Part shown: one piece after another, positions 1-26,851 of the stretch | Layout: the number at the start of each line of letters is the position of its first letter | How positions within the stretch are numbered: the stretch's first letter is position 1 | Virus record (IMG/VR): IMGVR_UViG_2802429248_000006 | Span: 1-26,851 of that record | Reading direction: 5' to 3' (one strand) | Length of the DNA: 26,851 nt | From: a virus | Lineage: Duplodnaviria > Heunggongvirae > Uroviricota > Caudoviricetes | Notes under the pieces: model-generated | Database searches by the model: none | Told to the model about the DNA's origin: nothing | Seen by the model: only the letters and a program-made list of their open reading frames with translations | Position numbers and translations under genes: made by a program

Positions 1-12
1 GGTTTGGGAGAA
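1..12. other. Half of a gix/cix/hix-type invertase crossover site (GGTTTGGGAGAA), truncated by the window edge
   Basis: Positions 1-12 are the exact reverse complement of TTCTCCCAAACC at 1878-1889; core dinucleotide and other half-site would lie at positions <=0. Confidence 0.55.
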
Positions 13-480
13 GGCTCTGCATTACCTGTTGGTGTGCCTGTTCCATGGCCTTCAGCCACACCGCCAACAGGCTGGCTGAAATGCAACGGTGCGGCATTTT
101 CTGCTGAAGAATACCCGGAACTGGCAAAGGCTTATCCAACAAATAAATTACCTGATTTACGCGGTGAGTTTATTCGTGGCTGGGATGACGGGCGCGGTAT
201 TGATGCAGGACGTGTTTTATTGAGTATTCAGGCCGGAATGCTGGAAAAGCACCGTCATTTTGTTGTAGCTAACGATGGGCATGATTCAAAAGAGGAATGG
301 GAGCTGGCAACAATCTTCCGAAATACATATACACAGGGCAAGGGGCTGGATGCTACCAGTGCAGGCGGAACTCTGATTCCATCACCGAAACTTCATTCAC
401 GAGGGAGTATTGGTAATACTGGCGGGAGTGAAACCCGTCCACGAAATATTGCATTTAACTTTATCGTGAGGGCTGCATAA
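4..480 (+). CDS. Alternative tail-fibre C-terminal (variable) segment, H'/Sv'-like; no own start, open to window edge
   Basis: Translation carries the P2 H / Mu S-type receptor-binding C-terminus (PVGVPVPWP...GWLKCNG...YPELAKAYP) and ends NIAFNFIVRAA; reading frame runs in from the crossover half-site at position 1. Confidence 0.7.
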   Translation: MGEGSALPVGVPVPWPSATPPTGWLKCNGAAFSAEEYPELAKAYPTNKLPDLRGEFIRGWDDGRGIDAGRVLLSIQAGMLEKHRHFVVANDGHDSKEEWELATIFRNTYTQGKGLDATSAGGTLIPSPKLHSRGSIGNTGGSETRPRNIAFNFIVRAA

Positions 481-1082
481 TGGATAATGCCGTATTAAAT
501 AGCGAGCTTATTACCACGAAGCCGGGGAATATTACCGTCTATAACTATGATGGTGAGACGCGGGAATATATTTCTGCATCAACTGAATATCTTGCAGTGG
601 GTGTCGGTATTCCAGCATATTCCTGTTTAGACGCTCCTGGTACATCTAAGGCTGGTTATACAATTTACCGTTCTGTGGATTTAAAATCATGGGAATATGT
701 GTCAGACCATCGCGGTGAAATCGTCTATAACACCGAAACGGGAGATGCCAAAGAAATCACAGCACTAGGCGACTATCCCGAAAATACAACCACTATCGCC
801 CCGTTAACGCCATACGATAAATGGGATGGTGAAAAATGGGTGACAGATACTGAGGCACAACACGGTGCCGCAGTAGACGCGGCAGAAGCACAGCGCCAGT
901 CACTGATTGATGCAGCAATGGCTTCCATCAGTCTGATTCAACTGAAATTGCAGGCCGGACGTAAACTGACGCAGGCAGAAACAACCAGACTTAACGCTGT
1001 GCTGGATTACATTGACGCGGTGACGGCAACAGATACCAGCACCGCGCCGGATGTCATCTGGCCTGAACTGCCGGAGGCGTAG
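480..1082 (+). CDS. Tail fibre assembly protein (alternative copy, G'/U'-like)
   Basis: 200-aa ORF whose ATG overlaps the H' stop (TAATG); C-terminus TSTAPDVIWPELPEA parallels the C-terminus of the minus-strand assembly gene. Confidence 0.8.
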   Translation: MDNAVLNSELITTKPGNITVYNYDGETREYISASTEYLAVGVGIPAYSCLDAPGTSKAGYTIYRSVDLKSWEYVSDHRGEIVYNTETGDAKEITALGDYPENTTTIAPLTPYDKWDGEKWVTDTEAQHGAAVDAAEAQRQSLIDAAMASISLIQLKLQAGRKLTQAETTRLNAVLDYIDAVTATDTSTAPDVIWPELPEA

Positions 1083-1506
1083 GCCATTCAATATCTGGTG
1101 CACTGGAGGTATCAACCAGCTCCAGTACATCCAGATAATCCAGCCACAAATTATATTGCGCCAGTTCGTCACCGTTCAGACGACCAATAGCGGCTTTACC
1201 AGGCCATTGCTTACTGTTCATGTATTCGTTGGCCTGGTTAATTAGTAGCTGTCTTTCTGATTCAGTAATTTCAATAAGCTCTTCATGCGTGGGTGGAGGA
1301 ATATCTGCCCACGCAGGCAGCCCATCATCTCCGGCAATACGGATTTTTCCTTGTGGCGGTTCAGCCATAAACTCACTGATAATATTTTGATTCACCTCCT
1401 TTGCATCTGATAAATCCCATCCCTCTGATTTATATTTATCAATCATATCCACAGGGAAAAAAGCATTATGCCTTGCGCTATAAACATATTCGTTCATATA
1501 AATCAC
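1054..1506 (-). CDS. G: Tail fibre assembly protein (currently expressed copy)
   Basis: 150-aa ORF directly downstream of H on the minus strand; GTG start; 3' end overlaps the convergent G' gene by 29 bp. Confidence 0.8.
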   Translation of the reverse strand: MIYMNEYVYSARHNAFFPVDMIDKYKSEGWDLSDAKEVNQNIISEFMAEPPQGKIRIAGDDGLPAWADIPPPTHEELIEITESERQLLINQANEYMNSKQWPGKAAIGRLNGDELAQYNLWLDYLDVLELVDTSSAPDIEWPTPPAVQAR

Positions 1507-1517
1507 CCTGAATAAAA

Positions 1518-2939
1518 TTACTCACCAACAGCCCACCAACTGTAATTCATCGATACTGTGGAACTGGTTGATGCAGTTCTGTAAGCAGAATTAAAACCGG
1601 TTAATGTTGGGCCTTCTGCGGTCATCACGAATCCCCGCCCAGCACCTAAAGGCGCACCACCATCACCAGAATGAGTAAGCATGGCGCAGTCCACTTTTTT
1701 AGGAAAAGGGATGCTGAATGTAATTCTCATTGTTTGCGTCGATAATGTCGGCGTAACCGCACCACGACCATATTGCAGGATTTTCCCGTTGGGTAATTTC
1801 ATCCATCCATCACCACTGGCAAAAGAGGCCATGTCCGGTATCTGATTTTCCCCTGTCCCTACATCCCGTTTTGCCGCTTCTCCCAAACCAAGGTATGCGA
1901 GAAGACCAGCAACATCCTTTCCACTCAAATTAGTCAGCGTATTGTCCAGCGGTTGTTTACCTGCCAGTGCATTAAGCATTGTCGTGGCAAAGTTCGGGTC
2001 ATTCCCCAGCGCCGCCGCCAGTTCGTTCAGTGTATCCAGTGCCGCAGGTGCAGAACCCACCATTGTCGCAATCGCCGATTTCACAAAAGCCGTAGTGGCA
2101 ATCTGTGTATTGTTGACCGACTGCGCCGCCGTGGGGGCTGTTGGCGTTCCGGTGAGTGCCGGACTCGACAGCGGCGCTTTCAGTGCCAGCGCATTGTTAA
2201 TGGTGGTACTGAATTTCGGATCATTGTTAATGGCTACGGCTATTTCTTTCAGCGTGTCCAGCGTGGCTGGCGCACCATTAATAAGAGCCGTCAATGCCTC
2301 CTGAACAAACGCGGTGGTCGCAACCTGCGTGGTGTTATTCCCCGCCGCTGGCGTTGGCGCTTTGGGTGTCCCGGTAAACGTAGGACTTTCTTTCTGTGCA
2401 TACTGTGAATGCGGGTCCGGTGCGGCAAGATGTTTTGCCATCTGATCATCCGCGTACACCTTCAGCTCCAGTACCTTATCATCCACATACTTGCGGGTTG
2501 CCAGCACTACGGCAGGGTCGATTTTCAGGGTGATATTGTCCGTGCTGCTGGTAATCAACACCATACGCACGGTCTGGGTACGCCCGCTGCCTTCAGCCAG
2601 TTGCGGCTTATAGCTTTCCGGGCAGTTGCCCACGGCAATCAATGCCCCGGACTCATCAAACAGGCCCACTTCACGTATCCACCAACCACCCTCGTTTTCA
2701 GGGATCACCTGTTCAGCAATAATCTGGCTGCTGTTCTGCGGGTCGATATAGAGCATATTCAGCGCAGCCCGACGTTTCTCATTTACCAGTGCTGTCTGCT
2801 TTGCATCCGGCGTTGGTAATGTTCCGCCGCCATCGCCGACCGCCATATGGGTAATTTTTAAAGGCACACCGAGCGCGGCGGCGCTGGCAAGTTTCGCCGC
2901 GCCAATATCCGTCAGCAGGGTATAAAATTTTGTGCTCAT
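1518..2939 (-). CDS. H: Tail fibre protein H (constant N-terminal part plus currently joined variable C-terminus)
   Basis: 473-aa ORF with P2 H-like N-terminus (MSTKFYTLLTDIGAAKLA...) and internal duplicated ~60-aa modules; ATG overlaps the gpI stop (ATGA). Confidence 0.9.
   Translation of the reverse strand: MSTKFYTLLTDIGAAKLASAAALGVPLKITHMAVGDGGGTLPTPDAKQTALVNEKRRAALNMLYIDPQNSSQIIAEQVIPENEGGWWIREVGLFDESGALIAVGNCPESYKPQLAEGSGRTQTVRMVLITSSTDNITLKIDPAVVLATRKYVDDKVLELKVYADDQMAKHLAAPDPHSQYAQKESPTFTGTPKAPTPAAGNNTTQVATTAFVQEALTALINGAPATLDTLKEIAVAINNDPKFSTTINNALALKAPLSSPALTGTPTAPTAAQSVNNTQIATTAFVKSAIATMVGSAPAALDTLNELAAALGNDPNFATTMLNALAGKQPLDNTLTNLSGKDVAGLLAYLGLGEAAKRDVGTGENQIPDMASFASGDGWMKLPNGKILQYGRGAVTPTLSTQTMRITFSIPFPKKVDCAMLTHSGDGGAPLGAGRGFVMTAEGPTLTGFNSAYRTASTSSTVSMNYSWWAVGE
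1878..1903. other. gix/cix/hix-type 26-bp invertase crossover site inside H (constant/variable junction)
   Basis: TTCTCCCAAACC-AA-GGTATGCGAGAA: perfect left half, imperfect right half; encodes YLGLGE in H; its partner half-site is at positions 1-12. Confidence 0.6.
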
Positions 2940-3541
2940 GGATTCACTCTCATTGTGTCAATAATATGGACCGCCCCGCCTTCATGCGCGGTGCCGCCGG
3001 AAATAATTGTTTCGTTGATATACGGATAGATCGTGATTTCTTCGCCAAGATAGCTGGCGGCTCCCACCCAATGCGGGCCGCTGGTCTGCAGGTTGATGGA
3101 CATGCCGATCATGTGACGACTACATGGTTTGGCATCGCTTATCAGTCGCTCAAGTTCCAGATGGGTATCTTCAGTGATGCCCTGGTCCTGCACGCCGATA
3201 TCCAGGCGAAACGTGCCCGGTGTCTCTCCGGTCTGCCACCACTCAATAATGCGGATCAGAAAGCCGAACGGCTCCACCACCCGCCGCACGGCACTGGTGG
3301 TCCCTTTATGCTGATGAATATAAAAAGCATCCTTCACCACCTGGCGCTTGACGCTTTCTGTCCAGCCCTCGTCCCAGCGATCCACAGAGAACGCCCAGGC
3401 GAGATAAGGCAGGAAACTGACCGGACAGGTTGCCGGATTCCACAAGTCACGCAGTGACACCTGCAGATCAGAAATCCCGCTGCAGGTTTGCGCCAGTCGG
3501 CGCTCCAGTGGCGTTGAACCCGGTGGCAGCAGACTATTCAT
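2936..3541 (-). CDS. I: Baseplate assembly protein I
   Basis: 201-aa ORF in the P2 position between J and H; stop overlaps the H start. Confidence 0.85.
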   Translation of the reverse strand: MNSLLPPGSTPLERRLAQTCSGISDLQVSLRDLWNPATCPVSFLPYLAWAFSVDRWDEGWTESVKRQVVKDAFYIHQHKGTTSAVRRVVEPFGFLIRIIEWWQTGETPGTFRLDIGVQDQGITEDTHLELERLISDAKPCSRHMIGMSINLQTSGPHWVGAASYLGEEITIYPYINETIISGGTAHEGGAVHIIDTMRVNP

Positions 3542-4442
3542 CCGTTCCCCCGTTGGTCACGCTCCACTGCATACATGATGCCGCCTGCGTTTTGTTCAGG
3601 ACCACGTCCGCCTGCGGGGAAGCCAGTTCCACACGCTGAACACCCTCAACATGCAGCGCGGCAAAAATGGCGCTACGGCGAATATCCCGACCAAGCCGCG
3701 TCTGACTGGCAATGTACCTCTGCAGGCTGGCTTTTGCCGCTGCCATTACCGGCTCTGCTTCCGGTCCCGGATAGAGAAAAATGGTGGCTTCCACGCGGTA
3801 CGGGATGATTTCCGCGCTGCGAACCGTCAGACGGTCAGCCACCGGGCGGACATTCTCACTGTTCAGTGCTTTCTCCACCACATCCAGCAGGTTTTTTTCT
3901 GCTGTTCCGTCGCCTTCGCGGCTAAGGACTGTCAGCACCACCTCTGCAGGTGCCGGACTGGTTGCACTGGCATCCGCCACCCGACCGTCGGCGCTTCGGG
4001 CATGAAATTCATAAGCGGCAGTTGGTCCCGCAACTGAAAGCCCCTCAAAGGCTGCTGGCACACGCAGGCGTAACGCTTCATCGCTTTCCATCACTGCTGC
4101 AACGGGCGGCACAGCGTCATTATCAGCAGGCGTCACCGTCAGGCGTTTCACGTTGTAGTTGGCAGCGATCTGGTCAAGATCGCCGCCCATCGCGTAAGCC
4201 ACCATCACAGCCTGCGCGGCTTCGTTAATGCGCTGGCGCAGAAGCAACTCACGGTAAGCGTTCTCCTGCAGCAATTTGGTGACGGGTTCAGATTCCAGTT
4301 CCAGCGTGCGGATCACTGCTTCCTGCTCATCTTTCGGATGAAGCGCAACAAATTCGGCCTTGCGTTCGGCAAGCAGCGTCTCAAAGTCCGGCACATCCAC
4401 AATCTGCGGCGCAGGCAACTGCGAAAGGTCAATCACTGCCAT
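3534..4442 (-). CDS. J: Baseplate assembly protein J
   Basis: ORF 3534..4481; start refined to the ATG (cat at 4440-4442) giving MAVIDLSQL...; P2 J-like length (~302 aa) and position. Confidence 0.9.
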   Translation of the reverse strand: MAVIDLSQLPAPQIVDVPDFETLLAERKAEFVALHPKDEQEAVIRTLELESEPVTKLLQENAYRELLLRQRINEAAQAVMVAYAMGGDLDQIAANYNVKRLTVTPADNDAVPPVAAVMESDEALRLRVPAAFEGLSVAGPTAAYEFHARSADGRVADASATSPAPAEVVLTVLSREGDGTAEKNLLDVVEKALNSENVRPVADRLTVRSAEIIPYRVEATIFLYPGPEAEPVMAAAKASLQRYIASQTRLGRDIRRSAIFAALHVEGVQRVELASPQADVVLNKTQAASCMQWSVTNGGTDE

Positions 4443-4788
4443 TCTCTGCTCCTGTTGATACGGAAAGGGAAACAGGCACACCGTTATTACGCCGCCCGCT
4501 CAGCGCCACCACCATTGAACCGTCAAAATTGCTGTTGATGGTGATGGAATCCAGCGTCAGCCGTGGCTCCCAGCGACTCAGCGCCACATACACTGCCGAC
4601 ATGATCTGCAGGCGTAATGCCGGATTTTGTGGCTGGTCTATCAGTGTCGACAGCAGGGAACCATATTCACGACGGGCAATGCGGCTACCCTGCGGTGTCA
4701 GTAGAATGTCCCGCACCGACTGACGCAGATGGTCAATATCAGTAATGACTTTGCCGCTGGTATTGTTCATCCCACTATAAAGCGTCAT
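4429..4788 (-). CDS. W: Baseplate protein W (gp25-like)
   Basis: 119-aa ORF between V and J, overlapping both; matches P2 W size and position. Confidence 0.85.
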   Translation of the reverse strand: MTLYSGMNNTSGKVITDIDHLRQSVRDILLTPQGSRIARREYGSLLSTLIDQPQNPALRLQIMSAVYVALSRWEPRLTLDSITINSNFDGSMVVALSGRRNNGVPVSLSVSTGAENGSD

Positions 4789-5363
4789 ACCGGGCCTCCG
4801 GTTGTATCGCCGCCTTTCAGGACGCCAGTATGCTGATGCGCATCAACCACGATCCCGTTAGAACTCATCGCTCCGCCGCCCTGGGTAACGCCACCATTGA
4901 TCACCACTTCGCTGTTAATGCGCGTGCGGTCAACCTCCAGTACAAACTCACTGGTTTTCATGGTGATGTTGTCAGCGGCCTCAATGACCATTGATTTGAT
5001 GCCCCTGACATACCAGCGCCCGGTGGCGGGTTCGTATTCAAACCAGCCACCGTCAGGATGTTCTGTCACGCAGGCGTCCGCCGACGTCGACGGTGGCGCG
5101 AACTGATTCGAATAGATGGCGGGCAGCGCAAAGGCGGTTTCCAGATTGCCGCCCAGACTCAGCAGCACCACCTGCTCACCTTCCGATGGTCGCCACCATG
5201 TGCGGGCATTCCCGGCACGCAGCGTCAGCCAGCTGATCCAGTTGGTTTCAAGCTCGCCCGTTTTCACCCTGCAAAGCCAGTTTTCCCTGTCCACTTCGGT
5301 GACTACCCCAGTGCGGATTAGGTTGGTGATAAGGCGCATGATTTCGGTTAATTGTGCGTTCAT
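4785..5363 (-). CDS. V: Baseplate spike protein V
   Basis: 192-aa ORF, first gene of the V-W-J-I-H-G operon; P2 V-like. Confidence 0.85.
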   Translation of the reverse strand: MNAQLTEIMRLITNLIRTGVVTEVDRENWLCRVKTGELETNWISWLTLRAGNARTWWRPSEGEQVVLLSLGGNLETAFALPAIYSNQFAPPSTSADACVTEHPDGGWFEYEPATGRWYVRGIKSMVIEAADNITMKTSEFVLEVDRTRINSEVVINGGVTQGGGAMSSNGIVVDAHQHTGVLKGGDTTGGPV

Positions 5364-5409
5364 AGGGAAAGGTTGCCATCAGGGGAAGAAAGGCGGCAGT
5401 GCTGCAACT

Positions 5410-5427
5410 TGTATCAGTGCTGATACA
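5410..5427 (-). promoter_or_regulatory. TGT-N12-ACA dyad, candidate Ogr/B-type late-activator binding site for the V operon promoter
   Basis: TGTATCAGTGCTGATACA sits in the 68-bp S-V intergenic gap; P2-family late promoters carry a TGT-N12-ACA activator site. Confidence 0.45.
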
Positions 5428-5431
5428 AAGA

Positions 5432-5878
5432 TCACCCCGCCAGCCATTGCAGAATCATGTCGCGGGTCATTGCCTCAACATCATCATTTACACCCAGCAG
5501 GCGGCGCTCTGCGTAACGGACCTCCGGTCCTTTGCGACTGACGCGATCACGCAGGCCGTAATGGTGAACACGGGCAATACGCTGCACCTTGCCTTCAAAC
5601 TGTACGCTGGCAGAGTCGGCGCTGGCGGCAGTTTTCAGGTATTTTGTGGTGCGCAGCTTTGCAAACATCTGACGTTTGATGCGGCCTTTTTTGCTGCGTG
5701 CTGTTACCCTGCGCGGTTCATAACTGCGGCCATCTGGATTGCGCTGCATCCTGATATTCTGCTGCTGTGTCCGGCGCAGTTCCTGCGCCAGCTGGCGCAT
5801 CATGCGGCTTCTCGTGGCTGGTTCCAGATTCGCCAGCAAGGCACTCAGCCAGCCGTCCACCTTCTGCAGTTCAGCCAC
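5432..5878 (-). CDS. S: Tail completion protein S
   Basis: 148-aa ORF in P2 S position; size matches (P2 S ~150 aa). Confidence 0.85.
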   Translation of the reverse strand: MAELQKVDGWLSALLANLEPATRSRMMRQLAQELRRTQQQNIRMQRNPDGRSYEPRRVTARSKKGRIKRQMFAKLRTTKYLKTAASADSASVQFEGKVQRIARVHHYGLRDRVSRKGPEVRYAERRLLGVNDDVEAMTRDMILQWLAG

Positions 5879-6323
5879 GTTTCACCGTCCACATTTCTTC
5901 AGGTTCATCGGGTTCTGCTACAGCTTCAACGCTCGACACACTGCCGTCAGTACTGACCAGCACACGTTCCGTCAGTTGCAGGTTAAGGCTGATATCACAG
6001 ACATCGTTGCGCAAAATATCCACCTCAAAGGTGAATAGCTTTTCCCGTAACGCCGGGTTATTGATGGCATCGGGCTGGTTATCCCGAAGCCACAGTAAAA
6101 CCGGGGCCATCAGCAGATTCTGGTCGCCGCTGAAATCCTCTATCACCACGTTCAGGGTATAGCGGTACTCCCATGACATGGAGCTGGCCCCCGTGGCAAC
6201 CAGCGAACCGTTATCCACAAACAGATGCAGTTTGTCCGGGTTATTGCGGACATAAGGCACCGCTTTATTGAGGGCGTGGCGCAGGGATTGTGGTTTGTTC
6301 ACTGTTTCGCTCCTGACACGCAA
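5871..6323 (-). CDS. R: Tail completion protein R
   Basis: 150-aa ORF in P2 R position, overlapping the S start. Confidence 0.8.
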   Translation of the reverse strand: MRVRSETVNKPQSLRHALNKAVPYVRNNPDKLHLFVDNGSLVATGASSMSWEYRYTLNVVIEDFSGDQNLLMAPVLLWLRDNQPDAINNPALREKLFTFEVDILRNDVCDISLNLQLTERVLVSTDGSVSSVEAVAEPDEPEEMWTVKRG

Positions 6324-6555
6324 TAATCATGTCCACTTTGTCTGCACAGACCGTCCAGGCGGCCTCCGTTTCATCCAGCAACGCGTTCAGGTCACCGTTA
6401 GTGCGCGGCGCTGCCTGCCCCAGCCGACACGGCGTCACTCGCGGACAACCACTGACGGTAAGCTGCACCTCCGGTGAGTGCCGGACGTTCCCGCAGCCGG
6501 ATAATGTCAGCAGGCAAAGGAGTATCAGCCCAGCGGCGTAAATCCTCGTTCTCAC
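6265..6555 (-). CDS. lysC: Outer-membrane lipoprotein spanin (LysC / Rz1-like), overlapping lysB out of frame
   Basis: 96-aa ORF with N-terminal signal peptide and lipobox (LLTLSGC); overlaps the 3' part of lysB in another frame. Confidence 0.65.
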   Translation of the reverse strand: MRTRIYAAGLILLCLLTLSGCGNVRHSPEVQLTVSGCPRVTPCRLGQAAPRTNGDLNALLDETEAAWTVCADKVDMIIACQERNSEQTTIPAPRPQ

Positions 6556-6826
6556 GTTTCAGTTCCTCGATCCGGCGTTGTCGTTGTCTCAGCTGTGCGC
6601 TGGTCTGTTCTGCTTCGGCATAGAGCCGCGCCTGCTCCCGGTTATTGGTTTCAGTCAGAATGGACAGGCTGATAAGCTGGCTGTTGCTCTTTGCCAGTGC
6701 CTGGCTTTTGCTCTGCAGCTCGTCTGCCTGCGTGCTGATGGTCTGGCTGGCATCAGCCAGCCGCCACGTCTGCCAGCCCAGCGCCGCCAGTAATAACGCC
6801 AGCACAACCAGCAGCAACCGGTTCAT
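6398..6826 (-). CDS. lysB: Inner-membrane spanin (LysB / Rz-like)
   Basis: 142-aa ORF with N-terminal transmembrane segment and coiled-coil-like charged region; P2 lysB position. Confidence 0.75.
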   Translation of the reverse strand: MNRLLLVVLALLLAALGWQTWRLADASQTISTQADELQSKSQALAKSNSQLISLSILTETNNREQARLYAEAEQTSAQLRQRQRRIEELKRENEDLRRWADTPLPADIIRLRERPALTGGAAYRQWLSASDAVSAGAGSAAH

Positions 6827-7200
6827 GCTGCTACCTGTTGCGCCATCTGATTACGGGTGATCCAGAAGGCAATAACGGTCAGTAGATAAAAGACCAGGGT
6901 AATAGCCCACCCCGTCCAGGCGAGACTTACAACAATCAGCAATCGCATCACCCAACTGGTAAATACGTTTTCTTTTCGGGTAATTGTCTTCAGCAAAGAT
7001 GCCCTTAACTCCTGCCAGAGCGGGCCATTCTTAATTAACGCAGCCAGTGCTACCGGAATTACCGCCCATGTCAGCAAACAGGCTACCCAAACGCCGGACG
7101 CTGCCAGTACCGGAAAAATCCCCTGCGGATACACCATTGCTGCGATTAACAGCGCCATCCATAACATCAGAAACAGTCCGCTGATTAATTTCTTTTTCAT
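6823..7200 (-). CDS. lysA: LysA, multi-pass membrane lysis-timing protein
   Basis: ORF 6823..7272 trimmed to the ATG giving MKKKLISGLFLMLWMALL...; several hydrophobic helices; follows the endolysin as in P2. Confidence 0.7.
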   Translation of the reverse strand: MKKKLISGLFLMLWMALLIAAMVYPQGIFPVLAASGVWVACLLTWAVIPVALAALIKNGPLWQELRASLLKTITRKENVFTSWVMRLLIVVSLAWTGWAITLVFYLLTVIAFWITRNQMAQQVAA

Positions 7201-7201
7201 T

Positions 7202-7714
7202 TCAGTTTGCTCCCTGTAAACACCAGGCCATCTCCCGCGCACGGCGGTTATCCAGCCCCTGATTAAAAACACCTTTCACATAAACCCAGCGCGGCAACTG
7301 TCGGCACGCATCTGCCCAGCGCCGCTGATTGAGTAATTTCACCAGCGTGGAACTGCAGGCATTGCCCGTTCCCACGTTGAAGGCAAACGACACCGCAGCG
7401 TCATACACCTTCTGCGGCGGCTGTTGCTTCACACACCTTTCCAGCGCCCGCTCGACACGCAGCACGTTGGAGATCAGCCCTTCTGCTGCCTGTCGCTCCG
7501 TAATGGTTTTGCCGGGAATGACGCCTGACGTATTACCAATGCCGTCGGTCCAAACACCCGCGCTGCACTGATACGGCTGCAGACGACAACCTTCGTAATC
7601 GGCAATCAGTTTCAGCCCCTCCACGGAGGTGTGAAGCTGCTGAAAACCCGGCAGCGTGGCAGCAATAGCCAGCACGGCCCCGACAAGGCAGCGTTTAACG
7701 ATTGATGGATTCAT
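7202..7714 (-). CDS. K: Endolysin (lysozyme family) with N-terminal signal-anchor-release (SAR)-type hydrophobic segment
   Basis: 170-aa ORF; hydrophobic N-terminus (VKRCLVGAVLAIAATLPGF) followed by a catalytic-like EGLKL...DGIGNTSG region; P2 K position. Confidence 0.85.
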   Translation of the reverse strand: MNPSIVKRCLVGAVLAIAATLPGFQQLHTSVEGLKLIADYEGCRLQPYQCSAGVWTDGIGNTSGVIPGKTITERQAAEGLISNVLRVERALERCVKQQPPQKVYDAAVSFAFNVGTGNACSSTLVKLLNQRRWADACRQLPRWVYVKGVFNQGLDNRRAREMAWCLQGAN

Positions 7715-7910
7715 AGTCCTCCCGCGAGATCTGCCCGTCGCGCAGAAGCTGGTAGGCTTTGTGTTTGTAGTACCAGTTGATAGCCAGCATCAGCACACCA
7801 ATCATCAGGCCGCCCAGCGTTGAGGCATCCTTGATGGACAAATCGCCCAGCCAGGCCAGCACGACGGCGATGCAATACGTGATAAAGGCGCTGATTCGCT
7901 CAAGCGTCAT
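7695..7910 (-). CDS. Y: Holin
   Basis: 71-aa protein with two hydrophobic helices and a charged C-terminus, immediately upstream of and overlapping the endolysin. Confidence 0.75.
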   Translation of the reverse strand: MTLERISAFITYCIAVVLAWLGDLSIKDASTLGGLMIGVLMLAINWYYKHKAYQLLRDGQISREDYESINR

Positions 7911-7913
7911 AAT

Positions 7914-8117
7914 TCAGTCCCATAGCTGGACGGTCTGCACGGTGGTGGTGGTCGGAATGTCCGGCAGCTCCACCTGCAGCCCGTGAGGTAAAAAGGGGCC
8001 GTATTCGGCAAGCCCCGGATTTGCCTTCAGTACCTGCTCCGTGACACCCTGCGTGCGCCCGTAATGACGCCAGCAAAGCGCGTCCACCGTGTCATACTGA
8101 TGCGCACGTACTTTCAT
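7914..8117 (-). CDS. X: Tail protein X
   Basis: 67-aa ORF in P2 X position between L and Y. Confidence 0.8.
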   Translation of the reverse strand: MKVRAHQYDTVDALCWRHYGRTQGVTEQVLKANPGLAEYGPFLPHGLQVELPDIPTTTTVQTVQLWD

Positions 8118-8581
8118 CAGATAAGCTCCACTGTGCAGTGCGGCGCATCCTGCACCCGGCTGATGGCCCAGCGGGCGTCACGCCACAAATCACCGCTGGC
8201 TTCTGCCAGTTCTTCGCCTCGCTTCACACCGGATGCCGTGGCGTCATAGTCCTGGTATCGTTCGTTGAGCATGGCGCGTGCCCAGCAGTAAACCGCGTTG
8301 AAATAGTGCTGAATGCGCTCACTTTTGCCGTCCAGCTGCTCCGCCGGAACCTCTGCCAGCGAGGCATATCCCAGCATCTGCTGGCGTCTGCGAAACTCAT
8401 ACAGCTCTGCGTTGACCTCCGAAATTGCCGACAGCGCAACCTGCTTTAAACGCGGCTGCGTCACCGTGCCGTCAGTGCGCATGACACTGCGAAACTCCGA
8501 CAGGTCCACATCAGGCCAGAACGGCGTGTTTCTGATGATTTCCGCCTGTTCCGGTGCCTGTTCTGGCGCAACAAACTTCAT
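8117..8581 (-). CDS. L: Capsid (head) completion protein L
   Basis: ORF 8117..8644 trimmed to the ATG (cat at 8579-8581) preceded by an AGGAGA Shine-Dalgarno; P2 L position. Confidence 0.8.
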   Translation of the reverse strand: MKFVAPEQAPEQAEIIRNTPFWPDVDLSEFRSVMRTDGTVTQPRLKQVALSAISEVNAELYEFRRRQQMLGYASLAEVPAEQLDGKSERIQHYFNAVYCWARAMLNERYQDYDATASGVKRGEELAEASGDLWRDARWAISRVQDAPHCTVELI

Positions 8582-8676
8582 GCTGCTTTCTCCTGAAATA
8601 GAGGGCGGTGGACGGGGTTTTGATGTGGCAGTACCTTTCGCCACCCCGTGCCGCCCGTGCGCGGGGGCACGTTCTG

Positions 8677-9327
8677 TCAGCGGCTGTCATTGCGCAGTCT
8701 GCGCTCCAGCTGCTGTTTGTCTTTTTTCACGCCACAGCGGGGATCGAGCTGTAACGCATGGTTGAGATGATTAAGGGCGGAAGCCGGGTTGCTTTCACTC
8801 AGGACAGCGCCAATCGCTTTATGCAGACGCGCCCGTGACTGGTCCGGCATATCCAGACCGTCTGTCAGCTCCAGCGTCTGCAGCAACAGATCGGCATCAA
8901 AGCCGGTGGCGGCAAGCATTGCGCTCTGCGCCGCATCTGCCATTTCCTCTGCCAGCACGGTCTGCACGTTGCGGTTACCCAGCGGCATCACCCAGCCATG
9001 ACGCAGGGCATGACGCCCGATCTCCAGCGCCCCGGCATAATCTCCGGCATCAATGCGCCACAGCATCACGTACATCAGCACGTCATCCTGTTGCGCGCCT
9101 CCGCCAGCCAGGACACCCTCTGCCCAGGCGGCGTATTTCGGCAGCAGTTCCACCTTGATTTCCGCTTTTTTGACCGTGGACTGAACGCCCTTGAGACGGC
9201 GGCGGTCTTCCGCCAGTTGCAGCAGCATCAGGTCATAGCCCGACGCGTGGCGAACGCTGCCGCCCTCACGGGCGGCCTGTTCAGCCTGAACGCGCAGGCG
9301 ATGCTGCCGTGCGGGACTCAGGCTCAT
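8677..9327 (-). CDS. M: Terminase endonuclease (small) subunit M
   Basis: 216-aa ORF in P2 M position between N and L. Confidence 0.8.
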   Translation of the reverse strand: MSLSPARQHRLRVQAEQAAREGGSVRHASGYDLMLLQLAEDRRRLKGVQSTVKKAEIKVELLPKYAAWAEGVLAGGGAQQDDVLMYVMLWRIDAGDYAGALEIGRHALRHGWVMPLGNRNVQTVLAEEMADAAQSAMLAATGFDADLLLQTLELTDGLDMPDQSRARLHKAIGAVLSESNPASALNHLNHALQLDPRCGVKKDKQQLERRLRNDSR

Positions 9328-9330
9328 GGG

Positions 9331-10389
9331 TTACGCTCCGGCTTCTGCTGCGGCGGCGCTGAAATCGCCAATCTGGATGTTTTCCACCAGTGCAGCGCAG
9401 CGGTAGTCCTCAACCACATAGGCTTCGTTAACAGATTCAAAGTTTTCAATCCGGTCACGTTTCGGGTTGTCGATAACTGAACGGCGGCGGGTGTCTTCCT
9501 GCCAGTAGATGGACAGGTTATCCAGACGGGTGATCAGCAGCGCATTCGGCGGGAAGAACGGCGCACGCACGGCCTGCAGACCGCCCATGCGTTTCTGACT
9601 GATAATCATATCGGCTGCCAGTTTTTCACTGTTTTCCTGCTCTTTGTTGACCAGCGGGAAATACTTGTCAGACAGCAGTTCACGACCGCAAATCACCACC
9701 AGATCGTCATCATCCTGGTAGACCACGTCGATAAGCTCATTGACCGCATCCATCACTACAGCGTCCAGGTTGGCATATTCGCCACCTTTCCCGACTTTCA
9801 CCGCACCCGGTGTGGTTTCGCCGCCCGTGGTGGTGCTGCCCATGACGTGATCCGGTGCATCCTCACGGATTTTCTGCAGCCAGCCTTTGTTCACATCCTG
9901 CAGCAGCGGGTTTTCACTACGGTTGGAGGTTTTCGCACGCTTCACGCCGTTAAAGCCGATCATGATGCGGTCCAGAGCCTGACGTTTCACGATGGCGTCA
10001 CGGATACGCACCTGGAAATCCTGAAACTTCGCCCACAGGTCCAGCTTCGCGTAGGTCAGCACCGTGTCAAAGTTGGTCTGCTCGCATTTATATTCCACAT
10101 CGACCATCAGCGTCGGATCGACAGGTTCACGCTCTTTCGCGGTGGTGTCAGTGGTTCCGGCAATGGTGCTGCCAACACCCAGCCCCAGCAGCTGACCGGA
10201 CTGCTCAGTCACTGGCGTGACGTTAATCAGCGTCAGGAAGGCGGCGGACTGCTGGATCTGGTCTTCCAGCGTCTGCTGCACAGACGGCTCCACAGTGAAT
10301 TTGCTGGAGAGTTCTTCAACTGCCACACCGTTCAGACGCGCCAGCTGCTGCAGGTAAGCGTTAAAAGCAAAGCGGGTATTCTTCTTCAT
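9331..10389 (-). CDS. N: Major capsid protein N
   Basis: 352-aa ORF; P2 N-like size (357 aa) and position. Confidence 0.9.
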   Translation of the reverse strand: MKKNTRFAFNAYLQQLARLNGVAVEELSSKFTVEPSVQQTLEDQIQQSAAFLTLINVTPVTEQSGQLLGLGVGSTIAGTTDTTAKEREPVDPTLMVDVEYKCEQTNFDTVLTYAKLDLWAKFQDFQVRIRDAIVKRQALDRIMIGFNGVKRAKTSNRSENPLLQDVNKGWLQKIREDAPDHVMGSTTTGGETTPGAVKVGKGGEYANLDAVVMDAVNELIDVVYQDDDDLVVICGRELLSDKYFPLVNKEQENSEKLAADMIISQKRMGGLQAVRAPFFPPNALLITRLDNLSIYWQEDTRRRSVIDNPKRDRIENFESVNEAYVVEDYRCAALVENIQIGDFSAAAAEAGA

Positions 10390-10405
10390 CGGGTTTTGTG
10401 CTCCA

Positions 10406-11239
10406 TCAGCAATTGGTCAGAGTGTCAGCGGGGGCGTTACCGCCTGTTGCACGCTGGCGGTAGTCCTGGCGGCTGTCTTCATGACTCAGCTTGTCCACCA
10501 GTTCGTTAAAGGCGGTCTGCTGTGCCTGCAGGGCAGTCTCCAGCTCAGACAGGCGTTCTTCCTGCTCAGACAGGGATTTTTCGGTGCGTGCGCTCAGGTT
10601 CTGCTGCTCAGTGGCGACCAGCTCCACGGCCTTATGCACATCAGAGAACCGGGCGTCATCGGACTGCTCTTTTTTGGTAAACAGCGCCGTGACACGGGCA
10701 AACAGGGACGGTTTGTCGTCCTGGACTTCTTCCAGTTCGATCACCGTTTCCTCTGCAGCGGTAAAAAGATTGGCGGGATTCTGCTTGCGGTTTGCCAGCG
10801 GGTTATGGGCTGCACTGGCGCTGAATGTCAGCATTTCCGTACCCAGACTGGCGGGATCATCAGTGGCAGCCAGGCCGACCAGATAGGCTTTGCCCGTATC
10901 AGCGAACTTCGGGCTGACTTCCATAGAGGTGAATAATTTCTGGCCTTTTTTCACCAGTTCCACCAGGGACTCCGTTGGCTCAACGTCGGCATACAGCGCC
11001 ATCTTGCCTGCCAGCGGACCTTCCGTGATTTCTTCAGCAAACAGCGCCGTCACCTTGCCGTAGCGGTTAAAGGTGCTGTCCGGCAGATAAGACTTGATGT
11101 GCTCAAGGTTAATCAGCGCGGTATACACCGCCGGGTTGTAGCTGGCTGCCATCTGTTCCAGCCATTCACGCTGGATTTCGCGTCCGTCGGTGGTGGCACC
11201 TTCCACCCCGATGCGAAAACGCTTTGCTTTCACTGTCAT
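10406..11239 (-). CDS. O: Capsid scaffolding protein O
   Basis: 277-aa ORF, first gene of the minus-strand late operon, divergent from P. Confidence 0.85.
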   Translation of the reverse strand: MTVKAKRFRIGVEGATTDGREIQREWLEQMAASYNPAVYTALINLEHIKSYLPDSTFNRYGKVTALFAEEITEGPLAGKMALYADVEPTESLVELVKKGQKLFTSMEVSPKFADTGKAYLVGLAATDDPASLGTEMLTFSASAAHNPLANRKQNPANLFTAAEETVIELEEVQDDKPSLFARVTALFTKKEQSDDARFSDVHKAVELVATEQQNLSARTEKSLSEQEERLSELETALQAQQTAFNELVDKLSHEDSRQDYRQRATGGNAPADTLTNC

Positions 11240-11319
11240 GAGCCGTGCTCCGTTAGAAAAAACTTACTGGAGCCTTATGGTTGCGGTGATAGGGGCAGTG
11301 AAACAATGCGCGGTATTTG

Positions 11320-11337
11320 TACCGACAACCACACAAA
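11320..11337. promoter_or_regulatory. TGT-N12-ACA dyad in the O/P divergent late-promoter region
   Basis: TGTACCGACAACCACACA in the 142-bp intergenic region between divergent O and P. Confidence 0.35.
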
Positions 11338-11381
11338 CCGCAGGCGGGGAAAGCCTTCATTCAAGGCTGTAGGTTTGTGCC

Positions 11382-13148
11382 ATGAACACCACACTGACAC
11401 CCGCAGATCTCGATCCCCGTCGGCAGGCCATGCTGCTGTACTTTCAGGGATACCGCGTCGCCCGCATTGCTGAAATGCTGGGCGAGAAAGTTGCAACCGT
11501 TCACAGCTGGAAAAAACGCGACAAGTGGGGTGACTATGGGCCGCTGGATCAGATGCAGCTCACCACCGCCGCACGCTACTGCCAGCTCATTATGAAGGAG
11601 CACAAAGAAGGGAAAGATTTCAAAGAGATTGACCTGCTGGCGCGCCAGTCGGAGCGCCACGCGCGGATCGGCAAGTTTAACAATGGCGGCAACGAAGCCG
11701 ACTTAAACCCTAACGTCGCCAACCGCAACAAAGGCCCACGCCGTCAGCCTGAAAAGAATGTTTTCACCGATGAACAGATTGAGAAGCTGGAAGAAATTTT
11801 CCATTCCTCCATGTTCAACTACCAGCGCCACTGGTGGGAAGCCGGAAAAACCAACCGCATCCGCAACCTGCTGAAGTCACGCCAGATCGGCGCGACCTTC
11901 TATTTTGCCCGTGAAGCCCTGATTGACGCTCTGCTGACCGGACGTAACCAGATTTTCCTTTCCGCAAGCAAGGCACAGGCCCACGTCTTTAAGCAGTACA
12001 TCATCGACTTCGCCAAAGAAGTGGAGGTGGAGCTGAAAGGCGATCCGATGGTGCTTCCTAACGGGGCCACGCTTTACTTCCTCGGCACCAATGCCCGCAC
12101 GGCCCAGAGTTATCACGGCAACCTGTATCTGGATGAATATTTCTGGATACCAAAATTCCAGGAGCTGCGCAAAGTGGCTTCCGGTATGGCTATTCACAAG
12201 AAATGGCGGCAGACCTATTTTTCCACGCCATCCAGCCTGACACACAGTGCTTATCCGTTCTGGTCCGGTGCGCTGTTCAACCGTGGGCGCAACAAAGCCG
12301 ACAAGGTGGACATCGACCTGTCCCACAGCAATCTGGCCCCCGGCCTGCTGTGCGCAGACGGGCAATACCGCCAGATAGTCACCGTGGAGGATGCGGTGCG
12401 CGGCGGCTGTAACCTGTTCGATCTCGACCAGTTGCGCATGGAGTACAGCCCGGACGAATACCAGAACCTGCTGATGTGTGAGTTCGTGGATGATCTCGCG
12501 TCCGTGTTCCCGCTCAGCGAGCTGCAGGCATGCATGGTGGACAGCTGGGAAGTCTGGACCGACTTTCATGCACTGGCCCTGCGCCCATTTGGCTGGCGCG
12601 AAGTGTGGATCGGTTATGACCCGGCTAAAGGTACGCAGAACGGCGACAGCGCCGGATGCGTGGTGGTGGCACCGCCAGCCGTGCCAGGCGGTAAGTTTCG
12701 CATTCTTGAGCGTCACCAGTGGCGCGGGATGGACTTCCGCGCCCAGGCTGACGCCATCAAAAAACTGACCGAACAGTACAACGTGACCTATATCGGTATC
12801 GACTCGACCGGCGTTGGTCACGGGGTTTATGAGAACGTGAAAGCGTTCTTTCCTGCCGTCCGGGAGTTTGTCTACAACCCCACCGTTAAAAACGCCCTGG
12901 TACTCAAGGCCTACGACATTATCAGCCACCGCCGCCTGGAGTTTGACGCCGGACACACCGACATAGCGCAGTCCTTTATGGCAATCCGTCGCGCCACCAC
13001 CGCCAGTGGCAACCGCCCGACCTATGAAGCCAGCCGCAGCGAAGAAGCCAGTCACGCCGATCTGGCCTGGGCAACGATGCATGCACTGTTTAATGAACCG
13101 CTGCAGGGCGAGTCCGCCAATACCAGCAATATTGTGGAGATTTTTTGA
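11382..13148 (+). CDS. P: Terminase large (ATPase) subunit P
   Basis: 588-aa ORF, divergent from O; P2 P-like size and position. Confidence 0.9.
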   Translation: MNTTLTPADLDPRRQAMLLYFQGYRVARIAEMLGEKVATVHSWKKRDKWGDYGPLDQMQLTTAARYCQLIMKEHKEGKDFKEIDLLARQSERHARIGKFNNGGNEADLNPNVANRNKGPRRQPEKNVFTDEQIEKLEEIFHSSMFNYQRHWWEAGKTNRIRNLLKSRQIGATFYFAREALIDALLTGRNQIFLSASKAQAHVFKQYIIDFAKEVEVELKGDPMVLPNGATLYFLGTNARTAQSYHGNLYLDEYFWIPKFQELRKVASGMAIHKKWRQTYFSTPSSLTHSAYPFWSGALFNRGRNKADKVDIDLSHSNLAPGLLCADGQYRQIVTVEDAVRGGCNLFDLDQLRMEYSPDEYQNLLMCEFVDDLASVFPLSELQACMVDSWEVWTDFHALALRPFGWREVWIGYDPAKGTQNGDSAGCVVVAPPAVPGGKFRILERHQWRGMDFRAQADAIKKLTEQYNVTYIGIDSTGVGHGVYENVKAFFPAVREFVYNPTVKNALVLKAYDIISHRRLEFDAGHTDIAQSFMAIRRATTASGNRPTYEASRSEEASHADLAWATMHALFNEPLQGESANTSNIVEIF

Positions 13149-14176
13149 TGGGAAAGAGTAAGAAAAACCGCACTGCGGCGACGAATCAGATCCAGCATAA
13201 AAACCAAACTTCAGCCGAAGCATTCAGCTTCGGCGATCCCGTTCCTGTTCTGGACCGCCGAGAATTACTGGACTATGTGGAATGCGTACAGATGGACCGT
13301 TGGTATGAGCCGCCCGTCAGCTTTGACGGACTGGCGCGCACCTTCCGCGCTGCCGTGCATCACAGTTCCCCGATTGCAGTAAAGTGCAACATTCTGACCA
13401 GTACCTATATCCCTCATCCTCTGCTCAGCCAGCAGGCTTTTTCGCGTTTTGTGCAGGACTATCTGGTATTTGGCAACGCCTATCTGGAGAAACGCACGAA
13501 CCGCTTCGGTGAAGTGATCGCCCTTGAACCTGCGCTGGCAAAATACACCCGACGCGGATTAGACCTGGATACCTACTGGTTTGTGCAATACGGTATGACA
13601 ACCCAGCCGTATCAGTTCACGAAAGGCAGTATTTTTCATCTGATGGAACCGGACATCAACCAGGAGATCTACGGCCTGCCCGGTTATCTTTCTGCCATTC
13701 CGTCAGCCCTGCTCAACGAGTCCGCCACGTTGTTCCGCCGTAAGTATTACATCAACGGCAGCCATGCAGGCTTCATCATGTACATGACCGATGCCGCGCA
13801 GAATCAGGAGGACGTGAACAACCTCCGCAACGCGATGAAAAGCGCCAAAGGACCGGGTAACTTCCGCAACCTGTTTATGTACTCGCCTAACGGCAAAAAG
13901 GACGGGCTTCAGATTATCCCGTTGTCAGAGGTCGCGGCGAAGGATGAGTTTCTGAATATCAAAAATGTCAGCCGCGATGACATGATGGCTGCGCACCGCG
14001 TGCCGCCGCAAATGATGGGGATTATGCCTAATAATGTTGGGGGGTTTGGGGATGCGGAGAAAGCTAGCCGGGTATTTGTTCGCAACGAATTAATTCCTCT
14101 CCAGAAGAGACTGCAGGAACTGAATGAATGGCTAGATGATGAAGTCATAACCTTTAAAAGGTATAGTCTCGATTAA
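13145..14176 (+). CDS. Q: Portal protein Q
   Basis: 343-aa ORF overlapping the P stop; P2 Q-like; the final ~50 codons drop in GC. Confidence 0.9.
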   Translation: MMGKSKKNRTAATNQIQHKNQTSAEAFSFGDPVPVLDRRELLDYVECVQMDRWYEPPVSFDGLARTFRAAVHHSSPIAVKCNILTSTYIPHPLLSQQAFSRFVQDYLVFGNAYLEKRTNRFGEVIALEPALAKYTRRGLDLDTYWFVQYGMTTQPYQFTKGSIFHLMEPDINQEIYGLPGYLSAIPSALLNESATLFRRKYYINGSHAGFIMYMTDAAQNQEDVNNLRNAMKSAKGPGNFRNLFMYSPNGKKDGLQIIPLSEVAAKDEFLNIKNVSRDDMMAAHRVPPQMMGIMPNNVGGFGDAEKASRVFVRNELIPLQKRLQELNEWLDDEVITFKRYSLD

Positions 14177-14184
14177 ACTAAAAT

Positions 14185-14209
14185 AATGGCTGGCGAAGGT
14201 CCAGCCATT
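14185..14209. terminator. Hairpin between convergent Q and the cargo gene (bidirectional terminator candidate)
   Basis: AATGGCTGG-cgaaggt-CCAGCCATT: 9-bp stem, 7-nt loop, A/T flanks, in the 38-bp gap between two convergent stop codons. Confidence 0.5.
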
Positions 14210-14214
14210 AAATG

Positions 14215-15318
14215 TTAATCTTGCTCAGGCTCATAACGTGGTTCAATACTGCCAAAATTAACATATTTAATAACCGACGTTAACTCTATATCCTCAGCGT
14301 CCATATTATCATAATTCCTATCGAAATCATTAAATATGGTAAAGATCACACTGGTAGTATCATCAACTTCTGTAAACTCCGTTGTAGCAGCCAAGTAAAC
14401 ATTATCTTTATCTATAGAATCGTAATGATAAAAATTAAATTCACACTCAGCATTATATGTTACTGTGACTTTAATCTCAAAAGTCGCATAATCTTGACTA
14501 ACATCTATAACATTAATAGAAGGTTCAAACTCAACGTCTGATACATAACAATAGTTAGCCTCCGGCTCAAAACTAAGGTAGGAATCAGCCTCTGCCATAA
14601 AACTCACATCATCATAACGGCTAATAACTACACTTCTAATAGAGTCCAATAGGGTAATAGATTTTCCAGCCTCTATATCGAGCATTAAACGCTGAGCAAA
14701 CTCATATGGAGCTGTTCTAGGTTGAAAGTGCGTTAATGCTTCGCCTAAATCCTGAATGCAGGTTACATAATCTGAACCACTACAGTATTCAATCCATCCC
14801 TGGTCTCTTGAAATTGCTATTATTTTTTTATGAGATTTTTTAGCATAAGCCTCAATTGCAAATAGAACTGTTGCATCTGGAAACTCCTCCTTCCTTTTCT
14901 TTCTATCAGCGAAGGGCGGAGTTAAATTAAAATAAGCATCAAATACTTCATCAAGTGTTGTATAGTCACTACACTTAATTTCAACCGCACCACATTTTTT
15001 CAAATATTCTTCTATCCTTGAAGAGGCCAACGCATCAGAACTGACCATTTGTATAGAGTTTTCAAAAATAGATTCAGTCTCTTTGCTGGTTAGCAAAGAA
15101 TGTATCAGTGCATCTTTAAGAGATTTATCCAGTGCATCTTGTGATTCTTTAATTTTTTTTGATAGATGACTTTGCACTTCATTTTTCACGATGTCAGGCA
15201 TAAGAAAATCCACTTGGCTATGACAAAACTGCTTCATCCGTGCAAGCATACCTTCGTTAAAACGCCAGTGATAATTATCAATAGTTTGTGTATCTAAAAC
15301 TATAGCATCGTATGACAC
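14215..15318 (-). CDS. Hypothetical cargo protein, 367 aa; N-terminal PIN-like nuclease-type fold suspected, C-terminal acidic beta-rich domain of unknown function
   Basis: Long intact ORF with GTG start and an AAGGAG Shine-Dalgarno; visibly AT-rich against the GC-rich flanks; N-terminus AIVLDTQTI plus later acidic residues (E47, PDATVL, SRDQGW) resemble a PIN-like pattern. Confidence 0.6.
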   Translation of the reverse strand: MSYDAIVLDTQTIDNYHWRFNEGMLARMKQFCHSQVDFLMPDIVKNEVQSHLSKKIKESQDALDKSLKDALIHSLLTSKETESIFENSIQMVSSDALASSRIEEYLKKCGAVEIKCSDYTTLDEVFDAYFNLTPPFADRKKRKEEFPDATVLFAIEAYAKKSHKKIIAISRDQGWIEYCSGSDYVTCIQDLGEALTHFQPRTAPYEFAQRLMLDIEAGKSITLLDSIRSVVISRYDDVSFMAEADSYLSFEPEANYCYVSDVEFEPSINVIDVSQDYATFEIKVTVTYNAECEFNFYHYDSIDKDNVYLAATTEFTEVDDTTSVIFTIFNDFDRNYDNMDAEDIELTSVIKYVNFGSIEPRYEPEQD

Positions 15319-15435
15319 AAGCTCGCTCCTTCTTCTTTAATGCACAACAGAGTGTTCTACAAAATCATCTAAGATGAAAGTTGTAAACCTAACCGTCTAT
15401 GTCTGCAAGTTTTCTTTTTTTCCTCTCAGCGCGCG

Positions 15436-15454
15436 CTCGTATCCCCGCCACGCC
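15436..15454 (-). other. Putative cos (cohesive-end) site
   Basis: Minus strand reads GGCGTGGCGGGGATACGAG; the first 13 nt match my recollection of the 186/P2 cos 19-mer; lies between the A side and the Q side as expected. Confidence 0.4.
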
Positions 15455-15495
15455 TGCCCGCTTTATGTAGTGGTTTTCATGCACCTGCATGATCT

Positions 15496-15523
15496 ACGCA
15501 AAAGCCCGCCAGTTCTGGCGGGC
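15496..15523 (-). terminator. Rho-independent terminator for the minus-strand SOS/early transcript
   Basis: GC-rich stem GCCCGCCAG/CTGGCGGGC followed on the minus strand by a short T-tract (TTTTGCG). Confidence 0.5.
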
Positions 15524-15658
15524 CTTAGCAAAAACGATCCTCAAACGATCATGCGATCTCATGCGGCATAGACATGCACTACAGAGCTAACGCCTCGCAA
15601 GGGCTGGTTGTTCAACCTTGCTGACGCCAGAAGCAAGTTCAGACGCCAGCAACGTTTC

Positions 15659-15891
15659 TTAATGCAGCCAGCTGTCGTCTTCCCACACCTTCTGCATAAT
15701 TTTCATCACTTGTTTTCTTTCTTCGTCCAGTTGCAGTCCGGTTAGTTCCACACCGTTAGAGCTACCTTTGCGAATGCGAATTACCGTTTTGGATACAGGG
15801 GGCGCAGATTGCGGTAAAGCTCGGATTCAAGGGCGTCCAGGGTAGACTGGCTAATCTTCTGCTCTTTATCGATCATTATTTCAATGCGCAT
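15659..15891 (-). pseudogene. dinI: DinI-like gene interrupted by a 1-nt frameshift in an A4 run
   Basis: N-terminal 29 aa MRIEIMIDKEQKISQSTLDALESELYRNL resemble DinI; reading stops after RPLYPKR, but the -1 frame continues ...VIRIRKGSSNGVELTGLQLDEERKQVMKIMQKVWEDDSWLH, matching the DinI C-terminus; shift point is the A-run at ~15787-15790. Confidence 0.65.
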
Positions 15892-15901
15892 AAAAGTCAC
15901 C

Positions 15902-16090
15902 TCAGCTGATGACATCCATTGAGCGGTTGTATTCGTGGGTTCTGATTTTTGCCATGAGTTCATCTGTTAGTTCAGAAACCCACTGCAGAGCCAGCCCCTT
16001 CTCTTCATCACTACACTCACTAGCCGCTACAAGCTTAAGAAAAAAATCAATGCGCTGGAGCTTCAAAGACTCCAAAAAATAGTCCTGCAT
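15902..16090 (-). CDS. Small SOS-regulated protein (62 aa), possible Tum-like antirepressor N-terminal module
   Basis: ORF 15902..16192 trimmed to the internal ATG preceded by AGGAGGAAAG; sits directly downstream of the LexA box and upstream of the DinI-like gene. Confidence 0.45.
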   Translation of the reverse strand: MQDYFLESLKLQRIDFFLKLVAASECSDEEKGLALQWVSELTDELMAKIRTHEYNRSMDVIS

Positions 16091-16132
16091 CTTTCCTCCT
16101 ATGACACCACAAGAAATACTGTATGTATAACC

Positions 16133-16151
16133 ACTGTTTATATTTACAGTA
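16133..16151 (-). promoter_or_regulatory. LexA box (SOS operator)
   Basis: aCTGTttatatttACAGta fits CTGT-N8-ACAG with an AT-rich spacer; located just upstream of the small ORF and overlapping an AT-rich promoter-like region. Confidence 0.7.
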
Positions 16152-16243
16152 TATAATAATCTTACTGATGTAAAACGTTTTTTTACGTTCATCAGCCTGA
16201 TATGCCTGGTATTATTAAGAGCACGAATTGTTAATCCGCGTAA

Positions 16244-18685
16244 TTAATACAGGTTCCGCCACTTATCATCTTCCCGCAAACGCTGGTTCCGATAGAAGAT
16301 ACGCAAGCCTGCTCCTGACGGAATACTGCCGCCGCGAAGGAGTAAATCGACCTCTTTCTCGCTACCATCAAATCCTCTGGACTTCAGCTCATAGACGAGC
16401 TGCTGTCGCTGATGATCTGTAATTCGCTGTTTGTAGTCTTTACGCCGTTTCGGTTTCACCAGGCGTAACCTTGCTGCCAGTTCCCGGCGCTCTTTTTTGC
16501 TCATACTGTGCAGATAATCGTGCAACTCCTTGTCATCCATGCGGGTAATATCCGTTCTGGTGTCCCCATCAGCTGATTTATCTTTCTCCTGTTGGTTCAA
16601 ATTTTCAGCAAGGGGACAGTTATTGCCACGAGTCCAAGGGGCGCAAGCGCCCTGGTCGGCTGCCGCCTCCTGAACGTCAACGGCCTTACGAACCATTTTC
16701 CACTTCACGGCATGAGTGCAGATCTTGCCCTCTGCAATGGGTGACCAGATGCCATAAATACGAATGCCGTGATCGCCATAGGCGGTCGGCTCTTCGTTAA
16801 TTTCATAAGCGGTTCTGATGAGGTGATATTTGCGGGGAACCAGTACGCCGCCCTGCTTCATGATGTAGGTGGCAAAACAACCAGCATCAGCAGCAGCCAG
16901 GATGGCATCAAGGCGCGGGTTATCCAGTACCGGCGCACCTGCTTTTTTGTCGCCCTGTTGCCTTGCCGCCTGACCAGCCAGCAATCGCAGTTCACGGTAA
17001 GCCTGACGCCCCGGAATGCCAAAGAAGCGGAATTGCTGAACACGATGCAGAGACGCCCAGGCATTAACGTATTCAGCGTTATCACGCAGGGATTTACCCG
17101 TTTCCTTGCTGATCTCGCCAGCCAGACCACGCCCGTCAATGTTCTTACTGATGTATTTCGCGATGTAGCTTGTTGGCGTACCTTTGCGCGGGTTTATCAG
17201 CTCAGACTTAAAGCGTGGTCCCGTGTTATTACCCAGCTCCTCGCGGTCTTCACGAATGGCAAACTTACGCAACAAAGCAGTAATGGCGCGGCGATCTTTT
17301 TTGCGCATAAAACACAACAGGTGCCAGTGAACTGTACCGTCATGATGCGGCTCAGCCACCCGCACGCCATACCAGCGCAATCCGGCTTTGTGCATCGCCT
17401 TACGAAATGCAGCAAACATGCCGACCAGATAATCACTGCTTTGTCTTACCGTCGCATTTGTCCAGGTCGGGTTGGGCCTGCCGTTATTTAGCGTGGAATG
17501 GAAACGTGACGGACAGGTGATGGTGTAGAAAACGGCGCAGTCACTGCGCATTTCCGCGATAAGCTCCAGACCTTTAACACAGGCCATCATCTCATTGCGG
17601 CGATGCGCCGGGTTGCTGCTGCTGGCGTTTACCACATCTTCCATATCCAGCGTGTCGCCGTTTTCGTTCACCAGTTCATGAGAACGGAAAAACTCCAGCG
17701 ACTTACGGCGCTGCTCACGTTTATGCATCACGGCTTCATAGCTGACATAGGGAGATGCTTTTTTGCTGACCAGGCAGACAGCACGCAACTGCTCTTCCCG
17801 CCATTCGCAGCGCATCTTCCATAATTTCCGATACCACCAGTCGGCACACAACATACGCGCCAGCGAACCCGGAATGAGTTCATAGGGCACGGGTTTGCGA
17901 CGCTTTCTTTTCCGACGAAGTTGCTCAAACGCAGGCGGGATAACATCCAGTCGCAGGGTTTCCGCTGCCACCTTTTCCCATGTCTTGCGGATTTCTTCTG
18001 GCTTAACATCATCGGTGGCGTACAAATCACCACAAGCGGCATCAAGGCACATGCTCATATGCGCAGCTACCAGGGTGGACAGGCGTTTCACCTGATCCTG
18101 ACTCATTTCAGGCAGGATCAGCAGGCCGTCCAGCCCTTCATGGCTCGCCATAAAGCGAAAAGAAGTGGATAGCTGACTGTCGCGTACATGCTCCAGCCGT
18201 TCCAGACATGGCTTAATCGTCTCACGCAAATAGCGGGAATAAGCCTTTGGCCTGCCCAGGCTGCTGAAGTATTCAATACGTTGCATCAGCGGCTTGCTGA
18301 TATGGGAAGGCTGGGCGTTAACGTCCGCCAGAATGACCATGTCCGGATTAAAACGCTGCTGCTCATGCGCCAGCTTTGCCCGGCTAATGAGCTTATCCTG
18401 CTCCATTTCGCGTTGGACAGGATCACGGGATTCATTAAAGAAATAACGCTCCCAGACCTGATCACTCAGTGCCTCGCGGCGCACTTGTTCCTGCTCGTTA
18501 TCGGCAGCGTACAGAGTGATCAGGTTTGAAAGCGCAGAAACCGGCGCAACTTCCGCCGGGTCCAGATAAGGGTTAATGGCTTTCTTAGGTAAATTCCACG
18601 AATAACCCCCGGCAGAATTCTCAATGCTACCGGAAGTTACACTGACAAATGGATCGGCAAGACGGCCTGTGCTGATCTCTGTCAC
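16244..18685 (-). CDS. A: Replication initiation protein A (rolling-circle HUH endonuclease)
   Basis: 813-aa ORF with P2 A-type motifs ([25 protein letters not shown]); GTG start overlaps the upstream stop (GTGA). Confidence 0.9.
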
Positions 18686-19692
18686 TCACAGACTCCTGCA
18701 TATACACTGCTGCACACCGCTTTATCATTCATGCCTGCCAGCAGGTCAAACTGCATACCGCCCCGAGTCGTTAAGGCCCAGTCCCGATAAGTTTCAATGC
18801 CATAAGCATCAACAGTTATGACTTCGATCCGTTTTTCATCACGGCGCGGATCATGCGTGGATGGAAAGAACGTTGAATTGCCACGTCTTGAACATTCCGC
18901 AACCAGTCTTTCCCACTCAGCCACTCGGCGGATTTCTTCTGGCCAGCGTTGGAAAATCTCAGCAAGTTCTGACTTGCGAGCATGAATACATGGCATACAA
19001 CCGACACGACTGCATCCCTGCATATAAAGGGGGTTAGGCTTAATGCCATGACGTTTGGCAATAGCAAACACATCCTCATGCAGCCAATTAAGGATCGGAC
19101 GATAAACATGCAGGCCCAGAGTATTGTCTGCATCGTCCTCCCACTCAGGCAACAATGCACGTTCCGGTGATTCCTGCCCCCGGACTCCTTGCCAGCTGAT
19201 TACCTCATCGTATTCATCCAGAGCCGGATCGATTACCTGTGTACGTATTGGTTCATGTTTCAGTTCAAAAGTGCAGAAACGAGCTTTTGTTGAAGGGAAG
19301 CGACCTTTCCACATGCACAAATCAAGAAACGGAACGCCGGTTGGTTTAAGGATTTCCAGTGCCCGGTAAATACGTTCCTCAGCCTCATCTGTCGACATAC
19401 CACATTCCTCAACGAGAGAAATGGGCCACTTTTCCGCAATGAATTTACGTTTCCCTTCTATCTGGCGTGTGAAATCCGCTTTGACGCGAATAATCTTGCC
19501 CAGCTTTGATTCCAGATAATCCAGATATTCTATTGTCTGTGGATGTTCATGACCCGTATCGGCAAATACAGAAATATGCGGAACATCGTTTTCAATGGCT
19601 CTTAACCATTGAGCGAGACTATCTTTGCCACCAGAAGTAGTGATGATGTTAATGGTGCTTGAGGCAAAGCAACGCGGATCGATAGCATTCAT
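18682..19692 (-). CDS. PAPS-reductase / DndC-like PP-loop ATP pyrophosphatase family protein
   Basis: 336-aa ORF with PP-loop motif (TSGGKDS) and a C-terminal cysteine cluster (CSRVGCMPC); ATG overlaps the Dam stop (ATGA). Confidence 0.75.
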
Positions 19693-20537
19693 GCGCGTAC
19701 CTCAACGGTACGGTCAGAGCCGCTGGCAAAATCGACACCAAACCACCCAGCTGATTTGGTGGCAATGATTTCTGTTGCAGATTTACTCTCGCCAGCTGAC
19801 ACGCCAATGCTGCGTTTTGACTTGATGTAGTGGTGAGTGAAATTGCGATACAGCGAACGGATCAGGGATGTGTCACTGTTAGAAACAATGACCGGATGAC
19901 CTTCAGATGATCGATGTTCAAGAACGGATGCCAGGTGATACTGGTCATCTTCAGTGAAGCCATCAGTGTGATAGCCGGAAAACGTACCGTCATAAGGCGG
20001 ATCGCAATACACCACATCCCCCACCTTCAACATCGCCAGCGTTTCATCAAAGCTGGCGCAGATAAACGTTGCCTGCTGGGCTTTCTCTGCAAATGCGCGA
20101 ATTTCTTTTTCAGGGAAATACGGATTTTTATAATTACCGTAGGGAATGTTGAAATACCCGCTCTTGTTATAGCGACATAACCCACGGTAACCATGACGAT
20201 TGAGATACAGAAAATATACCGCTTTTATGAAATCAGTAATTTCAGTGGAGTAATTAAACTCCTGCCTTATGTTGTAATAAGCCACCTCCCTGTTTGCTTC
20301 CTCAAATAAAGCTCTGGCACGAGATATAAACGCCTCACAATCAGCAGCAACCTTTTTATAGAGGTTGATTAAATCAGGATTAATATCCGCAACAAGATAG
20401 CTGGGGTAATCCGTCTCCATCATCACTGCACAGGAACCCGCGAAAGGTTCAACCAGTCGCGGGCCAGCAGGAAGATGCTTTTTCAGTTCGGACATTATGG
20501 CGGTTTTATTTCCCGCCCATTTCAGGATAGTGCTCAT
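19689..20537 (-). CDS. dam: DNA N6-adenine methyltransferase (Dam-like)
   Basis: ORF 19689..20597 trimmed to the ATG ([11 protein letters not shown]) behind a GGAGGTG Shine-Dalgarno; motif I (FAGSCAV) and motif IV (DPPY). Confidence 0.85.
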
Positions 20538-20761
20538 ACAGCACCTCCGTTGTAATGTTTGCCTTTCAGCTCTGCGATTTCCTGACAGGTAATGCAAAGC
20601 TGCACACCCGGAATGGCACGACGGCGTGCTGGCGGAATTGGCGCTTCACACTCAATGCAAAGCACACGAGACACGCCCGGTGTTTTGGCACGGGCAGCAC
20701 GAATATGGCGCTGGCGTTCTTCTTCAACGCGCTGCTGTACGAGATCCATTGCATCAGCCAT
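20534..20761 (-). CDS. TraR/DksA-type C4 zinc-finger protein
   Basis: 75-aa ORF with CxxC...CxxC (CIECE...CITCQ); stop overlaps the Dam start (ATGA). Confidence 0.7.
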   Translation of the reverse strand: MADAMDLVQQRVEEERQRHIRAARAKTPGVSRVLCIECEAPIPPARRRAIPGVQLCITCQEIAELKGKHYNGGAV

Positions 20762-20994
20762 TAGTGGATCTCCTGCGCTTCGTTCTGGATTGCTTCAGCA
20801 GTTACACGCAGCAGTTCTGCCGCTTCGACGTGGTTTAGCTGGCTGGATGTGATATGACACGCCAGGCTATCAAGGCGAGCTGCCATTGCTTCAGCCCTTG
20901 CCCGGCGTTCTTCCAGACGAGCCTCTGTCAGTAAAATATTAAGCCCTGCGTCGTCCGGTCCGGTTTTAGTCGTGAGGGTTTCAATATTACGCAT
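20761..20994 (-). CDS. Hypothetical early protein
   Basis: ORF 20761..21000; internal ATG preceded by AGGAGA; same strand as the early operon. Confidence 0.5.
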   Translation of the reverse strand: MRNIETLTTKTGPDDAGLNILLTEARLEERRARAEAMAARLDSLACHITSSQLNHVEAAELLRVTAEAIQNEAQEIH

Positions 20995-21061
20995 AATCAA
21001 TTCTCCTGAATTTAGATAAAGGGATGCCCGGCGGGTTTACGCCATGATTTTCATTAATTGG

Positions 21062-21403
21062 TTAATTCGGCATGGTTAGCCGTCTGGGAAATAAGCTCAC
21101 CACTGCACGAAAATGATTCATTGCTTTAATCAGCTCCCGCTTTTCGTCAGTGGTCAGCTCATTAATGCTGATGCTATGACGTTCAGCTGGAATTTTTGCC
21201 ATAAAGAATATGGCAGCCAGTGCTCGTTTATTTTGTTCGTTATTGATATCCCGTGGATCACGCATATCTTTAATAAACCGCTCAAGCTCTGACTCAATAT
21301 TCAGGCCAAAAACTTTCGCCCTTAATTCCGCTATGTGATTAAGTCCATTCAGGCGTTCACCGGGACTTAATGGAACAGTCGCCGCAGCGCCTTCAATAGC
21401 CAT
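21062..21403 (-). CDS. Hypothetical protein (113 aa)
   Basis: Intact ORF in a lower-GC patch; divergent from the plus-strand ORF at 21485. Confidence 0.5.
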   Translation of the reverse strand: MAIEGAAATVPLSPGERLNGLNHIAELRAKVFGLNIESELERFIKDMRDPRDINNEQNKRALAAIFFMAKIPAERHSISINELTTDEKRELIKAMNHFRAVVSLFPRRLTMPN

Positions 21404-21484
21404 TTACGCATCCCACAACACATCTACTAAAAAATTTTTGATATGATCCATTACCAACATATTGATAGCTAGAAGGAATCATCA

Positions 21485-21733
21485 ATGTTGAACCCGGTTG
21501 AAAGAGAGCGTATAGAGCAACTTGAAAACGAGATCTCCAGTCTTCGCGATGAGGTTGCTGTTCAACGAATTCTTGTTTCAGGTCTGATCCACTCCTTATT
21601 TCGAACTGACTCAGCAAATCAATCTGCATTTTTTGAGCTCCTCCGCGAAGAATTAAACAAACTTCCTTTAGGTTCGGTTAAACAACAAGAATTCACTCAT
21701 CTGATACAGACACTGATAGATCGTTATCGATAA
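21485..21733 (+). CDS. Hypothetical small protein (82 aa) on the opposite strand to the early operon
   Basis: ATG with an AAGGAA Shine-Dalgarno and an upstream TTGATA -35-like hexamer; AT-rich; heptad-like N-terminus (ERERIEQLENEISSLRDEVAV). Confidence 0.45.
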   Translation: MLNPVERERIEQLENEISSLRDEVAVQRILVSGLIHSLFRTDSANQSAFFELLREELNKLPLGSVKQQEFTHLIQTLIDRYR

Positions 21734-21948
21734 ATATTTCGCCGATAACGTTCAAGAGGTGATGTCTTTATACGCATCACTTCTTGTACTTTTTCACCAC
21801 GTATAAAGGTTCCATCCTTTAGCGTGAAAAAGTAGCTACCATCGCCCGACAACGACGGATAGCAACAGAGCAAATCATCTTCAGGTACTGAATAATTCTC
21901 CCCTCTGTAACGAAACTGATAAACCACTTCACTTTCTGCCGCATACAT
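21724..21948 (-). CDS. Hypothetical protein (74 aa)
   Basis: ORF on the early-operon strand; overlaps the 3' end of ORF 21819..22145 in another frame. Confidence 0.4.
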   Translation of the reverse strand: MYAAESEVVYQFRYRGENYSVPEDDLLCCYPSLSGDGSYFFTLKDGTFIRGEKVQEVMRIKTSPLERYRRNIYR

Positions 21949-22115
21949 TTGGACTTTCTCCGTTTCCTCGTGGTCAATTCAGACAGCAATTCATCTTGTG
22001 AATAACATGGATGCCAGCGTTTACCATCCTCACCCATGATCCAGCCGTGACCGTAGTGCATTGCCGGGCTTTGTTTTACCAGCAGCGATGCAAATGATGG
22101 TTCTTTCGTCAGCAT
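21819..22115 (-). CDS. Hypothetical protein downstream of cII; 3' portion overlaps the next ORF and may be read-through
   Basis: ATG 8 nt after the cII stop with a GAGGTG Shine-Dalgarno; C-terminal third overlaps 21724..21948 and looks low-complexity. Confidence 0.35.
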   Translation of the reverse strand: MLTKEPSFASLLVKQSPAMHYGHGWIMGEDGKRWHPCYSQDELLSELTTRKRRKSKCMRQKVKWFISFVTEGRIIQYLKMICSVAIRRCRAMVATFSR

Positions 22116-22122
22116 AAGCACC

Positions 22123-22632
22123 TCACAGCAAACCAAATGAAGCACCGAGGCCAGTCACGGTATCAACTGCACTCGCCATCGCAGGGTTAGCCTGTAAACG
22201 GGCCTGCAATGAAACAGCAGCCAACGCCATCAGTCGTGTTATAGAGTTAATGCTGCTGATAGCATCACGACGGCCTGCACTGGTTTTTACATCGCCAGAT
22301 ACCGCGCCTGCAGCTACACGCCCGATCTCTGCTGTTGCACTCATGACGTAATGCGGCAGTTTCTCTTTTGCCACCTCATTAATCGGAACACATGGCAGGC
22401 AGTGAATCTGTGCCAGAAAACCATCTACCAGTGTTGAGTCTTCTGTCAGATCAGTAAGCAACCAAATTTCTGGTGCGGTTAATAAATGAGGTTGAGCTGG
22501 ATTCAGCTTGTTCCGCAGAATCTGCACATTCATACCTGCACGTTCTGCCAGTTGCACCAAGTTGTGGCGCAATGCAAATGCACGACAGGCTTCATCAAAA
22601 TGTGGATGTTTGGAAACTTGGTAATCAAACAT
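22123..22632 (-). CDS. cII: 186 CII-like transcriptional regulator
   Basis: ORF trimmed to [19 protein letters not shown]...; N-terminal HTH-like segment ([16 protein letters not shown]); second gene of the rightward early operon as in 186. Confidence 0.65.
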
Positions 22633-22664
22633 AGTCGACACTCCTGATGCATCCCAAAATGGAA

Positions 22665-22886
22665 CTAGTTGAATACAACATTGCAATCAGTAAGTGCATC
22701 AACGGTAAGAGCAGCAAGGTTGATCATTACCTTTTCTCTTTTCTTGTCTTTCCGAAGTCGATGGCGAGGGATACGACCATCAGCCAGCATATCGTTGATG
22801 GTGTCGATAGAAAGACCAGTAAGTTCGCTATAACGCTCAATTGTGACGTGTGGCGTATTCAGAGTTATTGAAATGTTAGGGGTCAT
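22665..22886 (-). CDS. apl: Apl/Cox-like excisionase-repressor
   Basis: 73-aa HTH protein ([24 protein letters not shown]), first gene of the early operon, divergent from cI. Confidence 0.65.
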
Positions 22887-22973
22887 GATGCAACATCTCC
22901 TATTGGCTTGTGGTGAGCCGGTATTAATCGTGACAAAACATCACAAAACGGAGAATAGGTTCACATAAAGAAT

Positions 22974-23912
22974 ATGTCAACTCAAAAAATCACATTTCGC
23001 CATATTGAAGATAGTCTGAAAGCTATGGTCATGCAGAATCGTGGAGGGCAAAAAGTCATTGAGAGGATACTCAAGGCCTATGGTTTCAAATCACGCCAAG
23101 CCTTCTGTAAGCATCTTGGTATTTCACAAAGCACAATGGCTAATAGATATGCACGCGATACCTTCCCTGCTGATTGGGTTGTTATATGTTCAATGGAAAC
23201 TGGCGCATCCCTAGAATGGCTGGCCTTTGGTTCTAACAATGCAGAAGAAAGTTTCCCCCCTTATGTGGAACAACATGATGAAACAGTCCCACATGAGGGG
23301 TTTAACAGCAACGCTCATCAATCATCCTTTAAGCGCCGCATTGAGAATCACATTGAGCTTACTAACGGAGGAAAAGCCGCGATAGAGAGGATTGTTAATG
23401 CTTACGGGTTTAAAACCCGCCAAGCCTTAGCCGACCACCTTGGTATTTCAAAAAGCACATTAGCCACACGATACATGCGAGATTCTTTCCCTGCGGATTG
23501 GGTGATTAAATGCGCATTAGAAACCAAAGCGGATCTCGCCTGGCTAGTTACAGGAATCGAAACACCAAATAGTTCACAAGAAGAAAACACTGTAATTTTA
23601 AATAAGTTCAATTTAGTCAATGGCGTGCTTGTCGAGTCAGGTTTTTTATCCATGGATCGGTGTCTACTTCCGAAGCAAGAAACTAGCAGCTTGATGTTTG
23701 TAAGCAATGGAGAAAAACATGTCATATGTGATAAAGAATTTCACCTAATTAGAGATGGAAAATGGTTAGTAGGAATTGACAATGAGTTATCTTTAAAAGA
23801 GTTAACTCGTTTACCTAAGAACAAAATTCTTGTTTCTGGTGGGAGTAAGGATTTTGAGTGTTCCATTGAGGATATTCAAATTATAGCCAGCATTATCTTA
23901 ACAATACAATAA
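22974..23912 (+). CDS. cI: CI-like immunity repressor with two tandem N-terminal HTH domains
   Basis: 312-aa ORF; residues ~27-95 and ~130-200 are clear paralogous copies (ERILKAYGFKSRQAF...FPADWVVICSMETGASLEWL vs ERIVNAYGFKTRQAL...FPADWVIKCALETKADLAWL), resembling the 186 CI N-terminal domain as I recall it. Confidence 0.7.
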   Translation: MSTQKITFRHIEDSLKAMVMQNRGGQKVIERILKAYGFKSRQAFCKHLGISQSTMANRYARDTFPADWVVICSMETGASLEWLAFGSNNAEESFPPYVEQHDETVPHEGFNSNAHQSSFKRRIENHIELTNGGKAAIERIVNAYGFKTRQALADHLGISKSTLATRYMRDSFPADWVIKCALETKADLAWLVTGIETPNSSQEENTVILNKFNLVNGVLVESGFLSMDRCLLPKQETSSLMFVSNGEKHVICDKEFHLIRDGKWLVGIDNELSLKELTRLPKNKILVSGGSKDFECSIEDIQIIASIILTIQ

Positions 23913-23955
23913 CATTGCAGACATTACTTTTAAATACTTACTGGAGGAGTCTAAA

Positions 23956-25725
23956 ATGAATCATCATCTTTCAAAGATTTCTATAAAAAACTTTAGATCT
24001 TGCAAAGATATTGATATCAATTTTTCTTCATTCACGCCTTTAATCGGTTACAACAATGCTGGTAAGTCAACGATTTTAAATGCTATTGAATGGCTTTTTA
24101 AGAAAAAACTTTTGTCCTCTGATGATTATACTAATCCAGATAACCCTATAGAAGTTATAGGTACAGTTAAGGGTATTACTGAAGATATTTTGTCAGCTTT
24201 AACAGAAGAAAACAGAACTAGAATTTCACCCTACATTATTGATGGGGTATTGATATTTAAGCGTCAACAGCCTGTTGGTGCTCAAAGTGCAAAAGACGTC
24301 AGATTATTAATTAAAAACCCAGAAAATAACGAATTCAGGACATCACCAACGGGTATTGAGAATGCGATAAAAGCTTTATTTCCAGACCCAATACGTATAG
24401 GTGCAATGGAAAATGCAGCGGATGATTCTTCAAAATCAAAAACAGGAACTACAATAGGTAAGTTGCTGGCAGAATTGAGTTGCAAAATAGAAGAGAAGCA
24501 CACTCAAAGGATACTAAGCCATTTAAATGCCGTTAATAGAAGAATGACTGCAACCGGTAATAAACGAATATCGGACCTCAATGATATTGATGATTCAATA
24601 AGTAGTAAAGTTGCTGATTTCTTCCCTGGGATAAGTTTAAAACTACACTTCGAACTCCCTGACTTCAAGGATATATTTAAATCAGGGACTGTAAAAGTAT
24701 ATGAAGATTCATTTCCCGGCATTGCTCGTGACTGTTCTTCTTATGGTCATGGCACACAGCGTTCGATTCAGATGGCTCTAATAAGACATTTAGCTGATAT
24801 AACCAACGGTGATGATATTAAAACAACTACTCTACTGTTAATAGATGAACCTGAGTTATATCTTCACCCATTTGCTATCGAACAAATTAGAGAATCTCTA
24901 AAAACACTATCTCATCATGGATATCAAATAATTTTCTCTACCCATTCATCTCAAATGATTACCTCTGACTTAGCAAAAGACACTGTGTTAATCAGAAAAA
25001 ACAGTCAGCGTGGCACTCATTGCAGATTAACATTAAAAGAAGCAGTCAATAAAGTAATCGAACAACGACCAGCACAAGCAACCCATTTATTTTCATTAAC
25101 ACAGTCTTCAAAAGTTTTGTTTGCTAACAATGTAATACTAACAGAAGGTAAAACAGAGACTACTCTGCTCCCATTTATTTTTAACAAAGTTAAAAATAAA
25201 ACATTAGGTCAGATGCAAATAGCACTAATTGAAACAGGGTCCGTTGAAAGTATATCTAAAACGATGCAAATTCTAAATTCAATGGATATACCTACAAAAG
25301 CAATTGTTGATTTAGATTTTGCGTTCCGCGGTGCAATAAGGAACAACTTCTTAGAACATAATGACGAGGATATTTTACGACTAAAAGAAATCTTGAGAAG
25401 TATGCATGCTAATGGAGAATGCACTCTCGATGGATCCGGTTTGCCTACAAAGGGTAGTAACACTACCGCAGCTGAAGCATTTGCTATTATGTCTCAAAAG
25501 CCCGGCGCCAGAGAATTTTTGTCATCATTAGCCGCAAAACTGAGAAATGCAAATATTTGGATTTGGCTAAATGGTTCGATAGAAAACCATTTGGGTCTTA
25601 CAGAAAAAAATGAATCAGTATGGGCTGATTTCAAAACAAAAGCAGATACACAACCTCTTTCAGATATCTGTGCAGATTTCGAAAGTATTGAGGCTTTAGT
25701 CGACTGGATTACCCCTGACGTATGA
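23956..25725 (+). CDS. old: OLD-family ABC-ATPase / TOPRIM nuclease (P2 Old-like, class 1)
   Basis: 589-aa ORF with Walker A (GYNNAGKST), Walker B (LLLIDEPELYLHP), TOPRIM-type glutamate (VILTEGKTE) and DxD (VDLDFA); GGAGGAG Shine-Dalgarno; AT-rich. Confidence 0.85.
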   Translation: MNHHLSKISIKNFRSCKDIDINFSSFTPLIGYNNAGKSTILNAIEWLFKKKLLSSDDYTNPDNPIEVIGTVKGITEDILSALTEENRTRISPYIIDGVLIFKRQQPVGAQSAKDVRLLIKNPENNEFRTSPTGIENAIKALFPDPIRIGAMENAADDSSKSKTGTTIGKLLAELSCKIEEKHTQRILSHLNAVNRRMTATGNKRISDLNDIDDSISSKVADFFPGISLKLHFELPDFKDIFKSGTVKVYEDSFPGIARDCSSYGHGTQRSIQMALIRHLADITNGDDIKTTTLLLIDEPELYLHPFAIEQIRESLKTLSHHGYQIIFSTHSSQMITSDLAKDTVLIRKNSQRGTHCRLTLKEAVNKVIEQRPAQATHLFSLTQSSKVLFANNVILTEGKTETTLLPFIFNKVKNKTLGQMQIALIETGSVESISKTMQILNSMDIPTKAIVDLDFAFRGAIRNNFLEHNDEDILRLKEILRSMHANGECTLDGSGLPTKGSNTTAAEAFAIMSQKPGAREFLSSLAAKLRNANIWIWLNGSIENHLGLTEKNESVWADFKTKADTQPLSDICADFESIEALVDWITPDV

Positions 25726-25773
25726 TTTAATATTTACATACATTGACCACTGGTCAAACATACAGTTAAATTT

Positions 25774-25798
25774 AGCCCTCTGACATGAGGGCTTTTTT
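25774..25798 (+). terminator. Rho-independent terminator immediately upstream of the int start
   Basis: AGCCCTC-tgacat-GAGGGCT followed by TTTTTT; the int ATG starts at 25799. Confidence 0.6.
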
Positions 25799-26851
25799 AT
25801 GGCAGTACGAAAACTCACCACAGGAAAATGGCTTTGCGAATGTTACCCCGCCGGACGTAGTGGGCGTCGGGTGCGTAAACAATTCGCCACCAAAGGCGAA
25901 GCTCTGGCTTTTGAGCGCCACACGATGGAAGAAACCGAAGCAAAGCCCTGGCTGGGTGAATCAGTGGATCGTCGAACACTGAAAGACGTGGTTGAGCTAT
26001 GGTTCAAACTACATGGTAAATCTCTGACAGCTGGGCAGCATGTCTATGACAAATTGCTGTTGATGGTTGACGCTCTGGGCAATCCTCTTGCAACCGATCT
26101 CACCTCTAAAATGTTTGCCCACTATCGAGATAAACGCCTGACAGGCGAGATCTACTTCAGCGAGAAATGGAAGAAAGGAGCAAGCCCGGTCACCATTAAC
26201 CTGGAGCAAAGCTATCTAAGTAGTGTTTTTAGCGAACTATCCCGTCTGGGCGAATGGTCGTATCCGAACCCACTGGAGAACATGCGAAAATTCACCATCG
26301 CAGAAAAAGAGATGGCATGGCTTACCCATGAGCAGATTGTTGAATTGCTGGCTGATTGCAAACGTCAGGACCCAATTCTGGCACTGGTAGTTAAGATATG
26401 CTTAAGCACAGGCGCACGCTGGCGTGAAGCCGTAAATCTTACCCGCTCACAGGTGACCAAATACCGAATTACCTTTGTCAGAACGAAGGGGAAGAAAAAC
26501 AGAAGCATCCCTATCAGTAAAGAGCTTTACGAAGAGATCATGGCGCTTGATGGGTTCAATTTCTTTACAGACTGCTATTTTCAATTTTTATCCGTGATGG
26601 AAAAAACGTCTATCGTGCTCCCTCGCGGTCAACTCACACACGTTCTGCGCCATACGTTTGCGGCGCACTTCATGATGTCGGGTGGAAACATTCTCGCCTT
26701 ACAAAAAATTCTCGGACACCACGATATAAAAATGACTATGCGTTACGCACATCTGGCACCAGATCATCTGGAAACGGCGCTCCGTTTCAATCCTCTGGCA
26801 ACGCTGCCAAGTGGCGACAAAGTGGCGGCAGCGGTTGGCATTACCCCGTAA
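25799..26851 (+). CDS. int: Tyrosine integrase (P2/186 Int family)
   Basis: 350-aa ORF; N-terminus parallels P2 Int (MAVRKLTTGKW...RRVRKQFATKGEALAFERHT); C-terminal catalytic region (HVLRHTFAAHF...LGHHDIKMTMRYAHL); stop is the last codon of the window. Confidence 0.95.
   Translation: MAVRKLTTGKWLCECYPAGRSGRRVRKQFATKGEALAFERHTMEETEAKPWLGESVDRRTLKDVVELWFKLHGKSLTAGQHVYDKLLLMVDALGNPLATDLTSKMFAHYRDKRLTGEIYFSEKWKKGASPVTINLEQSYLSSVFSELSRLGEWSYPNPLENMRKFTIAEKEMAWLTHEQIVELLADCKRQDPILALVVKICLSTGARWREAVNLTRSQVTKYRITFVRTKGKKNRSIPISKELYEEIMALDGFNFFTDCYFQFLSVMEKTSIVLPRGQLTHVLRHTFAAHFMMSGGNILALQKILGHHDIKMTMRYAHLAPDHLETALRFNPLATLPSGDKVAAAVGITP

Follow-up and report, generated by a model that had tools for sequence, protein, structure and literature searches.

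A probable invertible tail-fibre segment, related to the P segment of e14, in a P2-like prophage of Escherichia coli

Genes of the segment and of the surrounding prophage

The window, i.e., the whole stretch of 26,851 nucleotides analysed here (IMG/VR record IMGVR_UViG_2802429248_000006), opens with a segment of tail-fibre genes flanked by two inverted repeats (Table 1). The largest gene is H (1518-2939, minus strand), which encodes a protein of 473 amino acids (aa). Residues 1-354 of this protein, which end in LGLGE and are encoded by the constant part together with the right site, share 45% identity with H of phage P2 through the motif YLGL(Q/G)E. In the RefSeq annotation of an identical locus, this intact H gene is mis-split. 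At the other end of the segment, an open reading frame runs in frame 1 from the first base of the window to a stop codon at 480 and encodes a second tip with the C-terminus NIAFNFIVRAA. This tip carries a Pfam Collar domain (E = 1e-15), and the tip now attached to H carries a Gp53-like_C domain; by Pfam, these two folds are unrelated. The initial annotation had described the orphan reading frame as an alternative H C-terminus of P2 H type. While the orphan tip is indeed present, it is of the StfE type, with 62% identity to StfE of e14 and a first stretch of approximately 75 residues that is identical. The canonical P2 H C-terminus was also considered as a source of the tip and showed no significant similarity to it (best E = 0.39).

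Table 1. Features of the tail-fibre segment and its borders (window coordinates)
Feature	Coordinates	Strand	Remarks
Probable invertible segment	1..1889	.	reaches from one central dinucleotide to the other; centre-to-centre length about 1.89 kb
Left (invertase-proximal) crossover site, inner half	1..13	.	GGTTTGGGAGAA(G); only part inside the window
Alternative C-terminal tip of H, predicted silent	1..480	+	159 codons from GLGE to stop; Collar domain; e14 StfE-like
Tail-fibre assembly chaperone, TfaE-like, predicted silent	480..1082	+	200 aa; Pfam Caudo_TAP 1.4e-32
Tail-fibre assembly chaperone, predicted expressed	1054..1497	-	147 aa; Pfam Caudo_TAP 4.8e-31; tfaP position of e14
Variable C-terminal tip of H, predicted to be expressed now	1518..1877	-	Pfam Gp53-like_C 6.6e-12, H residues 381-472
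Right crossover site, in H	1878..1903	.	TTCTCCCAAACC-AA-GGTATGCGAGAA, 26 bp, central AA 1890-1891
Constant N-terminal part of H	1904..2939	-	Pfam Phage_tail_fib 2.8e-65

Between the two tips lie two convergent tail-fibre assembly genes, which overlap by 29 bp (1054-1082), as had been noted before; an overlap of equal length is found in e14 (3518-3546) and in E. coli PEC422. The 200-aa chaperone is the cognate of the collar tip, and window positions 430-1209, which contain its gene, show 87% DNA identity to the tfaE region of e14. All four open reading frames of the segment are intact. Consensus scans for promoters and terminators gave counts at or below shuffle expectation across the segment; internal promoters are assumed to be absent in the switch proposed below.

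The prophage around the segment was judged on the P2 genes Q, P, O, N, M, L, X, the lysis genes, R, S, V, W, J, I, H, G, FI, FII, E, T, U, D and ogr, together with gpA and an integrase. The P2 late-gene order and hallmark proteins were found in the annotation of a near-identical locus, and the Pfam domains P2_Phage_GpR, Phage_tail_S, Phage_base_V, GPW_gp25, Baseplate_J, Tail_P2_I, Phage_GPA and integrase were found in the source contig and the window. The immunity region, of the CI/CII type, is 186-like. The prophage apparently is a complete member of the P2 family (Peduoviridae).

Crossover sites and the adjacent invertase

A 26-bp crossover site within H and a perfect inverted half-site in the first 12 bases of the window had both been proposed from the sequence, and both were recovered. 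Window positions 1878-1903 read TTCTCCCAAACCAAGGTATGCGAGAA, and positions 1-12 (GGTTTGGGAGAA) are the exact reverse complement of 1878-1889, with the perfect inverted repeat extending to 13 nt (1-13 and 1877-1889). When up to one mismatch was allowed, the half-site 12-mer occurred twice in the 26.8 kb, at these two places, compared with 0.08 occurrences expected, and the only window match to a degenerate Gin/Hin-type 26-mer consensus was at 1878-1903, compared with 0.01 expected. No third crossover site, as would be found in a shufflon such as that of one P2-like prophage of enteropathogenic E. coli (EPEC), was detected in the window or in positions 11000-15000 of contig L001 of E. coli OkiPb01716.

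Of the left site, the outer half (TTTTCTTAAACG) and the central TT fall outside the window; the source contig includes the TT alone. The full left site is found in OkiPb01716, where it reads TTTTCTTAAACG-TT-GGTTTGGGAGAA (L001 11987-12012). The two 26-bp sites are inverted relative to each other and their cores match (AA in the right site and TT in the left site on the same strand). In a position-by-position alignment with the pix sites of e14, the annotated cixL and cixR sites of P1 and the gix sites of Mu, the right site aligned with P1 cixR (TTCTCTTAAACC-AA-GGTATTGGATAA) and with e14 pix (TTCTCCCAAACC-AA-CGTTTATGAAAA). The initial assignment to the gix/cix/hix type is borne out by this alignment, but the nearest relatives of the sites by sequence are the pix sites of e14. 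The exact invertase-proximal 26-mer was found, in an exact-match search only, in 3 GTDB species representatives, all of them Escherichia or Shigella.

A serine invertase gene had been predicted, along with the second full site, just to the left of the window, and both are present in E. coli OkiPb01716, which is 100% identical to the window over positions 1-6353. The invertase gene of this strain is intact, encodes 188 aa (L001 11365-11931) and lies between the segment and the sheath gene FI, with its start codon 56 nt from the left site. The protein has Pfam Resolvase (2e-53) and HTH_7 (1e-15) domains, matches the Gin structures 3UJ3 and 4M6F over its full length (E = 8e-93; 3UJ3 residues 1-184) with an intact YVRVS catalytic serine motif, and matches the Hin DNA-binding domain 1HCR (E = 6.6e-9). 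Its identity is 83.5% to PinE of e14, 77% to Cin and 73% to Gin. Because the source contig ends at the site, we infer only from this identical prophage in another strain that the source strain probably also has an invertase gene and the missing outer half-site on the left. Moreover, nucleotides 19-90 of the invertase gene show 87.5% identity to pinE and 78% to the annotated enhancer of P1 cin, and a 15-mer that fits the Fis consensus (nucleotides 71-85) is shared with cin, gin and pinE; a second Fis site was not recognisable by consensus. These similarities suggest that a Fis-dependent enhancer could lie within the first part of this gene.

The absence of the invertase from the source assembly's view, with the contig ending at the site, would also fit a segment that was formerly invertible and became frozen in the source strain through a deleted, truncated or inactive invertase, leaving the collar tip and its chaperone permanently silent. 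Across 46 evaluable loci, the invertase start was always 55-56 nt from the invertase-proximal site, and the gene was full-length in 43 and truncated in 3; the truncated ones keep only the first 35-65 invertase codons beside an intact site, so that some relatives are locked, and e14 itself is a defective prophage. By comparison, the OkiPb01716 prophage, identical over 1-6353, carries an intact invertase with all catalytic motifs, the four reading frames of the segment are undamaged, and both sites retain the consensus and matching central dinucleotides. Even a strain that had lost its own enzyme could be served in trans by another Din invertase, such as Pin of e14, whose sites have identical inner halves; Gin, Cin, Pin and Hin are established to cross-complement. 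A frozen segment is therefore considered very unlikely.

The end of the source contig may itself bear on this question. The contig in GCA_002965825.1 (PTSI01) starts TTGGTTTGGGAGAA, opening with the core TT of the left site, a hint that the reads contained both orientations; three other contigs also terminate at a crossover site of the same type. Mixed orientations account for a break precisely at the crossover more readily than a frozen segment does, and a working switch would explain where this whole-genome shotgun contig ends. However, the contig reads straight through the right site, and the argument is only suggestive because a simple assembly graph with both orientations would break at the right site too.

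Orientation of the segment and the proposed switch

Both junctions of the segment encode GLGE, as the initial annotation had pointed out: H contains ...LLAYLGLGEAAK and the window opens with GGT TTG GGA GAA. When the segment was inverted in silico, residues 1-354 of H were fused in frame to the alternative tip without a stop codon at the joint, giving an open H of 509 aa, so that the predicted in-frame fusion held. E. coli PEC422 has an annotated H of 509 aa with 95% identity to this flipped product and carries the inverted cassette together with an identical invertase protein (WP_000905033.1). The window aligns with PEC422 in two pieces on opposite strands, with the switch at 1877, and the flipped window is colinear with it. 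Among complete E. coli genomes with a contiguous junction, 30 carried the flipped and 52 the unflipped arrangement, and relative to the invertase the two orientations were found at a ratio of 12:12 in those of the fetched related loci that showed the invertase and both assembly genes. As judged by this comparison of sequences across strains, the flipped isomer occurs in nature.

A second tip and chaperone could also have been acquired through horizontal transfer or duplication, in which case the repeat would reflect shared coding of GLGE at a module boundary and no inversion would occur. Unrelated phages do exchange tail-fibre modules at the same joint, the collar tip occurs downstream of at least three different constant parts, and the canonical P2 H has a mere relic of a site at the joint, without an invertase. 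Nevertheless, we regard such a static mosaic as highly improbable, given that the repeat forms a complete 26-bp dyad matching the Din consensus, extending beyond the shared codons, that the site is invariably accompanied by an invertase gene at the fixed spacing, and that the four-gene cassette is found in both orientations beside an identical invertase and changes orientation precisely at the site.

The segment is thus very probably an invertible tail-fibre (host-range) switch of a P2/186-like E. coli prophage, of the Din class (Gin/Cin/Pin/Hin) and closest to the P segment of e14. The 188-aa serine invertase would bind the two inverted 26-bp sites, one located some 55 nt from the invertase start codon and the other at the LGLGE codons of H. 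By analogy with Gin and Hin, it would make staggered cuts at the central TT/AA and exchange strands, flipping the segment of approximately 1.89 kb with the help of a Fis-bound enhancer at the 5' end of its coding sequence. The late operon V-W-J-I-H would be the only source of transcription and would supply the constant 354 N-terminal residues of H, so that the tip and chaperone facing the constant part would be the pair expressed. This would be the gp53-like tip with the 147-aa chaperone in the present state (H of 473 aa), and the collar, StfE-like tip with the 200-aa chaperone in the flipped state (H of 509 aa). The two resulting types of virion presumably recognise different receptors, and inversion is likely to be active in the source strain.

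Since Din invertases cross-complement and e14 pix has the same inner half-sites as this element, a single invertase could serve several prophages in the same cell. It might even recombine sites between them, which could shuffle fibre tips among elements or cause large chromosomal inversions. Such wider action seems unlikely on present evidence. If it did occur, the approximately 75 residues identical to StfE, the presence of the tip behind three constant parts and the contig breaks at crossovers would be traces of exchange between prophages.

Comparison with known inversion systems

This type of DNA switch is already known and has been reported for P2-like prophages, and its mechanism is familiar from textbooks through Gin of Mu, Cin of P1 and Pin of e14. 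The value of the present assignment is therefore mainly one of annotation, as it names two alternative receptor-binding tips of the prophage; host-range prediction and phage engineering should consider both fibre variants. The G segment of Mu with Gin and the C segment of P1 with Cin belong to the same mechanism class, with a serine invertase of approximately 190 aa, 26-bp dyad sites within a tail-fibre gene, a constant N-terminus with alternative C-termini that have their own chaperones, and an enhancer at the start of the invertase gene, which is putative in the present system. Their segments are larger (3 kb in Mu and 4.2 kb in P1, compared with 1.89 kb here), the central dinucleotide of Mu is TC/GA rather than TT/AA, cin of P1 is convergent with S, unlike the arrangement found here, and the backbones are a Mu-like transposable phage and a P1 plasmid prophage rather than a P2-like prophage. 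The invertase of the H segment of Salmonella, Hin, is of the same family; Hin inverts a promoter, not coding tips, and hin sits within its own segment.

Among P2-like prophages, Fels-2 reportedly carries an invertase, Fin. Escherichia phage pro483 (Peduovirus pro483, NC_028943) has an identical architecture with the invertase in the Z/fun slot, in the order FII, FI, DNA invertase, collar tip (+), assembly gene (+), assembly gene (-), H (-), I and J. Its DNA identity is approximately 92% over window positions 1-2039, and it differs by sequence mosaicism only, with an H of 399 aa compared with 473 aa here; nothing was found on the invertase in the literature on pro483. A DNA invertase with inverted neighbouring genes has often been seen at this P2-like hotspot locus (preprint, 10.1101/2024.10.15.618418). 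In two P2-like prophages of EPEC E2348/69, inversion was detected by sequencing and, at a locus with three sites, also by PCR, with the small inversion at that locus comprising about 1.8 kb (PMC4272514).

The closest counterpart is the P segment of e14 with Pin, found in E. coli K-12 as stfP-tfaP-tfaE-stfE-pinE, which shares the gene order and strands, including an invertase that is co-directional with the constant part. Its inner half-sites are identical (GGTTTGGGAGAA), its invertase-proximal site differs by 1 nt (TTTTCATAAACG compared with TTTTCTTAAACG here), and its segment measures 1827 bp (1.83 kb) centre to centre, compared with 1.89 kb here. Unlike in e14, the constant part found here is a P2-type H, the tip predicted to be expressed is gp53-like, and the right outer half-site is GGTATGCGAGAA, which resembles cixR.

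Crossover sites and genes of the segment

The 26-bp site inside the tail-fibre gene H and the inverted half-site at the start of the window, both described in the initial annotation, were read where it had placed them. Together they form a perfect inverted repeat of 13 nt (1-13 and 1877-1889). Allowing up to one mismatch, the 12-mer half-site was found at only two places in the 26.8 kb, 1-12 and 1878-1889 (0.08 expected), and the sole match in the window to a degenerate Gin/Hin-type 26-mer consensus was the right site (0.01 expected). The full second site expected to the left was found in E. coli OkiPb01716 (complete genome NZ_AP042701.1), where the outer half and core, TTTTCTTAAACG-TT, lie directly left of window position 1. 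Read on one strand, the cores are TT at the left and AA at the right; the sites thus have matching cores and opposite orientations.

Features of the prophage and of the matching OkiPb01716 locus (L001)
Feature	Position	Strand	Remarks
Left site, inner half	1-12		GGTTTGGGAGAA; exact reverse complement of 1878-1889
Alternative tip, orphan open frame	base 1 to stop at 480	+	ends NIAFNFIVRAA; Pfam Collar
Assembly gene, 200 aa	480-1082	+	Pfam Caudo_TAP, tail-fibre assembly protein
Assembly gene, 147 aa	1054-1497	-	Pfam Caudo_TAP; 29-bp overlap with 480-1082 gene
H, 473 aa	1518-2939	-	Pfam Phage_tail_fib (N-terminus), Gp53-like_C (C-terminus)
Right site	1878-1903		TTCTCCCAAACC-AA-GGTATGCGAGAA
Portal gene	13145-14176		open 343-codon ORF
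PIN_12 domain protein, 367 aa	14215-15318	-	just beyond portal gene
gpA	16244-18685
PAPS-reductase (SspD/DndC-like) gene and Dam-type methylase	18682-20597	-
CII	22123-22686
CI-like repressor, 312-aa ORF	22974-23912	+
Old nuclease	23956-25725	+	full-length, P2 Old-type; PADLOC Old 1e-234; AAA_15 and OLD-like TOPRIM
Integrase	25799-26851
Invertase WP_000905033.1, 188 aa, "recombinase family protein"	L001 11365-11931	-	start 56 nt from left site
Complete left site, 26 bp	L001 11987-12012

The layout of orphan tip, convergent overlapping assembly genes and GLGE joints was present as originally proposed: across the right site H reads ...LLAYLGLGEAAK, and the opening codons of the window encode G-L-G-E. 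The description of the alternative tip as P2 H-type did not hold, since it matched canonical P2 H only at E = 0.39; it is 62% identical to StfE of the defective prophage e14, the first ~75 residues being identical. It is the constant part of H that is P2 H-like (45% identity through YLGL(Q/G)E). The shaft of H (window about 1990-2370) contains a ~61-aa tandem repeat with 183-nt spacing, ...NNTQ(V/I)ATTAFV...APA(T/A)LDTL(K/N)E(I/L)A...NDP(K/N)F..., a motif that P2 H has too. At L001 13518-14939, which corresponds to window 1518-2939, RefSeq/PGAP splits the intact 473-aa ORF into a pseudogene fragment ("missing C-terminus") and a second feature, "gp53-like domain-containing protein"; neither sequence interrupts the ORF.

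The invertase gene in OkiPb01716 and the prophage of the window

Window 1-6353 is identical to OkiPb01716, and near identity continues to ~13.4 kb. The serine invertase gene predicted to the left of the window is there in OkiPb01716, followed in order by FI, FII, E, T, U, D and ogr; it occupies the slot between G and FI that in canonical P2 holds Z/fun. The protein carries Resolvase and HTH_7 domains (Pfam) and an intact YVRVS catalytic serine motif, matches Mu Gin crystal structures 3UJ3 and 4M6F over residues 1-184 (E = 8e-93), and is 83.5% identical to e14 PinE, 77% to P1 Cin and 73% to Mu Gin. In all 46 evaluable loci the invertase-proximal site lies 55-56 nt from the invertase start codon, with 43 full-length and 3 truncated invertase genes. 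The IMG/VR contigs L021, L022 and L049 have an intact invertase-proximal site beside an invertase gene reduced to its first 35-65 codons, and are probably locked derivatives of the switch.

The P1 record places the Cin enhancer at cin nt 19-90. Over those nucleotides the WP_000905033.1 gene shares 78% identity with cin and 87.5% with pinE. All four invertase genes (this one, cin, gin and pinE) have a conserved 15-mer at nt 71-85 that fits the Fis consensus (G..YR..W..YR..C); a second Fis site was not recognisable by the consensus. Family membership suggests that the invertase would be Fis-dependent.

Within the P2 family the prophage is 186-like; the last codon of the window is the integrase stop codon. 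From ~13440 onward, window and OkiPb01716 diverge; the portal gene, open in the window, is annotated as frameshifted in OkiPb01716. The PIN_12 protein had no PADLOC match, and its gene lies beside the portal gene, at a known cargo hotspot of P2-like phages. Directly downstream of replication gene A are two translationally coupled genes, one for a PAPS-reductase family protein weakly similar to SspD, BrxP and DndC and one for a Dam-class N6-adenine methyltransferase; as a module, the pair may serve in DNA modification or anti-restriction. In the CI-type repressor ORF two stretches match the Phage_CI_repr HTH model, which may reflect a duplicated or fused HTH, or a start called too early. The Old nuclease gene is placed between this repressor and the integrase.

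Natural isomers and contig breaks

Inversion was judged from natural isomers in other genomes. In-silico inversion of window 1-1889 produced an uninterrupted 509-aa H, the in-frame fusion of constant part and alternative tip that had been anticipated, and E. coli PEC422 carries its counterpart: an identical invertase protein, then a gp53-like tip (+), two assembly genes (+ and -) and a 509-aa H (-) identical to the flipped H at 483/509 residues. The flipped window is colinear with PEC422, while the real window aligns as two opposite-strand pieces that switch at 1877. The flipped junction, queried as a synthetic sequence, was contiguous in 30 complete E. coli genomes and the unflipped one in 52. 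Drawn from 73 IMG/VR contigs with the window's first 40 nt and the other fetched loci, those with the invertase and both assembly genes visible were split 12:12 by orientation. Three kinds of outer half-site (invertase-proximal, prophage H and e14 StfP types) stand in front of this 40-mer, the switch always falling after TT.

The NCBI WGS contig encoding H, PTSI01000015.1 (GCA_002965825.1, 113,785 bp), starts TT-GGTTTGGGAGAA, its position 3 being window position 1, so the break in the assembly coincides with the central dinucleotide of the left site. Besides this source contig, three IMG/VR contigs break off at such a crossover site: L041 starts with TT like the source contig, its break being on the H side, and L024 and L063, the latter with a different tip, end directly at the GGTTTGGGAGAA half-site without TT. 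A 15-nt repeat alone cannot break a short-read assembly; both orientations among the reads would break a de Bruijn graph at this base. The recurrent breaks at this base hint that the sequenced cultures contained both orientations, an argument weakened because the source contig passes unbroken through the right site.

In the proposed mechanism, the late operon V-W-J-I-H (-) would transcribe the 354 codons of the constant part of H, followed by whichever tip and chaperone pair faces it. Once the invertase had cut both sites at the central dinucleotide and exchanged strands, the collar tip with its 200-aa chaperone would stand in place of the gp53-like tip with its 147-aa chaperone. The distal pair might be silent; no promoter enrichment was seen inside the segment, which is weakly consistent with this. 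The unrelated tip domains suggest that the two tips may differ in receptor specificity.

Relation to known inversion systems

Crossover sites, those of e14, P1 and Mu being read directly from sequence records
Source	Site
Prophage, left	TTTTCTTAAACG-TT-GGTTTGGGAGAA
Prophage, right	TTCTCCCAAACC-AA-GGTATGCGAGAA
e14	CTCTCGAAAACC-TT-GGTTTGGGAGAA
e14	TTCTCCCAAACC-AA-CGTTTATGAAAA
P1 cixL (annotated)	CAATCCTAAACC-TT-GGTTTAAGAGAA
P1 cixR (annotated)	TTCTCTTAAACC-AA-GGTATTGGATAA
Mu	TTATCCAAAACC-TC-GGTTTACAGGAA

The inner half-sites of e14 are identical to those of the prophage and its invertase-proximal outer half differs by 1 nt; the H-side outer half of the prophage resembles P1 cixR. The e14 gene layout (stfP-tfaP-tfaE-stfE-pinE) is also shared, with convergent assembly genes that overlap by 29 bp and an invertase co-directional with the constant part. 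Canonical P2 (NC_001895) lacks an invertase; its H has a relic site, TTATCGAATATC-TC-GGTTTACAGGAA, at nt 1124-1149 (codons YLGLQE), the joint homologous to GLGE, and the right half of this relic is identical to Mu gix. The H joint seems to mark a module boundary that is conserved across fibre genes.

The reading of this segment as an invertible tail-fibre switch is correct, and such switches are already known. Phage pro483 (Peduovirus pro483) shares this architecture and has a gene annotated as DNA invertase, and Klebsiella phage KP12 has a 99.5% identical invertase beside convergent assembly genes. Using whole-genome sequencing, Goldberg et al. 2014 found that orientations coexist in two EPEC P2-like prophages, and confirmed by PCR the variants of the three-site locus, which includes a ~1.8 kb inversion (PMC4272514). 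A DNA invertase with inverted neighbours has also been reported as frequent in the P2 Z/fun hotspot in a 2024 preprint (10.1101/2024.10.15.618418).

Follow-up and report, generated by a model that had tools for sequence, protein, structure and literature searches.

A stand-alone PIN_12/DUF4935 gene between portal gene Q and cos, a candidate single-gene anti-phage cassette of a P2-like prophage

The window, a 26,851-nucleotide stretch of viral DNA (IMG/VR record IMGVR_UViG_2802429248_000006), carries in order the genes and sites P, Q, a PIN gene, cos, a DinI-like gene, a hypothetical gene and A, with the features of the Q-cos junction collected in Table 1. The DinI-like gene beside the PIN gene is frameshifted in the window. 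The PIN gene runs antiparallel to the portal gene Q and converges on it. All five orthologs examined (5/5) have intact ORFs of 367 codons, and orthologs use the same start codon, as ATG, which supports the GTG start. In the databases the protein is WP_206832834.1, annotated as 'PIN domain-containing protein' in 2 E. coli genomes, a rare lineage that is present in 2 of 5,426 complete E. coli genomes. Against orthologs, dN/dS is 0.13-0.17 at dS ~1, and purifying selection is evident on both halves of the protein when each is taken by itself (0.09-0.22). That is to say, the PIN gene is an intact, mobile single-gene cassette, acquired horizontally and under purifying selection.

Table 1. Features of the Q-cos junction in the window.
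Feature	Position	Strand	Basis or remark
Portal gene Q	13145..14176	plus	ORF; 'phage portal protein' in the annotation of near-identical prophages
Q-side (portal-proximal) cargo slot	14150..15428		Unrelated genes replace the segment in otherwise homologous P2-like phages
Hairpin, GC-rich, 10-bp stem	14184..14210		Between convergent stops of Q (14176) and PIN gene (14215); terminator scan
CDS, stand-alone PIN_12/DUF4935 protein, 367 aa	14215..15318	minus	GTG start; stop codon 14215-14217; ORF listing
Family-specific C-terminal half, residues 201-367	14218..14718	minus	Two helices, then long-stranded antiparallel beta sheet (AF2 model)
PIN nuclease half, residues 1-200	14719..15318	minus	Long helical insert at residues ~42-110
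Catalytic codons	D9 15292-15294; E47 15178-15180; D148 14875-14877; D172 14803-14805	minus	
Shine-Dalgarno AAGGAG	15326..15331	minus	7 nt before GTG at 15318; read from sequence
Conserved cos block, ~150 bp	15427..15579		Alignments across P2-like phages
Cohesive-end sequence GGCGTGGCGGGGATACGAG	15454->15436	minus	Compared with P2 and 186 cos from their records
Junction of second cargo slot, A side of cos	15579..15587		Where P2 has old and tin; empty in window

Base composition sets the gene apart from its surroundings, where sliding GC is 0.34-0.37 over the PIN ORF versus 0.53-0.60 upstream, and GC and GC3 are 0.351 and 0.264 for the PIN gene, 0.515 and 0.622 for Q, and 0.569 and 0.706 for P. 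A consensus scan between cos and the start codon found no sigma-70 promoter, so that expression in the lysogen is presumed here. PIN-carrying loci share the hexamer TTTACA at 15387-15382, with no convincing -10 element to pair with it. No ORF lies from cos to the start codon, a gap of only ~100 bp.

Inspection of the junction with Q reveals a hairpin with a folding z-score of -5.1, where 0 of 200 shuffles fold equally well. On the minus strand the hairpin is followed by TTTTAGTTTA, which argues that it is the terminator of the PIN gene, and its position is that of tQ/tW in the annotations of P2 and 186. On the other side of the gene, GGCGTGGCGGGGATACGAG agrees with the cohesive end of 186 in 15 of its 19 positions, the first 13 among them, and 1,282 E. 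coli records match the cos-block part of the query alone. In the P2 record, cosL occupies 1-19, the terminator tQ 160-181 and Q 187-1221, and 186 has the same layout. The earlier note on this DNA, which described an intact 367-aa ORF with a GTG start and an AAGGAG Shine-Dalgarno, far more AT-rich than the flanking structural genes, is borne out by the ORF listing and the sequence (GC 0.35 versus 0.52-0.57), to which we add the minus strand that it left unstated. Its placement of the gene between a hairpin and cos likewise holds, with a terminator at the 3' end and a 186-like cos at the 5' side, and the records of P2 and 186 agree with its statement that P2 has no gene there.

The segment that holds the PIN gene is a real diversity hotspot. 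Its left edge lies within the last codons of Q and its right edge abuts cos, and in alignment with three other loci (L011, L012 and L013) homology ends at window 14103-14150 and restarts at 15429. Other P2-like phages carry in this Q-side slot Hypoth_Ymh/TIGR02391, TIR, SieB, DUF4145, S1 peptidase, STAS-like or other PIN genes, and some carry nothing. The second slot, on the A side of cos, holds 1.25 kb with two genes in L001 and L002 and other genes in L004 and L005. The gpA-gpQ interval is a published defense hotspot of P2-like prophages (Rousset et al. 2022, PMC9122126; Vassallo 2022), in which PIN_12 proteins have been catalogued (Rousset et al. 2022, PMC9122126, Table S5). The PIN gene belongs to it by position, since it lies between A and Q in a segment that varies among related prophages. 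Non-defense cargo such as partition systems and toxins also occurs in such hotspots, and TA-like modules in them have repeatedly proved to be defense systems. The present alignments refine the P2 hotspot into two cargo slots around a conserved ~150-bp cos block, the portal-side one exchanging mostly single genes.

The N-terminal half of the protein is predicted to be a metal-dependent PIN nuclease of the VapC-like group, with intact catalytic residues. Residues 6-175 cover model positions 1-172 of 172 of the Pfam family PIN_12 (PF16289, formerly DUF4935), with an E value of 2.4e-30 and 106.6 bits, where the cut-off is 32. Among 67 sequences, D148 and D172 do not vary and D9 and E47 are at least 90% conserved; all four are invariant in a 19-sequence set and are kept across the family at 25-35% identity. 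An AF2 model built on the 19-sequence alignment reached pLDDT 90.5 and pTM 0.82 (pLDDT 67 with 5 close sequences); it shows a VapC-like PIN alpha/beta/alpha fold, with RNases as structural neighbors. The PIN-like pattern with an early Asp and E47 that had been read from the letters thus corresponds to the conserved acidic residues D9, E47, D148 and D172, and the structural check proposed alongside it, an AF2 model with fold comparison, returns a PIN nuclease fold. Sequence searches with the single protein and with the family profile found no relative among solved structures, and PADLOC, NCBIfam and PHROGs scans of the protein gave no match.

The C-terminal half carries a net charge of -26 and the conserved motifs EADS (243-246), DSIDKD (300-305) and FG (355-356). 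It was earlier described as acidic, beta-rich and unrecognised; the charge and the model uphold the first two terms, and the third falls because this is the conserved half of the DUF4935 family. The best 150 of 2,511 family-profile matches are full-length, covering residues 1-365 in proteins of 348-450 aa. Across the family the mean charge of this domain is -27, and it is -10 or lower in 98% of members at a pairwise identity of 25%; conservation of acidic charge while sequence is not conserved fits a functional polyanionic surface. No relative of this half was found in Pfam or the PDB. A search with a profile of the C-terminal domain alone returned just PIN_12 proteins and fragments, with no fusion to other effectors and no separate conserved gene, which leaves a role as modular sensor unsupported. 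Diversifying selection in this domain is also unsupported (dN/dS 0.15-0.22). A sensor that is modular or diversifies rapidly would usually show other fusions or an elevated dN/dS, and this domain shows neither.

Relatives of the PIN gene occur in varied genomic contexts. Orthologs of 74% and 48% identity lie in the same slot with different neighbors, which is the recurrence at the Q-cos junction that had been suggested as a check. A 79% ortholog is located between P and nin of a lambdoid prophage; a 3' fragment of Q and a cos remnant alongside indicate that it came from a P2-like phage. The 48% relative has no match in complete E. coli genomes. A tblastn search of 50,697 phage records gave no match to the lineage of the window protein; sequenced phage isolates lack it. 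The family as a whole comprises ~2,500 cluster representatives in Proteobacteria and beyond, and a full-length member is present in a metagenomic siphovirus. Distant members adjoin TIR and HigBA, AAA_15 with DUF4276 (PARIS-like domains) or an Mrr-type REase, and another has a Type I R-M system plus Gabija directly upstream. In ~10 independent contexts there is no conserved partner or antitoxin, and the gene is monocistronic throughout. Only one split lineage was found, and it was rejected as a natural toxin-antitoxin pair; a frameshift in a homopolymer breaks it within the PIN domain, not at the domain boundary.

We consider it somewhat more probable than the opposite that the window gene, a single-gene cassette in a 186-type P2-like prophage, encodes an abortive-infection-type, stand-alone anti-phage protein, an autoinhibited RNase. 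The lysogen would express the PIN protein, whose own C-terminal half, there being no antitoxin gene, would keep the nuclease inactive. Infection by another phage would release or activate the PIN site, which would cut RNA (tRNA, rRNA or mRNA, like VapC-type PINs), and phage production would stop. A literature search found no experiment on stand-alone full-length DUF4935 proteins, and for this reason the function is one that we infer, from the defense phenotype itself to expression by the lysogen, the trigger, autoinhibition and the RNA substrate. We counted in favor of defense the diversity of the slot, the hotspot position, mobility, purifying selection, the conserved catalytic residues, the lack of a conserved partner, the defense-gene neighbors, the precedents of DS-5 and DS-3 (discussed below) and the conserved charge of the C-terminal domain. 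Counted against it were the lack of a library match, the restriction of similarity with DS-5B to the PIN half, the absence here of the partner that DS-5B needs, the lack of detectable homology with DS-3, the lack of a detected promoter, a C-terminal domain with neither signature of a sensor, and the non-defense cargo of hotspots. A more elaborate form of this proposal is speculative and distinctly unlikely, namely that full-length DUF4935 proteins, which form at least 500 clusters at the 50% identity level, are a widespread family of self-contained immune sensor-effectors, in which the polyanionic beta-domain mimics nucleic acid, masks the PIN site in cis and baits DNA- or RNA-binding proteins of phages, the RNase being set free once these bind. 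Such a fused 'decoy-guard' logic would be distinct from DS-3, DS-5, HEC-03 and VapBC.

Other readings account for part of the same evidence. The nuclease may serve the phage, as counter-defense or as a weapon against competitors, for example by degrading host immune RNAs or by acting against other P2-like phages or P4 satellites, in lytic growth or superinfection. Defense and anti-defense cargo are mixed in prophage hotspots, the siphovirus genome noted above carries a full-length member, and the PIN gene is the leftmost gene of the packaged genome, beside cos, so that it would enter a new cell early. This reading is nevertheless unlikely, given that distant members are found not only in phages but in chromosomal islands by R-M, Gabija and PARIS-like genes, that the gene converges on the late operon and ends in a terminator of its own, like lysogenic-conversion genes, and that DS-5, the validated PIN_12 relative, is protective for the host. 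A toxin-antitoxin or addiction module in fused form, which would stabilize the prophage or spread selfishly with no anti-phage role, would draw on the VapC-like PIN domain as a classic type II toxin fold, on the high mobility of the gene between elements, and on an acidic C-terminal half that, with no separate antitoxin, could act in cis as the acidic tail of VapB does. We regard it as quite improbable: post-segregational killing is impossible with a covalently fused, equally stable 'antitoxin', the C-terminal domain is never a separate conserved gene, the single split version breaks within the PIN domain and not at the domain boundary, and TA-like modules in such hotspots have time and again proved defensive.

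The position of the gene directly adjoining cos could also suggest a DNA- or structure-specific nuclease for phage DNA metabolism (recombination, cos processing or packaging) instead of an RNase effector, and FEN-type DNA nucleases do belong to the PIN-like superfamily (Matelska et al. 2017, PMC5499597). P2, 186 and most P2-like phages package normally with no gene there, however, the same gene sits out of context in a lambdoid prophage from which the cos remnant is deleted, and the family falls in the VapC-like and not the FEN group, with RNases as structural neighbors, all of which makes a DNA-directed role very improbable. The chance that this is foreign DNA in decay, with a gene that no longer functions, is next to negligible. 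Its GTG start, the lack of a detected promoter, its rarity (2/5,426 complete E. coli genomes) and the frameshifted DinI-like neighbor are what a remnant might show, but the idea is effectively refuted by dN/dS of 0.13-0.17 at dS ~1 and five intact orthologs; moreover, the catalytic residues are all retained and the AF2 model is confident.

If the protein is indeed anti-phage, a family listed as 'function unknown' since 2017 gains a role, and the defense catalogue gains a compact 1.1-kb single-gene PIN system. A polyanionic C-terminal domain on a toxin-type RNase with no antitoxin would also offer a tractable model of single-chain effector silencing and infection sensing. For annotation, the window gene and a sister lineage found in 36 of 5,426 E. 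coli genomes are both missed by PADLOC.

By sequence, the window protein is a full-length member of the PIN_12/DUF4935 clade, which it matches end to end, and whose members are ~350-390 aa long and carry, in the N-terminal PIN, 4-5 conserved acidic positions together with a long helical insert. DUF4935 has been described as a PIN domain with an alpha/beta C-terminal region that lacks a known homolog, usually monocistronic, and placed in the VapC-like and not the FEN group (Matelska et al. 2017, PMC5499597). What is new for the family is the prophage-hotspot and defense-island context, the family-wide polyanionic C-terminal domain and its motifs. Cargo, a single gene and a PIN nuclease, as the earlier note proposed, are all upheld, and the defense role that it suggested is plausible and now better supported; its expectation of defense cargo near cos in P2-like phages agrees with the published gpA-gpQ hotspot. 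'Undescribed system' was overstated, for the Pfam family was described in 2017 and PIN_12 cargo of the hotspot catalogued in 2022, which makes the window gene a variant of an already known kind. Two of the catalogued entries, WP_000920989 and WP_000920990, make up the sister lineage, for which a literature search found no test. Like the window gene, these are stand-alone, full-length family members in the Q-cos slot in the same orientation. They share 27.6% identity with the window protein over the whole length (family-profile E 3e-44), have C-terminal charges of -29 and -30, and form a separate lineage that is commoner (36/5,426 genomes versus 2/5,426).

Comparison with toxin-antitoxin and multi-gene PIN systems separates the window gene from both. 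VapBC has an adjacent co-transcribed antitoxin, whereas the window gene has no VapB-type gene and its downstream neighbor is the convergent Q; the window protein is also larger by a factor of ~2.7 and carries a helical insert as well as the acidic domain fused to it. HEC-03 is a validated defense system that pairs a PIN effector with an ABC ATPase partner (Payne et al. 2024), but no ATPase gene is adjacent here, and PADLOC gave no match though its library includes HEC models. The PIN_12 family does not figure in Kieffer 2024, Darracq 2024 or Liu 2026.

Two further systems were identified with DefensePredictor. DS-5 (WP_021513008 and WP_021513009), of the validated defense systems the one closest to the window gene, adjoins Q in a P2-like prophage, and the DS-5B mutants D7A and E44A lose defense (PMC13092281). 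By gene order in the Rousset table, DS-5 probably occupies the same Q-side slot. DS-5B D7 and E44 are the equivalents of D9 and E47 in the window protein, and DS-5B, at 376 aa, has PIN_12 at residues 4-174 and an acidic C-terminal half (-17), with an hhalign probability of 95.4% over the PIN half. The similarity ends there: hhalign covers residues 6-202 only, the BLASTP match spans 69 aa at 29% identity (E 3e-4), identity of the PIN halves is ~21%, and the C-terminal halves are not alignable. DS-5 moreover comprises two genes, where DS-5A (DUF5830 plus an AcrIF4-like domain) is required for defense and the window gene has no partner; a tblastn search for DS-5A homologs in the window and related loci gave a best E of 0.037, in unrelated loci only. 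DS-3 (WP_022645725) is a validated one-protein PIN defense system with no antitoxin, in which the PIN catalytic residues are essential. Its PIN domain is divided over the two ends of the protein, whereas that of the window protein is contiguous and N-terminal, and homology between the two is undetectable (hhalign probability 0.4%). The authors of DS-3 propose autoinhibition until infection, and it is this single-chain, autoinhibited arrangement that supplies the working model for the window protein.

Inspection of the region between the portal gene Q and cos reveals a gene for a PIN-domain protein (the PIN gene; see table). The earlier note had described it as an AT-rich ORF with a GTG start and a Shine-Dalgarno sequence, bracketed by a hairpin and cos, and the coordinates, GC content, folding and cos match all agree. 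Sliding GC is 0.34-0.37 across the PIN gene versus 0.53-0.60 across the structural genes, and the gene GC/GC3 values are 0.351/0.264 for the PIN gene, 0.515/0.622 for Q and 0.569/0.706 for P. The composition of the PIN gene is clearly foreign. Orthologues carry ATG at the codon matching its GTG start. The hairpin begins 5 nt beyond the PIN-gene stop codon and 8 nt beyond that of Q, with a folding z of -5.1 that was equalled by 0 of 200 shuffles.

Coordinates of the PIN gene, its flanking features and the two cargo slots
Feature	Position	Strand	Basis
PIN gene ORF, 367 aa, GTG start	14215..15318	minus	ORF listing
Portal gene Q, convergent with the PIN gene	13145..14176	plus	ORF listing
Shine-Dalgarno AAGGAG, 7 nt 5' of the PIN-gene GTG	15331-15326	minus	sequence
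Hairpin, 10-bp stem, then T-rich tract on the minus strand	14184-14210		terminator scan and folding
Portal-side cargo slot, holds the PIN gene	~14150-15428		homology gap
Conserved cos block, ~150 bp	15427-15579		alignment with P2-like phages
Second cargo slot, A side of cos (old/tin position in P2), empty in the window	15579/15587		alignment

The putative cos of the window is real, as judged against cohesive-end sequences taken from the P2 and 186 records: GGCGTGGCGGGGATACGAG (minus strand, 15454 to 15436) shares 15 of its 19 bases with the 186 cohesive end GGCGTGGCGGGGAAAGCAT, the first 13 included. P2 indeed has no gene at the Q-cos junction, since in both P2 and 186 the ~170 bp from cohesive end to portal stop codon hold the tQ or tW terminator alone; the same interval spans ~1,260 bp in the window. 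Slot borders were set by comparing the window with P2-like phages lacking the PIN gene. Homology to these phages stops within the last Q codons (window 14103-14150) and restarts at 15429, ~7 bp ahead of the cohesive-end sequence, and this gap defines the portal-side slot. For ~1,280 E. coli records, the match to the window query is confined to the cos block. The A-side slot holds a pair of 280-aa and 71-aa genes in two near-identical E. coli prophages (L001 and L002), a 387-aa and 178-aa pair in a Citrobacter prophage (L004), and DNA_methylase and HATPase_c_3 genes in the prophage of the 48%-identity relative (L005). The gpA-gpQ interval, a published P2 defence hotspot where PIN_12 proteins were listed in 2022 (Rousset et al. 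2022, PMC9122126), is really two slots either side of the conserved cos block. Portal-side content was sampled in 60 of 1,293 matching E. coli records, plus phage records. Cargo in the 60 comprised SieB, TIGR02391/Hypoth_Ymh, TIR, S1 peptidase, a STAS-like protein, DUF4145 (three records), hypotheticals and other 'PIN domain-containing' proteins, or the slot was empty. The slot of the PIN gene is one that exchanges defence-type genes.

A 65-aa ORF spanning the cos block (15374-15571, plus strand) is probably spurious: conservation here is at the DNA level, and P2-like prophages have no such gene annotated. Nearby, a DinI-like gene (15659-15891, minus strand) is frameshifted, with codons 1-35 (MRIEIMIDK...LYPK) and the last 42 (TVIRIRKG...SWLH) in separate frames; the L001 copy is intact at 77 aa, and the window frameshift could be a sequencing error or mark a true pseudogene. 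A 589-aa AT-rich ORF (23956-25725, plus strand; GC ~0.35) is flanked by the CI repressor gene (22974-23912) and by the integrase gene, which runs from 25799 to the window end. It has AAA_15/AAA_21 and OLD-like TOPRIM domains and is an OLD-family nuclease of P2 Old architecture, at the cI-int position rather than beside cos. A 336-aa PAPS-reductase-domain ORF (18682-19692, minus strand) has replication gene A on one side and the Dam methylase gene on the other, and it is part of a segment (18583-19762) that marks a further variable cargo position, as it is missing from L001 and L002, which are elsewhere 96-99% identical to the window.

The exact PIN gene is present in 2 of 5,426 complete E. coli genomes, its position unchanged. 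Homologues recur at the Q-cos junction with varying neighbours, where orthologues of 74% (Citrobacter) and 48% identity fill this slot, with other genes across cos. An orthologue of 79% identity was located on a metagenome contig (L003, 7844-9483), in a lambdoid prophage, with the lambda-type replication gene P and the nin region to either side. Homology of L003 to the window extends past the gene into 342 bp of P2-type Q 3' end, the hairpin and the cos block, the last lacking 59 bp (window 15448-15506), part of the cohesive-end sequence among them. L003 thus offers direct evidence that the cassette passed from a P2-like to a lambdoid phage. Foreign composition and exchanged slot content uphold the proposal that the gene is cargo. 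A decaying remnant is ruled out by pairwise dN/dS, which across the gene as a whole lies at 0.13-0.17 with dS ~1 (0.09-0.19 for the PIN half); the C-terminal values of 0.15-0.22 give no sign of diversifying selection in that domain. The PIN gene is a single, intact gene that is mobile and under selection.

The N-terminal PIN-like pattern seen previously corresponds to Pfam PIN_12 (PF16289, formerly DUF4935), matched over the full model by residues 6-175 at 106.6 bits (cut-off 32), with conserved D9, E47, D148 and D172. Across 67 sequences of 25-35% identity, D148 and D172 are invariant, D9 and E47 are at least 90% conserved, and the signature PPF...KK.EFPDA is kept. Searches of NCBIfam, PHROGs and PADLOC gave no match. 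Only four close clusters exist in a 5.8-billion-cluster database, and an exhaustive profile search returned 2,511 representatives at E<=1e-3 (510 at E<=1e-30). Among the matches listed, alignments run from residue 1 to ~365 in proteins of ~350-390 aa, so that the C-terminal half, which the earlier note called unrecognised, is itself conserved in the family. In line with this, DUF4935 was described in 2017 as an N-terminal PIN domain followed by an alpha/beta region without known homologue, usually encoded by monocistronic genes (Matelska et al. 2017, PMC5499597). The C-terminal half contains the motifs EADS (243-246), DSIDKD (300-305) and FG (355-356), and structure and sequence searches with it found no convincing relative. 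Pairwise identity within the family is 25% for this half versus 37% for the PIN half. Its net charge averages -27 over ~170 residues, is -10 or lower in 98% of members, and is -26 in the window protein. The product joins a catalytically competent-looking VapC-type PIN domain to a conserved polyanionic domain.

No conserved partner gene was found among the distant-member contexts examined. An Aliivibrio member lies in a cassette-like array with TIR proteins and HigBA, a Rhodocyclus member near an integrase fragment and DUF4917, and a Burkholderia member at the end of a prophage, near FRG and AAA_15+DUF4276 (PARIS-like domains); others sit beside an Mrr-type endonuclease and a recombinase, or beside DUF4145 and a Schlafen-like protein. 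Among predicted viral structures, the sole significant match was one full-length family member. At two loci (L015 2399-7095; L016 724-5420), a Type I HsdR gene and a Gabija pair lie upstream, and the family member starts on the same strand 15 bp past the GajB-like helicase stop codon; it may be co-transcribed with Gabija. In one lineage (L024 4534-5642; L025 986-2094), the loss of 1 nt from an A-run (A7; A8 would restore the frame) splits the gene. The run encodes the conserved GKKKNEFPDA motif, and the split falls just ahead of the catalytic E/D residues. Products of 213-215 aa from a common start point form four separate clusters (P0172, P0173, P0175, P0177), and the split could come from a sequencing error in the homopolymer or from slippage that switches the gene on and off.

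On balance, we lean slightly toward the PIN gene being a host-protective anti-phage gene; the competing readings are a nuclease in service of the phage, a fused addiction module and a role in DNA metabolism. Should the gene serve defence, it is fairly probable that the PIN RNase would be kept silent by its own C-terminal half and freed by phage infection, leading to an abortive-type block. The proposal of autoinhibition draws on the lack of an antitoxin gene, on DS-3 as a precedent and on the negative charge that the C-domain keeps across the family. It is weakened by a dN/dS that is not raised and by a C-domain that is not modular, as a C-domain search found no fusion to other effectors.

The interpretation of the PIN gene as anti-phage cargo is partly supported: the PIN assignment, the cargo status and the plausibility of defence stand and are better grounded than before, but the candidate is not of an undescribed kind, given the Pfam family, the published hotspot, PIN_12 cargo catalogued in 2022 and a validated PIN_12-containing system probably in the same slot. 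The validated PIN system DS-3 consists of one protein, without antitoxin, and shows no detectable homology to the window family. HEC-03 (Payne et al. 2024) couples its PIN protein with an ABC ATPase; the window protein matches no PADLOC model. DS-5, also validated, needs two proteins: the PIN mutants D7A and E44A abolish defence, and DS-5A (DUF5830 plus an AcrIF4-like domain) is required but is not an antitoxin (PMC13092281). Its DS-5B is WP_021513009, another PIN_12 protein in the list of Rousset et al. (PMC9122126), where gene order places DS-5 next to Q and hence probably in the slot of the PIN gene. Only the PIN half of DS-5B aligns with the window family (hhalign probability 95.4%, ~21% identity); the C-terminal halves did not align, and no DS-5A-like sequence was found in the window or related loci. 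In E. coli EC6563 (NZ_CP095856.1; L021, 2214-3359), a DS-5B-like PIN_12 protein (WP_100756028; 39% identity to DS-5B, full length) stands alone in the Q-side slot, where the 395 bp upstream, cos included, leave no space for a DS-5A-like partner; DS-5 is reported as partner-dependent. The list of Rousset et al. (PMC9122126) also has WP_000920989 and WP_000920990, for which we found no test in the literature searched. Present in 36 of 5,426 genomes, these stand-alone genes share the slot and orientation of the PIN gene, and their products are full-length family members (27.6% identity end to end with the window protein; family-profile E 3e-44) with C-domain charges of -29 and -30.

Follow-up and report, generated by a model that had tools for sequence, protein, structure and literature searches.

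The tumB (dinI-like) gene of a P2-like prophage is interrupted by a one-nucleotide deletion that is probably genuine, leaving an ordinary pseudogene private to the prophage of one strain. The window (the whole stretch of DNA that was analyzed, 26,851 nt) is a prophage of the 186/Fels-2 type from an E. coli isolate. Its DinI homologue, encoded in a LexA-controlled tumA-tumB operon, would have been inactivated when the CCC codon specifying Pro34 lost one C.

Translation locates the interruption. On the minus strand, tumB begins at an ATG (15891-15889) preceded by the Shine-Dalgarno sequence GAGG (15903-15900), starts as MRIEIMIDKEQKISQSTLDALESELYRNLRPLYPKR, and runs into a TAA stop (15783-15781) after 36 codons (…LYPKR), 35 of them native and the last specifying Arg. 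This 5′ part of the gene (15781-15891, minus strand) appears in the source assembly as a called gene of 36 aa. A second minus-strand frame supplies the remainder, (K)TVIRIRKGSSNGVELTGLQLDEERKQVMKIMQKVWEDDSWLH (KTVIRI…WLH), from the AAA codon of Lys35 (15790-15788) to a TAA stop at 15661-15659; the complete reading of this out-of-frame 3′ part (15659-15790, minus strand) is KTVIRIRKGSSNGVELTGLQLDEERKQVMKIMQKVWEDDSWLH. Stop codons abound in the third frame across the region. Joined, the two frames specify a 77-aa protein. The contention of an earlier note on this DNA, that a single-base frameshift splits a dinI-like gene and that one restored base would yield an intact protein of 77 aa, is confirmed by these translations, and the A4 run at which it placed the lesion does lie at 15790-15787.

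Database calls of this gene vary at both ends. Many entries list the DinI-family protein as 101 aa (e.g., proteins P0017-P0019 and P0023; 15781-15963 on the minus strand of the window). The 24 residues thus added at the N-terminus, MNSWQKSEPTNTTAQWMSSAEVTF, are read in a different frame from the tumA-like ORF that they overlap, and this start, upstream of the good Shine-Dalgarno/ATG combination at 15891, is probably mis-called. At the other end, tumB calls in many assemblies finish at or near Pro34/Lys35, either because contigs break at a mosaic boundary between P2-like prophages that are co-resident or because the truncations are real; a 34-aa protein ending in …RPLYP (P0003) is found on 48 contigs, in a cluster that holds other "partial" members.

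The joined protein matches the DinI family profile over its whole length. It scores 81.3 bits (E 6.6e-23) against Pfam PF06183 (DinI) over profile positions 1-63 of 63, with the curated cut-off at 24.2 bits. The C-terminal piece by itself, covering profile positions 23-63, clears that cut-off with 51.5 bits, and the N-terminal piece by itself, covering positions 1-22, falls below it with 19.2 bits. As a working member of the family the window's gene falls short: an uninterrupted ORF for the whole domain is not found in it, the frame being closed after codon 36. The joined sequence also matches E. coli DinI in the form of PDB 1GHH (E 2.7e-6, residues 1-75) and is assigned to PHROG 189, "RecA filament binding protein DinI". 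AlphaFold2 (pLDDT 81) places its secondary structure elements at E2-8, H15-29, E37-43, E48-51 and H56-73, so that the β-α-β-β-α fold with its C-terminal (acidic) helix is predicted, for the reconstructed protein only; β2, β3 and the C-terminal helix are all encoded by the out-of-frame 3′ part. The alignments proposed by the earlier note bear out its DinI-like designation: both halves match DinI, with 30% identity for the joined protein over the full length of the E. coli protein.

E. coli DinI (PDB 1GHH, 7YWA), an SOS-induced protein that binds RecA filaments, shares with the joined protein the PF06183 domain, the predicted fold and a conserved C-terminal W-E-x-(x)-D/S-W motif. The differences are that E. 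coli DinI has 81 aa, whereas the joined protein is a phage-borne paralogue of 77 aa for which RecA binding is putative, and that the truncated product actually encoded in the window lacks the C-terminal helix. Much closer relatives are found among P2-like phages: the Fels-2 DinI-family protein STM2726.1 and its counterparts in Salmonella phage RE2010 and Klebsiella P2-like phages are 100% identical to the joined 77 aa; the "DinI-like protein in retron Ec67" (DINIR_ECOLX) is also among the closest known relatives; PSP3 TumB is 78% identical. The suggested homology to the C-terminal part of 186 Tum likewise holds, at 41% identity to Tum residues ~71-146.

Which base is missing can be read from the closest intact orthologue, that of strain 01G17CRGN001 (L001), the best match among 5,426 complete E. 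coli genomes. The 362-column pairwise alignment of this allele with the window contains one gap and no mismatches over 361 nt. Where L001 reads TAT CCC AAA ACG (C3A4; TATCCCAAAACGG), the window reads TATCC-AAAACG (C2A4; TATCCAAAACG), and the gap maps to window position 15792; the A-run has four bases in both. The lesion site is accordingly delimited to 15787-15792 (minus strand), CCAAAA in place of the CCCAAAA of an otherwise identical intact allele. Since L001 is identical elsewhere and has the same A4, the run that has been shortened is the C-run, and the lost base is most likely, from this alignment, one C of the Pro34 codon CCC (C-run 15792-15791) and not an A. Identity of the flanks to an intact allele also implies that the lesion is recent. 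The earlier note had placed the lesion in the A-run. That an added A would restore the right protein is correct (CCA AAA ACG specifies P K T), but the A-run has not been shortened, the nearest intact allele having A4 itself. Intact C2A5 alleles (CCA AAA ACG) do exist: an A occupies the variable position in 12 of 130 pattern matches, 3 of the 12 being chance matches in unrelated DNA. Deletion of an A from such an allele was considered as the history of the window's gene and rejected: the nearest C2A5 allele among the pattern matches has 8 other differences from the window, whereas many C3A4 alleles have 0-2, and the closest is identical.

The frameshifted allele is exceedingly rare. The 91-nt stretch that spans it has no exact match in any of the 1,006 complete E. 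coli genomes that bear an orthologue, whereas 260 records contain the corresponding 92-mer of the intact allele without mismatch. Four scans of GTDB representatives, IMG/VR and JGI metagenomes, which included a pattern (CCCCTRTATCCNAAACGGTAAT) capable of catching both C2A4 and C3A3 configurations, yielded no match to the frameshift allele; IMG/VR contains at least 120 intact copies, and every DinI-like orthologue among them has an open 77-codon frame. Exact look-up of the 36-aa product among ~15 billion proteins retrieves 4 contigs only. The window's own source contig, PTSI01000015.1 (GCA_002965825.1, a draft assembly of an E. coli isolate), is recorded there in two samples/blocks. The other carriers are a Logan assembly (SRR7140642; L132) and GCA_965263845.1 (L133). 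L132 has the configuration C3A3, through deletion of an A, in 430-nt flanks that are the same as those of intact C3A4 alleles and differ from the window at 56 positions. L133 has C2A4 within a CTA-TAT background; the intact alleles closest to it are C2A5, and its lesion is probably an A deletion from a C2A5 allele. L132 and L133 represent events separate from the window's, in different prophages. The cargo gene beside tumB in the window specifies a PIN_12 protein that is likewise found on 2 contigs only, the one shown being the isolate's own, with the 36-aa gene; confinement of this cargo to the same two contigs indicates that the lesion is private to the prophage of this isolate.

A singleton in the prophage of one isolate, on a draft whole-genome-shotgun contig, is also just what an error would look like, and the principal competing explanation is that the isolate really has an intact CCCAAAA, a base having been dropped from the draft consensus in sequencing or assembly. 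The lesion lies within a 7-nt tract made up of two adjacent homopolymers, and the frameshifts of L132 and L133 at this tract are also known from one assembly each. Against this, the gap in tumB is the sole internal indel in ~14.6 kb aligned at 95-97% identity to the prophage of strain 01G17CRGN001 (L152), the three further gaps all falling at ragged block ends, and homopolymer noise is therefore not a feature of this assembly; with three C only, the run is a short one for systematic error; the contig with the 36-aa gene is on record twice; and inherited frameshifts are common in tumB, which makes true pseudogenes plausible. We infer that the deletion is biological and not an error of the consensus, and consider the latter unlikely. 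Among the three options that the earlier note left open, a real pseudogene is thus the best supported.

That frameshifts in tumB are common, and are not peculiar to the CCCAAAA tract, emerges from a survey of the whole gene. The products of 1-nt indels were predicted for every homopolymer run of at least 3 bases, and ten of them were looked up in the 15-billion-protein collection. Exact products of deletion were found for C3 at nt 50 (1 contig), C3 at nt 59 (1 contig), A3 at nt 124 (4 contigs), A4 at nt 177 (21 contigs) and C5 at nt 90 (210 contigs), and of insertion for C5 at nt 90 (1 contig). The notion of the CCCAAAA tract as a mutational hot spot can accordingly be discarded: indel products of six other runs exist, and those of C5 are far commoner. 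Shortening of C5 to C4 (CGC CCC CTG) generates products ending in …RNLRPCIPKR* or …RPCIQKR* (proteins P0038, P0040, P0048 and P0050; loci L153-L158, with the tumB orthologue at 3001-3111 in each). P0040, which is named as Salmonella, occurs in 1,812 index blocks and is invariably accompanied by retron reverse-transcriptase cargo, and P0048 occurs in 848 index blocks, with cargo that is always GmrSD; the C4 allele is present in the window's own background in two complete E. coli genomes. These C5→C4 alleles have the appearance of tumB pseudogenes that became fixed in their lineages, across at least 4 allele backgrounds. Frameshifting of tumB is, then, a general, low-frequency phenomenon. Some of these frameshifts are stably inherited, and therefore true tumB pseudogenes exist and persist.

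The recurrence of such lesions invites the alternative that loss of tumB is selected: inactivation of the gene would benefit the lysogen, and its homopolymer tracts would serve as contingency switches for turning it on and off. In Fels-2/186-type prophages, tumB would then repeatedly undergo adaptive inactivation, or be switched on and off by way of its C5, C3A4 and A4 tracts, a proposition to which we attach very little credence. Were it true, the window's allele would be one case of convergent loss rather than of neutral decay, and lysogens would gain from silencing the gene, for example through altered RecA-filament/SOS dynamics or altered spontaneous induction. Three independent 1-nt deletions in the CCCAAAA/CCAAAAA tract, in three allele backgrounds, have converged on one common 36-aa product, and the C5→C4 change has become fixed in very large lineages, in at least 4 backgrounds. 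The details argue otherwise. Runs of 3-5 nt are well under the length of typical contingency loci; indel products arise at 7 tumB runs, with low counts except at C5, as neutral decay predicts; the large counts follow single prophage types with one cargo, which speaks for clonal expansion rather than repeated switching; gene A is also broken in some of these prophages (L154, L155); and, among complete E. coli genomes, the window's allele background counts 0-2 frameshifted alleles against 260 intact ones. Selected loss or switching is, on this evidence, highly improbable.

Most improbable of all is a programmed or usefully leaky −1 frameshift, the third of the options raised in the earlier note, in which tRNA-Lys would slip from AAA to A-AAA while CGG waits, delivering full-length TumB at a set ratio. 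The zero frame at the lesion (CCA AAA CGG TAA, 36 residues and then a stop) does present a CGG codon, which is rare in E. coli, followed by a stop codon, and a −1 slip of tRNA-Lys would keep three A:U pairs and go on to read ACG GTA …, yielding exactly the wild-type protein; but the configuration is not conserved, being absent in all collections alongside hundreds to thousands of intact in-frame alleles, its flanks are the same as those of the in-frame allele, so that nothing has co-evolved with a shift, U CCA AAA C is not an X XXY YYZ heptamer and allows re-pairing of the Lys tRNA only, and an A4 run is far below the length needed for transcriptional slippage. A stimulatory RNA structure was not detected in the 100 nt from the slip site, whose minimum free energy of −15.2 kcal/mol compares with a mean of −17.6 kcal/mol for shuffled sequences (z = +0.89; 165 of 200 shuffles fold at least as well). 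As a programmed −1 site the tract was accordingly rejected, lacking conservation, heptamer and RNA structure alike. Trace restoration of the frame by a −1 slip of P-site tRNA-Lys on A-AAA before CGG is conceivable, as is a restart at the GTG at 15751. With the strain-private pseudogene retained as the preferred reading, tumB is a well-known accessory gene of prophages that has undergone an ordinary inactivation and carries no special recoding signal.

The surroundings of the pseudogene are those of an SOS operon. Gene A (16244-18685), a 62-aa ORF (15902-16090) and tumB (15659-15891) follow one another, all on the minus strand. The 62-aa tumA-like ORF is intact; its TGA (15904-15902) lies 10 nt ahead of the tumB ATG. 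It is 98% identical to Fels-2 STM2728, has PHROG families 698, 8554 and 1993 in common with both PSP3 TumA and the N-terminal half of 186 Tum, and occupies the corresponding position in 186, PSP3 and Fels-2. It is presumed on these grounds to be an antirepressor, remotely homologous to that half of 186 Tum which carries the antirepressor. The sole match in the entire 26.8-kb window to a LexA box, CTGT-N8-ACAG, is found 43 nt ahead of the start codon of the tumA-like ORF, at 16134-16149, and the same box is present, identical, in Fels-2. The 20-mer containing it (TACTGTAAATATAAACAGTG; 16151-16132, minus strand) conforms to consensus at 17 of 20 positions, and the box overlaps a possible −10 hexamer, TATACT; a LexA operator thus appears, by its sequence, to be situated at the operon promoter, and is presumed to be the SOS operator of tumA-tumB. 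A scan of 15350-16300 for σ70 promoters turned up none of consensus type; a TTTACA-15 nt-TATACT pair picked out by eye overlaps the LexA box, at suboptimal spacing. Downstream, 136 nt past the tumB stop, a perfect, GC-rich 9-bp hairpin (GCCCGCCAG/CTGGCGGGC; 15500-15523, minus strand) followed by TTTT is likely to be the terminator of the operon; its T-run of only 4 T caused it to be missed by the scan. A CI repressor of the 186 type (22974-23912) is encoded by a gene with both Phage_CI_repr (PF07022) and Phage_CI_C (PF16452) domains, adjoined by homologues of CII (CP76) and Fil.

Fels-2 provides the nearest precedent: like the window it has replication gene A, the 62-aa ORF, the dinI-like gene, a variable cargo slot and the portal gene, and the sequence ahead of its operon, LexA box included, is almost the same as the window's. 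The difference is that the window's gene is interrupted by the 1-nt deletion and encodes only 36 residues. In 186, a LexA site is annotated at the p95 promoter of the LexA-repressed SOS operon, in which Tum is the antirepressor of CI; a 77-aa, in-frame, GTG-initiated product of the region corresponding to tumB is annotated as SOS induction modulator. In PSP3, tumA and tumB are separate genes and the upstream one is the antirepressor. The window departs from 186 and PSP3 in that its tumA-like ORF is only ~21% identical to the Tum N-terminal half and to TumA, its LexA box lies ~20 nt further upstream in the alignment, and its tumB is frameshifted. According to Lemire et al. 2011 (PMC3121763), Tum combines an antirepressor with a DinI-like half by fusion; in Fels-2 and PSP3 the two halves are split, and in PSP3 the antirepressor activity resides in the upstream gene, the downstream gene being a DinI homologue (PMC3121763). 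Binding of the RecA nucleoprotein filament by E. coli DinI figures in the same article as a claim in its reference list (PMC3121763).

The functional consequences of the lesion would be confined to one branch of the response. DNA damage would still lead to LexA cleavage and de-repression of the operon, and the TumA-like antirepressor would still inactivate CI; the DinI-type modulator would be made only as a 36-residue β1-α1 stub, lacking β2, β3 and the C-terminal helix, that does nothing. DinI contacts RecA via its C-terminal acidic helix, and this helix is said to be the subject of Voloshin et al. 2001. Since the stub lacks that RecA-contacting helix as well as β2 and β3, the 36-aa product is, judged by the predicted fold, very probably non-functional. 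Because the tumA-like gene and its LexA box are both undamaged, and because tumA is the half that acts as antirepressor in PSP3, the prophage should still be inducible by the SOS response, losing only the DinI-type modulation of RecA filaments. We infer that the phenotype is mild.

For annotation, the gene is best entered as a tumB/dinI-like pseudogene, frameshifted within a CCC codon and not within the A-run, in a prophage of the Fels-2/186 type, and not as a recoding site; its significance beyond annotation is slight. The SOS switch appears to be intact, and the prophage is to be treated as potentially inducible. Non-polar deletions of the dinI homologues of the Gifsy-1 and Gifsy-3 prophages leave induction unchanged (PMC3121763), and the frequent occurrence of tumB frameshifts in natural prophages fits this published dispensability of phage dinI homologues for induction. 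The pattern of tumB frameshifts could support a small comparative study of accessory-gene decay in prophages.

Some 75% of the window can be aligned, at ~95-96% identity, with phage and prophage records already deposited, among them that of Klebsiella phage 4LV2017. The genes of the window include integrase, an OLD-like ATPase, the 186-type CI, CII (CP76), Fil, a Dam methylase and a PAPS-reductase-like protein, together with replication gene A and genes for portal, terminase, capsid and lysis. The source contig begins to cover the window at ~5780, and the genes called there are intact except for tumB.

The slot between tumB and the portal gene carries variable cargo. In the window it is occupied by the PIN_12-domain protein (PF16289, E 2.4e-30; 367 aa; 14215-15318, minus strand); in relatives it holds a dsDNA nuclease with a hypothetical protein (L152), AIPR (L132), HIRAN (L133), a retron reverse transcriptase (L153) or GmrSD (L155). 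The slot is probably a hot spot for defence genes. An OLD-like AAA/TOPRIM protein of 589 aa (23956-25725, plus strand) is encoded between integrase and cI. The cI gene itself (22974-23912, plus strand) is called at 312 aa, versus 210 aa in L132 and L133, a difference that could stem from an extended N-terminus or from another type of immunity. A gene of the PAPS-reductase family (336 aa; 18682-19692, minus strand) lies between those for Dam methylase and gene A and is absent in L133 and L152; the product of gene A has 813 aa in the window, versus 804 aa in these same two relatives.

Follow-up and report, generated by a model that had tools for sequence, protein, structure and literature searches.

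Layout of the module downstream of gene A

The window, by which we mean the whole 26,851-nt stretch of viral DNA analysed here, carries on its minus strand a replication gene A (16244-18685; a homologue of P2 gpA and 186 A in the list of open reading frames, annotated as a replication endonuclease in relatives), the end of which forms the upstream border of the module described below. The module runs on the minus strand throughout: gene A is followed by an AT-rich spacer of ~150 nt, by an ORF for a 62-aa protein (16090..15902, with the ATG at 16090 and the TGA at 15902) and by a DinI-like gene (15659-15891), whose ATG at 15891 lies 10 nt past the stop of the 62-aa ORF. Within the spacer, a perfect CTGT-N8-ACAG motif occupies positions 16134-16149, 61 nt 5' of the 62-aa ORF, and a Shine-Dalgarno sequence, AGGAGG (16095-16100), precedes the ATG by 4 nt, the AGGAGG being kept in the relatives. 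The original prediction had listed a LexA box in an AT-rich stretch, a 62-aa ORF with a strong Shine-Dalgarno sequence and a DinI-like gene 10 nt further on, and every one of these elements is found where it placed them. On the grounds of homology, selection and a structural model, all presented below, we refer to the 62-aa ORF as a tumA-type gene for a proposed antirepressor, and to the DinI-like gene as tumB-type.

A strict scan called no sigma-70 promoter, and the position that we propose for the tum promoter is based on how its elements line up with those annotated for promoter p95 of phage 186. The candidate -35 hexamer, TTTACA (16169-16174, minus strand), was read from the sequence; TTTACA or TTCACA is found at the equivalent place in most relatives as well as in the annotated 186 p95. 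The candidate -10 hexamer, TACTGT (16146-16151, minus strand), would be separated from it by a 17-nt spacer and would lie within SOS box 1, as the -10 does in 186 p95; an alternative -10 hexamer would be TATACT (16148-16153), with a 15-nt spacer. Between gene A and this putative promoter, and overlapping the -35 hexamer, RNA folding detects an imperfect hairpin (CUGAUGAACGU...ACGUUUUACAUCAG, 16164-16197, minus strand, z = -3.0), which is also present in 813R9 and Fels-2. It may act as a weak terminator or insulator against read-through from gene A; in the Gifsy prophages, terminator-like palindromes have been described in front of the LexA boxes (Lemire 2011).

The position of the promoter bears on the choice of the start codon. 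The reading frame of the small gene is open in the window up to an ATG at 16192, which would give a protein of 96 aa with the LexA box inside its coding sequence. Certain annotation pipelines choose this start, and some database entries, as well as one phage record, are indeed annotated with lengths of 84-101 aa. We regard this longer ORF as the true gene with next to no confidence: its in-frame extension is interrupted by stop codons in Fels-2, SopEPhi, ST437-OXA245phi4.1, SEN8 and others, its start would precede the conserved promoter and operator, and the strong ribosome-binding site is located in front of the ATG at 16090.

At the other end of the module, a candidate intrinsic terminator (15500-15526, minus strand) consists of the GC-rich stem GGCCCGCCAG/CUGGCGGGC followed by UUUU (RNA fold, z = -3.7 for the region); it is preceded by a long imperfect hairpin at 15618-15652, and it probably terminates the operon. 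A further hairpin, GUCAUC/GGUGAC (15896-15913, minus strand), spans the stop codon of tumA and the ribosome-binding site of tumB, and could couple translation of tumB to that of tumA; the tumA-tumB intergenic sequence is different in SopEPhi-type relatives. Rfam and tRNA scans of the window came back empty. Directly after the terminator of the tum operon we observed a gene for a 367-aa protein with a PIN_12 domain and no match among the PHROG profiles (14215-15318, minus strand). The occupant of this cargo slot varies among the relatives, being a Hypoth_Ymh protein in 813R9, STM2726 in Fels-2 and orf97 in 186.

The SOS operator

The core CTGTTTATATTTACAG (16134-16149) is the only perfect CTGT-N8-ACAG of the window. 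It belongs to a 20-nt SOS (LexA) box, TACTGTAAATATAAACAGTG on the minus strand (16132-16151; box 1), which agrees with the SOS consensus at 17 of 20 positions and is the best match to it in the window. The second-best match, CAGTGGTTATACATACAGTA on the minus strand (16117-16136; box 2), overlaps box 1 with an offset of 15 bp, base 16134 being common to the two 16-nt cores, and boxes 1 and 2 together make up a 37-bp palindrome (operator 16117-16151). By a weight matrix that is based on 15 E. coli boxes and serves for ranking only, box 1 has the top score of the window and box 2 scores within the range of real SOS sites. The original prediction of a near-consensus LexA box is thus borne out with a perfect core, to which the overlapping second box, missed at that time, has now to be added.

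Taken by itself, a single perfect CTGT-N8-ACAG in 26.9 kb is not unusual (0.36 are expected window-wide, and 31 of 100 shuffled sequences contained at least one, i.e. the occurrence is not significant alone), which would be compatible with both the small ORF and the motif resembling a LexA box having arisen by chance. This reading, to which we assign a negligible probability, is refuted by the comparative data. The location of the motif is informative, as by scaling we estimate ~0.002 perfect boxes for the ~150 nt that separate gene A from the ORF. All 11 relatives examined, with 186, PSP3 and very divergent ones among them, have an SOS box at the equivalent position, and it is retained there while its flanks have diverged. 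Moreover, the 62-aa ORF is under purifying selection (see below), and the module is present in 1125 of 5426 complete E. coli genomes, that is in about a fifth of them, with the small gene labelled "hypothetical protein".

The second box is confined to the Fels-2-type lineage; the operators of 186, PSP3, and the ESSI-2-type and Yersinia relatives have a single box. A 45-nt query covering the operator matched about a thousand plasmids. Two overlapping 20-nt boxes with the same 15-bp offset are known from colicin E1 cea and from pesticin pst (pPCP1), and the window operator can be aligned base for base with the cea and pst operators at 84-86% identity over 43 nt; the second boxes of Fels-2 and ColE1 have the same sequence. 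The likeness ends at the edges of the operator, and the cea and pst boxes drive bacteriocin genes on small plasmids. Since the shared sequence is largely forced by the geometry of the overlap, common descent of the phage and colicin operators and convergence cannot be told apart by sequence comparison. The colicin double boxes are reported to bind two LexA dimers and to keep a lethal function tightly off, with a delayed induction that prevents its untimely expression (PMC2994835). By analogy, we infer that the window operator would likewise be bound by two LexA dimers.

Elsewhere in the window, the third-best score was obtained by a further SOS-like site, CACTGGTCAAACATACAGTT (25748-25767), which lies between a gene for an OLD-like protein and int. 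It is followed by a terminator-like hairpin, GCCCTC...GAGGGC TTTTTT, located directly before the ATG of int.

Relationship of the two gene products to Tum

The 62-aa protein is identical to URC10483.1, which recurs as a "hypothetical protein" in many P2-like phages of Klebsiella and Escherichia, and shares 98.4% identity with STM2728 of Fels-2, a prophage of Salmonella Typhimurium. Comparison with diverged relatives (pS ~0.5-0.6) yields pN/pS values of 0.12-0.18; the conservation of the ORF in related prophages, on which the original prediction had staked its case, is therefore accompanied by purifying selection. AlphaFold models the protein as a hairpin of two helices (residues 2-23 and 28-61) with a pLDDT of 90. 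A Foldseek comparison of this two-helix model with the PDB returned generic helical hairpins only (E > 1) and was uninformative on function, and searches of Pfam, NCBIfam and the PDB sequences gave no match to the 62-aa protein.

The comparison with the N-terminal region of 186 Tum, proposed together with the original prediction, gave no alignment in pairwise BLASTP, and the homology is accordingly established through profiles. The 62-aa protein matches the PHROG profiles phrog_698, 8554 and 1993, and residues 1-61 of Tum match the same three (phrog_1993, 8554 and 698), in register, with positions 7-44 aligned to 7-44. TumA of PSP3 is itself a member of phrog_1993. A 60-aa "tum protein" of Yersinia provides a further link, as it matches phrog_698, 8554 and 1993 together with the N-terminal portion of phrog_189, the family of fused Tum proteins. 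Direct comparisons point the same way at lower strength: hhalign of the Fels-2-type profile against Tum aligns residues 3-42 with 3-42 (E = 8e-5, at a probability of just 61%), and hhalign against PSP3 TumA is weak (E = 0.043). A profile-level homology of the 62-aa protein to the N-terminal part of 186 Tum is thus supported by this chain of profile matches together with the gene order. In a phmmer search of the full library we found 66 representative clusters, nearly all of them consisting of stand-alone proteins of 50-100 aa, which makes the unfused form the rule within the TumA subfamily.

The correspondence of the second gene to Tum is more direct. The intact, 77-aa form of the DinI-like protein found in the relatives matches Pfam DinI (PF06183) with 6.6e-23 over residues 14-76, and is 41% identical to residues 71-145 of Tum, both sequences being recognized by the Pfam DinI model; the DinI-like C-terminal part of 186 Tum, to which the original prediction had referred, is thereby corroborated. 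The same prediction was right about the presence and the homology of the DinI-like gene downstream, and overlooked that the gene is disrupted in the window. According to the list of ORFs and the alignment with 813R9, Fels-2 and SEN8, the tumB-type gene extends from 15891 to 15659, and has suffered a 1-nt deletion that leaves CC at 15791-15792 in place of the CCC of the relatives. The resulting frameshift leads to a stop codon at 15781-15783 and a product of 36 aa, with the remainder continuing in another frame to 15659. A DinI match over the full length, including the C-terminal acidic helix, is consequently absent from the window product, which lacks the C-terminal half. The gene is intact in all phage relatives and in the nearest E. 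coli genomes (99.9% identical).

The two ORFs of the window thus represent the two halves of 186 Tum, and in this respect the original suggestion of a split Tum-like SOS module holds, though any implication of novelty is unsupported: the split arrangement of tum, its control by LexA and the role of the upstream gene as antirepressor are already known. In Fels-2 and PSP3, tum is split in two by a stop codon (Lemire 2011, citing Bunny 2002), and the upstream gene of PSP3 was reported to be the antirepressor; this result for PSP3 is given by Lemire 2011 second-hand, as a personal communication. The GenBank entry of PSP3 describes tumA as "similar to 5' end 186 tum; UV induction of prophage" and tumB as "similar to dinI and 3' end of 186 tum". 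In the GenBank entry of 186, the annotation of p95 includes a LexA site, Tum in its full length carries the note "inhibits CI DNA binding", and the shorter DinI-like products, C-terminal and in the same frame, are said to "modulate SOS induction". Tum of 186 acts on CI, blocking its binding to DNA (PMC7708051; 186 GenBank entry). For Salmonella that carries Fels-2, the operon STM2726-2727-2728 was called differentially expressed, STM2727 being induced 5.5- to 14.8-fold by the mutagen MX (PMC2225428).

The order gene A, SOS-box promoter, small gene and DinI-like gene is common to the window, 186, PSP3 and Fels-2, and the module also lies directly after gpA in 813R9, SopEPhi and others. The closest counterpart is that of Fels-2 (STM2728 and STM2726.1, the latter being STM2727 in LT2 numbering), an essentially identical module in the same place after gene A, with an identical box 1 and ribosome-binding site, the 10-nt gap and the DinI-like gene. 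It differs in that the DinI-like gene is unshifted and in the other cargo that follows the operon, where the window has the PIN_12 protein; in addition, the CI of the Fels-2 relative RE2010 is only ~44% identical to that of the window. PSP3 has the same split architecture, with a tumA of 60 aa, a DinI-like tumB and a LexA box 40 nt upstream, and its CI has, like that of the window, a duplicated N-terminal domain, whereas its TumA belongs to another subfamily (phrog_1993; ~14% identity to that of the window) and its SOS box is single. In 186, the LexA-repressed promoter also follows gene A, with the -10 within the SOS box, and the target is a 186-type CI; unlike in the window, the two halves are fused in one Tum of 146 aa, internal starts give rise to the DinI-like products, the SOS box is single, and orf97 comes next. 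A more distant analogy is offered by the dinI-gfoA/gftA-irsA genes of Gifsy-1, -2 and -3 and by AntC of N15, small LexA-controlled antirepressors that act against a non-cleavable repressor (Lemire 2011). The Gifsy antirepressors accompany a dinI homologue, as here, in the reversed order with dinI first; the Gifsy phages and N15 differ from the window in being lambdoid and in using another repressor family (Lemire 2011).

The loss of an intact tumB, which is retained in relatives as close as the 99.9% identical E. coli sequences, might be taken as a sign that the whole module is a decaying remnant in this prophage, in which SOS induction is no longer selected. We consider such decay very unlikely. 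The gene for TumA, both SOS boxes, the ribosome-binding site and CI are all intact and match those of functional phages, and a difference of a single base in a homopolymer could be a sequencing error; alternatively, tumB may be a real pseudogene. Furthermore, ESSI-2-type and Yersinia relatives have tumA without any DinI-like gene, which fits a dispensable tumB.

The CI repressor and the predicted course of induction

The presumed target of TumA is encoded on the plus strand of the window (22974-23912). Its product, a 186-type CI repressor of 312 aa, was identified by Pfam matches to PF07022 (two stretches) and PF16452, by PHROG repressor families and by alignment with other CI proteins; an integrase, an Apl/Cox-like gene and a CII-like gene are also present in the window. 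The protein has tandem CI-type helix-turn-helix domains (at about residues 21-86 and 132-194) in front of the C-terminal domain. The duplication is shared with the Klebsiella phages 4LV2017 and ST11-OXA245phi3.1 and with PSP3; a single copy of the helix-turn-helix domain is found in 186, Cartapus, RE2010 and KP12. A Pfam search of the window CI gave no match to a LexA-like peptidase domain (peptidase S24). A CI of this kind cannot undergo RecA-stimulated self-cleavage, so that an antirepressor is needed for induction by the SOS response.

This composition of CI is relevant to the question whether TumA is an antirepressor at all. The small gene could be SOS-induced and yet have a host process as its target, be it RecA, LexA or something else, acting with or in the manner of its DinI-like partner, while the prophage would owe its induction to some other factor; such a role would agree with the fact that no curated family or solved structure assigns a function to the 62-aa protein, and with the occurrence of one TumA sequence alongside divergent CI proteins (see below). 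We find it improbable, if somewhat less so than decay of the module, since the 62-aa protein shows in-register profile homology to the very part of Tum that is needed for inhibition of CI, tumA of PSP3 is annotated for UV induction, a CI devoid of a self-cleavage domain requires an antirepressor, and the split tum of PSP3 and Fels-2 has been discussed in this sense by Lemire 2011.

We are confident that the window harbors, in its split tumA/tumB version, the operon through which the SOS response induces a 186/Fels-2-like (Peduoviridae) prophage, and that it works in the following way. In the undamaged cell, LexA of the host would occupy the double operator (16117-16151), which covers the -10 region, and would keep the operon off. 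Upon DNA damage, RecA-stimulated self-cleavage of LexA would free the promoter. The two-helix protein TumA would then be made, bind to the 186-type CI and block its binding to the operators, and inactivation of CI would derepress the lytic promoter and induce the prophage. TumB is predicted to be a modulator rather than the trigger, so that with the frameshift of the window TumA alone would be made intact. For the window and its relatives, the present data establish the sequence elements and how well they are conserved, the homologies, and the class to which CI belongs; control by LexA and antirepressor activity are taken over from the literature on close relatives, and we infer likewise that CI would be the target of TumA in this lineage.

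The pairing of TumA with CI was examined across phages. TumA proteins that are 98-100% identical occur together with CI proteins that are only 44-59% identical overall to that of the window (loci L012-L023). In these CI proteins, the helix-turn-helix domain beside the C-terminal domain is 68-81% identical, as opposed to ~30% for the C-terminal domain itself. This suggests, at the level of sequence, that TumA contacts the conserved helix-turn-helix domain of CI or, alternatively, that CI is not its sole target. Among 13 phages, TumA and the helix-turn-helix domain of CI vary together in identity (Mantel r = 0.90, p = 1e-4), compared with r = 0.23 for the C-terminal domain of CI. In a control with 7 phages, the correlation of TumA with the C-terminus of the neighboring gpA (r = 0.75, against 0.78) was nearly as high, hence the covariation of TumA and CI may reflect plain relatedness. 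A search of the literature for the domain of CI that is bound by Tum returned nothing relevant.

From these observations we derive a speculative proposal, which could well prove wrong: one TumA allele would act in trans on many 186-type CI proteins that share the helix-turn-helix domain and differ in the oligomerization domain and in the copy number of the helix-turn-helix, so that P2-like prophages residing in the same cell of E. coli, Klebsiella or Salmonella would be induced together, with the damage threshold of the Fels-2 lineage set by the colicin-type double operator. Two modest leads emerge, the double SOS box of the colicin type and the variety of CI proteins with which a single TumA is paired, and little is added to the biology of the system by the present analysis. 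Its value lies in annotation: the widespread 62-aa gene is covered by neither Pfam nor NCBIfam and is called "hypothetical" almost everywhere, and yet the response of these prophages to antibiotics that damage DNA probably depends on it.

Finally, we note that the region between cI and int in the window accommodates another gene (23956-25725, plus strand). Its 589-aa product is an OLD-like protein with an AAA_15/AAA_21 ATPase and an OLD-like TOPRIM domain, and probably represents defence cargo. The exact junction of the OLD-like gene with int was found in just 14 complete E. coli genomes.

Follow-up and report, generated by a model that had tools for sequence, protein, structure and literature searches.

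The PAPS-reductase-fold gene (hereafter the PAPS-like gene) that directly precedes replication gene A in the 26,851 nucleotides analysed here (the window, meaning the whole stretch) is an accessory early-operon member of the 186-orf84/lambda-NinC family (PHROG 424), and a cassette that took the place of the Dam/A junction brought it into a P2-like E. coli prophage. The cassette is rare, while the adjoining gene for a Dam-family methyltransferase is a core gene of the prophage clade; in this lineage their adjacency is positional, with no dedicated partnership. The encoded protein has the fold of a PAPS reductase, and its PP-loop is intact; we tentatively propose that it works alone on phage nucleic acid, as an ATP-dependent enzyme similar to Fe-S sulfurtransferases.

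The PAPS-like gene lies in a chain of overlapping early genes

The genes upstream of A, and A itself, are arranged as follows:

21000..20761, minus strand: DUF2732 protein, 79 aa (PF10809, 1.2e-28)
20761..20534, minus strand: TraR/DksA C4 zinc-finger protein, 75 aa (PF01258, zf-dskA_traR, 3.1e-11; TIGR02419, 65.8 bits against a cut-off of 59.7)
20537..19689, minus strand: Dam-family (D12 class) N6-adenine DNA methyltransferase, 282 aa, with a DPPY motif (PF02086, 8.8e-77; TIGR00571, 319.5 bits against a cut-off of 114.85)
19692..18682, minus strand: PAPS_reduct-fold protein, 336 aa (Pfam PF01507, 1.1e-33; phrog_424, 1.4e-82)
18685..16244, minus strand: replication gene A, a rolling-circle initiator nickase, 813 aa from GTG 18685 (PF05840, Phage_GPA, 4.2e-126)
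18693..18697, minus strand: AGGAG Shine-Dalgarno motif for A, within the last codons of the PAPS-like gene and 7 nt before the GTG (read directly)

The original prediction had the zinc-finger, Dam, PAPS-like and A genes chained by ATGA, ATGA and GTGA, and all three 4-nt overlaps were read directly from the sequence, at 20537-20534, 19692-19689 and 18685-18682, respectively. The chain is nevertheless longer than the four genes named, as the DUF2732 gene joins it as a fifth member through a TAATG at 20761, where stop and start have 1 nt in common (read directly). Shine-Dalgarno-like motifs (AGGAG, GGAGG, GAGG and AGGAG) lie 6-8 nt before all four junction starts, so that the PAPS-like gene has its own motif as well as a position in the early lytic operon. 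The upstream limit of 20597 first given for the module had to be corrected: it is the TTG of the longest open reading frame, and Dam in fact begins with ATG 20537, as RefSeq has it for an identical gene. The Dam-family protein carries CDPPYDG in its translation and scores 287 with the E. coli Dam equivalog model, below the cut-off of 441.

The stop/start overlap architecture is kept in RE2010, 186, P37, phiE125 and Rivra, and the 4-nt overlaps are the operon's general termination-reinitiation architecture; in RE2010, which has no PAPS-like gene, it is Dam that overlaps A by 4 nt. Such overlaps would keep A translated whatever gene stands upstream, functional coupling being documented solely as a note in the 186 record. 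Since RefSeq starts A at an ATT codon 60 nt further down than GTG 18685, coupling to A in the window rests on that GTG, the AGGAG motif and the like arrangement in 186 and RE2010.

The window also contains Old and PIN-domain cargo, with a GC content of 0.35; that of the PAPS-like gene is 0.48, like its neighbours.

A rare cassette replaces the Dam/A junction

Among 5426 complete E. coli genomes, 1289 had the A clade of the window and 1239 had Dam, whereas the PAPS-like gene, counted at a threshold of at least 95% identity, was present in only 24. Alignment with Salmonella phage RE2010 delimits the inserted segment:

18590..19761, no strand assigned: 1.17-kb replacement cassette relative to RE2010 (blastn: segment unmatched, flanks 96-97% identical)

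Besides the entire PAPS-like gene, the cassette contains ~24 codons from the end of Dam and ~32 from the beginning of A; RE2010 has 147 nt in its place. The closest sequenced phages, RE2010 and the Klebsiella relatives, couple Dam straight to A and lack the PAPS-like gene; phages 186 and P37 carry the PAPS-like gene and have no Dam at that position. A dedicated pairing of the two genes is therefore not supported, one being core and the other rare, with 186 and P37 doing without Dam at this site.

Conserved motifs point to a probable ATP-using, sulfur-handling enzyme

The protein is a close relative of coliphage 186 Orf84 (CP84; NP_052288), with 81.4% identity over residues 4-336 (99% of its length), and a distant one of lambda NinC (NP_040635), which matches phrog_424 at 1.2e-89 and for which hhalign gave 99.3% probability (E 2e-20). 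The gene is not new, being the homologue of 186 orf84, and coupling to A had already been written into the 186 record, which states that orf84 is not essential and that translation of A appears to need translation through the orf84 end. Likewise, ninC was given as non-essential in earlier literature (PMC10695390), and the lack of the PAPS-like gene in the closest phages would agree with its being dispensable. The family comprises 343 representative clusters at E<=1e-30, and about 70 positions are invariant across 75 of its sequences at 50-90% identity. The residues that matter most here are these:

19618..19635, minus strand: codons of the PP-loop S20-G-G-K-D-S25, the ATP pyrophosphatase signature (invariant in 75 sequences, near-invariant in 49 diverse ones)
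19273..19275, minus strand: codon of Cys140 in the FCT..LK motif, a predicted Fe-S ligand (100% conserved, also in lambda NinC)
18988..18999, minus strand: codons of C232-M-P-C235 (CxxC), predicted Fe-S ligands (97-100% conserved)
18688..18714, minus strand: codons of the C-terminal tail cysteines C327...C335-E at the protein end (C335 97-100% and C327 81-100% conserved)

The PP-loop (SGGKDS) and cysteine cluster noted at the outset were thus both borne out, the former as invariant residues 20-25. Of ten cysteines (8, 97, 126, 140, 227, 232, 235, 267, 327 and 335), C140, C232 and C235 are invariant and may bind an Fe-S cluster, for which C126 (80-100% conserved in the family) may be a fourth ligand; the conserved pair C327 and C335 belongs to a flexible tail at the C-terminus. 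The AF2 model, which has extra helices at residues 75-135 and a long C-terminal extension, is of good confidence (pLDDT 86), with lower values in that tail.

Taken together, ATP and sulfur are probably used on a nucleic acid, although the motifs are our guide to substrate, sulfur use and Fe-S binding throughout the family. During lytic growth the enzyme would bind ATP, adenylate its nucleic-acid target (most likely phage DNA undergoing replication) and then swap the activated oxygen for sulfur, which a host cysteine desulfurase could supply through the tail cysteines and Fe-S cluster. Such a reaction would be chemically similar to those of DndC/SspD or TtuA, carried out by one protein without the usual ATPase or nickase partners. 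PAPS-reductase domains have their pyrophosphatase activity in common with the RNA thiolases ThiI, MnmA, Ncs6 and TtcA (PMC12914056). The phage might gain camouflage from host restriction and defence, or interfere with them, and the gene would be dispensable in the laboratory. The original view that this chemistry is uncharacterised still stands.

Neighbouring genes point to DNA without a fixed methyltransferase partner

Across the family, a DNA methyltransferase gene is the nearest one upstream at 23 of 73 species-level loci and the nearest one downstream at 5 of 68, both as raw counts. Downstream, gpA is present at 27 of 68 species-level loci and at ~58 of 79 close viral loci. Dam is upstream in ~33-36 of 80 close viral loci, the place being taken in the others by a zinc finger, DUF5405, exonuclease, ASCH-like protein or ParB. 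In phiE125 the order is N6_N4 methyltransferase, PAPS-like gene, ParB, and in Rivra the PAPS-like gene stands between two methyltransferases with 4-nt overlaps throughout. ParB_N, helicase and primase follow it in a metagenomic phage group, and Prim-Pol or helicase in other phages.

The substrate could instead be something other than DNA, the enzyme thiolating tRNA or other RNA in the manner of TtuA/TtcA, or acting on a nucleotide, a cofactor or a protein (as QueC-like Cap9 does on a CD-NTase), and in that way it might tune translation or disable host defence. No DNA-binding partner is encoded beside the gene in the window, and ASCH, dUTPase and dGTP-diphosphohydrolase genes are neighbours at some loci. 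We nonetheless consider a non-DNA target unlikely: the genes that recur beside the family encode DNA methyltransferases, ParB-like proteins and replication initiators rather than RNA enzymes, and the top matches in the defence library are the DNA enzymes SspD and BrxP.

The same neighbourhoods bear on the proposal of a dedicated DNA-modification or anti-restriction module made up of Dam and the PAPS-like enzyme, for example one elaborating or needing N6-methyladenine at GATC. The two genes share a 4-nt overlap and are co-translated, methyltransferases stand beside family members in many phages, one 560-aa relative has a weak methyltransferase-like region at its N-terminus, and in Burkholderia phages a methylase, a PAPS reductase and a partition-like protein travel as one moron (PMC2920897). 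Against this stand the discordant counts of Dam and the PAPS-like gene in the clade, the direct joining of Dam to A in RE2010 and the Klebsiella relatives, the Dam-less arrangement of 186 and P37 and the less than constant presence of Dam at close viral loci. Moreover, the methyltransferases found as partners fall into three unrelated classes (D12, N6_N4 and C5), so that a single methyl mark is excluded as the substrate, and GATC sites are as frequent in the window as expected (92 against 95.7 +/- 9.7). Such a module is therefore quite improbable. What survives of the suggested link to DNA modification is the company of methyltransferase, ParB-like and replication genes in unrelated phages; the specific tie to Dam is lost.

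Metabolic, leader and defence roles fit poorly

Many annotations, and a large part of the literature, take the protein for a metabolic (P)APS reductase. As an auxiliary metabolic gene, the PAPS-like gene would encode a real reductase that boosts host sulfate assimilation in infection or lysogeny. The Pfam PAPS_reduct match agrees with this, as do the labels in PHROGs and RefSeq and the interpretation of the Burkholderia phage gene as one of sulfate assimilation (PMC2920897). The closest solved structures among the PDB matches are likewise APS/PAPS reductases; as no DndC or SspD structure was seen among those matches, the fold comparison cannot favour DNA enzymes or reductases. The CxxC (C232/C235) aligns with GCEPC of the APS reductase 2goy.

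Every curated cut-off failed, however, with 63.8 bits against 154 for CysH (PRK02090), 48.3 against 235.3 for APS reductase (TIGR02055), 37.4 against 165.1 for TIGR00434 and 36.9 against 254.2 for PAPS reductase (TIGR02057). The sulfate-assimilation CysH identity that had been named as counting against the proposed module was not borne out by these scores. The PP-loop is of the ATP type (SGGKDS), whereas CysH and APS reductases have a degenerate P-loop, the aligned residues being SFGIQA in 6vpu and SGAED in 2goy. Of the APS-reductase 4Fe-4S ligands CC...CxxC, the CxxC is matched, and the position of the CC pair has only C140, preceded by an invariant Phe, with C126 a candidate for the fourth ligand. 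Members of the CysH family have a catalytic cysteine on a C-terminal tail, of which the tail cysteines here are reminiscent, but the C-terminal catalytic motif of CysH is ECG[LI]H and the PAPS-like protein ends in AGVCE. The helical insertion and the C-terminal domain are further differences from CysH, as are expression in an early lytic operon beside replication genes and a neighbourhood of DNA enzymes, in which other cys genes were never found among the species-level loci. A bona fide CysH was accordingly rejected, and the metabolic role is very doubtful.

Another thought is that the coding sequence serves mainly as a translated leader delivering ribosomes to A, with a vestigial enzyme; the statements in the 186 record and the placing of the A Shine-Dalgarno motif within the last PAPS-like codons would suit this. 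We give it hardly any credence, as any upstream gene suffices (Dam serves in RE2010), the ~70 invariant positions amount to strong conservation, and the family also occurs in phages without gene A.

Scarcely credible, too, is a superinfection-exclusion role as a component of prophage defence, for although PAPS-reductase proteins occur in defence systems (BREX type 4, type IV-B CRISPR and NAP-based ones) and the window carries Old and PIN-domain cargo, the gene lies inside a repressed early lytic operon, outside the P2 cargo hotspots, differs from that cargo in GC content, and is without BrxC, BrxZ, BrxL or Cas partners in the window.

Comparison with known systems

The nearest counterpart of the PAPS-like gene is 186 orf84, also the last gene before A in an early lytic operon and also overlapping A by 4 nt. 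The genes upstream of it in 186 encode Orf82, which is exonuclease-like, and Orf83, a DUF5405 protein, instead of Dam, and DNA identity is only ~72%. The gene for lambda NinC sits shortly after the replication genes O and P, and the protein retains both the FCT..LK cysteine and the CxxC as well as a tail of the form Cys...CE (CSESCE) at its C-terminus. It differs in its length (290 aa), in being only ~24% identical over 173 aligned columns, in having neither the helical insertion nor an adjoining methyltransferase, and in its degenerate PP-loop (SGGRTS), so that some members of the family may do without ATP. Further away, gp57 of Burkholderia phage phiE125 is 42% identical to the window protein and, as in the window, overlaps a preceding DNA methyltransferase gene by 4 nt and has replication genes downstream. 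In this case the methyltransferase of gp56-gp57-gp58 is of the N6_N4 class, not Dam, a ParB-HTH protein comes next, and phiE125 itself is a siphovirus whose replication is of the lambda type.

Likeness to DndC and BrxP had also been predicted, and this held for the sequence features and in part for the matches. DndC, an ATP pyrophosphatase of the PP-loop type, carries a 3-Cys 4Fe-4S cluster together with a cysteine dyad for sulfur relay (PMC10853773), and the PAPS-like protein shares with the DNA-phosphorothioation sulfurtransferases DndC, SspD and BrxP the PAPS-reductase domain, the canonical PP-loop and cysteines that would suit a 3-Cys Fe-S cluster and a relay. In PADLOC its best match was SspD (1.8e-23, 81.6 bits), followed by BrxP (3.5e-12, 43.4 bits), both spanning residues 126-264 only and made with models that have no curated cut-off; the SspD score exceeds that for CysH, though not by far. 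All 49 diverse family members matched SspD (best 3.6e-28) and BrxP (2e-26), and 35 of the 49 matched DndC. The likeness to DndC itself failed for the window protein, which scored 17.2 bits against the cut-off of 290.4 (TIGR03183), and the partner ATPase is missing. A P-loop NTPase partner is needed in four of four established phosphorothioation systems, and PAPS-reductase genes without one give no PT (PMC12914056). The window operon (Dam, zinc finger, DUF2732 and gpA) has no DndD/SspC/BrxC ATPase, no DndE/SspB/DUF4007 and no desulfurase gene, and neither a P-loop NTPase nor a DNA-recognition or nicking partner was found among the neighbours at 76 species-level loci. Membership of Dnd, Ssp or BREX type 4 was rejected because the partner ATPase is absent. 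A further parallel lies in the company kept, as DndC goes with the ParB-superfamily protein DndB and many of the phage family members are likewise accompanied by ParB-like proteins; DndC systems, however, serve host self-marking, whereas the PAPS-like gene is phage-borne and lytically expressed.

An overlapping early operon in a P2/186-like prophage

The window is an E. coli prophage of the P2/186-like type (Peduoviridae) with a typical map, in which tail, lysis, capsid and terminase genes are followed by replication gene A (encoding the rolling-circle initiator nickase, gpA), the early operon, and the CII, Cox/Apl-like, CI and integrase genes. The gene analysed here, referred to as the PAPS-like gene, lies in the early operon between Dam (a D12-class N6-adenine methyltransferase) and A.

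Early operon genes (window coordinates)
21403..21062, minus strand, DUF5347
21000..20761, minus strand, DUF2732
20761..20534, minus strand, TraR/DksA zinc finger
20537..19689, minus strand, Dam
19692..18682, minus strand, PAPS_reduct protein, 336 aa (PAPS-like gene)
18685..16244, minus strand, replication gene A

From DUF2732 through the zinc finger, Dam and the PAPS-like gene to A, the reading frames meet at the junctions TAATG, ATGA, ATGA and GTGA, and a Shine-Dalgarno-like motif is found 6-8 nt 5' of every start in this overlapping chain. The coupled chain of the original prediction is therefore real, but its extent needed amending: position 20597, where the interval had been ended, is a TTG, Dam starting instead at the ATG at 20537, and the chain comprises five genes, DUF2732 included, rather than four. 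For A, the RefSeq/PGAP annotation of the identical locus in E. coli strain EC416 uses an ATT 60 nt downstream of the GTG (19942-19944 in the EC416 locus, L004; window 18623-18625). This is probably a mis-call; the GTG is more credible, since AGGAG lies 7 nt upstream of it and the overlap is annotated alike in phages 186, P37 and RE2010.

The arrangement of zinc finger, Dam, PAPS-like gene and A is thus real, yet ordinary for the P2/186-like group. Translational coupling of the PAPS-like gene to A is likewise generic and was documented before for coliphage 186, whose record describes orf84 as a gene of unknown function that is not essential, with translation to its end apparently needed for the A protein; gene and coupling had thus both been recorded before. 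No terminator-like site resembling the 186 attenuator tM1 was found in the 5' end of A.

The PAPS-like gene is an accessory cassette and its pairing with Dam is incidental

In the closest sequenced phages, the Klebsiella P2-likes and Salmonella phage RE2010 (96-97% DNA identity), the region from A to DUF5347 aligns in two pieces and the PAPS-like gene is absent; in RE2010 a 4-nt overlap joins Dam directly to A. Pairwise alignment resolved the RE2010 difference as a 1172-nt replacement (window 18590-19761, where RE2010 has 147 nt), which covers the PAPS-like gene entirely, together with ~24 codons from the end of Dam and ~32 from the start of A. A 10-bp hairpin with a T-rich tail (window 19736-19761, minus strand) lies within the 3'-terminal part of Dam and coincides exactly with the left edge of this cassette. 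It was the sole minus-strand hairpin in the terminator scan and may mean nothing, since terminator-like sites in the region are no more frequent than expected by chance.

The PAPS-like gene is accessory. Among 5426 complete E. coli genomes the A clade occurs in 1289, Dam in 1239 and the PAPS-like gene (at least 95% identity) in 24, with a 186-type copy in 14 more. Dam is a core gene of the A clade, so any cassette inserted before A would end up beside it. Phages 186 and P37 carry the PAPS-like gene but lack Dam at this position, and Dam stands upstream in about 33-36 of 80 close viral contigs, the others having a zinc finger, DUF5405, a DnaQ-like exonuclease, DUF3850/ASCH, a ParB-HTH protein or unknowns there; about a dozen of these contigs are not P2-like. 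GATC sites in the window are neither avoided nor enriched (92, versus 95.7 +/- 9.7 expected). The dedicated Dam and PAPS-like pair that had been proposed is not supported: a Dam-specific partnership was rejected on the disparity in prevalence and on phages carrying either gene alone, and in the P2-like E. coli lineage the pairing is incidental.

A further member of the orf84/NinC family

EC416 carries a copy of the PAPS-like gene with 100% identity. The gene product matches Pfam PAPS_reduct (1.1e-33) and the phage family phrog_424 (1.4e-82), and no curated functional family. In a translated search of sequenced phages, coliphage 186 Orf84 was 81% identical and the Yersinia phage P37 gene equally close, with genes at 40-47% identity in Pseudomonas, Serratia, Acidovorax, Stenotrophomonas, Agrobacterium and Burkholderia phages. 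Lambda NinC, whose annotation is that of a PAPS-reductase-family protein, is likewise placed in phrog_424 (1.2e-89; family-profile alignment probability 99.3%). The PAPS-like gene is therefore a further member of the named, functionally unsolved orf84/NinC family, for which the scored candidates form 6187 clusters at 90% identity, with 343 representative clusters (50% identity) at E<=1e-30.

Earlier literature gives ninC as non-essential (PMC10695390). Literature searches on anti-defence, IbrA/IbrB, ParB with PP-loop and ninC, whose results were partly swamped by irrelevant words, returned no experimentally assigned function, and the gene goes unmentioned in Silas et al. and Rousset et al.

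Conserved residues were read from two alignments, one of 49 diverse members (36-52% identity) and one of 75.

Conserved motifs of the family (residue numbers of the 336-aa protein)
PP-loop (ATP pyrophosphatase signature), S20-G-G-K-D-S25, invariant or nearly so
Conserved motif, DTG.EH
Conserved cysteine, C140 within FC...LK
Conserved loop, W-Q-G-V-R..ES..R
Conserved motif, NPLY
CxxC, R-V-G-C232-x-P-C235
Conserved lysine, K240
C-terminal tail, C327-S-S-x-Y-G-x-C335-E

In these alignments C126 is also conserved, at 80-90%. A profile search of PDB sequences aligned the CxxC with GCEPC of Pseudomonas APS reductase (2goy), whose cysteines are Fe-S ligands. In the same PDB-sequence alignments the loop is degenerate in CysH and APS reductase (SFGIQA, SGAED), the family having SGGKDS at that place. 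Lambda NinC (2582-3454 in the lambda locus, L181) keeps every conserved family cysteine, and its PP-loop reads SGGRTS rather than SGGKDS, so ATP handling may differ within the family.

As had been supposed, the protein is no bona fide CysH, an identity rejected on the curated cut-offs and the motifs: it scored 63.8 bits with the CysH model (cut-off 154) and 48 with the APS reductase model (cut-off 235). At profile level the best NCBIfam matches were uncharacterised archaeal PAPS-reductase-like families (~1e-25), followed by CysH (6.6e-21). All 49 diverse members matched SspD (best 3.6e-28) and BrxP (2e-26), and 35 of them DndC. Membership of the Dnd, Ssp or BREX type 4 systems was rejected on the absence of their partners and the low DndC score (17, cut-off 290): no P-loop NTPase or DndE/SspB-type partner was found beside the PAPS-like gene or in the sampled relatives. 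Structure comparison favoured neither the DNA enzymes nor CysH, the PDB structures matched by the protein including no DndC or SspD.

The family heads replication modules, often beside DNA-acting genes

For 76 loci, drawn from different bacterial species, the neighbours of family members were recorded as the nearest gene on the same strand encoding 80 aa or more. In raw counts, a methyltransferase acting on DNA was nearest upstream in 23 of 73 loci (18 D12, 4 C5, 1 N6_N4) and nearest downstream in 5 of 68, while gpA came next downstream in 27 species-level loci. On these counts, the link of the family to DNA-acting genes beyond the P2-like lineage is real and recurrent. In phiE125 the order is N6_N4 methyltransferase, PAPS-like gene, ParB-HTH protein and replication genes; the same trio has been described in Burkholderia phages as one moron, read as sulfate assimilation (PMC2920897). 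Agrobacterium phage Rivra has the PAPS-like gene between two methyltransferase genes, with a 4-nt overlap at each junction. In one P2-like contig (L061, 3473-7024) a D12 methyltransferase gene and then two small ORFs precede the PAPS-like gene, which shares 4 nt with a C5 cytosine methyltransferase gene placed between it and A; evidently, from this gene order, the cassette site can hold several modification genes together.

In a metagenomic phage group the PAPS-like gene is followed by ParB_N, DEAD helicase and Toprim primase genes, and in further loci a Prim-Pol or helicase gene lies next to it. What is constant in the family is an early-region position heading the replication module, frequently adjoining a methyltransferase or ParB-fold protein. 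In the same metagenomic group a 0.5-1.4-kb stretch without a called gene precedes the PAPS-like gene (L085 2535-4001; L174 2813-3501; L178 1477-2021; L180 2772-3501), which might serve as an origin or regulatory region, or encode an RNA.

The family may resemble the E. coli IbrA/IbrB pair, which consists of a PAPS-reductase-like and a ParB-like protein. Two copies 81-82% identical to ours (L073 4093-4998 and L076 4105-5004) lie in non-P2-like elements with an integrase, directly 3' of a ParB-HTH protein of 300 aa and overlapping it by 1-4 nt, an order that we take to recall IbrB/IbrA. When 10 longer relatives were scanned for domain fusions, the one match was a weak, sub-threshold methyltransferase-like N-terminal region fused to the PAPS domain of a 560-aa protein (P0257). 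Five members of the diverse alignment match the PADLOC Type II methyltransferase model (8e-7), pointing to a PAPS-reductase-like part within that model.

Other accessory genes in the window

Between the portal gene and A, a 367-aa PIN_12-domain protein (window 14215-15318, minus strand; 2.4e-30) is encoded in a low-GC stretch (GC 0.35, GC3 0.26). It resembles the cargo of P2 hotspots and is possibly a defence or toxin gene; EC416 differs in having a P-loop NTPase gene at this site. A full-length Old-family ATPase/nuclease gene (23956-25725, plus strand; PADLOC Old 1.4e-234; GC 0.35), missing from the EC416 relative, lies directly 3' of the repressor gene and 5' of the integrase. The CI-type repressor (22974-23912, plus strand) has 312 aa, compared with about 190 in 186 and EC416, and contains two tandem Phage_CI_repr helix-turn-helix domains, visibly alike in sequence, and one CI C-terminal domain.

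Discussion

The interest that remains lies in the family itself, which is present in two of the best-studied coliphages (186 orf84 and lambda ninC) and which virome studies routinely count as a sulfur-metabolism auxiliary metabolic gene (AMG), cysH. That label is probably wrong, and the enzyme probably acts on nucleic acid, as judged from the ATP-type PP-loop, the sub-cut-off CysH scores, the early-operon placement and the methyltransferase, ParB and replication neighbours. Since close homologues occur in genetically tractable E. coli phages, its function is directly testable in 186, lambda and this prophage.

We tentatively propose that the enzyme would adenylate an oxygen on nucleic acid at the expense of ATP and then transfer sulfur to it from its Fe-S cluster or tail cysteines, with a host desulfurase as the supplier; the target would be phage DNA in lytic replication, and the gain evasion of host restriction or defence. 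Taken as a whole, this chain falls somewhat short of an even chance. It is rather unlikely that the family performs DNA thiolation as a single protein, using ATP, an Fe-S cluster and host sulfur to place a phosphorothioate or thio-base on replicating phage DNA. Such an enzyme would work with none of the ATPase or nickase partners that all known phosphorothioation systems require, and would reach DNA via a ParB-like protein, methyltransferase or replication nickase; if true, lambda, 186 and thousands of genes labelled 'cysH AMG' would hide a viral DNA modification of a new kind.

An RNA, nucleotide or protein substrate is unlikely. A true Dam-linked module is improbable, the pairing being positional, Dam far outnumbering the PAPS-like gene and GATC sites being as expected. 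Genuine sulfate assimilation, the interpretation given to the Burkholderia moron, is very doubtful for a protein that lies under every CysH cut-off and has an ATP-type PP-loop. We give hardly any credence to a mere translated leader for A, for which the 186 record speaks, or to a role in prophage defence.

The proposed nucleic acid-directed sulfur transfer would resemble phosphorothioation. DndC is an ATP pyrophosphatase of the PP-loop type in which three cysteines carry a 4Fe-4S cluster and a cysteine dyad receives sulfur, and it is accompanied by the ParB-superfamily protein DndB (PMC10853773). Pyrophosphatase activity of the PAPS-reductase domain is common to ThiI, MnmA, Ncs6 and TtcA (PMC12914056). 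The motif set of the PAPS-like protein fits these descriptions. Established phosphorothioation systems all need a P-loop NTPase, and PAPS-reductase genes without one gave no phosphorothioate (PMC12914056), whereas the PAPS-like gene has no such neighbour. The PAPS-like enzyme would work as DndC and SspD do, yet from outside their systems.

Follow-up and report, generated by a model that had tools for sequence, protein, structure and literature searches.

Described repressors for comparison

The CI repressor of phage 186 assembles into a 14-mer wheel of seven dimers that wraps and loops DNA, and this wheel is among the best-studied alternatives to the lambda switch. Its distal FL and FR operators lie about 300 bp to either side of the pR promoter. 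Induction proceeds through the LexA-controlled antirepressor Tum and involves no RecA-mediated self-cleavage. To our knowledge, all work on the wheel concerns a one-headed protein.

Three other repressors are useful for comparison. The lambda-186 hybrid (PDB 7JVT) carries a foreign head on the 186 C-terminal domain (CTD) oligomer and still regulates promoters, which shows experimentally that heads are modular on this CTD (PMC8053113). It is however artificial and its head was replaced, whereas in the protein described here a head has been added. The XRE-family lysogeny repressor phiCDKH01_17 of a Clostridioides difficile phage was reported to carry two HTH domains (PMC11172241). It is thus a natural two-HTH phage lysogeny repressor like ours, but its HTH family is unrelated, it has no 186-type CTD and its host belongs to another phylum. 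The C repressor of P2 acts on facing promoters and binds directly repeated half-sites (PMC1904268, PMC1904263). Its phages are Peduoviridae relatives in which it likewise confers immunity, but the protein belongs to a small single-domain family that is not homologous to 186 CI. Full-text literature searches did not find a description of a two-headed 186-type CI.

Architecture of the two-headed CI

The window (the whole stretch of DNA analysed, 26,851 nt) carries a cI gene composed as follows:

22974..23912, plus strand: cI gene, 312 aa, two-headed 186-type immunity repressor; uninterrupted ORF, Pfam 2x PF07022 + PF16452
22974..23042, plus strand: N-terminal leader, residues 1-23; overlaps the predicted pR -35 hexamer and candidate operator c
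23043..23231, plus strand: head H1, residues 24-86, "Q-type"; clusters with the heads of single-head 207-209-aa CIs
23232..23366, plus strand: inter-head linker, residues 87-131, predicted flexible tether of ~45 aa (AF2 pLDDT, hypervariable sequence)
23367..23561, plus strand: head H2, residues 132-196, "K-type"; 84% identity to the heads of single-head P0033/P0036
23586..23906, plus strand: C-terminal oligomerisation domain of the 186 CI CTD type (PF16452; AF2 match to 2FKD_A)

The RefSeq name of the product is "phage repressor protein CI". Like 186 CI (192 aa; PDB 2FJR, 2FKD), it combines the PF07022 HTH with the PF16452 CTD. Pfam recognises two PF07022 (Phage_CI_repr) stretches, with a whole-protein E-value of 1.5e-58, and PF16452 (Phage_CI_C) at residues 210-308 (E 1.4e-22). 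The AF2 model of the CTD has the 186 fold (TM 0.89 to 2FKD_A, rmsd 1.2 Å, 106 columns). H1 and H2 align without gaps at 40/63 identical residues (BLASTP E 3e-32), and their DNA identity is 65.6% (pS 0.71, pN 0.23). The recognition helices read QSTMANRYAR in H1 (codons at 23127-23156) and KSTLATRYMR in H2 (codons at 23451-23480). A first-pass annotation of this DNA had described a CI-like immunity repressor with two homologous HTH modules followed by a C-terminal domain. This description is borne out, and the prophage is 186-like. The annotation had also described 186 CI as single-headed and much shorter, correctly, because 2FJR (189 aa) aligns to residues 136-308 only, that is to H2 and the CTD. 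Characterised 186-type CIs carry one head per monomer in about 185-210 aa. The two heads on one chain of 312 aa are the point of departure from this family. Relative to 186 CI, the protein gains a second, heterotypic head, a 23-aa leader and a disordered tether of ~45 aa, all N-terminal.

The linker is predicted to be disordered (pLDDT <50 over residues 89-126). The AF2 monomer model has a pTM of 0.40 and is uninformative on inter-head or oligomer geometry. AF2 places a helix at leader residues 13-20. An internal start producing a short single-head isoform was rejected: no in-frame ATG, GTG or TTG is present beyond the GGAGG at 23367.

Mosaic origin of the gene

The two heads come from different lineages of single-head repressors. 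H1 averages 75% identity to the heads of single-head 207-209-aa CIs (S208), and H2 is 72-83% identical to those of single-head 185/197-aa CIs (S185/S197), while the mutual identity of H1 and H2 in this head-lineage comparison is only about 60%. The extended recognition segment of H2, ISKSTLATRYMRDSFPADW, is one residue off ISKSTLATRYMRDSFPAEW, the commonest segment of the 185-aa class. H2 and the CTD are collinear with the whole of the single-head CIs P0033/P0036 (72% identity) and, as judged from such alignments, are a complete CI of the common 185/197-aa lineage. The final ~17 linker residues match the N-terminal peptide of the single-head 197-aa CIs, MSTSKYPSEIKINPNQGG; because this peptide persists just before H2, the fusion junction can be recognised.

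Breaks in DNA homology delimit the same modules. Positions 22039-22901 and 23379-26793 match a single-head K-type prophage (L058) at 75-78%, a match that takes in the same Old nuclease and integrase downstream, and positions 22941-23219 match a single-head Q-type prophage (L055) at 76%. The locus is thus a mosaic in which a block of pR operator region, leader and H1 precedes a complete single-head CI. The single-head 207-209-aa CIs (P0073, from the Salmonella diarizonae prophage L055) share the leader, H1 and the pR operator layout with the window, and the single-head 185/197-aa CIs (P0036, from the Citrobacter prophage L058/L065; L009) share H2, the CTD, apl and pL. Each of these proteins has one head; the window protein unites both, and the two classes appear to be its parental types.

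The heads had previously been taken for a tandem duplication. Their derivation from two long-separated lineages does not bear this out, and a recent in-gene duplication is ruled out by the inter-head pS of 0.71 and by the closer relationship of each head to a different single-head lineage. The gene would instead have arisen by module fusion: a complete CI from the common K-type lineage (SKSTLATRYMR) probably received, in frame at its 5' end, a cassette that brought the pR operators, the start of cI and a Q-type head with the recognition helix SQSTMANRYAR.

Sequence constraint

H1 shows pN 0.02-0.11 against pS 0.24-0.80, and H2 pN 0.15-0.19 against pS 0.54-0.87. The recognition helix of H2 remains near the K-type consensus in 45/45 two-headed clusters. 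By these values both heads are under strong purifying selection, and synonymous sites between the heads are saturated. The conservation of H2 might stem in part from recent exchange with single-head phages that need this head. The linker is hypervariable in relatives (pN 0.45-0.65). Among loci of the same H1 type, the leader has a pS of 0.15-0.49 and both heads range from 0.54 to 0.97, with the exception of H1 in the closest pair, the window and L002 (pS 0.24). Synonymous divergence of the leader is unusually low and therefore points to a DNA-level constraint on cI codons 1-23.

Predicted promoters and candidate operators

The switch region contains the following elements:

22123..22632, minus strand: cII gene (PF06892, Pfam E 6.7e-42)
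22665..22886, minus strand: apl-like gene, 73 aa, first of the lytic operon; at the apl position of 186, annotated "MerR family/hypothetical"
22868..22896, plus strand: predicted lysogenic promoter pL, TTGAAA-17-CAACAT, facing pR; from alignment to annotated 186 pL
22952..22980, minus strand: predicted lytic promoter pR, -35 TTGACA (22980-22975), -10 TATTCT (22957-22952); consensus scan
22940..22951, plus strand: candidate CI operator a, ATCACAAAACGG; at the pR transcription start, exact TCACAWWWCG match
22960..22971, plus strand: candidate CI operator b, TTCACATAAAGA; in the pR spacer, part of the near-palindrome GTTCACATA-N5-TATGTCAAC
22989..23000, plus strand: candidate CI operator c, ATCACATTTCGC; exact motif match, inside cI codons 6-9

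With the promoters taken as predicted, the gene layout is that of 186 (cI, pR/pL, apl, cII ... A ... tum). The two phages share the position of cI, the facing pR and pL, and apl and cII downstream; three candidate operators lie over the predicted pR, where 186 has three operators. The predicted pR scores 10/12 against the consensus with a 17-nt spacer, and its placement relative to cI resembles that of annotated 186 pR. The annotated 186 pL used for alignment reads TTGCGA-17-CATGAT followed by tccctattagcc; the predicted pL block is invariant in six loci of different genera. Differences from 186 include the overlap of the pR -35 with the cI start codon, a cI-apl gap of 87 bp (129 bp in 186), and candidate operators of a direct-repeat-like TCACA type that differ from the 186 sites.

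The first-pass annotation had pointed to 22887-22973 as a region to search for repeated half-sites; candidate operators a and b lie there, and c lies upstream of the pR -35. Exact matches to TCACAWWWCG occur twice in the 26.8-kb window, both at pR, the motif having been derived from the same sites on which it was counted. In Q-type loci, TCAC is present at -33 from the ATG in 8/8 (operator a) and at +16 in 6/8 (operator c); the operator b position (-13) is conserved, with the core TCAC in four of the eight loci and TCGC in the other four. Every third codon position within candidate operator c is invariant in six loci. The three sites look more like direct repeats than like clean inverted ones, an uncommon arrangement where a symmetric dimer binds. 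Their assignment rests on motif clustering and co-inheritance, and they are treated here as candidates.

TCAC-type sites occur at -33, -13 and +16 both in two-headed loci and in the single-head L055, which carries the H1-type head only. The two-headed proteins compared all have a K-type H2 but four H1 types, and four operator sets accompany them. Where single-head phages carry the same head as a given H1, the operator motif and positions are also the same (L055 and the window; L008/L017/L058 versus L061). Across the loci compared, the putative pR operator block and H1 travel together, and the motif changes with H1 type, not with H2. Since H1 and the operators are physically adjacent, linkage alone could yield this co-variation. 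Two earlier expectations find no support in these comparisons. Altered operator spacing caused by the second head is not visible, because the site positions equal those of single-head relatives. A distinct immunity type is not supported either: the type appears to be set by H1 and is shared with single-head phages, so that an extra head alone creates no new type.

Searches for H2 sites and distal operators

A recognisable cognate operator for H2 was not found in the window. K-type palindromes (TCAC-N4-6-GTGA or TTCAC-N5-GTGAA) are absent from its early and switch region; the single TCAC-N4-6-GTGA match lies in a capsid-region gene, as chance predicts, and none falls in regulatory DNA. Distal operators of the FL/FR kind, part of the 186 system, were likewise not detected: the scan for TTCAC-N4-6-GTGAA with at most one mismatch, which assumes a 186-like site shape, returned nothing in window positions 19974-26851, whereas the same kind of scan recovers the annotated pB, FL and FR sites of 186. 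The pB promoter lies outside the window and was inspected in one genome that matches the cI region of the window at 100% over 1401 bp; one TTCACA-like half-site is found there just past the -10, where 186 has two palindromes.

Several individual candidates were discarded. The inverted match between 22598-22612 and 22983-22997 is not an FR site, being accounted for by the conserved cII codons KHPHF. A 44-bp palindrome at 23257-23300, in linker-coding DNA, was considered as an FL site; it is missing from L002, L053, L054, L005 and L006, and 6/60 shuffles produce an equally good one. The operator of the 197-aa class, GT(A/C/T)CCCAA(A/T)TGAGA, is found inside the linker-coding DNA of L060, L005 and L006, roughly 300-390 bp from the cI start codon. 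A relic of it before H2 in the window matches at only 9/16 positions, is confounded with coding constraint and was rejected.

Induction

Two elements are relevant to induction:

15902..16090, minus strand: split-tum antirepressor candidate, 62 aa; same position as the 62-aa ORFs of single-head prophages
16134..16149, minus strand: LexA box CTGTAAATATAAACAG upstream of the tum-like ORF, exact CTGT-N8-ACAG match

The candidate for a Tum-type, LexA-controlled antirepressor would be a further likeness to 186; the ORF is only 16% identical to 186 Tum. Split tum genes have been described in PSP3 and Fels-2 (PMC3121763). Across Q-only, K-only and Q+K prophages, the 62-aa ORFs found there keep 87-90% identity, which makes any co-variation of Tum with head type uninformative.

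Proposed mechanism

Taken as a whole, the protein is probably a working, fusion-built immunity repressor of an SOS-inducible 186-type (Peduoviridae) E. coli prophage, with H2 in an accessory role. It consists of leader and H1, joined through the predicted flexible tether of ~45 aa to H2 and a 186-type oligomerisation domain. The CTD would dimerise and then assemble into a higher oligomer, as that of 186 CI does. H1 may read the three same-strand TCACA-type sites over the start, spacer and upstream flank of pR (22940-23000), and its occupancy would silence apl-cII lytic transcription and free the facing pL from interference. H2 would be a second, selectively maintained DNA-binding head near the rim of the oligomer. 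It most likely provides accessory DNA contacts, either with weak sites of its own switch or with operators of related K-type phages. Induction would occur without cleavage, through the LexA-controlled 62-aa Tum-type antirepressor.

Alternative roles of H2

One possible but less likely reading is that both heads act on their own switch: H1 would anchor the oligomer at the pR sites, and H2 would contact weak TCAC sequences across pL and the cI 5' region, extending the wrapping and sharpening cooperativity, a part that weak pL contacts play in 186. A TCAC core is found in the operators of every head type of the family, so that H2 could weakly bind H1-type sites, and 186 offers a precedent, its wheel being wrapped by poorly defined weak sites over pL (PMC3675496). 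Two-headed loci and 197-aa K-type single-head loci have one and the same apl-pL block (22880-22918), and the Q-type single-head L055 has a different one; however, this invariance is explained equally well by the ribosome site of apl, by the pL promoter and by the identity of the Apl proteins. The 197-class operator embedded in the linker DNA of L060, L005 and L006 could act as a distal site, but in the window its relic is degenerate and the 44-bp palindrome is neither conserved nor statistically unusual. Moreover, single-head Q-type phages have an identical pR operator layout and no H2.

Slightly less likely still is a dual immunity in which H1 holds the phage's own pR while H2 and the CTD act as a K-type CI on the pR of incoming single-head K-type 186-like phages. 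One gene might then exclude two groups of competitors, of which the K-type group is very common; its single-head CIs abound in E. coli and include clusters of 589 and 505 member sequences. The collinearity of H2 and the CTD with whole single-head CIs and the near-identity of the H2 recognition segment to that of the 185-aa class are consistent with this. The native short H2-CTD connection is also retained, which suggests that the geometry of H2 on the oligomer should persist. In addition, the early region has no H2-type operator, yet H2 is under purifying selection, and heterotypic head pairs recur in several combinations, including distant Hafnia, Citrobacter, Edwardsiella and Shewanella families. 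This reading is nevertheless entirely inferential. The operators of K-type phages differ from one another (L058, L008, L017, and the 197-aa class with GTCCCCAAATGGGAAC), so that likeness of the recognition helix is no assurance of cross-binding. Two matching places are present in some genomes, and two such genes are therefore able to co-reside.

It is improbable that H2 is a passenger, an old head left after cassette capture that no longer binds DNA and is kept only to space the structure or to give Tum a surface on which to dock. The fusion scenario would naturally retain such a head; the Tum-like protein is similar across head types and so probably targets something conserved that the heads have in common, and the existence of single-head Q-type CIs of 207-209 aa shows that H2 is dispensable for the Q-type operator set. 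A neutral head would however be expected to decay or to vanish by in-frame deletion, whereas H2 keeps its helix near the K-type consensus in all two-headed clusters, at pN 0.11-0.19 and saturated pS.

The chance that a sequencing error merged two neighbouring genes is negligible, and a frameshift, fusion or assembly artefact is ruled out, since the ORF contains no stop or frameshift, 14 complete E. coli genomes carry the 1401 bp spanning the cI region at ≥99.5% identity, and several genera as well as isolated phages keep the layout.

Distribution and significance

The two-headed layout is present in at least 218 of 5,426 complete E. coli genomes (~4%), among them CFT073, a model uropathogen, and also in several deposited Klebsiella phage genomes. 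It was found in 45 of the 120 best protein clusters at 90% identity, and these 45 come from E. coli, Salmonella, Klebsiella, Citrobacter, Enterobacter, Kosakonia and Edwardsiella; among species-representative genomes, only 2/48 related loci are two-headed. The two-headed CI is a real, ordinary-looking and uncharacterised variant of a known repressor, common in prophages of gut bacteria yet seemingly never studied.

It offers a ready-made test of how extra heads affect operator choice, wrapping and cooperativity in a multivalent oligomer, and a test case for the evolution of immunity specificity by module exchange. It also makes it possible to ask whether one repressor can police two immunity groups, a point that would matter to how prophages compete and to phage-cocktail design. 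Should H2 prove to be only accessory or a relic, the finding would amount to a modest note on domain architecture. If dual immunity is true, temperate phages would have a general way to widen or switch their immunity, by capturing head cassettes at the start of cI.

A two-headed member of the 186 CI family

The window holds the early and immunity region of an E. coli prophage of the 186 type (Peduoviridae). According to Pfam, its repressor CI contains two PF07022 (Phage_CI_repr) stretches, here called heads H1 and H2, and a single PF16452 (Phage_CI_C) C-terminal domain (CTD).

22123-22632, minus strand: cII (PF06892), left of cI
22665-22886, minus strand: apl-like gene, left of cI
22974-23912, plus strand: cI, uninterrupted ORF of 312 aa
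23043-23231, plus strand: H1, residues 24-86, PF07022 head
23367-23561, plus strand: H2, residues 132-196, PF07022 head

Genes for a P2-Old-type nuclease and an integrase lie 3' of cI. These neighbours are consistent with a 186-type prophage, and the two-headed CI is confirmed at 22974-23912. The two heads align without gaps (40/63 identical residues, BLASTP E 3e-32), in agreement with the first-pass annotation, which had proposed two homologous HTH modules followed by a C-terminal domain. It had also described 186 CI as one-headed and shorter, and indeed 186 CI (PDB 2FJR, 189 aa) can be aligned only with residues 136-308, i.e. H2 and the CTD.

In an AlphaFold2 model built on a 41-sequence alignment (mean pLDDT 78.7, pTM 0.40), H1 (helices 25-85, after a leader helix at 13-20) and H2 (helices 133-193) are helical, while the CTD (residues 206-311) is rich in beta structure and superimposes on the 186 CTD (2FKD_A; TM 0.89, rmsd 1.2 Å). 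The linker (residues 89-126) has a pLDDT below 50 and, given the low pTM, the domains have no fixed mutual arrangement in the model. This would make the protein a 186-like body in which H2 is the native head and H1 an added one, tethered by a flexible stretch of about 45 residues.

Both domains, the context and the likely induction route place the protein in the 186 CI family. It differs from the characterised members in its two heads and in that recognisable FL/FR sites were not found. Heads on the 186 CTD can in practice be exchanged, as a lambda-186 hybrid repressor shows (PDB 7JVT; PMC8053113). Two-HTH phage repressors also have a precedent in the XRE-family repressor reported from a C. 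difficile phage (PMC11172241). A full-text literature search found no published description of a two-headed 186-type CI.

Occurrence

The two-headed CI is real, well supported and widespread. A fusion artefact, which the first-pass annotation had envisaged, is ruled out: the ORF is unbroken and 1401 bp of the cI region occur at ≥99.5% identity in 14 complete E. coli genomes. A 587-bp probe (H1, linker and H2; at least 80% coverage within one place) detected the region in at least 218 of 5,426 complete E. coli genomes, among them CFT073, in which CI is 308 aa long and has both heads. Two modules are present in 45 of the 120 best 90%-identity protein clusters (E. coli, Salmonella, Klebsiella, Citrobacter, Enterobacter, Kosakonia and Edwardsiella). 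Deposited Klebsiella phages, for instance 4LV2017 and ST11-OXA245phi3.1, have one, annotated as 'repressor protein CI'. Of the best 150 matches to an H2-only query against 1.84 billion representative proteins, about 28 have two stretches, and more distant two-headed families in Hafnia, Citrobacter, Edwardsiella, Enterobacter and Shewanella are among them. The species-representative genomes differ in this respect: of 48 related loci, only 2 are two-headed.

A single-head query also matched proteins in which a related HTH module is repeated 3-7 times in tandem: P0216 (834 aa, repeat ...LRAQGYTxxQLAEHFGV...), P0218 (1108 aa), P0226 (1426 aa), P0242 (997 aa), P0228 (343 aa) and P0263 (346 aa). The three sequences read (P0216, P0228 and P0263) are without a CI-type C-terminal domain.

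Origin of the two heads

A fresh in-gene duplication is rejected, since synonymous sites between H1 and H2 are saturated (pS 0.71; pN 0.23) and each head is nearer to a different single-head lineage. Over the 120 clusters, H1 resembles the heads of 207-209-aa single-head CIs (mean identity 75%) and H2 those of the 185-aa and 197-aa classes (72-83%), whereas H1 and H2 share only about 60%; the tandem duplication first suggested is therefore not borne out. The recognition helix SQSTMANRYAR (Q-type) is found in most H1s and the 207-209-aa class, and SKSTLA[TN]RY[ML]R (K-type) in H2s and the 185/197-aa classes. The mosaic is seen directly in DNA homology: positions 22941-23219 (operators, leader and H1) are 76% identical to L055, a single-head Q-type prophage of Salmonella diarizonae, while 22039-22901 and 23379-26793 are 75-78% identical to L058, a single-head K-type prophage of Citrobacter, the same Old nuclease and integrase included. 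In two-headed proteins MSTSKYPSEIKINPNQGG, the N-terminal peptide of 197-aa CIs, recurs directly before H2. As judged from these comparisons, the two-headed CI is a fusion of two head lineages. Other H1 types (186-like SSS-type, another K-type and SNS-type) are also paired with a K-type H2, so that head stacking or swapping happened more than once.

Among two-headed loci, pN is 0.02-0.11 for H1 and 0.12-0.19 for H2 at pS 0.24-0.97; linker and CTD evolve far faster (pN 0.42-0.65). Low pN at high pS indicates that both heads are maintained under purifying selection, with the caveat that H2 may be refreshed by recombination with single-head phages that need it.

Promoters and candidate operators

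22980-22975 and 22957-22952, minus strand: predicted lytic promoter pR, -35 TTGACA overlapping the cI start codon, -10 TATTCT (promoter scan, 10/12 match)
22868-22896, plus strand, facing pR: predicted lysogenic promoter pL, TTGAAA-17-CAACAT, placed by alignment to the annotated 186 pL
22940: candidate operator a, ATCACAAAACGG, at pR
22960: candidate operator b, TTCACATAAAGA, at pR
22989: candidate operator c, ATCACATTTCGC, at pR, within cI codons 6-9

The three candidate operators lie on one strand, spread across pR at spacings of 20 and 29 bp; exact TCACAWWWCG occurs only twice in the 26.8-kb window, both at pR. The three pR operators of 186 are spaced by two helical turns and are occupied by neighbouring dimers of a 14-mer wheel (PMC3675496). 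The positions -33, -13 and +16 from the ATG are shared by eight Q-type loci, single-head L055 included, so the second head did not re-space the operators as had been anticipated. Codons 1-23 of cI have abnormally low pS (0.15-0.49), which points to a constrained DNA element within the coding sequence.

A 39-bp block at 22880-22918 (GGGGTCATGATGCAACATCTCCTATTGGCTTGTGGTGAG), spanning the apl start, its ribosome site and the predicted pL -10, is unchanged in six loci of several genera (E. coli, Klebsiella phages, an unclassified Enterobacteriaceae isolate and Dryocola) whose CI proteins are just 52-58% identical. Three of the E. coli genomes examined encode the identical Apl protein, WP_000188448.1.

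H2 is K-type throughout, yet operator motifs differ with the H1 type across two-headed loci: palindromes of ATTCTCACAAAATGTGAG type in L060 (186-like H1), GTTCAC...GTGAY sites typical of 185-aa single-head phages in L061 (K-type H1), and a different set again in L062. A given head, as sole head or as H1, has the same motif and positions in single-head and two-headed phages. The simplest reading is that H1 would be the head holding pR, with the adjacency of H1 and operator DNA (linkage) contributing to the co-variation. It had been suggested that the extra head may define a distinct immunity type; the type instead appears to follow H1. The original observation thus stands and its mechanistic guesses were only partly right.

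Cargo slots and the tum-like region

Between cI and int, a 589-aa ORF (23956-25725, plus strand) is a full-length match (E 1.4e-234) to PADLOC 'Old' (P2 Old-type ATPase-TOPRIM nuclease), and the same gene is found at the identical position in the single-head prophage L058/L065. Relatives carry unrelated cargo there: two hypothetical proteins (L002/4LV2017), a 144-aa protein and YdcA (L055) or a 322-aa protein (L060). The slot appears to be a variable one for defence cargo. A second cargo hotspot appears between the tum/dinI region and the portal gene, where a 367-aa ORF (14215-15318, minus strand) had no match in PADLOC; relatives have GmrSD_N, HEPN and a DNA methylase (L063), GAPS4-type genes (L064), an nSTAND1 protein (L065) or, in NZ_AP042701.1, a protein annotated as PIN-domain-containing. 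The latter genome matches the window at 100% in the cI region; its annotation gives a frameshifted portal gene and partial copies of a tail gene and of fil (L004 3558-4252, 14461-14850; L001 5361-5516), so its prophage copy may be defective. It differs from the window in the replication-gene region, where the window has an extra 336-aa ORF (18682-19692).

15902-16090, minus strand: Tum-like ORF, 62 aa, 87-90% identical in Q-only, K-only and Q+K prophages
16134-16149: LexA box, perfect match, ahead of the Tum-like ORF

The tum layout is split (15781-16192, minus strand), as known in PSP3 and Fels-2 (PMC3121763), and a short ORF follows the Tum-like one. At its end, MRIEIMIDKEQKISQSTLDALESELYRNLRPLYPKR, the short ORF resembles the beginning of a DinI-like protein; L004 and L063 have DinI-like genes for 77 aa at this position, so the copy in the window may be truncated.

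Possible roles of H2

Scans for a cognate site of H2 gave none: no TTCAC-N4-6-GTGAA site (≤1 mismatch) was found in 19974-26851, although the same kind of palindrome scan recovers every annotated pB, FL and FR site in 186. TCAC-N4-6-GTGA matches once across the window, within a gene of the capsid region, a number expected by chance. An inverted repeat at 23257-23300 in linker-coding DNA, about 300 bp from pR (CCCCTTATGTGGAAC...GTCCCACATGAGGGG, 15-nt arms, 13/15 complementary, 14-nt gap), was rejected as a regulatory site: five related two-headed loci lack this 44-bp palindrome, and shuffling the 2.5-kb region 60 times produced one as good in 6 cases. Some two-headed proteins retain the old 197-class operator inside linker-coding DNA, about 300-390 bp from the cI start codon; the relic is degenerate in the window.

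Three readings of H2 remain. It may keep a K-type repressor activity against incoming K-type phages (dual immunity), and its extended recognition segment is one residue off that of the abundant 185-aa class. It may contact the DNA of its own prophage in an accessory way, as happens in wrapping, or be a structural or Tum-docking relic. The similarity of the Tum-like ORF in Q-only, K-only and Q+K prophages does not discriminate among them. If H2 does give immunity to a second group of phages, the two-headed repressor would gain in interest.

Follow-up and report, generated by a model that had tools for sequence, protein, structure and literature searches.

Among prophage-borne nucleases of the Old type, that of phage P2 is the one studied in detail. 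P2 old was first recognized by its lysogenization phenotype in recB hosts (PMC7049728); exclusion of lambda-like phages, lethality in recB and recC hosts, and cleavage of tRNA anticodon stems are known only for P2 OLD (PMC12445682; PMC7049728; 10.64898/2026.07.10.737580), and tRNA-Thr(UGU) is one of the tRNAs so cleaved (PMC12445682; preprint 10.64898/2026.07.10.737580). Within class 1, Vc OLD nicks DNA independently of RecBCD, belongs to a different clade, and shares less than 25% identity with either P2 OLD or Ts OLD (PMC12392090); Ts OLD, the structural prototype of the class (6P74; 525 aa, mostly dimeric), cuts DNA in vitro (PMC7049728) and has neither a known defence role nor a prophage context. 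The same ATPase-TOPRIM fold is found in GajA of the Gabija system (class 2) and in the effector of retron Eco8 (class 3), each of which needs a partner, the GajB helicase in the former and a reverse transcriptase with msDNA in the latter. P2-related phages carry defence cargo in several intervals: a cI-integrase hotspot has been described in Vibrio K139-like phages (Rousset et al., 2022; PMC9122126), and the integrase-to-primase interval holds 8% of the defence systems in P2-like prophages of E. coli, Klebsiella, and Salmonella (NAR 2026, PMC13586616). The best-known E. coli P2 hotspot lies between gpA and gpQ, where P2 keeps old together with tin beside cos; old adjoins cosR, and a preliminary description of the present locus had placed it correctly.

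The window analysed here, the whole stretch of 26,851 nucleotides, belongs to a 186-like (Peduoviridae) E. coli prophage with its attachment site beside rcdA (RefSeq context), and it contains an Old-like gene between a 186-type cI repressor gene and the integrase gene int, all three on the same strand as the preliminary description had stated (Table 1). The Old-like gene is very probably a functional class 1 nuclease of the P2 Old type that rides in the cI-int interval as exchangeable defence cargo; its most likely function, by analogy with P2, would be abortive defence expressed in the lysogen. In contrast to P2, the gene occupies the cI-int slot and is not accompanied by tin, and the gpQ-gpA hotspot of the E. 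coli prophage is taken up by a PIN_12 protein instead of old. At the start of the window, no long inverted repeats were found in support of an invertible tail-fibre segment.

Table 1. Coordinates of the features of the cI-old-int region, with the basis of each call.
Feature	Position	Strand	Basis and remarks
CII gene	22123-22686	-	Divergent early lytic gene; Pfam Phage_CP76
Apl/Cox-like gene	22665-22886	-	Divergent early lytic gene; 186 layout as comparison
pR-like promoter, TTGACA-17-TATTCT	22980 to 22952	-	Promoter scan; overlaps cI start
cI repressor gene, 312 aa	22974-23912	+	Pfam Phage_CI_repr (two stretches, CI-type HTH) and Phage_CI_C; RefSeq 'phage repressor protein CI'
AT-rich (35% GC) exchanged block, CI C-terminal domain and old	23525-25731	+	blastn breakpoints 23524 and 25732/25720; GC; CI-domain identities
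Shine-Dalgarno, GGAGGAG	23943-23949	+	Read from sequence; 6 nt before old ATG
Old-like gene, 589 aa	23956-25725	+	ORF; predicted class 1 OLD-family nuclease (ABC ATPase with helical dimerisation insert, C-terminal TOPRIM)
Walker A/P-loop, GYNNAGKS, aa 31-38	24046-24069	+	Alignments; K37 = P2 K37
Walker B and D-loop, LLLIDEPELYLH, aa 293-304	24832-24867	+	Alignments; D297/E298, H304 = P2 D299/E300, H306
TOPRIM core, aa 388-454	25117-25317	+	Pfam PF20469; E397, K399, E401, D452, D454
Remaining active-site residues S541, E543, K551	25576-25608	+	Mapping to P2 OLD mutants of PMC7049728
int leader, conserved	25737-25798	+	Promoter-like TTGACC-18-TAAATT (25743-25772), hairpin AGCCCTC/GAGGGCT (25774-25793), T-run abutting int ATG
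Tyrosine integrase gene (int), 350 aa	25799-26851	+	Pfam Int_N and Phage_integrase; RefSeq context

Sequence comparisons confirm the predicted protein as a full-length homolog of P2 Old and a class 1 OLD-family ATPase-TOPRIM nuclease. In tblastn, 99% of the query aligned with P2 old at 36.9% identity (E = 7e-114), and identity ranged from 36.9 to 38% across the full length in the alignments overall; the two proteins are collinear and nearly equal in length (589 vs. 586 aa), within the class 1 range of about 500-600 aa (PMC12392090), yet about 62% of their residues differ. The PADLOC Old model was matched at positions 2-578 of 578 with 778 bits (E = 1.4e-234), above the 712 bits obtained for P2 Old itself; the runner-up profiles were AriA with 118 bits and GajA with at most 98 bits. 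Pfam matches included AAA_15 (5.5e-33), AAA_21, and OLD-like_TOPRIM (PF20469; aa 388-454, 1.5e-16). The AF2 model (pLDDT 85.9, pTM 0.77) places helices 166-197, 206-222, and 237-242 between the ATPase lobes, corresponding to the helical dimerisation insert, and its top Foldseek match in the PDB was Ts OLD (6P74; E = 1.7e-23, TM about 0.6), followed by GajA and retron Eco8. Domain order is shared with Ts OLD, which has only about 17% identity. Pfam, the Old model, the residue mapping, and the AF2 fold thus agree with the Walker A/B plus TOPRIM architecture that had been proposed from the sequence.

The residues on which P2 OLD depends are conserved. Mutation of K37, D299, H306, H332, E398, E402, D453, D455, E543, or K550 abolishes P2 OLD function (PMC7049728), and each of these ten has its counterpart in the Old-like protein, so that the canonical motifs had not been misread. 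An alignment of 17 sequences including P2 Old showed the ATPase residues K37, D297/E298, H304, and H330 (the H-loop histidine, aligned with P2 H332) as invariant, together with the metal A ligands E397/D452/D454, the metal B ligands E401/E543, and the basic residue K551; among 40 homologs, K37, D297, H304, and H330 were again invariant, and E298 was at least 90% conserved. A missing basic catalytic residue was suggested by a pairwise alignment that set Glu opposite P2 K550, and was rejected when the 17-sequence alignment, with a shifted gap, gave an invariant Lys at this position. The third metal-B position differs: S541 replaces the D541 of P2, as does S478 in Ts OLD, and most clade members have Ala; the substitution might alter catalysis. 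Resemblance to P2 extends to the auto-inhibitory tetramer interface defined by cryo-EM (L170, I177, F185, I192, L196, L229, and F231, with a clasp of F221/F222 and Y32/Y304; 10.64898/2026.07.10.737580). The matching residues of the Old-like protein (L171, I178, I186, V193, M197, L230, and F232, and F222/F223, Y32, and Y302) are, as far as the alignment indicates, identical or conservatively hydrophobic.

[quoted passage not shown] The other classes were considered and rejected: class 2 (Gabija-like) lacks its helicase here, class 3 (retron) lacks its reverse transcriptase and ncRNA (an Rfam scan of the whole window gave no match), and class 4 (PARIS-like) has split genes, whereas the ATPase and TOPRIM domains of the Old-like protein reside in one polypeptide; the scores of the respective profiles, GajA and Eco8 with at most 98 bits as well as AriA, fall far under that of the Old model.

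Within class 1, the end-to-end alignment, the Old-model score exceeding that of P2 OLD, and the conserved tetramer-lock residues identify P2 OLD as the nearest characterized relative. By analogy, the Old-like protein at rest would be an auto-inhibited tetramer, triggered by aberrant DNA arising from replication of an infecting phage or from its inactivation of RecBCD; the TOPRIM site would then cut an essential nucleic acid, translation would stop, and the infection would be aborted, which would protect the lysogen population together with the resident prophage. As a caveat, the family is functionally split, and at about 37% identity to P2 OLD the substrate and the trigger are therefore not readable from the sequence. 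Like the present protein, the anti-phage enzyme Vc OLD is a class 1 OLD encoded by one gene of a mobile element, with an integrase alongside; a mode of action like that of Vc OLD, in which invading phage DNA would be nicked or degraded directly and its replication blocked, independently of RecBCD and with neither tRNA cleavage nor suicide of the host, would fit the mechanistic diversity of class 1 enzymes (the Vc nickase, DNA cleavage by Ts OLD in vitro), the limited identity to P2 OLD, and the Ts-like Ser at the P2 D541 position. Against this, Vc OLD is itself remote from both P2 and Ts OLD, whereas the present protein shares with P2 OLD the three features that identify its nearest relative; we consider the Vc OLD-like mode unlikely, and favour a P2 Old-like abortive defence.

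Abortive defence of this kind presupposes expression in the lysogen, which is expected for P2 Old as well. In phage 186, the genes from cI to int form a lysogenic operon under the promoters pL and pE. The region studied here follows the 186 layout, with divergent early lytic genes and a pR-like promoter on the opposite strand (Table 1), and cI is presumably the first gene of a lysogenic transcript that also spans old. Since no terminator was predicted in the 43-nt gap between cI and old, co-transcription of the two genes in the lysogen, as the preliminary description had it, is a reasonable extrapolation from 186; a consensus scan upstream of cI found nothing convincing as a pL-type promoter, and the case for lysogenic transcription of old therefore draws on the 186 analogy. 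If old is transcribed with cI from equivalents of pL and pE, the protein would be present in lysogens, and most lysogenic transcripts would end at the hairpin of the int leader. The strong Shine-Dalgarno sequence that had been reported for old was found as described.

The preliminary description had credited old with a terminator of its own. A terminator-like hairpin followed by a T-run is indeed present, but aligning the regions upstream of int across prophages with differing cargo speaks against its being that of old: about 65 bp upstream of int are conserved in relatives that hold PD-Lambda-1 or other genes in the slot, and the hairpin with its T-run (25774-25798; fold z = -3.7), in which the 3' arm doubles as the ribosome-binding site of int, belongs to this leader whatever the cargo upstream. 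Since the hairpin is retained next to other cargo, in an integrase family of 1136 genomes of which 14 have old, it does not travel with old; judging from these alignments, the int leader is part of the prophage backbone rather than of an old cassette.

The gene is AT-rich, as had been noted; its GC content of 35.3% (GC3 25%) compares with 49% in int and 53-61% in the late genes. The accompanying proposal of a moron inserted into the immunity region fared less well. The AT-rich block, which differs from the closest relative and at whose edges blastn similarity to Klebsiella phage 4LV2017 and E. coli phage 813R9 breaks off, starts within cI at position 23525, and clean insertion of a self-contained unit is therefore not supported; old seems to have been inherited jointly with the CI C-terminal domain. 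Besides the terminator, which is not its own, a separate promoter for old was not detectable in a consensus scan: the only plus-strand promoter-like site near its start (23929-23957) overlaps the ATG with a 9/12 match, and the number of such sites in the region was at chance level (12 observed vs. 10.3 expected). In this respect the gene differs from P2 old, for which separate mRNA start sites have been mapped; both are nevertheless single-gene, AT-rich accessory cargo of Peduoviridae prophages. Base composition and the undetected promoter could also describe an inert passenger, a horizontally acquired gene that is non-functional or silenced (for example by H-NS, to which xenogeneic DNA of this composition is typically open), but such a fate is barely credible for a gene with an intact reading frame, a full set of conserved catalytic residues, a strong ribosome-binding site, and an unchanged context in four genera with orthologs down to 63% identity. 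A dN/dS of 0.07 against the Citrobacter orthologue shows that old is under strong purifying selection.

The cI-int interval is a recurrent hotspot for defence cargo in P2-related prophages. Comparison among sister prophages, which the preliminary description had proposed, showed conserved flanks and varying contents: Old, PD-Lambda-1, PDC-M11 A and B, unknown genes, or a 63-aa ORF alone, next to the same int, leader, and attachment site in every slot variant compared. The position of old, contrasted in the preliminary description with that in P2, is in this sense not an oddity; conserved core-gene flanks with swappable defence cargo are the pattern of the published P2-like prophage hotspots (PMC9122126; PMC13586616), although the cargo lies here in cI-int rather than between gpA and gpQ. 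A non-exhaustive literature search found no paper specifically describing 186-like coliphages with Old between cI and int. Of 5426 E. coli genomes, 1136 had the integrase family; 14 of these carry the Old-like gene, which is intact in each; the order cI-old-int recurs in prophages of Citrobacter, Klebsiella, and Serratia. More distant homologs occur outside prophages in many phyla, and among 80 homologs at no more than 54% identity in representative genomes none had CI or P2-like neighbors, which rules out cI and int as the customary neighbors of the wider family.

This distribution also bears on the suggestion that old serves the life cycle of the prophage itself and not exclusion, by addiction-like killing upon DNA-repair defects or prophage loss, or by DNA processing during lysogenization. 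Its place within the lysogeny module beside cI and int, the apparent co-inheritance with the CI C-terminal domain, and the recB phenotype by which P2 old was discovered would all accord with such a role; yet old must be dispensable for the life cycle, because most prophages of the same family do without it and fill the slot with unrelated cargo or the 63-aa ORF. Recognized defence systems among the alternative cargos, and distant homologs outside prophages, point in the same direction, and a role of this kind seems very improbable compared with defence of the lysogen.

The gene is called by standard defence-annotation tools, the hotspot concept is published, and current understanding is not overturned by the present locus. 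It represents a second prophage-borne Old-type lineage besides that of P2, the single well-studied example, and its different lineage, slot, and transcription unit make it a natural comparison for the generality of tRNA cleavage, the RecBCD link, and tetramer opening in P2 OLD. The cI-int interval is also a defence-cargo slot in a prophage family that is very widespread in E. coli (roughly a fifth of genomes), cargo being swapped through recombination inside cI and in the int leader. A more speculative proposal, to which we attach little confidence, couples defence to the lysis-lysogeny switch: production of Old would be confined to times of cI promoter activity, and induction, with the convergent lytic promoter overriding it as in 186, would shut Old off. 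If so, a sensor of replicating phage DNA would be kept from aborting the lytic replication of its own prophage, and the co-inherited CI C-terminal domain might be part of the same co-adapted module. In a Pf-like filamentous prophage of Pseudomonas aeruginosa, Old lies directly upstream of the integrase; under the same proposal, this arrangement in unrelated temperate phages (186-like in four enterobacterial genera, Pf-like in P. aeruginosa) would reflect selection for switch-coupled defence. Finally, three E. coli matches ended 3 nt early, for which a different integrase or attachment site was considered and rejected; the one that was examined differs in neither, int and the rcdA site being unchanged.

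The prophage studied here is a 186-like member of the P2 family, integrated beside rcdA in E. coli. As the preliminary description proposed, its OLD-family gene (old) lies on one strand between a CI-type repressor gene and the integrase gene int, with the Apl/Cox-like and CII genes divergent from this group; in phage 186 no gene separates cI from int, which share one base. The predicted protein combines an N-terminal ABC-type ATPase (Pfam AAA_15/AAA_21) with a C-terminal OLD-like TOPRIM domain (residues 388-454). It covers positions 2-578 of the 578 in the Old model of the defence-system profile set PADLOC (E = 1.4e-234, 778 bits), on which P2 Old itself scored 712 bits; the next-best families, AriA and GajA, reached at most 118 bits. 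The sole close match in phage genomes (tblastn) was P2 old, with 36.9% identity over 99% of the query (E = 7e-114), and the reading of an intact OLD ATPase-TOPRIM protein thus stands. P2 old adjoins cosR, as was stated earlier. Standard defence-annotation models already name the gene outright, and one RefSeq genome, 100% identical over the region, is annotated with CII, an Apl/Cox-like protein, "phage repressor protein CI", "ATP-dependent nuclease" and "phage integrase". Since no helicase, reverse transcriptase or ncRNA was found next to old, the gene belongs to class 1 by the criteria of the Chappie laboratory (PMC7049728, PMC12392090).

Features of the old region and of other prophage loci discussed in the text
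Feature	Position	Strand	Remarks
Tail-collar-domain fragment	4-480	+	beside tail-fibre gene
Tail-fibre-assembly genes	480-1082; 1054-1506	+; -	opposed orientations; beside tail-fibre gene
PIN_12-domain protein	14215-15318	-	367 aa; inside AT-rich stretch ~14000-16200
PAPS-reductase-domain protein and Dam-type N6-adenine methyltransferase	18682-20597	-	336 aa and 302 aa; upstream of replication gene A
CI-type repressor gene	22974-23912	+	upstream neighbour of old
old-like gene	23956-25725	+	uninterrupted ORF, 589 aa
Conserved int leader	25737-25798	+	promoter-like TTGACC-18-TAAATT, 7-bp GC-rich hairpin, T-run up to int ATG
Terminator-like hairpin	25774-25793	+	AGCCCTC/GAGGGCT plus T-run abutting int ATG; fold z = -3.7
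Tyrosine integrase gene	25799-26851	+	downstream neighbour of old

Mutation of any of the residues K37, D299, H306, H332, E398, D453, D455, E402, D541, E543 and K550 abolishes the function of P2 OLD (Schiltz et al., 2020, PMC7049728). Pairwise and multiple alignments placed counterparts in the window protein at K37, D297 (with E298), H304, H330, E397, D452, D454, E401, E543 and K551, and the Walker and TOPRIM residues had accordingly not been misread; the exception is P2 D541, which corresponds to Ser in the window protein, as in the Thermus scotoductus enzyme (Ts OLD; S478), and to Ala in most members of the same clade. The apparent loss of the basic catalytic residue, with Glu facing P2 K550 in the pairwise alignment, was rejected as a gap-placement artefact, because this column is an invariant Lys in a 17-sequence alignment. 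At the positions that lock the inactive P2 OLD tetramer, as named from cryo-EM (preprint 10.64898/2026.07.10.737580), the window protein has identical or conservative hydrophobic residues (Y32, L171, I178, I186, V193, M197, F222, F223, L230, F232, Y302). With 40 homologues as input, AlphaFold2 gave a model (pLDDT 85.9, pTM 0.77) that best matched the class 1 Ts OLD structure 6P74 (E = 1.7e-23), followed by GajA and the retron Eco8 effector; a PDB sequence search returned the same order.

The gene had been viewed as consistent with a moron inserted into the immunity region. A clean insertion between cI and int is contradicted by the repressor gene: homology with Klebsiella phage 4LV2017, the closest phage with the same repressor N-terminus, ends at 23524, within cI, and is found again from 25732 onwards. 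The GC content of the CI C-terminal domain (23525-23912) is 35%, as is that of old (35.3%, GC3 25%), which is indeed AT-rich compared to int (49%) and the late genes (53-61%). With the C-terminal CI domains of the Old-carrying Citrobacter and Klebsiella michiganensis prophages this domain shares 64% and 54% identity, respectively, but with that of 4LV2017 only 28%. Breakpoints, base composition and domain identities therefore define the exchanged unit as the CI C-terminal domain plus old; the exchange was probably made by recombination inside cI and the int leader. The 312-aa repressor contains two CI-type HTH domains in tandem (roughly residues 22-90 and 135-197), followed by a single CI C-terminal domain, whereas 186 CI has one HTH and 192 aa; tandem HTH domains also occur in 4LV2017 (313 aa) and in one K. 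michiganensis element (311 aa). The window CI is a mosaic: HTH1 shares 81% identity with 4LV2017, and the C-terminal domain 64% with a Citrobacter CI that has a single HTH.

The Shine-Dalgarno sequence attributed to old was found (GGAGGAG, 6 nt 5' of the ATG). No old-specific promoter was evident in a promoter scan, where promoter-like sites remained at chance level and a single 9/12 site overlapped the start codon; no terminator was predicted in the 43 nt that separate cI from old. The gene would thus appear to rely on the lysogenic transcript and not on a promoter of its own, which is new; also new is that old and the CI C-terminal domain appear to be linked. Selection for coupling Old to the lysogenic switch, so that it is turned off while the prophage itself replicates, is a speculative and improbable reading.

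The hairpin previously assigned to old as its own terminator recurs in prophages with other cargo. Approximately 65 bp 5' of int, taking in both the promoter-like sequence and the hairpin, are conserved both in prophages that carry PD-Lambda-1 and in those of Citrobacter and Klebsiella that carry Old; at the equivalent place in 4LV2017 there is a hairpin of different sequence, and the Serratia prophage keeps the promoter-like part and nothing more. Of 5426 complete E. coli genomes, 1136 encode an integrase of the family that has this leader, yet only 14 of the 1136 have this old gene; the sole Shine-Dalgarno-like sequence of int (GAGGG) lies within the 3' arm of the hairpin. Leader conservation, the far commoner integrase and the location of this ribosome-binding sequence identify the hairpin as part of a backbone int leader and not as old's own terminator, although transcripts arriving through the cargo would still end there. 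The leader points to a separate promoter for int and to attenuation or translational masking of this gene; it differs from phage 186, where cI and int are translationally coupled.

Comparison of the cI-int interval across prophages with the same int, leader and attachment site, as advocated in the preliminary description, revealed a defence hotspot with variable contents: Old, PD-Lambda-1 (DUF4041), the PDC-M11 candidate system (both A and B, with one further gene), an unknown 350-aa protein, or a 63-aa ORF alone. Approximate counts among the 5426 genomes were 1136 for the integrase family, 631 for the 63-aa filler, 164 for PD-Lambda-1, 14 for this Old and 7 for full PDC-M11, with presence inside the interval confirmed for sampled cases only. 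In E. coli C2 (NZ_CP010117.1; locus L098, positions 1967-4481 of that locus) the interval holds three genes, for an unknown 354-aa protein and PDC-M11 A and B; one member of this candidate system has an ASCH domain. Elsewhere (locus L095), an IS1 element lies between cI and the PD-Lambda-1 gene. The hotspot concept for such intervals is already published: a cI-integrase hotspot is known in Vibrio P2-related phages (Rousset et al., 2022, PMC9122126), and 8% of the defence systems found in P2-like prophages have been attributed to the integrase-to-primase interval (NAR 2026, PMC13586616).

New, in addition, is a separate Old lineage that is a stable resident of this interval in 186-like prophages of four enterobacterial genera. 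Orthologues with the same cI-old-int order occur in prophages of Citrobacter freundii (84% identity), K. michiganensis (77%) and Serratia (63%), and a further K. michiganensis element has a 53%-identical relative in this order; dN/dS between old and its Citrobacter orthologue is 0.07. Remoter homologues (<=54% identity) are spread across many phyla, and none of 80 sampled had CI or P2-like neighbours. This distribution, together with the 186-like orthologues, indicates a broad Old clade that was captured by temperate phages and maintained in the 186-like lineage. In P. aeruginosa (contig JBNTER010000021.1; locus L093, positions 6001-7761 of that locus), a 54%-identical homologue directly precedes the integrase gene of a Pf-like filamentous prophage that encodes Zot; placement just before int is thus shared by an unrelated temperate phage type.

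It is established that the protein belongs to the OLD family, keeps its motifs intact, is under purifying selection and is encoded between cI and int in an interval that behaves as a hotspot; it is probably a lysogen-expressed, Old-type anti-phage nuclease. Given this function, a P2-like tRNase and RecBCD-linked mechanism is slightly favoured, with P2 OLD as the model (PMC12445682; preprint 10.64898/2026.07.10.737580). By analogy with phage 186, the lysogenic promoters would drive old together with cI, yielding protein in lysogens; as in P2 OLD, this protein may rest as an auto-inhibited tetramer until triggered by aberrant DNA structures, for example those that build up when RecBCD is inactive, or ssDNA hairpins at the origin of a replicating phage, and would then cut tRNA anticodon stems, leading to translation arrest and abortive infection. 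Substrate and trigger are the weakest steps; the Vibrio cholerae enzyme (Vc OLD), also class 1, is a RecBCD-independent DNA nickase, but it is much more distant, with less than 25% identity to P2 and Ts OLD (PMC12392090).

The old-carrying prophages are themselves mosaic, since the prophage of strain OkiPb01716 matches the old region at 100% and has a Dam and DUF3850 gene set in place of the PAPS-reductase and methyltransferase genes. The layout of the tail-fibre region resembles that of alternative or invertible tail-fibre cassettes, but a search for long inverted repeats gave none. Between portal gene Q and replication gene A, at the canonical defence hotspot of P2 and the site of P2's own old and tin, the window encodes the PIN_12-domain protein, which is without PADLOC or PHROG match and is a candidate uncharacterised defence gene.
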